A stretch of 50,976 nucleotides of DNA, counting the filler, from Jimgerdemannia flammicorona (taxonomy: Eukaryota), in NCBI GenBank assembly GCA_003990765.1. It is 2 parts of 2 records of this genome, joined end to end, with 100 filler letters (N's around TTAATTAATTAA, not from the genome) between each part and the next. Parts side by side here need not be neighbours in the genome. Positions count along the whole stretch, not along the records: positions 25,548 to 50,976 come from RBNJ01000833.1; 1 more part is not named here. The stretch is one strand, 5' to 3'. The position numbers and the translations under genes were made by a program. This document shows positions 1 through 50,976 of this stretch, one piece after another. A model generated the notes under the pieces. The model saw nothing but the letters and a program-made list of their open reading frames with translations. It was not told the DNA's origin and made no database searches. The first letter of the stretch is position 1. Every line of letters starts with the position of its first letter.

Positions 1-78
1 GTTTATTCACTCGAAGATACTGGGTTATTTATACAAGTTTGCTAGCTATGAGAGGGTGGCTAAGTAATAAATGAGTCA

Positions 79-193
79 TTTGGACTTTGTCGAAACATTT
101 GGACAATGTCTAAATGCTATACTAAATCTGGGTATTCGATTTGGATAATGTCTAAAATTTAGACAATGTCTAAGAAATTAGACAATGTCGAAA
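79..193. repeat. Array of five imperfect palindromic motifs, consensus TT(A/G)GACAATGTC(T/G)AA
   Basis: Copies at 79-95, 98-114, 140-156, 158-174 and 177-193. Each is a near-perfect palindrome TTAGACA-A-TGTCTAA. Confidence 0.75.
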
Positions 194-1006
194 TTGAGGA
201 CTGCTAACTATGATGCTATACTACTTTGGGAATGGGTGCAATCAAGTGTCTATTCCCTATTTCCTTCTTCCAAATCTGGCTGTACCGTCACAATAGATAT
301 AAATATAGAGGTCTCAATAAGTATATAAATATAGAATTCCTAATCTTCTTTATCTCTGAACTATATATTATATAATATGACTATATACTATTTTTTAATA
401 TTCCAGAGCCTGTATATCTTGCTGGAATATCTAAGAAATATATATTTGCTAGCTTTTGGCTCAAACTTATATTTATTAATATTTCTTTTTATCTGAATAT
501 ATATAGATATAATATATTGGACTTAGTTCTACTTTATAATTCTTCATGAATAAGATCATTGTCCCAGGAATACTTATTATTACTAGACTCCTTACTGAGT
601 ACTTAAGGAATATACTGATTACAAATGTATATTACTATATTAATAACTTTAGCCCAATAGGAGTATTCTAATTTAACTATATTGATCATTATATATATCA
701 TTTCTATGGTTATATAGTTAAATTTCTATTCCACACTATTCTGTTGAGACATATAAAGAGCTATTATTTAATAATATATATATACTACATTTTCTCAGGA
801 ACTGCTTGAATATATTATTAATATATTCATATCTATTATTTGAGTAGTATGTACTCTATATTCTGTCTCATTCTTAGTGATCACTTTAAATTCTTTAAAT
901 TTGTCTAAGGTCTTACTCTTTGCTAATAAGAAGTATATATACTTTATATATATATATAATTATTGATAAATATGATGAAATATTTCTTCTCAAAGTATAA
1001 TAGTGT

Positions 1007-2373
1007 TGTGACAAACTAAAATATACCATCCAAATTATATCTTAACCAGATGATGTAAACAATTAGGCAAGATGATGTGAACACACAGCATAGTAACCAG
1101 TAACCATTGCTGTGGAAAACTGTATAAATAGCCAGATATACCAGAAAGGGTCTGTTTACCTATATAGACTCTGTACACCATACAAACTCTGTACACCTAC
1201 CATAAGTAGCAGATCTATAGTTAGCCACATAGTAACCAGATAGCAACCAACTTGTATAAATTACCCCAGAGATAAGAGTGAATAAACCTCAGTCTAAAAA
1301 AGTCCGAAATTTAAAGTAAAAGACAAGTCTGCCTACCACACTTCAAGAGGAACTCTACAGCCACTGCTAGGAGATTGTGAGCTTATTTTCCCTTTCCACT
1401 CTGGTCCACTTTCCAATACAAAGAACAAGTTCATTTTTGGTTTGCTTGCCAGATAAGCCTGAAGATTTGCTACCTAAGTTCAAGGAGAACTTCGCCGCCT
1501 TTTGAGTAACCTGCTGCTTAAGGAATAAGCTACCATTTCCAAGTTATTCTCTGCCTTCCCAAGAAAGCTGCCTTGCTCAAACCAGTTTCTGATGCAACTT
1601 TACAGTGATTCGTCATGCAAATGAAGTCAGTCTTTAACATAACTTTACTAAGAGACTCTATCTGTGCCATCATATTCCCAGAAGCCTGCTGATTCAGAAA
1701 GAATCTGTGCCACCTGAGTTATCCGAGTTATCTGTTATTTCTAAGTTATCTACCATATTTCCAGTTGAAGCTGCCGATTCAGGAAGAATCTATGCCATCT
1801 GAGTTAATTTCCAGTTAAGCCACCATTTTCAAGAGATCTACCAATTCAGGAAGAATCTATATCATCTGCCATTTTCAAGTTATCTGCATTCCCAGAAGAG
1901 CCCAATTTGTGTCATCCGAGTTATCTATTGTTCCCAGTGAGCTTGAACATCCTGCATAAGGAATCCACTACACTACACAGAGATTGCCTACCACCCAAGA
2001 AGGAGAATCGCTAAATTGCCAGACTGTCACACACAGAGATCATTGTGCTACATAGAGATTGTCATGCCACATAAGAGACTGTTACCCCAGAAATTGCATA
2101 CTTTTGGAGATTGCCTCGCTACACAAAATCATGGCATTCGCAGTTGACCCAAGAAGGAAACCCATTCACATAAATCACCACTACACTCAGAGAACAGTCC
2201 CAATAAGGAAATCGCTCACAGATATCCAGCTTTGACTATTATATCACTAAACACCAAGGACCTCAGAAATCTAAGAACATTTTGTTGCTTTTTGACAAAG
2301 TAACTGGGGGCTCAAGCCAAACTATATTAACCCCCAACCTTGTAATTTGCCTCCATTGAGCTAGCACATTACA
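1007..2373 (+). mobile_element. Solo LTR (~1.37 kb) of gypsy family 1, inserted in the copia integrase
   Basis: Termini TGTGAC...ATTACA (decayed GTCACA), flanked by a 4-bp TSD GTGT/GTAT. Colinear similarity with 6119-7256, e.g. the 3' end CCAACCTTGTAATTTGCCTC.ATTGAGCTA. TATAAAT and AATAAA motifs near 1255-1286. Internal repeats of GATTCAG(G/A)AAGAATCT at ~1690-1860. Copia sequence resumes on both sides. Confidence 0.85.
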
Positions 2374-4183
2374 GTATATATATTGGCCTATATATATCTA
2401 TATGTGTAAGATCAAGGATTCTGGATATTCAATTTAATTATTTCTCAAATAGTTACTAAAAAGGTTTATTTTCTATATCTACTATATAGAAATTGTTTCT
2501 GAGATATATATTTAGCAATCTACTGATGGATCCACTCCTTATCATATATTTGAGGCTCATCTTGCCAATATGTCCTAAGTATTAATACTATATATTAGAT
2601 ATATTAGATATAGTTATTATATATAGAGACTGTCACACTATTTATATTTAGCATACTATTAATAATATAAAAATTATCACATTTTGAGACTGTCATTAGC
2701 TCATTATCATCTGAATCATATACTATTATACTCTTTGAATATATATATATCTTTTTTATTTTAGGACATCATCTTGCTTATCAAAAAAATATTTTTAATG
2801 ATTTCTAGAGTATATAGTATATACATATGTCTAGAAAGATGCTGGCAGATTCAATGATATTGTTATAGAGATATATCTCTATATTTCTCTTTTCTTGAGT
2901 ATAGAAAACATTGTTATCCCCTAGTTTGATAGATACAGAGTACTCAAAAGACTCATATATAGAGAACTATTCCCTATATAGCATTATATATTATATGGCT
3001 CTAAAATCTATAAGCTAGAAATCATTATTATCAGTTATATTTATAGTAATATATTTGGTAGATATGTTGATATTACTACTTTTCATTAGCTGAAAAGTAT
3101 TTTATTAATTAGGATTTGTAGATAATAGGTTGGTGAATTTGGTAATAGACCTGCTTATAGATCTTATACTGGCAGAACTGATGATAGAAAGACTATTATC
3201 TATATATATTACTTATGTGAAGAATATATCAATATTATCATCCATTTTGGTAGTATTAACATGACCTTACTGGCTTTTGCTATTTCTATAATAGTTCTCA
3301 TACTCATATTGGCTTTTTTTACACTTATTTTTATCACTCTCCTTGTTATTTTCTCAGTAATAATAATAATGCTTCCTGTGTTTATACTTGTCACAGTATT
3401 TACAATAGCCATTATACTTAGTTGATTGGCTACTATCATATTGATTTTGGATTTAAGCTCATCACCTCTATCTTTATTATTACCTATACTTTTGATCTCA
3501 TTTGGTACTGCTATATTTACAAGACTCATAGAATGCATTTTCATTATCTATAGTACTATTTCCTTGATACATTTCTTTGTTCATAAGGCTCATTATTATG
3601 TGTGAGTCTGCTGCTTTCATATATGGCTACAATAATAATATTATATATATCTGGAAGTTCTCTTATAAGTACTATAACATTATCTTTATTGTTAATATAA
3701 TCTATAGATATACTGAGGAAATTTACTTGATTCATCAGATCATTAATACAACTGATATGTTTGTAGATACTTTTCTTAAACTTTATTCATAGATTGAATA
3801 ACTGAGATTTTAGATAGAATCAATTTGATATAGATACTTATATATAATAATTACATAGAGTCTTTCACATCTTATTAGCAATCATTGTATATATTATGAG
3901 CTTTATTTGGGAGTTTGACAATATAAAGGTAATCTTCTATAATACTTGAAGTATTGTAATCTTGAATTTGTCCTTGCAACTTTGTATACTCTGCCAAGCT
4001 GTATTTATTAAGGAGATTCATTATATAGAATACTCAGATTGTATAATCTTTCTCATTGAAGATCAGAATAGATATCTTGGCTGTATTTTGCTTATAACTA
4101 AGACTATATTTCCTATATCTATTATGGTTACATCAGAGACTGCTCTCATTATTATAACTGGTCATTACTTACTATAGTACTAT

Positions 4184-4197
4184 TAGGACTCATAATC
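4184..4197 (-). other. Copia-type primer-binding site (decayed GGTTATG(G/A)GCCC..)
   Basis: Minus strand reads GATTATGAGTCCTA just upstream of the gag remnant. It differs from the GGTTATG(G/A)GCCC copia-type PBS only by transitions. Confidence 0.6.
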
Positions 4198-4479
4198 TTT
4201 ATTGTGAAAAAGAGGTCAATTTTATTACACTTATATAGGTTATATATTTTATATATTACTGATAAATAATATAAAATTTATAAAATGGTATAATCACATA
4301 TTGATATATTGAGTTGCTATCCCAATATGAAAAATAGGAGTTAAATTAGACTCTTAATTCTATTTGAATTTGATTTAATTTAAACTTTATTTAAATTGAA
4401 AATCTTCAATTCAATTTAATTTAAATCACTCTTAATTTGATTCAATTCAAATTGATTTGATTTATTTAAGAGTACTATC

Positions 4480-5580
4480 CATAAGATAGAGGAAGCTCAC
4501 AACAATATTAATATACTTTTCTATTAACTCTAATGAATCAGAAGAAGGATATATATATCAAAGAACTATACTCCAAAGAAAGCTCCTATAACTATCAAAG
4601 TATAAGAAGATCTTATTTAAAAAGAACACCAGAAAGCTCACTAAGGACAGATGAATATAGAAGAGAAACTATAAATAATATATCAATATTAGCTCAACCT
4701 TAGAATATAAGTCTGAGACATACTCAAGAAATATGACACCTATCAGAAGTACTAAGAGAAGAAGAACTACCAAGTACTACTACTAATCACACTATTAGAT
4801 AATATCTTTTATAGATATAGAGTAGATATTATCAGACCTCTATTAGTTATACTAAGAAGGAATAAGTATATTCTAGTATTTGTAGAATATCTGACCAAAT
4901 GGCCTAAAGTTTTCTCAATAGAAATAGCAGATGTCTTGACTATTATTGATCTCCTTCATGACCTCATACTCAGATATAGATCTTCAGAAGAACTTATTTC
5001 TGACCAAGGTACAGAATTTATTAATAATATAATTATGAGTTTAAATCTACAAGATTCACCTCAAGTGAAATATATCATACTACTCCCAAATAAATAGTAT
5101 GATAGAATAAATGAATTAGACCATCAAGAAAGAACTTACCTAAATCAATCCTACTAACTGGAATCTCTGCTTATTTGAGATCCTCTGGAAAATTCAGAAC
5201 ACTTCTATTATCTCTACTAAACAAAAGCTATTTAAGATGATATTTGTTAAGAATATCAGAACTGCTGATCATAGAAACCTTGAAGACCTTCTTAAAAAGG
5301 CAGAACAATTATATAATCAAGCCTGAGCCCAGATAATTAAGACCTAAGAAAGATAAAAGAAGTACTAAGACTAGAAGTAGAAGAATTAGAAGATCAAGAT
5401 TGGAGATCAAGTACTAGTCTGAAGAAGTATAATTGAAATAAACTTTACTATCAAATTAAAGCTCAAATAAGAAGGACCTTAACTTATATACAATATTTAA
5501 AGAACAAGTATCTATATAAGAAGTATAGATAGATATATTCTAAGGACTCTGGTATATATTAATTGCCTTAAAATATATCT
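4480..5580 (+). pseudogene. Ty3/gypsy integrase remnant (family 1)
   Basis: Translates to VDIIRPL...RRNKYILVFVEYLTKWPKVF (~4820-4915) and ISDQGTEFIN (~4996-5025), the rve core, with many TAG/TAA stops. Confidence 0.88.
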
Positions 5581-5585
5581 ACACA

Positions 5586-6100
5586 ATGATCCAGAGAATT
5601 GATCGGTATCTCTAGGCTCTTATATATTCTTAGCTTTTTTTAAAATCTGCTGATTTTTCTATCTCAGTTTAGAGAAACTATTGACACTTTCTCTCAATTG
5701 ATTTAAATCTATCAAGAGAATCTCACTATAGTCTAGTAACTCTTAGAAATATACTAGTTATAGATATATTATACTATTAGAAAACAACTATAAGATCTCT
5801 CAACCTCTAAGTATACCTATATCAGATACTTTACTAGTCTCACCTAAAGAAATACCATTGCAGTCAACAGACTCTATATCATTTATAAGTAAAATGAAGA
5901 AGTATTAACTCAGACCCAATTTTGTCTTAGAGATATCTAAAGAATAACTACTATCATCTACCTAAGTATCATTTATCAATTGAGGTGCTATTCTCTGAAG
6001 AAGAAGAGAAGTCTCTAGAATAGAGTAACTCTGAAACTAAAGAAGATAATAGAATAGAAGTTGATGTAAAAGATATCTATACCTACTAGAATAATAACTA
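5586..6100 (+). pseudogene. Decayed accessory ORF between integrase and 3' LTR of gypsy family 1
   Basis: ATG at 5586. One frame reads LEIY*L*IYYTIRKQL*DLSTSKYTYIRYFTSLT*RNTIAVNRLYIIYK*NEEVLTQTQFCLRDI*RIT, followed by an acidic stretch. The stops are of the CAA/CAG/TGG-decay type. Confidence 0.45.
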
Positions 6101-6118
6101 AAGGATAGTCTGGGCTGA

Positions 6119-7256
6119 TATAATAAGTAGAAAAACATATCAAGTTATTATCCAAATTAGTTACTATAATTTAGCTATATACCATATTAAGTATACTAGG
6201 TAATCAGAACTGCTCTATTGTACCAACTTGTATAAATAACTCAGATAGCCAAACAAGGGTACAAAGTATTCTTAGCTGATATGCTATATCAGAATTTAAG
6301 AATACTGTACCAGAATTTGAGATTCATATTCCTAATAGAAATAGCTAAATATTATCAGAAATAGCAATCTATAGTTAGCCATATAGCAATCAGATAGCAA
6401 CTAACTTATATAAAATACCCCAGAAATAAGAGTAAATAAATCTTAGTCTGAAAATTAAAAGCAAAGCCAATTGTCAGATACATATACTTAGGAGGAGAAA
6501 CCTGCCAATGAGCCACTGCTAAGAAGTTGTAAGCTATTTTCCATTCCAGTCCACTTTCTGATACAAAGCCTGAGAAACCTACCAAGTTCAAGTGAAGAAC
6601 TTCATCACCATTTTTAAGAGAAGTCCACCATAGGAATCTTGCCACAAAGCCAGTCTATTTGACACAACTTCACAGTGAGCTCATGTTCATGCAAACAAGC
6701 CAGTCTTTGATGTAACTTTGCTTAAGAACTCACCAAGATTCAAGTTGCCAAATCAGGAAGAATCCACACCATTCAAGTTATCTGCTATATTTTGGTACAC
6801 TTGCCAGACAAAGCCAGAAGTCTGCTGATTCAGGAAGAATCTATGCCACTTGAGTTATTGAGTTATCCACCATCTGAGTTATTCAAGAGACCTGCCAATT
6901 CAGAAAGAATCTGCATCACCCACTATTTCAAGCAATTGCATAAGGAAATCCACTCATATTACATAGAGATCATCACAAATTTATATAAGGAATCCACTTG
7001 TGCTATATAGAGATCATTATGAAATCATATAAGAAAACCTGCTTGTGCTAAACACAAATCGCCACTATACCCAAGAACTGTCCCAATAAGGAAATCAACT
7101 GCTGTGCTCAGATTTGACTATTACATATATCACTAAATACTAATATCAGGAATTATAGAACATTTTGTTGCTTTTTGACAAAGTAACTGAAGGCTCAAGC
7201 CAAACTACACAAATCTCCAACCTTGTAATTTGCCTCTATTGAGCTAATATATTATA
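6119..7256 (+). mobile_element. 3' LTR of gypsy family 1
   Basis: Homologous to 1007-2373. Starts TATAATAA (decayed TGTGACAA) after a purine-rich tract and ends ATATTATA (decayed ACATTACA). Lies directly downstream of the integrase remnant. Confidence 0.82.
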
Positions 7257-7425
7257 CTATTTATATTATTATTATTATTATTATGTTATTCATAATCTTT
7301 AAATATTAAATCATATATTATATATTAGTAAGGCCAAATACTTGACAATTTGTATACCATTAATGGTAGCAATTTCTTTCATCAATATATATAAGATATA
7401 TATTTCTAGATATATATAAATAGTT

Positions 7426-7751
7426 GATATAGTTGTAAACGTAGTTTAAAATGCAGCAAAGTGGCCATTGTACTTAACACTTGTGCATCTAACATTCATC
7501 GCACAATGCAACTACCATCTTAGATTAGTCAGTTTCAATCACTTCCTATACCCTACCATGCGCTTAAACATTCATACAACATAATTATGCAATCCACCAT
7601 CTTAGCTTAGTCAGTTTCAATTGCTTTCTGTACTCTACCTTAGCTAGCCCAAGCTCCAACTGCATACCCAAGAGTTAGGCAGCGGCCACGCATTTCCCTC
7701 AACATACTCTAGCAATCGTCATTAGTAATTCGTATCAATCGATTTCATGCA
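7426..7751 (+). repeat. Split direct repeat A1
   Basis: Colinear with 11880-12205, differing mainly by transitions. Contains an internal duplication CCATCTTAG.TTAGTCAGTTTCAAT. Confidence 0.95.
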
Positions 7752-7769
7752 CTATCTCTCAGATACATC

Positions 7770-9041
7770 ATGCTACCTATCTGTCGGTCTCAAGGCCTAC
7801 CATCTGGTCCCCCAGTTCCAGCACCTGGTGCCCCACATGTGCCCCCATCAATTCCCAACTTAACTGGCCTATGTACATTGCGCAAGGACCAGCTCATCAC
7901 ACTCTGCCATGAACACAACCTCTCCATAGACGGTCAAAAGGCCACCCTGGTTATACATCTCGATGCTCATCGACCTGACCCTGATTTCCCAGTCGCCAAA
8001 CCTATGGCGCTGGCTCCAGCACTACTCCCTGATGGTCATGAAGTTGATGCATTGATCAAACAGCTACTTCCAGCACTCGCAGCATATCTCCATGGACCTT
8101 TAGCCAACACCAACCCCCCTCCAGTCCTACCACCCAGCTTACCACTAGCACTCCCTCTTCCAGCCACCTTCACCTCTCCGGCAGTTCCCTCACTTTTACT
8201 GCAGCCAACCCCATCAGCACCCTTACCAGCATGGTTTTCAAACCCTTTAAATGGTGAGTCGTCTAACCCCCCATTCATCTCTGACACTGTTCTACATTGC
8301 AATTGGGTTCTATCGGAGCTGCTGACCTCACTTGAGGCAGGGGAATACAAAATACTGGCCGAATGGACAGGTAACACCTTGCTATCATGTCCAAGCAATC
8401 GGCGAAAACCTGATTCACATCCACCAGACCGTGATCTTGACCTATCACTCTGGCTTGAAGCCATCTTCAACATTTGGGGTGCATTGCTGTCTCTGGGCAC
8501 TACTCGGGCTGCCCCCCACACTGCACATACTGCACAGCTACTCGCACATATCATCTTTATCATCAAGGCCATCAACGACCATTATGACTGGGCTGCCCTT
8601 CAGCAGTTTGACTGGCAAGTTCGCACACTTAAAGCATCCTTTTCGGAGCTGAATATTGGCAACCCAGATGCTGTCCGGCATATGTTTGAAACCATCGTTG
8701 GCCAGCTGGCATCAGCACTGCTTGCCTACCAACCAATACGTCGGCCCATACAGGCAATGGTCTCCTCAACAGGAAGTCCCAGAACGACCTCATCATGCCC
8801 CCTTTTATGCTTTCGGTGCGGGGTGCAGGGGCATGCGTCGACCTCTTGCACCCAAACCCCTCTCATGCGACCTACATTCCCCATCAAACCAGATGATACT
8901 CTCTCCTCGGACAGTGCAGCCAGTTCTATCTGTCACAACTACAATGGCTCCGGCTGCTGCAGCAATTGTGGCTGCCCCCATGTCTGCTTGTTCTACTATG
9001 GCTCTCACCCAGGCATAGAGTGCTCTATTCACCACAGCTAA
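7770..9041 (+). CDS. Ngaro ORF1 (Gag-like): N-terminal SAP domain, Pro-rich linker, CCHC zinc knuckle, C-terminal Cys/His finger
   Basis: 423-aa open frame. LCTLRKDQLITLCHEHNLSIDGQKATLVIHL fits the SAP consensus. CFRCGVQGHASTSC is CX2CX4HX4C. C-terminal CHNYNGSGCCSNCGCPHVCLFYYGSHPGIEC. Confidence 0.85.
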   Translation: MLPICRSQGLPSGPPVPAPGAPHVPPSIPNLTGLCTLRKDQLITLCHEHNLSIDGQKATLVIHLDAHRPDPDFPVAKPMALAPALLPDGHEVDALIKQLLPALAAYLHGPLANTNPPPVLPPSLPLALPLPATFTSPAVPSLLLQPTPSAPLPAWFSNPLNGESSNPPFISDTVLHCNWVLSELLTSLEAGEYKILAEWTGNTLLSCPSNRRKPDSHPPDRDLDLSLWLEAIFNIWGALLSLGTTRAAPHTAHTAQLLAHIIFIIKAINDHYDWAALQQFDWQVRTLKASFSELNIGNPDAVRHMFETIVGQLASALLAYQPIRRPIQAMVSSTGSPRTTSSCPLLCFRCGVQGHASTSCTQTPLMRPTFPIKPDDTLSSDSAASSICHNYNGSGCCSNCGCPHVCLFYYGSHPGIECSIHHS

Positions 9042-9045
9042 TCTC

Positions 9046-10650
9046 GTGACCCCACCCCCGTCTGACCCCCCAGCATGTCCATACTGCCTTGGGGAGTGGC
9101 AACGAGTACTTCACACCCATCCAGACCAACTTCTCATTCAGTACCACTTAACAGGCCTATGTCAGGGTTACCTTCATGGCAATCACTCCCATCCTGAGCT
9201 TCGTATCGACTATATATCTGACAATCTGGCATCAGCTTACCAATATTGCGACATTCTTTCTGCCAACATTCTTGCCAAACTTCAAGCCGGTCGCTACTTA
9301 GGACCCTTTTCATCTCTCTCTGCATTACCAACTGAGTTTCGTCTCTTTTGCAATGCTCTCCTAGGAGTTGTCCCAAAAAAGAACTCTACCAAACTTCACA
9401 CCATTCAACACCTGTCCTTCCCGGAGGGAGCCTCTGTAAATGATGGCATCAACCTAGAGGAGTTTTCAATTCAGTACCAGTCGATCCAGTCTATCCTCCA
9501 GCTACTCCTCGCACTTGGTGCCACAGCTCTATTTTGGAAGGCAGATGTTGCTGAAGCCTTTCGCATGATCCCTGTCCACTGGTCTGACTGGGCTATGCAA
9601 GGCATCTGCTGGCTCGGCCTTTTCTTCCTTGACATGTTCCTTCCATTCGGTCTTTGCTCGGCACCATTCATATTCACATCTCTGATGGATTTGTTTACAT
9701 GGATTTGTATTCAGCAGTATAACCTTCTCAATTTGGGCCACTTCATGGATGACTTTATCTATGTCGCATCACCCTCTACCGCTCAGTCTACATACTTGCA
9801 GTTTCACTTGGTCGCTGCTCGCTTTGGTCTTCCCCTCAAAGCAGCCAAGGATATACCTCCCATACCAACTATCGAGTACGTGGGCTTTCTCCTCAATGCC
9901 CCCAACATGACAATCAGCCTCTCACTCGAAAAATGTACATACATTCTCTCTCTGCTCGCAGACTGGCTCGTAATACCTCATCAGGCTCATCGGCCACATC
10001 CTCGGTCTTACCACGATGCTCATTCACTACTGGGTCATCTCATGCATGTTGTCCAAGTCCTTCTAGATGGGAAAGTATTCTGCGATTCCATCATTCATTT
10101 CATCTCCACATGGAAACCACCCTATGCTGGGTGGTGTCATCTATCTTCTTGCCTGGCCACTGATCTTCAATGGTGGCAGGACATCTTACACTCATGGACA
10201 GGTCATCGCCTGCTTTTCCACTCTAATTGGCAGGATTGTGGTCTATTCACAGATGCATCCAGAACAATTGGTGCCAGCAGCCTTCTGGGCCAATGCTGGT
10301 AGAGTATTCGGTGGGCCTCTTCATTTAGCAACCAGAAGGAATATGACATTTTCTGGAAGGAAATGTTCACCATCTGGGTTTCGCTTGCATTGTGGGGTTC
10401 CTCCTTTCATCGTCAGCATATCATCTTATAGTGCAATAGCCAATCCTGTGTTGAATCGCTAACCAGTGGTCGGGCACAGCACCACCCTCTTGTCAATGAT
10501 CTTTTACGATGCATTACTCTCTTACATCTCAACAGAGGGTTTGACATCCAAGCTCGGTATATTCCTTTCTCATCTAACCCTGCCGACTCTCTATCTCATC
10601 TTATCCATCTCCCCTCCCATCCCCAGAAACTGCTTCCTACAACCATAACA
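9046..10650 (+). pseudogene. Ngaro ORF2 reverse transcriptase / RNase H (premature stops at 10300 and ~10429)
   Basis: DIRS-type RT motifs VPKK, SVNDGI, KADVAEAFR, LPFGLCSAP, FMDDF, YVGF. RNase H FTDAS. The frame continues past the TAG as DIFWKEMFTI...IL*CNSQSCV...NPADSLSH. End approximate. Confidence 0.93.
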
Positions 10651-10679
10651 TCCCCCTTTGGCTTTGCCATCAACTCGAG

Positions 10680-11633
10680 TCCTGTCTCTACCAACACTCT
10701 CACACCCACACTGGTGCCCTTCGACCTGGCACCAACTCCTTCTACCGCTTCCTAGGCTGCTATGGCATCGATGATACCACTACCTTTCCTCTTCATAATG
10801 ACCTCCTCAGCTACTGGGCCCTATAGCTGGCCAACGATCAAAAGCCATATACCACCATCAAGAACTATTTCTATGACATTGCTGCTCATCAACTGGCCCA
10901 CTGGCGAGGCCCCCCTCTCCACTATGCATCCTTACCCCTGTTCGACATGGCATTGAAATCCATTCAGCGCCACCCACCCCCCTCACACTCACTGGAATGC
11001 CTTCCTATTACTCACCAACACTTGCAGCTTATTCATACTGCTCTCCCCCTTACTACACCTCATAGCGCCACCATATGGGCGGCCACATATACAGCCTTTT
11101 ATGGCCTCATGCAAATTGGCGAGCTGACATCTCCTGACCACCTACCATTCGACTCACACTGGCAGGCATGCAGGTGCCACCTTCGACGGCACTGGGACCC
11201 TATACTTTCCCAGCCCTTTTGGTCTCTACACCTCTCTCGCACCAAAACTGATACCTCAGGTGATGTATTTCTGGAGTTTTCAGGTGCCTTCGATTGCTCC
11301 TGTTCTGCGATTGACAATATGATCTGCCTCTGCCCTGCCCGTCCTGAGGACCCCGTCTTCTCCTTCAGTCCCACTCAACCCCTCTCTCACTCAACATTCA
11401 TTGAGGCCATTCGGGCCCCTTTAAGAAACACTCCACTAGCCACTGGAATTCATGGTCATTCCTTCTGCATCAGTGGCACTACTCTTCTTGTATTGGCGGG
11501 ATATCTGGATCACATCATTCAACTGGCTGGTCAGTGGAAGTCTATGGCCTTTCTGTGTTACATCTGGCAACTCGACCAGATTCTACCTTGGATGACAGTC
11601 ACCTTGGCTGCACTTCCTCTACTTGACTACTAG
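10680..11633 (+). pseudogene. Ngaro ORF3 tyrosine recombinase (one internal stop ~10824; catalytic Arg codons mutated)
   Basis: Upstream in-frame ...KPYTTIKNY. YR motifs FYGLM(Q for R)IGEL, SRTKTD, HSF(C for R)ISG, G(Q for R)WKS, FLCY. Confidence 0.92.
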
Positions 11634-11738
11634 TGGGCCATGGGTTTGGCGGGTGGTGGCCAAAAGGTGCCCACAAGCAGTCAGTGGCACCAGCATTACA
11701 TTTAGGAGCCTTGCCCACTTCCCAGGCCCATGGTTCTT

Positions 11739-12390
11739 TGGCCTCTTCACATATGAATGCGATTGGTGGGCCTTTGGAAGCATATGCTTCCTTTGAGCCA
11801 AACTCATGTCTCACATTAGATTCATTTTATATAGAACACTATTCATCTCATGTTAGCCTCCTCATACGTGGGACACTTTGATATAGTTGTGAATATAGTT
11901 CAAAATGCAGCAAAGTGGCCATTGCACTTAACACTTGTGTGTCTAACATTCATTGTGCAATGCAACTACCATCTTAGATTAGTCAGTTTCAATCGCTTCC
12001 TGTACCCTACTATGCGCTTAAACATTCATACAATGTAATCATACAATCCACCATCTTAGCTTAGTCAGTTTCAATCACTTTCTGCACCCTACCTTAGCTA
12101 GCCCGAGCTCCAACCGCATGCCCAAGAGTTAGGCAGCAGCCACACATTTCCCTCAACATACTCTAGCAATCATCATTAGTAATTTATATCAATCGATTTC
12201 ATGCATCCCTCTCACCCATCCCCCTTTGGAACAATAAATGTGCGCCTGGCCTCTTCGCATATGAATGCGATTGGCGGGCCTTCGGAAGTGTATGCTTCCT
12301 TTGAGCCAAACCCATGTCCCACATTAGATTCATTTTATATAGAACACTATTCATCTCACGTTAGTCTCCTCATGCGCGGGATACTTTGAT
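11739..12390 (+). repeat. 3' repeat block B1 (11739-11882), A2 (11880-12205), spacer with AATAAA (12233-12238), B2 (12247-12390)
   Basis: Direct comparison of the repeat copies. Confidence 0.95.
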
Positions 12391-13204
12391 CATACAAATC
12401 TATATAAATGAAGATGGAGACTTTTGGTTTAAGCAGAATAGTAATTAGAATCTATGATCACTTACCAAAAGTACTATAAGTAAATAATATTTTTTATTCA
12501 TATATATATCAAATTTTAGATCTAATATTTATTATAATTACAGTTCTTTGATATCCTCTTTGGATAGTCAGAATACAGTGATATCAATCTTGTCTTTTTT
12601 TTCTATAGTACTATAATTTAATATAAAATCAATAATAAAGAACAGATATTGTAAGAATATATATCAATTAATATTATCAAAATATTAGTCTTCTTTAAGT
12701 ATTATTTATATTATATAAAATATCTATAATTTATTTCTATAGTATTACTATTGGATAAGCATTACTATTTACTTGAGATAATTTAGAGCTAGTATAAATT
12801 ATATATACATTAATACAATCTATTGAAGGTTATGAATTCTAATATATATCCCTGATTAAATCAGTAACTACAAGATTCAATAGTCTCAATAATGATACTA
12901 GAATACTAGTTTGGATTCTAGAGAGAAGACAAGAAATATATATATATATATCAAAAGGTTTAACTCTACAGTAAACATTCTGAGATACATAAATACTAGA
13001 ATAAGATTTATATAGATATTAGAATATATATATAATAGTAAAATCTATATTATATATACTTACAGATATACTATATCAAGATTAGGAGTAGTTTAGCTAT
13101 TGAGACTAAAAATTACATACTTATATTAGAATAAAGTATAATTTATTTTGCCTTTAGTTGAATTGATATATTTTGATTAAATGCTATCAAGCTTTCCAAC
13201 TTAA

Positions 13205-16200
13205 GAGACTGTGGAATACCTGAGTAGAGAATATTTAGATAAAGATTATTTACTGAAAAAGTAAGAAGTCTCTGGAGAGAGTCTTTTGAGTGAAGTTAAA
13301 GGAGGTTGCTAAATTATATTGAGGTGAGGCTGATAGGTTTAAAGTTGCTCAGCAGAGGTAATAAGTGAGGTAAGTCTCTTATAGAATAAAGAAGTTCTAG
13401 CTGGAATGGGCAGAGATATTGAAGTAGAGAATATAGAAGATTAGAAGCTGAGAAGAACCTGGCTAGAGATAGAGGAGTTGAAGAGAGTATTGAGAGAAGA
13501 GGAAGAGGTTCATATATAAAATATAGTAGCTCAGCTATAGTGATAGGAGCTTGAGAAAGATGGGAAACCTACCAAGTATCTATATAGACTCCTTCAGATA
13601 AGGAGAGTGAGGCAGTAAGAGGATAGAGTACTCAATGAGAAGAGTATAATAGTAAATGAGATATAGAGAATCTCAAGCACTTTGAAGGGTAGATGGGGAG
13701 ATCTGTGGAGTGAGGAAGAAGGAAGTGCTGATAAGAAGACAATTGAGTACTCTCTAGAGGATTAGTACTCTCTACAGATTGATGGTCTTAAAGACTTAGA
13801 GACTTAGTTCAGCTAGTTCAGGAGGATAAAATTTTGAGTATTTTGTTAACTATGAAATAGAGCATAGCTTTTGGTGAGGTTGATCTGCCTTGGGACTTTT
13901 AGAAAAAGATGATGAGAGTCCCAAGGATATTGAGGGAGATGATAGTATAATGTGACTTTGTTCTTATATCTGAAGAGTAGATTGAGGGTCAGGATCTTAG
14001 TCTAGTATAAAGAAAAAGTAGAAGAGAGAATTGGAAGAATTAGAGACCAATTATGCTCCTGGATATAGATAGAAAGTTAGTTATAAAGATGATTATTGTG
14101 AAATTACAGAGGGTGATTCAATAGATATTAGAAGTTAAGTAGAGAAATTTTATTAATAGTAGACTACTTAGAGATAGAATGGTCTGAGTTTATAATATAA
14201 TTGAAAGGATAAGAGCTAGTGAACTAAATAGATAATTGGTCTTCTTGAATCAGAAGAAGGTCTATGATTGGGTATAGTATATATATCTAGCTGAAGAAGA
14301 TATTAGAGAGAATTGATATCCTTTACCAGTTTCAGCTTTTAATAATCAGTCTTTTGCAGAGAAGTCAGGCTGCAATTTTATGCAATAGCTATTATAGTAT
14401 CTCATTCTCATTAGAGAGAAGAGTCCCTCAGAGAGACTCATTATTATCTATTCTTTATATACTATTATTAAAACCTCTAATAGACAGAATTTACTATAGA
14501 ATATTAGAGCTTTTAGTCTTTATAGTAGTGTGGAAGATTGAGGGTTAGTACTCCAAATGAGCTAATTTGGATCAATTTAAAGTAGCTTATAGATTATATA
14601 ATTTGAAGAAAATTTAATATATCAATATCATTATTTTGATTTCCAAATTAGACAATTAAATATTTATATCAATAACTTGATAATTTTTTATCTAATTTTG
14701 ATGATTGTAGTATTATTTAAAATCTCTTAATAAGGTCTTTCTAATGATATCAAGAATATTAAAAATCAGATAATATATTGCTGAGTTATTAAGAAAAATG
14801 TCTGACTCACTAATTTTGAAAATTTTTTCAAAAAAATATTTTTATTAATAGCTTAGTAATATATCATCTAATTTCAACCTTCTTGATATATATCATTAGA
14901 AGAGCCTCTTTAAGAGCTTTTAAATGATATCACTATTATCAAAATTGAATAATTTTATATCAAGTTATTAATATAAATATTTAATTATCTAATTTGGAAA
15001 TTGAAATAATAATTTTGATATATCAAATTCTCTTTAAATTATATCATCTATAAGCTACTTAGAATTAATCTGGATTGGCTTATTTGGAGTACTAGTTGGG
15101 GTCTTTATAGATAATATAATAGTAGAGCTTAGTTCTATTACTAATATTACTAAGCTGAAGGCTACTGTAGACTGATATGAGAAATACTCTAGAATTAAGC
15201 TCAACTAGTATAAGTGTGAGATAATGGTATTAGGGAATAGTTTAGTAGATAGAGATATTGTGAGTACTATTATATCTACTGAGGAGATGGTACAGTATCT
15301 GAATATATTTCTATCAGTATATAGATCTGTTTTGTTCAGAATTTAGTAAGAGAAAAAGGTGGCAGAATAGAGGGAGGCTCTTTAAGAGTAGGGGGGTGCT
15401 ATATTTCTCTTATCAGATATATAGATATTAATTCTTAATATCTACTGATTACTAAAATTATAGTATCTGATATATCACTTAGACTTTTCTGCTTAAGTAG
15501 TAAAAAGACTGCTAAAGATAACTAAGAATAGATCTGAGCAGAGAGAAGGAGCCAGATATACTAGGAGATCTTGATAATTCTAATAGATAAGAGAGGGGGT
15601 TTAGGTCTGGTAGACTTTCTAAAGAAGTTATACTGCCTTAAAGCTTGGTGGTTGAAGATAACTATTGAGCTATATGGTGAAGAATAGGTGCTTTTATTGC
15701 AGAAGGTCTAAGAGGTGAGGTTCTCATCTAAAAGATCTTCTGATAATTTGTTATCTATAGTCAAACTAAGAGACAGTAGATATATATAATATAGAGAATT
15801 CTGATAAGTGGTAGTAGAGAGAGACTCACTATATTGATCTATGTAGAGAGATAATAAGAAGAAGATACAATGGAGATCTATAATATAGAGATAGGACAGA
15901 CTTCTCTTGAGTTATTTATCAGTGATAGACTTCAATTATAATATTAGTATTGAGTATCAATAAGATATGAGACAGGATTTATAGTCAGTAAGCTGATAGT
16001 TGACAGATATTGATAAGGTATTAACTGAGCTAGAGTCTGATCCTAAAGTGTGGAGGTATGGCAGTGGCTTCCTCTAAATCTGATAGTTTTTAAAAGAGAG
16101 AGAGTGGGAGAGAGGGAGTGTGTTGGAGTGGAATAGAGTGAGATTGAGTTGGGGCTAATGGTGTGGTATGAGGACTGTGTGCTTGTTATATATTAGTAAT

Positions 16201-16222
16201 AAAGAAGCACAATGCTCAGGGA
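13205..16222 (+). mobile_element. Old 5'-truncated Tx1/L1-like LINE (ORF2 RT region), interrupted by a MITE and ending at an (AT)n tract
   Basis: Decayed motifs ENWKN*RPIMLLDIDRKLV, LVFLNQKKVYD, RVPQRDSLLSILYILLLKPL, YLNIFLSVY, homologous to the other LINE copies in the window. AATAAA at ~16198, then (AT)n. Confidence 0.85.
14546..15094. mobile_element. Fold-back MITE with ~250-bp TIRs (possibly Mutator-like)
   Basis: Termini TAGTACTCCAAATGAGC... and ...GCTTATTTGGAGTACTA. The arms pair along nearly the whole 549 bp. It interrupts the LINE WKVGAFADD motif. Degenerate 7-9 bp duplication ATTGAGGGT/GTTGGGGTC. Confidence 0.85.
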
Positions 16223-16716
16223 ATATATATATATATATATATATATAGAATATATCTCATTTATTAAGGAAATTATAACATTGATAATTCAATATTTATG
16301 ATCTATATTTTGGAAAATGACAATATTATTTATTTAATCCAATAGCAGAATATTCTGTGAATCAATAATCAAGTTAATATAGTCATATAGCTCCAGCATT
16401 AGCCAATAGCATAATATTTATTATATAAATGATATACATTTATATCAATAGTTTTACTATTGGTGTCATGTAATATTAGCCAATAGCTGAATAATATTCT
16501 ATGTTGATATTTCCCTAGCATATATAGACTATCTAACTATTTCAGCAGCTTTGCATTAGGCACACTTTCCATAGTCCTATATTGCCTATCATCTTAGCTC
16601 ATGACGTTAAATGAACTGCCGTCCTATGCATCATGAGATTATATCTGAACTGCAGGCCCTTGGACAGTGGGCACTATATAAGTGCAGCTGAAATTAACTG
16701 AACTGTTGGGTATTTT

Positions 16717-17094
16717 GTGTATACCAGTAAAGGCTCTGGTTATATCAGAACGGTGAGGATGCTACTTGACAATGGTGCCAACGTGTTTGTTAAAGACGAT
16801 TCAGGTATTACGCCACTGCACCTGGCCACGACGATTGGCTACATCGAGGTAACAAAAATGCATCTTGACAATGGCGCCGAGGTGAACGCTACGACAAGAT
16901 ACATGCCTCTTGACAATGGCGCCCAAGAGAAATTGACACCACCACACAATGCCGTGTCGAATGGTCGGACACTTGGCATCATTATGGTATTTCATTACTG
17001 TCCGCCTCGGCGACCACCCGACTTCATGAAAGTGTGCAAAGGCTCCCATTCGATATTGTTATTATCTATCTTATATCATAGTTCAGACACTTGA
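16717..17094 (+). pseudogene. Ankyrin-repeat gene fragment (2-3 repeats)
   Basis: VRMLLDNGANVFVKDDSGITPLHLATTIGYIEVTKMHLDNGAEVNA...LTPPHNAVSNGR. No ATG start and a non-ankyrin tail, so probably a fragment or single exon. Confidence 0.75.
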
Positions 17095-17309
17095 TATCAA
17101 TATAGTCGGCGATGGGACTTCACCCGACTTTATTAAAGTCTGCCTCCGACTACCTGAATTTATTATAAGCCAGCTAAGCGATCTCCGCCAATCGTATGCC
17201 GAGCGAGAACCAAATAAAAAATGAAAACCTGAATGGCCGTCATCTAATCTCCCCCAGCTTGTAAAATACGCACAGAATTCACCTCTACAGATGCATCAAC
17301 AAAATAGCA

Positions 17310-18551
17310 TCATTCATTACACTGTGTAGTCAAGATTTCCTGTTGAATACGATAGAGATCGATTACGATAATGGGGGCAACAGCTGGTGGGGTGACCGCG
17401 ACATATCCGAATAAGTTGGGAACGCCCGCGACGATTGGTGGATCCCAGAATATCTCATTCGTTGGAATCTGGATTTGGAATCCAGGAACACCCACGGCAT
17501 TACACCCAGTGGGAATATGCGAATGCTTTGCCAGCGTGCCAAAGTCCCACTTGATGATTTGAAAAAATGCAAGTGAGCCTCCGGAATTCGATGGTATTTA
17601 ATTGATACTAAAATTGAGCTTTACCATGGTGAATCCGGGCGCCGGCGCTCCTTGCTGCCAGAGTCGCGCCTAATATTCAAAATGGTCTTTAGGATATTCT
17701 AGATATACAGCAAGAAAATATCCGTTCAAGACTTACCGTCATCGACCGATGATATTGACCCTGCGGATTTCTAACGATCCTCTTTTCATGAACTTTGATC
17801 CCCAATACAAAGCGTATGTATGGCTCCTGCAACCAATTCCGACATCTGGCCTCCCAGTCTTGAGTGGACTGATGTATGGCAACCTCGCAAACTATCCGTG
17901 CGTATGGGTAATTCTACAAATACCAATATTGGATATAACTTTCAAAACAAAGGTGATAATACAGAACGAAATTTTGAAGTACCTGGGAATTTCCAGGGGG
18001 AGGTCCGGGATATGGCATAATGGGGACCTGAACCTGAACGTTGCTTGGTGAAACAGCAACGTCTGGAGCGACAAGGAGTCCACCTCCTCCGGGTGCATTA
18101 TGATCTAAGGAAAGGATATGAGAATGGTTGAAATCATATACATGTCAAGTGGTCAAACAGATTTCAGGGATTTCACTTACAAGGCTGCCCCCAAACGCGA
18201 ATGGGAGGATTCCAAAGAACGCCGCCGTTGGCGACTCTGAACACAGCTTGTAGAGAAGAAATGACAGCTTCATGCTCGGAATCAGCCATATCAACGATGT
18301 ATACGTCACCGTCGGCGTTTAGCTTGAACTTGTATCCGGGCGCCTCACGAAGAACAACGAAAGTATTGTACCGTTCCACTGAAACGTTCGTACCGATTCG
18401 TAGGGGCAACCTGTAATCACATCCACAAAACACTGGACAGTTAGAGCAAAGCAAACTTCTTGATGGGCAGGATGCACGCAGGCTTAATGATGCACGCCTA
18501 CCTGTCCACGGTTACCGGTTCTTTGGGGAGGCGAAGAGAGGTTTTGTGCAT
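17310..18551 (-). CDS. Intact six-exon gene, 287 aa, Uma2-like / putative restriction-endonuclease-fold (PD-(D/E)XK) protein
   Basis: Exons 18551-18502, 18410-18181, 18104-17983, 17913-17737, 17669-17625, 17549-17310. All introns are GT..AG, 65-91 bp. The exons splice into one 864-nt frame: MHKTSL...GDVYIVDMADSEHE...VAPDVAVSP...YARIVCEVAIHQS...FVLGIKV...WDFGT...IVIDLYRIQQEILTTQCNE*. The family call rests on the H-E / PD / EVA..QS motif pattern. Confidence 0.85.
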
Positions 18552-18599
18552 TGCAGTGAAATGCAAGACAATGCTGGTGGCAAAAAAACAACCTGTGAA

Positions 18600-18671
18600 G
18601 TTTTTCTACCTTGACAGTTTTTCATTTTTGTGACAGTTTTTCTACCGTGACAGTTTTTAATTTTTGTGACA
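18600..18671. repeat. Tandem duplication of a ~36-bp unit containing repeated TGACA(GTTTTT) motifs
   Basis: GTTTTTCTACC(T/G)TGACAGTTTTT(C/A)ATTTTTGTGACA occurs twice, ~50 bp upstream of the nuclease ATG. Confidence 0.75.
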
Positions 18672-18819
18672 TTTTGGGCCTTGGGTAGCTTGAAGAGAAA
18701 TCATTAAGTCAACCATTGGTACCAATATAGGTGTTGGGAACTGACAGGCACAGTTGATTGAATATGGAAATTTGAGTTTGCCTTTTTTTTTTTTTTTTTT
18801 TTTCACTCTATATTCTTCA

Positions 18820-19885
18820 AAGATCTGAATACCAACTCCTTCTGGAGGACCTTGAGCAAGTCCTAGTTCTTTAGGAACTTGTAGATTCTTCTAGCAAGAA
18901 TAAGATTGAAGGTGAGAGTGAGAAATCCAACTTTGATAGCATCAACTACTCTACTGATAATGATGATAACATACTCTTGATAACCTATATTCAAGTCTAG
19001 CTCCAGAACTATCTGAAGTTATGAGATCACATAGCCTAGGCCTTGAATCATCTGGACCGACTCTTTTATGAACTTGACAATAGACAGTTCAAGCAGAAAG
19101 TCTGTATAACTAGATAGTACTTTCAGAATCTCCTCATACTTATTAAAAATCACTCTATTTTTCAAAACAAAAATCAGCAGCATTCTGTCAATTATCAACT
19201 TCTAGTAATATTGAAGAGATTCAGATAGTTTGAAAATAAAGTAATAGTCAGAGTAATTGTATAGTTTTTTTTGGCTTATTAAGTAATATTCTGCATTATA
19301 GTTTCTTTAAGTTTCTATCTATATTCAAGATATAAGAATCAGAAGTAAACTCTTTTTAGTATTTTTATATATATTTTTATTATTATTATTATTATTTTGA
19401 AAGAGCTATAGAGCTGTATACTGACTGATATATTGTTACTATTCTGTTATTAGAGAAATAGGCTGTTTCTCAGCTGATAGAGAAGAAATAATGAGAAATT
19501 AATTACCAGATATTAGTGAATAGTAGTTTTCTATTCTGCTTAAGTTTTATAGATAGAACTCTCTTTATTCTAAATAACAAACCTTTCTTGAATAAAGAGA
19601 ACTACTATAGCTAGAAGAAATAGTATGATATTATCAGATTGATTATATATATGTGATAATAATAAGAGAATCTGATATATATATGTATATACTGATTGGA
19701 CTGGCTGTATTTATGATACTTATATTTGAGAACAATATACTGTTATATTAGCTGGAAAAATTCTTCTCTAGTGATAAATATCTTCTGATCAACTCAGGCA
19801 ATACTCTGGATCTCCAAATCATCTCAGTTTTTAAAATGCCTCCATATCATAGTTTAATAATAGAGGAGGCTCAGTTCACAATACC
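18820..19885 (+). pseudogene. PIF/Harbinger (DDE_Tnp_4-like) transposase remnant, cut at its 3' end by a LINE insertion
   Basis: Translates to ELDNRQFKQKVCITR*YFQNLLILIKNHSIF...QLLVILKRF, CLSFIDRTLF (CLGFIDGT), NYYS*KK*Y, CDNNKRI, WTGCIYD, YLLINSGN (YLLADSGY), FKMPP...EEAQF. Confidence 0.85.
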
Positions 19886-19893
19886 ACAAACAC

Positions 19894-22800
19894 CTCTGGT
19901 AATATTTGGGTTATACAAACTTCTATCAATACTCTCAATATCATTTTTAGAGAAAAGATACTAGTAATAAAGTAACTGATAAGTATTCTGAGATATATGC
20001 TGGGCAGGGTGGCTCTAGTATATTCAACTAGCAGCATGTGGAGAGGAGTTATGACTTATGAGAAAGCATAAGAGGTCTGCTGGCTGGAGGATGTGGAAGG
20101 AGAGGAGGCAGTACTGGGGGATAGAGAACTGAGAGGATGAGCTTTGCTAATAAGGTAAAGAGAGGTCATCTGATGACTAGACTGGAGGGCTGTCTAAGGA
20201 AGAGCAAGGAGATAGTAAGGAATGTTGAGTCTGGGGGAGCAGTCTAGGGTAGTGAAGGCAGTAGGGCTGGGGGAGTAGTGGCTAGAGAGAACAGAACTAC
20301 TGATGGCAAGAGAACTATTAATCTGGAAAAAAATCTAGATATGATAGTTGATGGCAGAACTGGATAGAGAGTGGGCATGAGGCCCAGAGATCTGACAGAT
20401 AGTGTAACAGGCCTGGTAGTGGTACTATTACTCAAGAAATTAAGGTTAGAATTCACTATCACACTGTGTTTCTGGAGCTTAACAGTGACTGTGAGAATGA
20501 TTCTGGGGCTTCTGGTCCAGAAGGTAAAGGGAGCTGCCTTGATGAAGTTTTTGAAGAAGCTGAAAGGGGTGGAGGTTGGATTTATAGAGGAAAATGTGCT
20601 ATTGGAGATGATGGAGAAGGGGGTGGTAGTGAGGGGAGTAGCAATTTCTATGGTCAGGTACTTATATTGAGACCCTGAGTGGTATAGTTGACAGTAATGG
20701 ATATTTCTATAGTATTGAAGGAGGTGGCCAGGGGGCTGATTGTGGAGGCCATCAAGGAGTATAAGAATATCTGAATGTTGAGTTTTGGGTCTGGGAAGAC
20801 ATAGAGTTCAGGATAGGAGATGTAGACATCAGGGTACAGCTGGTAGGCAAGGAGAATATAGGGAAGATGTGTGACTGACCAGCAGTACTCAAATGGAGAC
20901 TAGTGGAATGTAAAGTCTCCAGAGTGAAAGGGATGTAGAAAGAAGAAGTGGACTTACTAGAGGCATTAGAGGATCTGACTGAGGTTGTTGAAAGAAGGAG
21001 ACTGATCTGGAAGAAGTTTAAGACTAAGATAATAGTGGAGATCATAAATAGTAAAAAGGTGAGACTAGATCAGGTAGCCTGGAAGAGGGTACAGGGGAGA
21101 CATATTCAGAAGGACCTGTTGGCAAAGTTGGGAGGGGAGAAAGCCAGGGGGTCCACTGCTGAAGATACTGGATTGAGAGTGAGTATCTGGGCTAGATAGA
21201 AGAGAGCAGCTCTAGGGGAGACCCAGAGAGAGAGAGGTAGTACTGGGTTGAGTATTATCATGGAGAATGTGGAGAAGGTTGAGGGGGAGCACCTTCAGTA
21301 TAGTATACTAGGTGGAGCTGCTGGCTAGGATAAATTGCAGGATGTGTAAAAGGAGGATTGAGATAAATTGACAGGAAGGAATACAGAGGGTAGGCAGGTG
21401 AAGAGGGGGAAGAGAGTGGTCCAGAGAGTTGAGAAGACAGTGGATGAGGAAAAATAGCTATGGAAAACACTTGAGAATGTAGCAGCTAAGGAGCTGGGGG
21501 GAGAGGACTTTTAGGTACTGAGCAAAAGATACTAGACTGAAATATCTATATGATAAGAAGGTGCTGAGGAAACTCTGAGATGAGATAATGACAGCCTTGC
21601 TGGAAGTGGAGGCTTATCAAGTAAATAATGACAGAGAGGCAGCACTTCTGGTAATTGTAAATGATTGGGCTGCTTATATGTGGGGTCTGAGAAAAGGGCT
21701 GGCAAAGTAGCAGATAGTATATGAGGAATATCAGATAGAGATGGAAGCTGTGGATAGTGCAGATTGTCAGGAGATCTTGATAGCACTAGAAGTGCAGCAG
21801 AGAGAGACAGATGAGCTTAAGACAGAGAGGAACCTGAATCTTACTGATGAAGGGATGAGCATGGAATTATAGAGTAAGTACTTCTCTTTAAACATTATTT
21901 AATATAAATAGTATAACAAGAATCTTCTCTTTGAATATCAATGATCTGAGGAGTGTGACAAGATATCAAAATATCTTTAATTAGTTGAAGGAGCTGGAGG
22001 CAGATATTTTCTTACTGCAGGATATACTAGACTAGATGAGAGAATGGAGAGGTGTGGCAGTATGGCAGGGTCTGGTGGGCATTCTGGTTAGGAAGGGGGT
22101 GGGGGACATTGGGGATATTGGACATTAGGGGGGCAGATTGGTATGAGGAGTGTGGAGGATACTGGGCTGGAGCCCCTTGACTGTTGGGTCATGCTACTGC
22201 TCAGCAGAAAGGAGGGAATAGGTGGATTGGATAAGGGGTCTGTAAGAGGTGAGTGTTTTGACAGCTGCAGAAATTGACTATCTGAGGGGTGACTTTAATT
22301 TGATATGCAATAGAAGGATGAACAGAACTAATAGTAGGAAGGGATAGTGAGCAGGAGTGGAGAGATAGAAGATTGAGAGAAGATTGAGAGAATGAGCTCT
22401 TTGGTAGATATAGGGAGACTTGGGTGAAGAGATCACTAGATCTATACTCACTGGATAGTAGAGTTGGGATCAAGGATTAACTGAGTATTGATGGCTAAAT
22501 GCTGGAGTGCAGATATCTGGAGTGAGATTGAGATAGTCTGGTATCCTTAGTCTGATTACTGGAGATTGCTGGATAGAGAGAGGTTTGGGGGTAGGGGAGA
22601 GAGACTCAGATATTAGCATCTGAATACCTCACTACTGGGGGACCCTACCTTATGAGAAGAATGGGTAGTAGAGGTTAGTACTAGGATTATTGGCTAGAGG
22701 GCACAGGGGTTGGAGATTAGAGATCATTGGTAGTGGTTGAAATCTAATGCTCAGTAATACTGGGGTGAGGCTGGAAGAGCTCAGCAGAGGAGTCATATTA

Positions 22801-25447
22801 GGTGGGCTTTAAGGAGATTGGAACAGCTACTGGAGAGGTGGGCTGAGTCTTTGATAGACTACAAGGATGGGGATTGGAGGATCCAAAGGATCCAGAAGGA
22901 GATAGAAGAACTGAAGGGGCTGCTTAGGCAGGAGGAGGAACTACAGGTGAAGGAGCTGGCAATAAGGCTAAGGTGGTAGGATCTGGAGGAGGGGGGGAGG
23001 CCTATAAAGTTTTTGTCAAGGTTGCTATAGACTAAGAGGTTGAGGCAGTGGTGGGAAGGAGTTTTAGATGAGATAGGGAATATGGTGACTAAGATACTAG
23101 AGATTTTGAGACTACTGTGGTCTTGCTGAGAGCAACTGTAGAGTGAGGAAGAGAGTGGTGAAGATGCCATTAGTATTGAATAGCAGTTGAAGGATTGACA
23201 CCCAGACCTAGTAGTGGGCCTAGGCAAACTTAGAGCCTCTGTGTAAGGAGAGAAGATGTGTCAGATTTTGGTGGCAATAAGTGTAGGGACAGCCCCAGGA
23301 GAGGATGAGTTGTCTTGGAATTTTTGGAAGAAGATAGCTGGAGTTGAGGATGTGCTGGAGGAGATGATGTAGATGTGTAATGAGGTCATTGGCTTGGGGA
23401 CCTGAATTGGGGGTCAGTATCTGGGAATTGTAGCTCTGTTATATAAGAACAAGAGTAGAAGAGAGAACTAGAATAACTAGAGGCCAATTATGTTTCTAGA
23501 TATAGATTACAAGTTGGTGATAAAGATTTTGGTGACCAGGCTACAAGGAGTAGCTCAGCAGATATTAGGAGCTGAACAGAGAGACTTTGTTAGAGGTCAT
23601 TTGATCCATGATAGGACAGCATGAGTTCATAGTATTATTGAGAGTATTTGTGCAACCAGGGTCAATGGTCAACTAGTTTTTCTGGACCAAGAGAAGGCTT
23701 ATGACAGAGTGCAGCATATATGGTTGGAGGGAATATTGAAGCAAATGGGGGTCCCCCAGGGTTTAGGAGCTCATTGATTTGTCTATTGGAGGGGAGTTGG
23801 GTAGCTATTATGATAAATGGGCATAGGGGGAGATCCATCTCTCTAGGCAGAGGAGTGCCACAAGGAGACTCACTATTGCTAATTCTCTATGCCCTCTCAT
23901 TGAAGTCTCTGTTGGACAGAATACTAGAGTTGGGAGTTTGAATATTTTGGGAGTGAACTGGAGGGTTGGGGCCTTGCTGATAATATGATGGTTGGGCTGG
24001 ACTTAGTGGAAGATGTGACAGTACTGAAGAATACAGTGGAATAGTATGAGGAGTGCTCAGATGCTAGACTCAATTGGCATAAGTATGAGACTCTGGTCCT
24101 AGGTAGAGAAATGGTTAGTAGTGATGTGATCAGAACAGTAGTCCTAGCTGGAGAAGCAGTCTGCTATCTGGGAATTTATTTTTCAATATATAGCTCTCTG
24201 CTGCCTTGTGGATAGTAAGAGCAGAGGCTACTCACTTGGAGAAATATTCTCTTGAGGTAGAGAGGCCATTATATCTCCCTGATAGAGAGAGTGATGGTAC
24301 TGAATGTATACTGGCTGCCTAAGCTGTGGTATTTGTGATATTACTTAGACTTTCTGGTATGGGTGGTCAAGAGACTGATGAAGATGGCCAGGTCATAGAT
24401 CTGAGTAGGATGGCAGAGCTAGATTGGTTGAGAAGTGTTGATGATGTCTATAGACAGAGGAGGGCTGGGCCTGGTGGACTTCACCAAATGCTTACACTGC
24501 TTAAGAGTATAGTGGCTGAAGTGAGTGAGTGAATTGCAGAGATATGAGTATATACTCCTTATGTAGTGGGTATGGGAGGCTCTGTGCTCCCTCTGGGACA
24601 TGACTGGTGACTTGCTTGCTCTGATAGCTCTCAAAGAGAGTAGGAAAATGTACTTTAGGAGATTCTGGTGAGAAGTGGTGGATGGTACTTACTGTATTGA
24701 TCTCTGGTGGAGAGGAAATAAGAGAGAGGAGGAATGGAGACCTCAGATGTAGAGGTGAGATTGCCTACTGTTAGGAGGAACTCCAGTAGATGATTTTCAG
24801 CTGGAAGATTATGGAGTGTCTGTGGGAGCATGGGAGGGATTTGTGGCTGGAGACATAGTAGGGGTAGAGATTGGTAAGAAGTTAAACTGAAATAATATCT
24901 GACCTTAGTGCAAGAAAGTGGTGAGATGGCTCCCCCCTAAGTTCTGAGTAGTATGGTGGAGACTACTATGGTACAATATGATATTGAATTATCAGTCCAG
25001 ACATTTGATAGAAGGGAGTGCTCTGTAGTGTGAGGAGTGTCTTAATGTTGAGCAGAAGGAAGGAGTAGTACAGACTCCTAAGCATTAACTGGAGGAGTGT
25101 GAAGGTTTGGAATATTTCTGGAGAGCCATTGAGAACTGGATAAGGTTGCAACCTTTGGAGGGAGTAGAGGGTAGACAGTGGGGTGACCTCCAACATAGGC
25201 TGATGTGAGAAGTTAGAGATAAGTAATTGACTTTTGGGTGGGCTCTGGCTATTTAGATTAGGCTCACCAGATATTGACTTTTTGTATTTGAGGATGGTCA
25301 GCACTTGGTGCTTAGGGTATGAGTTGTACAGTGAGAGTAGTTGTTGCTAGACATTCTGAATGGTTGGTGGCAGGGGTAGAGACCAGAAGGGGGAATCTAT
25401 TGGAGACTTATAGAGTATATCTGCAAGAAGAGTAGGGGGAGGATTGG
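19894..25447 (+). mobile_element. Near full-length degenerate Tx1/L1-like LINE (ORF1 ~20030-21860; ORF2 APE-RT-zf ~21900-25447), 3' end lost in the gap
   Basis: 5' UTR similar to the 33754 and 41784 ends. Motifs SLNINDL, LLQD, GDFN, SDY, DQEKAYDRV, GVPQGDS, YLGIY, and a C-terminal Cys/His region. Many stops. Confidence 0.92.
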
Positions 25448-25547
25448 NNNNNNNNNNNNNNNNNNNNNNNNNNNNNNNNNNNNNNNNNNNNTTAATTAAT
25501 TAANNNNNNNNNNNNNNNNNNNNNNNNNNNNNNNNNNNNNNNNNNNN
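25448..25547. other. Artificial contig-joining linker N44-TTAATTAATTAA-N44
   Basis: 100-bp block with a six-frame stop linker at 25492-25503. Confidence 0.97.
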
Positions 25548-25935
25548 CTGAAGTCCACCAACCCCAGACCTCCATCTGCCTTCACTATCACTATAATTTC
25601 CCCCTAGGGCCCCTCTCTCCCATATCTTCATACTTGAAAACCACCTTATTACCTACTACTTCAACTCTTCCCTCATTCTACCTACAAATTCTCTCCACTA
25701 ATCAGTACTACCAACCACTCTGCAGACTCCATCCTAGCCATCAGTCTGTCAAAACATTCTCTATCAACCCTTCTCACCTCAATAGCTACTCCCCCAAATC
25801 CAAATATTTTTCTTCCTCAAAAACAAATAACTGGTAATCTGCCAGCCCTACCCATATAGCCAATACCTAACCCAAAGTGAGCCACTCCTTCCCAACCCTC
25901 TCTACCAATCTATCCTTAAGATCCTCTTCCAACTG
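25548..25935 (-). mobile_element. 3'-region fragment of the same LINE family, inserted after the gypsy gag
   Basis: EDLKDRLVERVGKEWLTLG matches the ORF2 C-terminal region of the copies at ~28250 and ~34720. Confidence 0.8.
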
Positions 25936-27018
25936 GTTTACAGTTGCTCTTCTTATCATAGAGCTTGGACCAGGTTCTAGCATCTTCAGTGATAGGGTAG
26001 AATTCAGGCTCTTTGTAGTATTCTTCATTATCAGTATCACTGATCTCCTCAATGACTACTATATTGGTTTATTCTCTAGTTCTAGTAGTATTACTTAGTT
26101 GAACTTTATATCTTATTTCAGTCATACAACTCTTTGTATAGTGGCCTTCTTCTCTACATCTGAAGCATGTGATATTGCATTCTTCTATAGCAGCTAAAAA
26201 TCTCTATACTGGTCTCCTGTTGGTACTTTGGACTTCTCTAACAACATCACCAAGGTGTGCAGTAATCTCAGTAAACTGCTTGGTGAGTTCCTCTACTGGG
26301 TCAGCTTTGGCTGCCTTGAGAGTAGGTGGGGATAATTGTCTGTTTACAACTGTGGTGAGTATGATACTAGTTGGCTTTGATGGCTCCATCTTGATGCCAG
26401 TTATTTTCTCCATTAAGTAGTTGGTGGGGTGTCTGGCAGTCCAATATCTCTATATAAAGACTACTTTCTGATCAAGGGTCAGTGTAGCTAGAGTAGACTG
26501 GATTGCTAGGGCAATTTTAGAGTAAACTCTTTTAAGGAAGGTTGAATCTGCTATTTATTCCTTGAGGTAGTCATCATAGCCAGCTATGGCAGATTCAGGT
26601 ATAGAATGAGTTAGGATCTTCACTAAGTCTCTGGTAGATAGTATTGAGTTGATTCTTGAGAGCTTGCTTGATTTCTTTGATATAGTATGTAGTTCTGAGG
26701 AAGGTCTTCATGTTGGCAAGTCTGGCTGCACTAGTATCAGCAATAGTGGCTGTATTGAACTTATCTCTGGCAGGTTCTCTGAGACTGACTGGTAGAAGAG
26801 CCAATTGTATATCTATGTTGAGGGCTCATATAGCAGCAAATTGTTCAAAGTCTTCAATGAAGGTCAGGATTGACTCTTCAGTAGTATATTCATAGAATGT
26901 GGAGGGATACATTTCTATCTTATCTTGAATTCTTGCAGGGGTGACTCCTATAGTCAGGGTAGTTATTGTAATAGTTGTTTATTTTTCAGCTTGAAAGTAA
27001 GGAATTCATTTTGAATCA
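25936..27018 (-). pseudogene. Ty3/gypsy gag remnant (family 2) with zinc knuckle
   Basis: FIEDFEQFAA...LPVSLREPARDKF...YQRLSEDPNSFY (retrotransposon gag-like). CFRCREEGHYTKSC knuckle at ~26125-26168. Lies downstream of a PBS and an LTR end. Confidence 0.85.
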
Positions 27019-27035
27019 CCAGCCAATGGACACCA
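27019..27035 (-). other. Primer-binding site TGGTGTCCATTGGCTGG
   Basis: Starts with TGG 3 nt after the LTR end (...CATGACA at 27039, minus strand). The cognate tRNA was not identified. Confidence 0.7.
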
Positions 27036-27526
27036 AGTTGTCATGTAGTGGTCACTGAGTTTTTCAAATATATTAAATTCTCTTTATGATATATCTCTTA
27101 GACTAACTCAATTTGTTATAAGCAAGTTCTTATTAAAGTGCCTTCCCAAGGTCTTATAGTCCTCAAACTTCTTATCTTTAAACTATCTTGTTATCTTTTT
27201 AGATTGCTTGCAAGGAATTATATATAAGTAAACTTGACTGACTTTATTTTGAAGAAAATAAGAGGGGTATTTATACAAAATATAATTCAATAGTTGTTAA
27301 GATATAAAGCTAAATATAAATTCTAATAACCAAATAAAATACTGGAATACAGAAAACTACTAAGTTCCAGTGTTAGCACTTGTATAAGTTCAGGATACTA
27401 GTATAATTTGGTAATATAGAAAAAGGGTGCTGGAATAATTCTGAGTTATACAAGATCAGAATGCTAGTGAAGGAATAGCTGTTATATGGAAAAAGAATAC
27501 TGGAAGTACTCAGTGTAACTAAGATC

Positions 27527-30500
27527 TTAGAGCAGAAAGTTCAGGACCATGGGGGCTTCATCTTTGTCCCTGTCCTCAAAGAAGATGAGGTCTGTGAACA
27601 TTTCATTATATATTTTATATATAGCATGCAAGATGACATCATCACCAATAATGTCATCACATTCAGCAGGGGCTCTCCAATCTATAACATTCTTTTCCAC
27701 AAAATAAGAAACAAATGTAGGGTCTTGGGGAGGTCTAACCTGAATGCTGGGGTCTTGAAATACTAAGATCAATTCTTGTAGGAACTGATCTGGGTTGTTC
27801 TGGAGGATGAGATACTGGAACTCTTCTACCTCATCACTATTAAGAGTGATAGTGGACTGGACCTCTGTAGCTACCATGGCTTTTTTTTTTTTTTTTTTTA
27901 TAGTCACTTAGACTCTAACATTTATTACCAGTCTATTAATAAATTTACAGTATTTCCTCCCACTACCCAATCCCCATAGGGGAGTCTCTCCCCACTCCCT
28001 CCCAAACAACAACCACCTTCCCACCCACTACTCCAACCTTTCCCCCACTCTGCCTACAGATTTTCTCCACCAATCAACACCTCTGACCACCCTGCAACCT
28101 CCAACCAAGCCACCAGCCTGTCAAGGTGTCTTCCATAAGGCTATGCCACTGCATCACCTGGACCCCCAAACCCAGCCTCCTCCTATCCTCAAAAACAAAT
28201 AGCTAGTGGCTGGCCAGCCCCACTCATATAGTTAGAGTCCAGCCTAATGTGAGTCATTCCTTACCCACCCCCCCCACTAGTCTATCCCTCAAATCCTCCC
28301 ACTGCCCCCACATACCACCTCCCCTGCATTCTACCTCCAAATGATCCCCAACAGTCTACTAAAAGTCACTAAGTACCTCATACTCTCCTAGCCAATATTC
28401 AGACATCTGTACATATTCTCCTTCTATTCCTACATTATAGTATTCCTTACAGTCAAAGCAACCTCCTTCAATAAGGTGATCTGAGCAGTAGTTGAGCATT
28501 ATATTCCTCCTCAGCATGTGTCACCAAGTCACCCAGTACTTCAGTGGCATCCATCTCCTCACCTCAGCACTCTAGGCTCAAATGTCATGCTAGGCCCAAT
28601 CTTTGCCAATTTCAACACCTTGCCAAAAACTGGGCCACAGATCCTGGCCTGGTTCCCTCTGGCAATCTATCTCATCACTAATGTTGAACTTGAGTAAGGG
28701 AATGCCACCCAGCAGTACCTAGTCCCATCTCCACATTACCAGGTCTCAATCCACCTCCCCTTTATTTCCTTGTCAATGAATTCCAATGTGGTGCACCCCC
28801 TCTGCCGCCCCCCACCAGAAGCCTTTATATCACAATTGTTCAGTATTCCTAAGTCCAACTAAAGATAGGAGATCTCTAGTCAAGCCTTGTGGTGAGGATC
28901 TCATCTCCCAGACCTTCTGCAGTAGGGGAACCCAATCTCCCCCTCTCAACTCTACGGCTCTCTTCAGCCACCAAGCTCTCAAGCAGTGTAGCCTCTTTGG
29001 AAAGTCAACCAGCCCAAGTCCACCACTTGCCACTGGTAAGGATAAGACCTCCCAGCTAATCTGACTCCATCTTCTAGCCCAGATCCATCCCTTGGCCAGC
29101 TTCAACAATCTCTTCACTACTTAGGCTGAGAAGTCCAGATGATAAGCCAGATACCACAACTTTGGCAGCCAGTAGCTGTTCAAAATCGAGACACATCCTG
29201 CCAGGGACAATTGATGGCCCCCCCAACTCTACAGGACCTCCCCCCAGATTCCAACCCATTGCTCCCACCAAAGCCTGGGTAGAACCAACCCATACACTGA
29301 TAGATAGATATCCAAGTACCATACTGCCTCACCAGTAGAGATGATCATTCCAATAACCTCCCCTCCCACCAGACTGTTGCCTAACACCATCATTTCACAC
29401 TTATGCCAATTAAGCTTTGTTCCAGAGTTCTCTTCATACCACTCCACTGTCTCCTTGAGCTTCTCAACATCAGCAATTGATCCCAGTCTGATCACTATGT
29501 CATCTGCAAAGGCCTCTACTTTCCACCCAATGCCAAAGATAGAAAGCTATACTATCTTATGCCTGATTCTATCCATTAAGGGTTCTAGTGAAAGGGCATA
29601 CAGAATGGGGGACAATGGGTCCCCCTGGGGCACCCCCCTACCTAGGGGAAATGCTACCCCTCTATGTCCATTACATATGAGCACAGCCCTACTCCCTTCT
29701 AGTAGACTGATTATAGCTGACCAGAACTGGCATGGAACCCCAGTTCTGTCCAATACTTTTGCTAGCCAGACTCACCTCACCTGGTCATAAGCCTTCTCTT
29801 GGTCCAAAAAAACCAGACACTCATCCAATCTACAAGCTCATACCCCTTCAATAACTCCATGTACCCAGGCTGTGCCATCTCTAATGAGCCAGCCTCCAAC
29901 AAAGCTCCTCTGCTCAATGCCCAAGACTTGCTGGGCCACCTTTTGTAACTTTCTGACCACTACCTTAGTAACCAACTTTCTGTCCATATCCAGTAGCATA
30001 ATTGGTCTCCAGTTCTTCCAGTTCTCCCACCTTCCTTTATTCTTGTAAAGCAACATCACCAACTCCAGATCCTGCTCTCCCAATCATTTCCCTGTCTAAA
30101 GAATAAAATCACACAGTACCATCATCTCACTCAGTACTCCTGGGATCCCAACCATCTTCTTCCAGAAGTCCCAGGGCAAACCATCCTTCCCAGGCACCAT
30201 ACTCAATGATGTTGTGGTAAGAACCTGGTGGATTTCCTCTTCTTATATGGGCAGCACTAAGTCTCTCACCCTATCTATTTGCGGGGGGTACCAATCCTCT
30301 AATGTGTGGCCAATGGCATCAGCATCCACCCCACTCTCCTTCTCACTCCACAGACCACTTCAATACTCTTTTAAAGATCCAAAAATGTCATGTACACCAT
30401 GCACCAGTATGCCATCAGAGTCAAGTACCCCCTCCCATCTCTGCTGCACTCTTCTTGCCTGAAGGGCTCTCATGAGATACTTTGAGAGTCTCTCTCCTTC

Positions 30501-33500
30501 TTCCAAACCCTGCCAGTGGAGCCATGCTACCAAGCTTTGTACTTTCACCTCTTCCTCCTCCCATAATATTTATTGTAGTTTGCTAATCTTCTTTTTCACC
30601 CTCATCAATCTCCAATTCTCCTCCCCTTCTAATGTCACCAATCTCACCCAATCCTCCAAGAGTCTAGACAGTCTACCAGAAGCCCATCTCACCCATCACC
30701 TCTACTGTTTCCCAGCCTCCTTGCCAGCCTCACTCCAGTAGGTCCTGGCCATCTCTTTCATCCATATTCACCGAATACCAACTGGGACACCTTCTCATCT
30801 CCAGCACTCCACCCTCACCTGAATGTCCACAGCCCACTCATCCTACCAGGTCTTATCATCTAATAAGGAGGAATTGAGGCACCAATGTCCAGGCCCATCC
30901 CCACTCCCCCCAAATTGCCCCTGTTCTAAAAGCCCCTAATGATCTAACCAAGGATACCATTCTACCTCCAGTGACTTCCAAACATCTAGGCCCCAGCAGC
31001 TGGCCATAAGAATACAATCAATTCTTGTCCCCAAGCCCTCTGCCCAATGCATATATATCTTTCTATCCCCCCAGCACTCCCTACCCACATCCACCAGAGC
31101 ACTCAGCCTTTCTACTTCCTCCCATACTGCCAGTCCTCCACTCTGACCCTCAGCTCCCCACCCTCTATCTGTTCTGTCCAACAGTATATCTCAGACCATA
31201 TTGAAGTTTCCACCCAGCATATCCACCCCAGTCTCTGCAAAGATCCCACTCTCCTGAAGGCCCTTCACTCAATCCACATGCTCACTCTGTACTGCAGAGC
31301 AGTAACAAGTGCCCACTATAACCAGCTCCCATCCTGAACATATCCACTCACCCCAGACCAATCTATCCCCCCAGCTCTGTATGTCCTTTATCTTCCCTCT
31401 GCCTTTCCATACCAGAATCCCAACCTTGCCTTTCCAAACCACCTCATCTCCCCATTCCCTTGTCCATTTCAGTCAATCCAACTCATCTTCACACCTGACA
31501 TTCTGCAAGAGGAAGAGATTGGCCTCCAATCTCTTCAGTCAAGTAAAAATGTTCTTGTATTGATAAGTACCCCATAACCCATTCATATTCAAAGAAAAAA
31601 TATTGGTTGTACTATTCATAATAAAGTATGGTATATTAATCCAGTCCATTCCTACTGCTCCATGTTTATCTCTTCCTGCACCATATCCAGATTATGTTCT
31701 GCAGTCACCACCTCCTCCTCAGTCTGCTGAGCCTCCAATCCTGCCAATAGCTCATTCATCTCCCCATCTGCCTTCTTCTCAAACTCCTCTTAGTACTCCA
31801 GGCAGGCCTCCTGCCAGAGCTGTAATCCATGTCACTTGGCCCAACAGTATTTGGCCCTCTCACCAGCAATCCCTGCTAGCTCTGCCTCCTGCTCCTTATT
31901 CACTTCATACCCTTCCTCCTCCAGATATACCACAAGGATCTCTACCTTCAATGCCAACTTCACACCATCCCTCTACAGGACCTGTACCCAATGCTCATCA
32001 CTCATTACTCTCAAGTCTACCTCCCCCAGCTCTTCAGCCACCAGATTATTCATCATTCTGCACATCCAAAGTAGATTTCCTACCTCCTTCCCTCCTGGGG
32101 TTGCCAGTCTCCCCCCGTCCAATATCATGGTATCAGCCCCAGTACTTGCAGCCTCATCCCACTCCTCTGGGACATCCACCAGTTCCTCCTCTCCAACTGC
32201 CTCCACCTGTCCCCCATTCACCACCTCTGGAACTCCAAATTGCACTTGCTGGGCCCCTTTCATAGGCACATCCTCCCTCACCCTGCTCTGGAAAGCCAGA
32301 CCTCTTCTGATAAGTATAGTAGGGGTAGGCAATCCCTCCTAGTCTTCTTCCCAGACCTCAAATGTACCATCAGCATATGGGTCACTGCCAGCTGCTTTCC
32401 TGTCCTCTCCTGATCCTTTCTCCACACTCCTACTATCTTTGCCAGCCCAGACACTCACTTTGGCACCCCCTGTTTCCACCATTCCACCTGCCTCCTTCTG
32501 TGGTTGACTTTCCATCTTGGCCAGTAGCTCCTTCTGATATTTATGTCTCTGAGCCTTTTCCCATTGCCCCTTGTCTACCCTGATCTACTTCTCATCTACT
32601 ATCTCTAAGTATGTTGACTCCTCAAAAGCCTTCTAAGCCTTTGCTCACCACTCCACCACTCCACTCAGTTCTTTGAGTACCTCCAGTAAGTCCTCTTTCT
32701 CCTTCTTACTCCCCTTTACCCTCATCACCTTACACAAGATCGCCCCCCAGATGATCTCTGAAGGCCAGTTCCTTGCCTTCTCAGTAGCTTCTCTCTCTGC
32801 CAGCCGAATCCTCACATCCACATCTCCCATCCTAAGTAAGGTTCCCTCCCAGACTCTGAACCCAATATCTACTATCTCTCCATACTCTGCCATGATCTCC
32901 TCAACTCTCCTTCTCATCTCCACCACTGTCACCATGGGCACTCCTTTTACCAGCAGTTGGACTACCCTGGGGTCTCATTTCAGGCAGCATGCTATTAGGA
33001 CACACACCTCTCCAACAATCAATCCAACCTTCAGCACTTTCTCCAAAGGCTCAGCCTCCTCAAAACCCACCTCCACTCTCTCCAATCTCTTCAGAAACTT
33101 AACAGATACTGCTCCAGCCACCTGCTTAGTAATAAGCCCCAGCACCATTTTTGCAGTCACTGTCAGGCCTCAGAAGCACAATGTCATCATGAATACTGAG
33201 ATCAATTTCTTAAGTAACGGAGCCACCACCAGGCCTGTTACACTATCTGCCAAATCTCCTCGCCTTCCAAGCCTCAATTGCTCAGCCACACCATCAGCAG
33301 TCACATCTGGATTTTTTTTCAGATTGGCAGTCTCATCACCATCAGCTATCATGTTCCCCCCAGCCACTACTCCCCCAGCTCCACTGCTCTCACCACCAAG
33401 GGCTACTCCCCCACGAACAGCTGTCTTCTCCATCTCCTTGCCTTTCCTCAGCCAACCCTCCAGCCCAGTTGCCTGCTGCCTCCCCTTTACTGTCTCCACA

Positions 33501-34302
33501 AAGCTTGCCCTCCCAGACCCCTGTCCTCTACTGCTGCCTTCTCTCCCTCCTCATCCTCCTGCCAACAACCCCCTCATATCTTCCCCTAGGCCAGGACCTC
33601 TCCCCACCTACTGCTAGTCAAATATGCTAGGGTCACCCTGCCCAGTATACAATCCAGATTACTTGCTGTTTGTCATTGCCTTGGTACCTTTCTCTAATAA
33701 ATGACTTGAAAGTATGTTGTAAAGTGTGCATATCATGAATAGTAGCTGGAAAAGGTGGCTACCATGGCTTATAGTTCATTGATATGATGGGCTGATAGAT
33801 TCCTGAAGTCTGAGACTCTAATATACTTCAAGTTAGGGATCAACCATGGTGTATGTCTAAAGATCTGATGAATCTTCTTGACTGTCCTTATTTCATATAT
33901 ATCCATGAGAGTGGTATCTTGTAGCTCTTGAGGACTGGCTTGAGGGAATTTCTAGTAGAGAAGGTTTCCTATTTCATATTTTTACCATATCTGGAGACAT
34001 TCAGTAGCAATGGTGATTCTTGTTTCCATCTTATGATAGTAGAGAATATAATAATAAGGGTCACCAGTACCCAGGTTGACACTAGAAGTCCTTATGGTGC
34101 AGGTCCTAATGGCTCTTTTGATGTCTTGGAATACCCTTTCCTGGACTGAGAGGCCTTGATAGTTCCTTGATCTTAAGGTTTGGTGAGCAGTAGGCATTTT
34201 GTTTGTAATAAGTCTTTGAGCTATTTTGGGATTAGTGGGTCTTGTTGAGTTGTTGCTACTGTGGTTCCTTGAACCTTCTTTTATATTCCTCAAGATGTCC
34301 AT
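27527..34302 (-). pseudogene. Accessory ORF of gypsy family 2 (~295 codons; pieces 34302-33769 and 27880-27527), function unknown
   Basis: Single frame across the LINE TSD: MDILRNIK...CLQIW*KYEIGNLLY*KFP...RTVKKIHQIFRHTPWLIPNLKYIRVSDFRNLSAHHINEL*AMVATEVQ...VLNFLL*. Only three internal stops, all TAA/TAG and compatible with CAA/CAG decay. Confidence 0.65.
27881..33754 (-). mobile_element. Full-length degenerate Tx1/L1-like LINE with poly(A) tail and 14-bp TSD
   Basis: Poly-T 27881-27899. TSD GTAGCTACCATGGC (27867-27880) / GTGGCTACCATGGC (33755-33768). ORF1 ~33600-31640 and ORF2 ~31620-28050 with RIDCIL, LDH, WKNWRPI, DQEKAYD, GVPQGDPLSP, AFADDI. Confidence 0.95.
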
Positions 34303-37300
34303 ATTGTGGTCCCAATAACTCACAGTTGGTTTTTTTTTTTTTTTTTTTTTTTTCTCTTAGACTTCTTCCTTTATTAATGCATCTGTCTATCTCATATATA
34401 TTACACTAAACCCACTCCTATCTGATTCCCCTAGAGGGCCCCCCCTCTCCTACTCCCTCTTAATTAAAGACTACTAGGCCATTAATCACTTTAATCTACC
34501 CACTACTCTATCTATAAATCTCTTCTACCAGATAGTAGTGATGCCTACCCTGAGGATCCCATCCAATCCACCACCCTGTCAGCAGATCTCCCATCAACCC
34601 CTCCCATCTCAATATCTTCTCCTACAAACCCAGCTGTTGGCCCTCTTCAAAAACAAAGAGCCAATGTCCAGCCAACCCTACTCATATAACTAAAACCCAT
34701 CCTACAGTGAACCATTCATTACCCACACCTCCCACCAACCTATTTCTCAAATCTTCCCAGTGACCTCTTTCCTCATCTGGTCTCTTCTCCACACCCAGTC
34801 TATCTTCTACCACTAACCAAAAGTCCCCCAGAACCTCACACTCTCTTAGCCAATATTTTTGTATCTGCACTATCTCTCCAACCTGTCCTACATTATAATA
34901 CTTCTCACATTCTAGTAATCCACCATCCACCAGATGTCTAGCACAGAAGTTCAACATGATATTCCTCTATAGTATCCACCACCATACTACCTAGAACTTG
35001 AGAGGAAGCCACCTTCATACTTCAGCACTCTATGCCCAGACTCCAGCCCAATTCCACTCCTTACCAATCCTCACTACTTGCCAACTCTCAGGCCAAAGAT
35101 CCTGACCAAGACTCTGCTGACACTCTACTTTATCAGTAATATCAAACTCAATAAATAGAGTACCCCCCAAAAGCAGTCTGTCCTATCTCCATATAGCTAG
35201 TCTCCATAGCTTCTCCCCTTTATTGCTGTATCAGTACAATTCTATATAGTGTACTCCATCTGCTACCCCTCACCAGAAGCCTTTATACCTTAGCCACTGG
35301 TTTCCACCCAGGCCCACCAGGGATAACAGATCCCCTGAGGATCCTCTTGGAGAGAATCTCATCTCCCACACCTTCTACATCAGCAGCACCCATCCCCCTC
35401 CCCTCAGTTCTACCACTCACTTCAACTACCAAGCTCTCAGACAGTGCAGTCTCTTAGAAAAATCTACCAGTTCTAGCCCCCCTCAAGCTGCTGACATTGA
35501 AAGAGTATCCCAGCTGATCTGGGACTGCCTCTTAGCCCAAATCTAATCCCTAGGCAGTTTCATCAGTCTCTTTACCACCTAAGCAGAAAAGTCCAAGTAA
35601 TAGGCCAGATACCACAACTTAGGGAACCAGTAGACATTCAGAATCAAAACCCAGCCTACCAGAGAGATGGGTTGTCCTCCTCAGCCTCAAAGAGTCTTTC
35701 TTCAGATGGCCACCCTCCTCTCCCACCACACATATGGTAAGACATAACCATACACTGAAAGGAAGATGCCCAGATATCTCACCACCTCTCCTGTCAGGAC
35801 AATTGTTCTAATGACATCCCCTCCCACTAACCCATTTCCCAATACTATTGTCTCATACTTATGCCAGTTGAGTTTTACTCTAGAGTATGTCTCATACCAT
35901 TGAACTATATCCTAAAGAGCCTCAATATCTACCACTGATCCCAGTCCAACCATCATGTCATCTGCAAAGGCCCCCACCTTCCACACTATACCATAAATAG
36001 AGAGCCCTGCCACCTTCTGCTGAATCCTATCCATCAAAGGTTCTAGAGAAAGGACATATAGAATAGAAGACATGAGAAACTCCTCTCCCCAAGAAAAATG
36101 CCAGACCCTAGTGATCATTACACATCAGTGCCACCCTACTGCCCTCCAACAAATTCAATATAGAAACTTGAAATAGCTGGGGAACTCCTATTCTATCCAG
36201 CACCTTGTCCAACCATGCCTACCAGACACAGTCATAGACCTTCTCCTGGTCCAAAAAGACCAGTCTCCCATCCAATCTACTAGCCTGTGCTCTCTCAATA
36301 ATGCTATAAACCCAGGCCATCCCATCTCTGATAAGTCTACCTTCAACAAAACCCTGCTGCTCCTCACCCAATACCTGTTGGGCAACCTTCTGTAGCCTTG
36401 CTATAATCACCTTAATAACCATCTTCCTGTCTATATTCAGAAGCACGATCAGTCTCCAGTTCTTCCAATTCTCCCTCCTTCTCTTGTTCTTATATAACAA
36501 GGCCACCAGCTCTAAGTCCTGCCCTCCCACCCACTGGCCATTCAGAAGAACAGTGTCACAGAGGACTGCCATCTCACCTAACACTCCTGAGACTTCCACC
36601 ATCTTCTTCCAAAAGTCCCAAGGTAGTCTATCCTCTCCTGGTGCCATTCCAAGCTTAGTTGCTGTGCAAACTCTCTGGATTTCCTCCTCTTGGATCAGTA
36701 GGATCAAATCCCCCAGACCCTCAACTTGTGGTGGCTTCCAATCCTCCAGAGCATCTCTAATTGCCTCTGCATTAGCACCCCCTTCCTCCTCACTCTACAG
36801 TCCCCTCCACCACTCCTTCAGCAATTCCAAGATCTGTTGTGTACCATGAACCATTACCCCCTCTGCATCAAGAACTCTATCTCATTGATGTTACACTATT
36901 CTAGCCTGGAGGAGTCTTAATAAATACCTAGTGAGCCTCTCCCCCTCCTCAAGCCTCTGCCACCTCAACCTAGCTGTCATTCTTCTTATCTGTATCTCCT
37001 TCTCCTCTCTTAACACCTGTTGTAACTCCACTACTTCAAGCTTAGCCCACACTAACTGCCAACCATCTACCTCTCTAGAATTCATCAAATCAGTCCATTC
37101 CATCAGCAATCTAACCAATCTATTAAAAGCACACCTCACTCTCTTTCTTCTCTGCCTCCCAGCATCTCTACCAGCTCCTCTCTAGTAAACCTTCACATCT
37201 TTTTTCAACTTCATCCACCAGACACCCATGGGCAAACCCTCATATATCCAACTAGCAATCTTCCCCTGAATGACCTCAGCCCAAGAGTTCCACAACTCCT

Positions 37301-39575
37301 TCTCAGTCAGCAGAGAGGAGTTAAGGCACTAATGTCTGAGTCCATCTCCACTCTCTCTAAACTGCTCCTGCTCTAACAGTCCCCAGTAATCAGACCATAG
37401 GCACCACTCCACCTCCAGAGTCCTCCAAACATCCATGTCCCAGCATTCAGCTGTCAGTATCCAGTCAATCCTTGTACCAAGTTCATTTATCCAGTATGTA
37501 TAAATCCTCTTTTCTTCCTACTGCAACCTGCCCATATCTCTTAGAGAGCTAAGATTCTCCACTTCTTCCCATGTATCCAAGCCTCTACTCCTTCTACCAG
37601 CACTCCTTCCTCCATCAGTTCTATCTAATTGAAGATCCTACACCATATTGAAGTCACTCTCCAGAATATCCACCCCTTTCTCTAAGAATATACCCTCCTC
37701 TAAGAGACCCTTAATCTATACAATCTGCTTGCCCCTAGCCACAGGACAGTAGCAAGAGCCAACTCTCACTGGCTCCCACCCTGGTTGATGCCAATTCCCC
37801 CAAACCAGATAGTCTCCCTAGCTCCTGATTCCACTCAGATCTCCTTTACCACTCCTCATCAAGATCATCACTTTGCCCATCTAAGCTGTAGCTCCTCCCC
37901 ATTCCCTAGTCCACTCTACTTGATCTATATCATCCTTGCAATGCACATCCTGCAGCAGAAAGAGATCAGCCTCCAATCTCTTAAGCTAACTGAAAATGTT
38001 TTTATGTCACCCAGAGCCCTATAACCCATTCACATTCCAAGAAAAAATGTTGGTTATACTGTTCATTGGAAATAATGTTTTAGAAGTACTGCTCATCCTT
38101 TACTGATCCACATTCATTCTCTTCCTTGCCATGTCCAAGTTATGTTCAGCAGCCACTTCCTCCTCTATAGCCATCTTCACCTCCAATCCAACCAGAAGTT
38201 CAGCCATCTCTCCATTCTCCTTCTCCTCAAACCTCTCCCAATACTCCAGGCAGACCTCCTGCCAGAGCTGCAATCCATGATACTCTGCCTAACAGTATGT
38301 AGCCCACTCACCAGTAACAATTGCCAGCTCAGCCTCTCTCTTCTTATCTACCTCATATCCCTCCTTCTCTAGAAAAATTGCAAGTATCTCAGCCTTTAGT
38401 GCCTCCACCACTCTATCAATATATAGAATTCTAGCCCAGTACTCCTCACTCATCACCCTCAGATCTACTTCTCCCAACTCTTCAGCTGCAAAGTTATTCA
38501 TCATCTGGCTCATCTACAGTAAGTTTCCCACCTCCTTCCTATCTGGAGACACCAGCCTCCCTGCACTCAGTATTGTGGTATCTGCTCCTGTACTCACAGT
38601 CTCATCCCACTTCTCCTCTATTACATCCACCAGCTCATCCTCACCAATAGCCACCACCTGGCCCCCTTTTGCTATGTCTGGAACTCTAAAGTGAACTCTC
38701 TGGGCACTATACATCAGTACATCCTCTGCTGCCTGGCCCCTCAGAGTAGGACCCCATCTGACAAGAGGGGGAGTATCTTCCAAATTCTGTTCCAGACTTC
38801 AAACATACCATCTGCATACAGGTCATTGCATGGTGGCTTCCCAGCCCCATCTTGACCCTCCTCAACATCCCCACCCCTCTTACTGGCCCAGATACTTGCA
38901 TCAGCACCTCCAGACTCCTCAACACTACTTGCATTCCTCTTTGCCCTTCCTTCTAGGCTTGCCAATAACTCCTGCTGCCTCTTATACTTCTGAGCCCTCT
39001 CTCATAGCTTCTTGTCTGTGCAGATATATTTTCCATCCACAATCTCCAAATGAGTTGACTTCTCATATTTCTTCCAGACATTTGCTCTCTGCTTGACTGC
39101 ACCACTCAACTCTTCCAAAGCCTCTAATAGGTCCTCCTCCTCTTCCTCACTCCCCTTCACCCTTGACATCTTACAGACAAAGGCCCCCTATATCAGAACT
39201 AAAGGCCAGTTACTCAGCTTCCTAGTGGCCTCTCTCTCAGCTAGTCTAATCCTGACATTAACATCCCCTGTCCTAAAGGTAGTCCCCTCCCATATCTGGA
39301 ATCCTATATCAACCACATTGCTATACTCCACTATCACCTCCTCAATCTTCCTCCTAGTCTCTATCTTTATCACTATAAGTACCCCCTTGACCAGTAGCTG
39401 AGCCACTCTAGAGTCTTACCTCAGACAGTATACCATAGAGACCACTACTTCTCCAACAATGACACCCACCTTCAATGCTTTCTCCAGCAGGCCTGCCTTC
39501 TTAAAGCCTACCTCAACTCCTTCCAGACCCTTCAGGAACTTCACTGAGGCAGCCCCAGCCATCTATTTAGAGATA

Positions 39576-41171
39576 CAGTGACAGTCAAAACTATAACAAT
39601 ATTTAGTTATTTTTTATATATAATTATATTATAGCTTCAATATAAATCCAATAAAATCCAAATTTTTATCATTAATAATATAGTATCTTAGCTTTTGAAT
39701 AGTATATTATTTATTTTATTTGGATAAATATAGACATTAATATTACTATTTTAAGTTATATTACCATTGTTATAGTTTTGACCCTCTTAGCCATCCAAAC
39801 CTCTTATTTATTTTTATTTAATATTTAATATATCTACCTTTAGCTTTATATACTGCTGAAATGCACCTGGGCATACTTTCAATTAATTTGATACAAATGT
39901 CTTTAGAAATGTCATTCCATTCATACTGTATATACTCCCATAATTCCAGCATTCCTTCAGATAGTTTATCATATATATTTAATTGTTTTTTAAATTTGTA
40001 CCATAAATGTTTGATGAGATTGAAGTCTGGCAATTGTGCTGGCCAGTCTAACATATAGATAGAGTTGTTTTTGAACCATTCATATGCTATTTTGGATATT
40101 TGGAATCATTATCTTGTTGGAAGGTGATCTTTTTTTGATTAAGTTTATAATACTTGATCATTTGAAGTAATTCATCACTAAGAATACTAGTATATAATTT
40201 GGCATTTATTCAGCTCTCAATTTGGCATATATATCAGACACCTTTGTATGTCATACATCCTCAAAGCATTAATGATCTACTACTGAATTTTAGAGTTCCA
40301 GTTACCTGGTTCAGTTGGAGCTCCCCACTACTATCTGATTTACACCATATTTATTTGCATCCATTGGAGCCCAAATGGTTAATCTTCATTTCATCAAAAA
40401 ACACAATGGTTTTCCAGTCAGCAACTGTCCAATACTTGTATTTTATAGCAAATTTGTAGCATGTCTTTATGTGATAAGATAGCAAAAGTGATTTCTTTTG
40501 CTTTATATATACTTTGAGGCCAGCCTTTCAGAGTGTTCATTTTACCATACTAAGGCTTGCCTTTTTGCCACTTTCTTGAAGGGCTTTTATAACTCTGGTG
40601 GCATTATCTGCTTTGCCAGTTGTAACTTGGCAGGTGATCTATACTTCATCTCAGGCTGAAAACATAGCTGGATGACCACCTTTTGATGAAAGAATATTAT
40701 TGCAATATGCCATTTTTACACAGTTTACTGTTATTGCACTCATATTGATTTCTTTGGCAATCTTGTATATAGATAAACCAGATTGTAGTAAGTGGATGAT
40801 ACAGTTACAAATGTCAACAGAAAGCTTTTTCATTGCTTGAAAATGATGGCAAAATACTGTAGAGTGATAAAGAATATCTGAAATAATACTGTAGTAAAAG
40901 TGGATAATTATAGCCCAACTCAATAGCATGTAGTGAACCCAAACAGGTTTGGGTGGCCAAGGGGGTCAAAACTATAACAATGGTAATATAACTTAAAATG
41001 GTAATATTAATGTCTATATTTATCCAAATAAAATAAAAAATATACCATTCAAAAGCTGAGATACTATATTATTAATAATAAAAATTTAGATTTTATTGGA
41101 TTTATATTGAAGCTATAATATAATTATATATAAAAAATAACTAAACATTATTATAGTTTTGGCTATCACTG
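39576..41171 (-). mobile_element. Tc1-family DNA transposon with 227-bp TIRs and TA TSD
   Basis: TA-CAGTG...CACTG-TA termini. TIRs 39576-39802 and 40945-41171. Confidence 0.95.
39818..40833 (-). pseudogene. Tc1 DD34E-type transposase pseudogene
   Basis: MKKLS...HTH...GGHP; WKTIVFFDEMKIN; L*GCMT; FQQDND; WPAQLPDFNLIKHLW (catalytic E read as K); SMPRCISAVYKAKGRYIKY. Several stops and a small frameshift ~40095. Spacing is 34 if the lost bases are restored. Confidence 0.92.
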
Positions 41172-42600
41172 TAAGCTCCAGAACCATCTTTGCCATTACT
41201 GCTAAGCCTTAGAAGCACAAGGTTACCATAAACTCTAAGATTGACTTCCTGAGTAATGGTGTCACCACTAGCCCCATCACACCATCTGCCAGGTCCCCCA
41301 TCCTCTTTGAGCCCATCTGTCCAGCCCTACTATCAACTATTACATCTGGATTTTTTTTTCAGATTCCCAGTCATACCATTATCAGCAGTCTCTCCTCTAC
41401 TTCTAGCTGCTGTTTTACTAGTCTTCCTATCTATTAGCTGAGGTCCAGCACCTCTCACATTGCCTTCCCTCTGCTTTCTCTTCCCTTTTGCCTGTTTATC
41501 ATGAGCACCAGCAGGCCATTCTCCAGTCTTTAGCATATCTGCAAAGCTCCCCCCCCTCTACCCTCTTGTCCCACTACCACTTTCAGAACTGTCCTGCCTA
41601 CTCAGACCACCAAAAGACCCCATCTCTAGTCTGATATATTATCAGTTGAAGGCTCCAGATCCACCTAACCTAGTATATATATTGGCTTACTTGTTGATTA
41701 CCATAACCTTAGTATCTTTCTCTAATAAATAATTCAAAAGTATGTTTTGAAGTTTATATTATGTGAATAATAGAGGAGAAAGATATGACTCACAGTTAGT
41801 CATCATTGCTCATCTTGTAGCCTGAATGTGTCATGCCATATAATCTTCTTGTGCTCTAATCTAGTGGCTTACAAGAAAAGACTGTTTCTTATACTGATGT
41901 CATCATTCTGAGATCACTGTTACAATATAAATCTCTCTTAAATCAGCATAACTATATATGTAAATATGATTATACTTATTAACTTTGATAAAAAGTATAT
42001 CTACTAAATTACTATAGTGGACTTTCTAATTTAAATAGATATAAACTGAACATATATACTTTATATAATTATTATGATGTAAATAAAATAGTTGTATTTC
42101 TTTGGATAATAGAGATTATATTAGTTCAAATGAAATAAAGTTATTAAAATTAAAGTTATTAAGTAAAACTTGCTATCAGCTTAATGGGTTTTATAGAAAT
42201 CTAATATCAAGATAATTTGTATCTCATTTGACATATATTTAATATATCTTTATTATATCTACAAAGCTTTATCTCTATATAAAAGATATAGAAATATAAA
42301 TAAATAAATATACTATAATATAATAATAATAATATATATTTGACTGATATTAAAGAAATAAATAAAAGTATTTATATATTATCTAGCTCTAATTACATCT
42401 TTTGTTTGATAATATATATAAAGGACCTGAGACTTCTTTTGCTCGAACCATTCGGAGAGAGCTAAGTCACACAGACATCTTTCAGTGAAAGACAACACAT
42501 TTGCAAGTTTTTATTTCGAACATACTGGTGTACATCATGTGGTGGGAGTCTATCTATAAGGCACAACAAGTTTCAGAGAAAACTGTTGAGTTTTGGTAAT

Positions 42601-44361
42601 ATGGCTAGTCAAGATTCCTCTAGCTCTGAGTGCCTGGAGAGGAGGAGGCCTGGTCTGGGGATTCCCAGGAGTTTTGCAGCTGCTGCAGGGGCTGGTGTAG
42701 CTGCTGGAGGGGCAGGTAGGCAGGGAAGGACTGGAGGAATTGAGGCCTGGTGTACAGTGGTTGGGAATAGGAGGGCTGTAGCTAGGCCCATGGGGGTTGG
42801 ACAGGGGGGATATAGTGTTGACAGGGGGAGAGGTCAGGTGATGAGTCAGGTGACAGGTCAGGTGGCTGGCAGGAGACAGGGGTCTGGTGGCATGATGCTG
42901 GGGACTGGTTCTTCTATGGCTGAGCAGGTGGCTGGAGAGAAGACTGTGGGTGGTACAGCTGTATCTGGTGGGACAACTACTGGTGTTTTGGGAGCCAAAG
43001 GAAAGGTGCCTCTGATAGCTGGGACTGGCAAGCTGGTGGTGAGGCCCTTCTTTCACAAATCAGTGTTGACATTGGTGATCTTGGCGAACTTCCTGGGATT
43101 GGTGATGTCAATGAGGGAGGTTCTGAGACTGGTGGGGGAGGAGGTGGTTGGAGCAGAGTCTCTGAAGTTCATCCCTTCAGCAGAGGCTGTGGAAATTGGA
43201 TTTGTGGAGGAGGAGGCAATGGTGAAGGCACTGAAGAAAGGAATGATAGTCAAGAGTGTCTGGATTGGGATGGCAAGGTGTCTGAGGTAGGATCCACATG
43301 CTGTTCGGCTGGTGGTGGAAGAACTGCCTACTCTGGGCAGACAGGAGACCAAGAAGATGGTGGTAGAGGTGCTGGGTGAATATGGTGAGATGGTGGACTT
43401 TGGATTCATGTTCTGGGAGGGCACCAAGTTGAGGAATGGTAACTGCAAGGTGATGCTGCATTTGGAAGGCAAGGAGGCAACTGGGCTGGGCTGCAATTGG
43501 CCTGAAGGGATTAGAATTGGGGGGCAAGAGTGTAAGGTGTGGAGGAGGAAGGGAGTGAAACAGGAGGAGGAGAGGGAGGCTGCCAAGGAGTTGTGGAAGA
43601 GGAAGTGGGAGGAGTATGCAAAGGATTGGATCTGGATCAAGGCAGATGGCAAGCAGAAGAGGTGGAGGAAAGAGAACTGGGAGCACCTATAGGCAGCCCT
43701 CCAGGGGGTGGCAGTGGAAGAGGAGGCAAGAGTAGAGGCAGCCAAGAATCAGATGGAAGAAGTGGAGGTGGTGGAGGTGTCCTTCTCCCAGATGGGTGGT
43801 GTAGAGGACTCGGCACATGCACCAGTGAGAGGAAAGTGGGCAGATAAGGAGGAGGTTGGTGAAGGAGGCTTTGAGGTTGATGCTGAGGTAGTGCCAGAAA
43901 CTCAGGTAGAGGACACCCATATAGCTGGGGTAGCAAATGTGCATTGGGAGTACCCTGAAGCTGGGGAGGTAATTCATTTGGAGAAAGTGGTGGAGGAGGA
44001 TGAGCTGGTGGATGTGGCTTCTGATGTATCGGTAGATAGAGAACAACTGCAAGAGTTGAGCAAGACCCCCAGGCCTTCAACTCCTGGGCCCCTGGTGATG
44101 ACGGCAGAGAGTTGGTACCAGGCAGTGTTGGAGGAGCTGGCTGAGGAGGATATCAAGGAAGTGGATGTGTTTCATGGATCTCAGGAGGTATGGGAAGAAT
44201 TTCTCAAGGTAGCAATACAGGGGCCTAAGCTGGTGATGGCAATGGTAGCTGCCCTTCTGGATGATGAAGGATATGATGTTGATGAGAGCAGAATGGCTGA
44301 CATCAGGAAGGTGGTGACAGAAAGAGTGGACCTGTTCTGCAACAGTGAAAATGGTGATTGA
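42601..44361 (+). pseudogene. LINE ORF1 (two in-frame TAG stops at 43288 and 43690)
   Basis: ORFs 42586-43290, 43312-43692 and 43708-44361 share a frame. YGEMVDFGFMFWEGTKLRNGNCKVMLHL matches YGEIVDIGFRVWEGTLLRMGDVDVRIRL in the 27881-33754 copy. Confidence 0.85.
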
Positions 44362-44457
44362 ATCTGGAGGGTGATTTGCAAGGACCAGCAAGAGATCATT
44401 AGAGGAAGGGCTGAGAAGGTAGTGGTGGTCCTGGCTGAGCTTTAAACAACTTCCTTA

Positions 44458-47400
44458 ATGATGATGAACAATCTATGTATTTTATCAATCAATGTCAATG
44501 GATTGCAGGATAGTGTTAAAAGACAGTGGCTTTTCAGATGGCTTAAAGTCAGAAGGTATGATGTTATGTTTCTTCAGGATGTTCAGGCTTATGGCAAGTC
44601 AGACTATGAGATTTGGAGTAAAGAATAGTATGGTGGAGCAGGTTGGAATATGCAGGTGGGCATCTTGATTGGTATAGGCAAAGGCGAGCTGGTGGAGGTA
44701 GAGAGCTTTGACAACAGACTGATTTGGGGAAGATTAAAAGGAGGGGCAGGTGATGGTTTGACAGTTGGATCAGTTTACCTCTCTGCAGTTGGCAGAGAGT
44801 GAAAGCAATGGATTGAGGGATGGCAGAGATGGGATGGTCAGGAGGTAGTTGCTTTGGACATTTTGGGGGGGGACTTCAATATGGTGCATGATCGAGCACT
44901 GGACAGATCTGATGATGGGTCAGGAGTTGCGGTATCACATGGACTTTCTCAATGGCTTCAGGTGGAGCAAGACATGGGCTTGGTGGATGGTGTTCATCAG
45001 TGGTAGAGGGATGTAGTGGGACCTTTCACCTGTTGGCACCCAGTTGGAACAACCTTAGTTGGGATACAAATAGACTGGGTGCTAGTGGCGGAGTACTGGG
45101 GTAATATACTGGACACAGCTGAGGTGTGCTGGTGCCCTTGGTCAGATCACTGGGGAGTGGAGGTTTGTGGGAGATTCCAAGCAGCAGGCAGTAGTGGTGG
45201 ATGCTGGTGCCTCAATGTGGCCTTACTCAGGAGAAAGAAGGAGAGGGATAATTTTGTAATAGTTATGAAACAGGAAGTTAGGTGATGGCAGAATGAAGGG
45301 CAGTTGATAGCAGAATGGTGGGGTAAATTCAAACACTTGGCTGGTGCTTACTGGCATGATGTTGGAGAAGTGGCTGGAAAAGAACAGAAGGACAAAGAAA
45401 GGAGGGTGGAGAAGGAGCTGAGATGGTGATTGAAGCTCTTGGAAAAGGGAAACTTGTCTGAAGAGGTGTACCACCATTTGGCATTGGAGGTGGCTGAGTT
45501 GCAGGCAGATTTAAAGGTGTTGGAAACCAGGGTGGTGGATGGCCTGCTGGCCAGGCTATGAGCTAGATGGTTGGAAGATGGAGAGAGGCCAACAAGATAT
45601 CTGTCTGGTATCTTAAAGGCCAGGAGAGTATGACATAGCTGGGCTTCGGTTTTGTGCAAAGATGGAGTAGAGGTCTCTGGGATTACTGACATATTAGGGG
45701 AGATATCTGGCCAATGGCAAGCTCTTTGGCAGGATGGTGGGGAGCAGTCTGAGGGCATGGAGTTTGAGGTGGATGATGGCAATATGGTGAGCAGTTGGCC
45801 AGTGGCAGCGATATCTGAGATAGGGGAAGCAGTCATGAGAGAGGTGTCTCTAGATGAAGTATTGGAAGTACTGAGGAAGATGCAGACTGGTTCATCCCCA
45901 GGGGAGGATGGATTGCCCTGGGAATTCTGAAAGGAGTTCAAGGCCAAGTTTGGTGACTGGTTGGTGGAGATGGCCAATGCTGTTCTGAAGGAGGACTGTT
46001 GGATAGGCAATGGCTCCTTGGGGCTAGTTTCTCTTCTATACAAGGAAAAGGGAGATTGATGGATGTGGCATAATTGGTGGCCTATCATGCTGCTGAATGT
46101 GGATAGAAAGTTGGTGTCAAAGATTCTAGCAGGAAGGATGCAGCAGTATGTTAGTGCACTAGTTAGAGAGGAGCAGTGTGGATTTATCAAGGGGAGGCAG
46201 ATTAGAGACAGTACTGCCTGAGTGCAGAATATTTTAGAGAGCTGTAGGAGCCGGCAGATGGATGGCCAGATGGTCTTTCTGGATCAAGAGAAGGCCTATG
46301 ACAGAGTGCAGTGGAGTTACCTGGAGGCTGTTCTGAGAAGGGCTGGGTTTGGTGTAGTAGAGGCAGGGCGTTTGATGGGCTTAGTGTGGGGATGCCAGGC
46401 AGCAGTCATGATAAATGGATGGTGTGGACCAGAGTTTGCCTTGGGGCGAGGGGTACCACAGGGGGATCCTCTCTCCCCCCTTCTTTATATACTTTCTCTA
46501 AAGCCTCTGCTGGTATGGCTGAAGGGGTGGCTCTCAGGCCTGAAGATGGAAGATGTGGTCTGGTAGCTGGGTGCCTTTGTGGATGATATGGTGGTAGGGT
46601 TGGGTAGTCAGGAGGATGTAGAAGCCCTGCAAGAAGGGGTTGGACAGTATGAGAGGCTGGCAGGGGCGAAATTGAATTGGGGCAAGTACAAGACAATGGA
46701 ACTTGGTGCTGGCCTGGGGGGTCATAGACAATTTGGACAATTGGTAGCCACAGGGAGTGCAGTTTGATATCTGGGTATCTGGTTCTTGGTATATGGGACA
46801 GTCCTGCTGAAGGAGTAGTGGTGTGATTTAATTCAGAGACTGGAAGGTGCTCTGACAGATTGGTCAGAGAGAAGCTTCTCCTTGGTTGGCAGGATAGTGG
46901 TCTTAAATGTGTACTGGCTGCCCAAACTGTAGTATCTGAGTTATCATCTGGATTTCCCAGGGTGGGTGGTGCAGCAGTTGAAGAAGATTGTCAAAGGGTG
47001 GTTATAGCAGAGGAGGTACCTGCAGATTGGATGGGAGACTTTAGTGATGAGGACTTCAGATGGAGGCCTGGGGTTGGTGGATTTCAGATGCTGGCTGAAG
47101 GTGCTTCAGGGCTAGTAAGGGTGCCAAATGATGGAACTAGGTGAAGGAGATTGGGGCAGGCTGGCCATGGACAATTGGGAGGTCCAGTTCTGCCCTCATG
47201 GTGAGGTTTGGAAGGATATATGAGGCTTGCTTCAAGTTAGAAGTATAGGCTGACTGCGGTTTAAGGGGTTCTGGTGGGGTATTATAGAGGCCTGGCTGGC
47301 CATGGGGTTGGCAGGCCCAGAGATCGAGGTGGGTGAGAACCCTGAGCAGAGGTAGTGGCGACTGGGAGACCTTCAGGTTGGTGGCCACAGTCTGAAGGAG

Positions 47401-48060
47401 TACTCTCTGATTGAGGCAATAGAGTGGATCAGGTCTGGCCCTCTGGAGAGATGGCCACCTGAGTGGTAGAGGGCTGGTATCAGAGAAGACTGGGAGTGGA
47501 CTAGTATTTGGAATTGGGGAGCCTCAGTATACAAGATGGTGCCACCCAAATACTGGGTGGTTTGGTGGCAATTTTTAAGGTATAATATGATGCTGAGCTA
47601 TCAGACTGGCTGGATGGAGGTGGATGGCTGTCAAGACTGTGAGTGGTGTGATGAGATAGATGGAGGAGTGGTTCAGACATCAGAACATGTTCTGGGGGCC
47701 TGCCTGGGTGTGGAAGGATTTTGGCAGAGTTTGGAAGGTTACTGGGGCTCCAAGAGGCATAGGGCAGAGGATCCAACCAGTCTGGTGATCAAGCGCCGGC
47801 TGGTAGGGGAAATTGGTGATATATGGGGGGGCCTTGGTCGAGTTTTGGGGGTCTGAGTCTTGATGGCGGTACATTGGTGGTGGATTTTTGAACAAGACCC
47901 ATGAATGGGGATTGGTGAAATGGTGGAGCGGTGGAGGTGACTTCTCCAGGAGGTGGTTCAGGGTTGGTGGTATTAGGGGAAGCGACTTCAACCAGGGGCC
48001 TTAAAGAAGGTGCAGGACATTGTATAGAGGAGTCAAGGGTATCAGGTTTTAGATGATTGA
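44458..48060 (+). pseudogene. LINE ORF2: APE endonuclease, reverse transcriptase, C-terminal Cys/His finger
   Basis: ILSINVNGL, FLQDV, GGDFN, IDWVL, SDH; SPGEDGLP, DQEKAYDRV, GVPQGDPLSP, AFVDDM, YLGI; CQDCEWC...SEHVLGAC. Multiple TGA/TAG stops. Confidence 0.93.
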
Positions 48061-48466
48061 GGGGTGAGATGGAAGGATGAAGTTGGTTGAAGTTGGTTGA
48101 AGGGCTCTACTTATATATGTTATGTGTTGTTAGCAGTGGTTGGTGGTTGGTTGGTATTGTATTAGATAGTTTGTAATAAAGGAGTCCAAGTGACTATAAA
48201 ATAATAATAATAATAATATATATATATATAAAGAGTTTTTATATTATTACTTATCAATACTCAAACAGATTCAGCACTATTGTCTACTTGTGTTTTATAC
48301 TTATATAGACTTTATATATATCTACTAACTTTGATAGATAATGATAGATTACTTATTCATTTCTTTTCTATATAGCTGAAATTCCATCATTGGTTACTAT
48401 AGTTGTAAAAATTATAGTAATATTTACTAATTACTAATCAAATTACCATAATAAAAAAATACTATA

Positions 48467-48482
<16 letters not shown>

Positions 48483-48552
<70 letters not shown>

Positions 48553-49720
48553 GAACTCAATGTTCTGCAGATTTTTATTGGAAGGGAACCTAGACTATAT
48601 AGGCCAAAACCCTCTCCCACCACCCATCAGACACTACTCCCCCATTAATCTAGGCTAGCTATTGTCCAGCAGCTCAACTATACCAGGTGCAGCAGGGCCT
48701 ATGGTGGCCCACACCTCATTCTGTATACCATGCTCTCCCTACTATCAGAGAAAACCCAGCCATATACCAATGACTGAAAGTGCATGCCCGAGAACCCAAC
48801 ATATATATAAGACCATGTCCGAGCTAAATAGAATAGCCCCTGCCACCCCAAAGAGAATGATAGGCAAAGAAAAACTCTCATCAAAGTACAATACAGTGAG
48901 TAGGGCCTAGTTCTCTCAGTTGAGATAAGTAAAGGACTTACACATGAGGTGGGAGGAGACCCCCAATACCCCACTACTCAAGCCTGTGGGCCTTGATCAC
49001 ATTGCTATATCAGCTCTCAGTTCTAGTTGAGTGCAGTCAAGATGTCTGAAATAGGTAGCCTCAGGCCCCCCAACCCCCCCTGATGACCCGGGCCCAATCT
49101 GCTGAATTACCAAAAGAAGCCAAGAGTGACACCTACTATCTAACTGTACTGCACCAATCAAAAGGCCCCACCAAAGCAGCACTCACCCCAGCCCTGATGA
49201 CTGCCCCCAGCCTGGCACTCTACTGGTTCACTGTTATCACCCTTTCTCCTATCTGTGATGGCCATCTCTCCTCCCATTCTGATAACACCTAAAAAGCAGT
49301 CACCTACATCAGAACGATGCTTGCCAGGAAGCTTACCAAAGCCAGAGGGCCCAACCATAGGTACTGAGGACCTGTAGGTAACCTATACTGAGCACTTGAT
49401 GCCCAAGATTAGCCAACTCCCTACATAGCCTGAGACATACTGAGACAGTACCTTATTGGTGACAGCAAAAGAAAGAAGATACTACACTAAAATGGATGTA
49501 CTCCAGATGCAGCCAAAGGTACCAGAAACTATGAAAAAGTAGAGAAGACACTGATCTGACATCAATAAAGGGGCAACTCATCACCATTGCCTCCCTCCCA
49601 CTGCCCTACAACAGGTACAGCAAATCAACCCAAGGTAGAGAAGATAATAATTGTGGAAAGTGGACTCAGAAGATTGTCTACCAAACTATTATGACTGGTA
49701 AGGTAGCAGAGAAAGAGGTG
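48483..49720 (-). mobile_element. 5'-truncated retroposed element (probably another LINE family) with long poly(A) tail
   Basis: Poly-T 48483-48549 and a minus-strand AATAAA nearby. Flanked by the duplication AAAAATACTATATATATATA (~48455-48475 and 49721-49740). G-rich minus strand like the other LINEs. Coding motifs not convincingly recovered. Confidence 0.65.
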
Positions 49721-50960
49721 AAAAATACTATATATATATAAAGAAGATATTAGTATTTTTTATTATTAGACATATTGATAAATTACATATATTTAAAAAT
49801 TTATGGATTTGTCTTTATATCTAACAACCTTTCCATCAATATTCTTTTGATTCTCAAAATCACATTTTTTATAAATATATATACAAATATGGTCTGGAGT
49901 ATCTTTCATCAAAAAGATAAGATTAAACTTAAGATTGTATTCTTGATAAAAAATAGTATAGACTTATAATTATAAAATATATAATAATAATAATAATAAG
50001 TTTGATATATATATATTAATATATATTAGAAATAATTACTTACTGATTATAGTTTTTTACTATAACTGTACTAATATCATAAACCTCTTGCTTTTGTAAA
50101 AGAGAGATATAATCTACTATAGAGAGTTCTTTATAATCATTATCATCAAGATCACCTTGAGCAATATTAATAAGGGCTAGAAATTTTTCAATTTAAATTA
50201 TTTTAGAATTATTAATGGTTTCTTCTTTAGCTAAAATATTAAATATATCTGTATGATCTTTGACCTTATCTTGTTGAATCTATATATTAACATCTATATT
50301 AATTATAGTATTTATCTTTATTTATTATAAGATAAAATTAAAATTATACTGATAAGAGTAATATATATATATATTGTATATTTATTTAATCCTCACTTAA
50401 TTGTACTTACTTATTATGACTGTTATATCCTTCTAATTTATTTATTATCTTTTTGACACTCTATATAATTCTTTGTCTATCTATATCAACATCTGAACAT
50501 ATTACAATAAATTGATCTATATCACTTTAATGACTAATATATTTTTTATATAGGTGTTATAATTTAAGCATAATATAAAAAATTTAAGAAATTAGTACAA
50601 TTCAATATTTTGTCTACTAAAATATGTGATTTACTAATAATTTCTACTGATTTCTGCTTATTTTAAATAAATTGATCCTTACAAACTATATTCTTAAAAA
50701 TATACCAATTAGCTATATTGTAGTATAGATCTGTAAGTTACTTAATTAATCTATCTTCTTATTGATGAACATCCTCTACAATATTCTTCACTTAAGAAAT
50801 AATAGTAAGAGTAGATATACTTGAGGTGATCTATATTATTATTGATGATGGCTCAGCTATTTTGATAGATTTAAGTATATCTGCTCATAAAGAAGTATTT
50901 CTGAAAGATCTCCAGACCTTATGGTGACAATTGTTATATATGTAATCCTCAAAAGACTTC

Positions 50961-50976
50961 TTTTTTTTTTTTTTTT
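50961..50976 (-). repeat. Poly-T at the window edge, likely the poly(A) tail of another minus-strand LINE
   Basis: By analogy with the tails at 27881, 34331 and 48483. The element itself would lie outside the window. Confidence 0.4.

What the first reader, a model, noticed from the sequence alone, without database searches (positions are those of the whole stretch)
27039..41924. Hidden ~295-codon ORF inside a gypsy LTR, visible only after removing two nested LINEs
Seen: excising the TSD-flanked LINEs (27881-33754 and 34331-41784) rejoins a ~1.53-kb minus-strand unit TGTAACA...CATGACA, followed by PBS and gag. Within it, one frame runs 34302-33769 plus 27880-27527 with only three CAA/CAG-type stops, upstream of the TATA box. 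It has no gag/pol motifs and no obvious transmembrane env features. Established: ORFs in U3 are known from retroviruses (MMTV sag, HIV nef overlap), and extra ORFs occur in some gypsy lineages. Inference: this is an LTR-borne accessory gene of a fungal gypsy family, which would be duplicated in both LTRs and retained in solo LTRs. It could be a transactivator or anti-silencing factor; the function is speculative.
Basis: partly seen in the sequence, partly recalled or inferred. Interest (0 to 1): 0.75.

Follow-up and report, generated by a model that had tools for sequence, protein, structure and literature searches.

The report
Accessory gene inside fungal retrotransposon LTR
A jumping gene of a fungus carries, inside the terminal repeat that normally holds only control signals, a real protein-coding gene of an undescribed family with its own promoter, and it probably acts as a regulator of the element itself.

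Summary
The three pieces (41924-41785, 34330-33755, 27880-27039, minus strand) are one ~1.5-kb gypsy LTR: they are contiguous in 29 of 29 other genomic copies, and full elements carry the unit at both ends. Across 88 natural copies only this frame lacks fixed stops (0 of 266 codon columns, against 5-16 in the other frames), and many younger copies are fully open. The conserved start is ATG 34197 (~260 codons, not 295), 88 bp below its own conserved TATAAAAG box. Homologs at 25-45% identity occur in two other gypsy families of this genome whose RTs are only ~40% identical: inside U3 in one, directly before the polypurine tract in a chromovirus. They show a coding-type codon-position signature. 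No Pfam, PDB or fold match was found. The layout (basic N-terminus, helical core, acidic tail, no membrane segment, family-specific tandem repeats before the main TATA) best fits a Tas-like transactivator or anti-silencing factor (about 0.6 together; inferred, not shown). The scan has already reported this family on other DNA of this genome.

The parts
41785..41924 (-). 5' end of the LTR (start of U3, TGTAACA)
   Evidence: matches LTR positions 1-126 of natural copies
34331..41784 (-). nested LINE 2 (poly-A, RT), with a Tc1/mariner-like insert at 39574-41173
34278..34285 (-). TATA box of the accessory gene (TATAAAAG), 88 bp above the ATG
   Evidence: exact in 78 of 88 copies; at -86 to -88 in every intact family-A frame listed
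33769..34197 (-). accessory ORF, codons 1-143 (ATG 34197-34195; internal stops at 33984, 33954, 33771)
27881..33757 (-). nested LINE 1 (poly-A, RT) splitting the ORF; TSD 27870-27882 / 33758-33770
27527..27880 (-). accessory ORF, codons 144-260 and stop (end of core, acidic tail; decayed CRE-like palindrome at 27643-27632)
27276..27526 (-). U3 enhancer stretch between the stop and the main TATA; younger copies hold a tandem ~31-bp repeat (several copies) here, the candidate response element
   Evidence: natural copies; decayed in the window copy
27243..27275 (-). main LTR TATA (27275-27268) and AATAAA (27248-27243)
   Evidence: TATAAATA in 77 of 88 copies
27039..27242 (-). R/U5 and 3' end of the LTR (CATGACA)
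   Evidence: the R/U5 border is inferred
25925..27038 (-). PBS and decayed gag of the host element, cut off near 25925
   Evidence: gag of intact relatives has zf-CCHC

Best explanation
SHOWN: the LTR of gypsy family A (gag, protease, dUTPase, RT/RH, integrase) holds in U3 a complete second gene: its own TATA box, an A-rich start context, a 260-280-codon frame, and a poly-A signal further down the LTR. It is copied into both LTRs and survives in solo LTRs. The same protein family is carried by two other gypsy lineages, in U3 (family C) or directly before the polypurine tract (chromovirus family B). INFERRED: it is expressed from its own promoter independently of gag-pol and encodes a soluble nuclear regulator with a basic N-terminus, a helical core that recognises DNA and an acidic activating tail. 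It would bind the family-specific tandem repeats just upstream of the main LTR TATA box and switch on genomic transcription, as foamy-virus Tas does from its internal promoter. A gene lying just upstream of the polypurine tract becomes part of the LTR when plus-strand priming moves upstream of its promoter; the direction of that shift is not shown. The window copy itself is dead (two LINE insertions, three stops).
For: Frame: 0 of 266 near-fixed stop columns against 7, 8, 8, 16 and 5 in the other frames, 88 copies. 20 of 139 scored matches have no internal stop. Shared indels are multiples of 3 in 12 of 12 cases inside the ORF, against 0 of 5 upstream and 1 of 14 downstream. Codon-position identity is 0.75/0.84/0.51 (family B vs metagenome L127) and 0.53/0.62/0.41 (A vs B). 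All families start MP with a TATA box 72-88 bp upstream (family C has TATTTAAG). Regulator layout: net charge +6/+6/+4 in the first 40 residues and strongly negative tails; maximum 19-residue hydropathy 0.49-0.75. An F-x-D-L-I-x-F motif is kept in the acidic tails of A, B and L127 (likeness to activation motifs is recalled). Tandem repeats that differ by family lie between the stop and the main TATA. The nearest named ESM-Atlas clusters include DUF6192, DUF3102 and DUF1016/ParB-HTH at 0.90-0.93 (a lead only).
Against: No DNA-binding fold was found: models reach pLDDT 58.8 and 66.3, best VIA Z 4.0, no Foldseek hit at E<=0.001, no significant Pfam or PHROG match. Only 1 of the ten best named Atlas hits shares a family with the top one, which the tool reads as probably wrong. 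The most conserved residues (W71, Y74, H110, Q111, H115, E143, S152, S158, N172) are not basic and could form a catalytic or protein-binding surface. The family-A tail shows pN/pS near 1 on shared transversions and overlaps TGACGTCA palindromes, so it may be shaped partly as enhancer DNA. All 12 in-frame shared indels lie in this repeat-rich tail. Within-family pN/pS of the core (0.37-0.53, P 0.02-0.17) is weak alone, and some other frames gave similar values. Expression is not shown.
Confidence: 0.42

Rival explanations
1. Sequence-specific anti-silencing factor (VANC-like): it binds the tandem repeats in its own LTR and counters the host's methylation and C-to-T attack on repeats, rather than recruiting Pol II directly.
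For: Repeats here are stripped of CpG (O/E 0-0.1), and LTR pairs differ almost only by transitions (e.g. 93 transitions vs 2 transversions), so silencing pressure is strong. Candidate target repeats are tandem and family-specific, as described for VANC targets (PMC5735166, abstract).
Against: No VANC-like or chromatin-enzyme homology. Copies that carry the gene are mutated like other repeats. An acidic tail fits a direct activator at least as well.
Confidence: 0.2
2. Post-transcriptional accessory factor (RNA export, packaging or translation, Rev/Rem/CERV-like) that acts on the element's RNA.
For: Arg-rich N-terminus with helical core. Families B and C share a 250-bp non-coding segment at 80-83% identity just upstream of the gene although their RTs are ~40% identical, which could be an RNA target.
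Against: Family A lacks that segment. No Rfam match. A separate strong promoter in every LTR is more typical of an early regulator.
Confidence: 0.15
3. Negative regulator, or small enzyme or host-interaction protein (copy-number control, competition between families, or effect on the host cell).
For: Invariant His, Glu, Ser, Asn, Trp and Tyr residues across 25-45% identity. Bdelloid ORF3s shared between lineages are enzymes (PMC5408684, passages). Solo LTRs would provide many expression sites.
Against: No enzyme fold or family found. The acidic, low-confidence tail is long for a simple enzyme.
Confidence: 0.2
4. Not a gene: a chance open frame in U3 kept open by codon-poor repeats.
For: Weak within-family transversion test and a neutral-looking tail.
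Against: Protein-level conservation across three RT lineages with third-position saturation, shared MP start and TATA spacing, and many intact copies.
Confidence: 0.02

Closest known systems
MMTV sag (LTR ORF) and the HIV-1 nef overlap
   Same: Coding sequence inside U3; for MMTV the whole ORF is in U3 and extra promoters lie upstream of the U3-R promoter (PMC12789967, passages).
   Different: Sag is a type II membrane protein of an animal retrovirus. This protein has no membrane segment, no detected homology, and sits in a fungal env-less gypsy element.
Foamy-virus Tas/Bel1
   Same: 3' accessory gene with an internal promoter; nuclear activator with a C-terminal acidic domain that binds elements in the internal promoter and LTR (PMC517496, passages). 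The layout here is similar.
   Different: No sequence or fold match found. Here the whole cassette lies in U3 in two families. Binding and activation are untested.
Additional ORFs between pol and the 3' LTR of plant gypsy elements (env-like; antisense Grande gene23, Retand)
   Same: Family-wide extra ORF at the 3' end; Grande gene23 has its own promoter and a nuclear product (PMC7264820, parts 1-2 of 3 read). Family B's position matches.
   Different: Those ORFs are internal and either membrane-type or antisense. This one is sense, soluble and wholly inside the LTR in families A and C.
Bdelloid ORF3s (GDSL, DEDDy) shared between retroelement lineages
   Same: One ORF type in unrelated LTR lineages, in dUTPase-bearing elements (PMC5408684, passages).
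   Different: Those are recognisable enzymes from spliced messages. Here there is no family match, a TATA promoter of its own, and no splice joint was seen.
VANC anti-silencing proteins of VANDAL transposons
   Same: Element-encoded protein with family-specific tandem target repeats (PMC5735166, abstract); such repeats are present here.
   Different: DNA transposons of plants; no homology found; binding untested.

Membership tests
Ty3/gypsy LTR retrotransposon (host element, family A) | Two direct LTRs with TG...CA ends, PBS and polypurine tract | tested here: met
Ty3/gypsy LTR retrotransposon (host element, family A) | gag then PR-RT-RH-INT order | tested here: met
   (zf-CCHC, aspartyl protease, dUTPase, RVT_1, RT_RNaseH, rve)
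Chromovirus | Chromodomain at the integrase C-terminus | tested here: inconclusive
   Met for family B (PF00385, E 5e-13). For family A none was seen in the translation, but the piece scanned with Pfam stopped short of the integrase end.
U3-encoded accessory gene (sag-type architecture) | Whole ORF between the LTR 5' end and the main TATA, in both LTRs and solo LTRs | tested here: met
   family C solo LTR L159
env / env-like ORF | Transmembrane segment or signal peptide | tested here: not met
   Maximum Kyte-Doolittle 19-residue mean 0.49-0.75 in families A, B and C
Tas/Bel1-type transactivator | Own internal promoter | tested here: inconclusive
   Conserved TATA at fixed spacing; transcription start not testable with contigs
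Tas/Bel1-type transactivator | Sequence homology to Tas | tested here: inconclusive
   No Pfam, BFVD or PDB match; models are of low confidence
Tas/Bel1-type transactivator | Binds and activates its own LTR | not testable with these tools
   needs EMSA, DAP-seq or a reporter
DUF3102 / ParB-like HTH proteins | HTH fold or profile match | tested here: inconclusive
   Atlas similarity 0.90-0.91 and one BFVD row at E 0.45; no Pfam match, PF11300 finds nothing in this genome, no HTH among the top VIA rows
GCR1_C DNA-binding domain | Profile match to PF12550 | tested here: inconclusive
   No match in G000, but the control also gave nothing; the likeness was recalled
VANC | Homology and demethylating effect on its own element | not testable with these tools
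   No family match; the effect needs methylome data

The most novel reading that the evidence does not exclude
A lineage of fungal gypsy elements has evolved 'complex' genomes: a mobile, self-promoted regulatory gene of a new protein family, exchanged between chromoviral and non-chromoviral lineages and moved into the LTR at least once. Every solo LTR is then a free-standing expression cassette for a sequence-specific activator or anti-silencing factor whose target repeats evolve with it.
Probability: 0.45. Interest if true: 0.8.

Novelty: new variant of a known kind. Interest (0 to 1): 0.62.

Why it matters
LTRs of retrotransposons are treated as non-coding. The review read here places additional ORFs in the internal region, and whole genes in U3 were found described only for retroviruses (MMTV sag) in the searches run. 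A conserved gene with its own promoter inside the LTR means that thousands of solo LTRs (3,492 first-look DNA candidates for family A alone; not a copy number) are potential protein-coding units. It also gives a testable case of an element-encoded regulator in a genome that erases CpG from its repeats. The protein family has no known relative, so its structure or target would be new. The window copy is only one decayed example, and the scan has seen the family before.

Tried and rejected
1) Spliced start: a GTGAGT...CTAAT...AG intron-like stretch lies upstream of the ATG (donor exact in 56 of 88). No contig joint skips it and an X1 contig runs across the donor; distant homologs begin at the same MP, so it was dropped. 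2) ORF beginning in the internal region and crossing the polypurine tract in family A: fixed stops in all three frames and frame-shifting shared indels upstream of the ATG. 3) Antisense ORF: 5-16 fixed stops per frame. 4) Expression: no RNA holder listed. Contigs of X1 and X2 (RNA only by guess) cover the LTR, X1 with little cover over gag-pol, but the runs were found with the LTR as query and contigs cannot rank genes, so this is not used as evidence. 5) Family and fold searches gave nothing significant: Pfam, PHROGs, PDB sequences, Foldseek PDB and BFVD, VIA wide, phage records, IMG/VR, first Atlas search (31, best 0.79). 6) GCR1_C and DUF3102 ideas: not supported. 7) A shared CCAGC motif across families: enriched only in family A (3.45 per copy vs 0.3), not in B or C. 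8) Transversion pN/pS alone is not decisive. 9) Literature searches listed no paper on this family or on a gene wholly inside a fungal gypsy LTR; only listings were seen for most hits, subscription journals are missing, and no supplements were read. PMC10787394 (variable 5' LTR halves in Podospora; passages) showed no LTR ORF.

Full report
1. Observation. The two inserts are LINEs: minus strand, poly-A, RVT_1 matches at E 1e-26 and 2e-10, with target-site duplications of 13 bp and about 15 bp with two mismatches. I did not rejoin the window pieces but compared each with natural copies. A search of the own genome (231 Mb, 35,354 contigs) with the middle piece scored 40 of 3,492 candidates and gave 30 loci, one being the window itself. 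In 29 of the other 29 the three pieces lie end to end, overlapping by about the TSD lengths; 24 cover the whole unit. Copies measure 1.49-1.64 kb, begin TGTAA/TATAA and end GACA/GATA-like, and are preceded either by a polypurine tract or by AT-rich flank. Elements L031-L033 and L095-L097 carry the unit at both ends. Their interior encodes gag, protease, dUTPase, RT/RH and integrase. The window copy is a 5' LTR; its gag breaks off near 25925. The host is a fungus (88 Zn2Cys6 matches over the cut-off); its lineage was not established.

2. The frame is a gene. In 88 non-redundant natural copies (111 hits before removing duplicates) the frame has 0 of 266 codon columns with at least 85% stops, against 7, 8, 8, 16 and 5 in the other five frames, and 295 of its 363 stops fall at codons that are CAA/CAG/CGA/TGG/CGG in other copies. 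A protein search scored 139 copies, 20 with no stop inside the match (the best scorers are biased towards intact copies). Both LTRs of L095 are open. Among 30 copies of the 3' region, indels shared by two or more copies are multiples of three in 12 of 12 cases inside the ORF, 0 of 5 upstream and 1 of 14 downstream; all 12 lie in the repeat-rich tail. Shared transversions give pN/pS 0.37-0.53 for the core (P 0.018-0.17) and about 1 for the tail, with some wrong frames also low, so that test is weak alone. The decisive evidence is deep conservation. Metagenome proteins match at 35-45% and above, and codon-position identities are 0.95/0.93/0.82 between family-A subfamilies, 0.75/0.84/0.51 between family B and L127, and 0.53/0.62/0.41 between A and B.

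3. True start and promoter. The ATG at 34197 occurs in 71 of 88 and aligns with the MP start of all distant homologs. A TATAAAAG box (34285-34278) is exact in 78 of 88 copies and lies 86-88 bp upstream in every intact family-A frame listed. Family B has TATAAATA at -72/-73 and L127 has TATAAAAG at -80; family C has TATTTAAG at about -70. The main LTR TATA (27275-27268) and AATAAA (27248) lie downstream, so the gene is in U3 and each LTR holds promoter, ORF and poly-A signal. The window copy has 260 codons. Transcription itself is not shown.

4. Three gypsy lineages carry the gene. Searching the genome with distant homologs gave family B (118 scored) and family C (123 scored), many without stops. 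RT/RH identities are 36-40% (A-B), 41-45% (A-C) and 37-41% (B-C). Family B is a chromovirus (Chromo E 5e-13) with ~800-bp LTRs; its gene lies outside the LTR, with the stop codon abutting the polypurine tract. L127 has the same ending. Family C carries the gene ~205 bp inside a ~2.4-kb LTR, seen after the polypurine tract in L162 and as a solo LTR with an ATAT duplication inside a family-A integrase in L159. A shift of plus-strand priming across the gene and its promoter would convert one layout into the other (inference; direction unknown). Whether the gene moved between lineages or is older than their split was not tested; the 250-bp segment shared by B and C shows that this 3' region is either exchanged or strongly constrained.

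5. What the protein is. No family or fold match was found. Both AlphaFold models (pLDDT 58.8 and 66.3) give a helical region at about 18-150, a short alpha/beta part at 173-212 and an unstructured tail. The N-terminus is basic, the tail acidic, and there is no membrane segment, which excludes an env-like role. The tail keeps an F-x-D-L-I-x-F motif in A, B and L127. Between the stop and the main TATA each family has its own tandem repeats: a ~31-bp unit in A, TCAGC/CCAGC arrays in C, GAACGA arrays in B. The Atlas lists DUF6192, DUF3102 and DUF1016/ParB-HTH clusters among its nearest named hits (0.90-0.93), but profile and fold checks did not confirm this. I put a Tas-like activator at 0.42, a VANC-like anti-silencing factor at 0.2, an RNA-level factor at 0.15 and other roles at 0.2. 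That the gene is real I put at about 0.97.

6. Comparison with what is known. The architecture is that of MMTV sag, a whole ORF in U3 with extra upstream promoters (PMC12789967, passages). The likely logic is that of foamy-virus Tas (PMC517496, passages) or VANC (PMC5735166, abstract and outline). It is not shown to be a member of any of these. Additional ORFs of plant elements are described as internal, env-like or antisense (PMC7264820, parts 1-2 of 3). Bdelloid ORF3s shared between lineages are enzymes (PMC5408684, passages). Searches listed no description of this family; the library lacks most subscription papers and no supplements were read.

7. Earlier notes. The scan had reported this family on other DNA of the same genome (8 notes shown of 372 fitting). 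My three-family result and the regulator reading were reached before that look-up. The notes supplied the lead to the plant-aORF review and prompted the second fold attempt, which did not confirm a DNA-binding fold. They are not independent evidence.

8. Verdict. A real, conserved, self-promoted accessory gene of an undescribed family inside the U3 of a fungal gypsy LTR; the window copy is decayed. New variant of a known kind; interest 0.62.

Noticed in passing
L137:4219-4467, L131:4563-4816, L162:6325-6579: Gypsy families B and C share a ~250-bp non-coding segment at 80-83% DNA identity between the integrase stop and the accessory gene although their RTs are ~40% identical; its last ~50 bp also match metagenome L127. 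No Rfam match. Possible exchanged module or structured RNA element.
   Followed up: partly
window 39574-41173: Tc1/mariner-like element (232-bp inverted repeats, weak HTH_Tnp_Tc3_2 match at E 5e-4) nested in the upper LINE.
   Followed up: partly
L095:3450-5039, L096:3562-5601, L131, L162: Family A has a dUTPase between protease and RT (Pfam); tblastn shows the same region in families B and C.
   Followed up: partly
L077:936-965; L137 3' LTR position ~81: TGACGTCA (CRE-like) palindromes lie inside the coding tail of the family-A gene and in the non-coding U3 of family B: probable overlap of enhancer and coding function.
   Followed up: partly
whole window; LTR pairs L031-L033, L095-L097: CpG is almost absent from repeats (O/E 0-0.1) but present at 16001-20000 (0.5-0.8). 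LTR pairs differ by 6-14%, nearly all C/T transitions in CpG, CpA and CpC contexts.
   Followed up: partly
L137:2485-6399: Non-autonomous family-B copy that has lost most of gag-pol but kept the integrase tail, the shared segment and the accessory gene, inserted in a family-A element.
   Followed up: no
window 16700-18510: CpG-rich stretch with an ankyrin-like frame (+, ~16700-17000) and a frame on the minus strand (~17700-18500) that resembles Uma2-type endonucleases; both labels are recalled and come from no call.
   Followed up: no
window 1213-2384 and 6367-7267; 7424-7723 and 11878-12177: Two further long direct-repeat pairs, probably LTRs of other nested elements.
   Followed up: no
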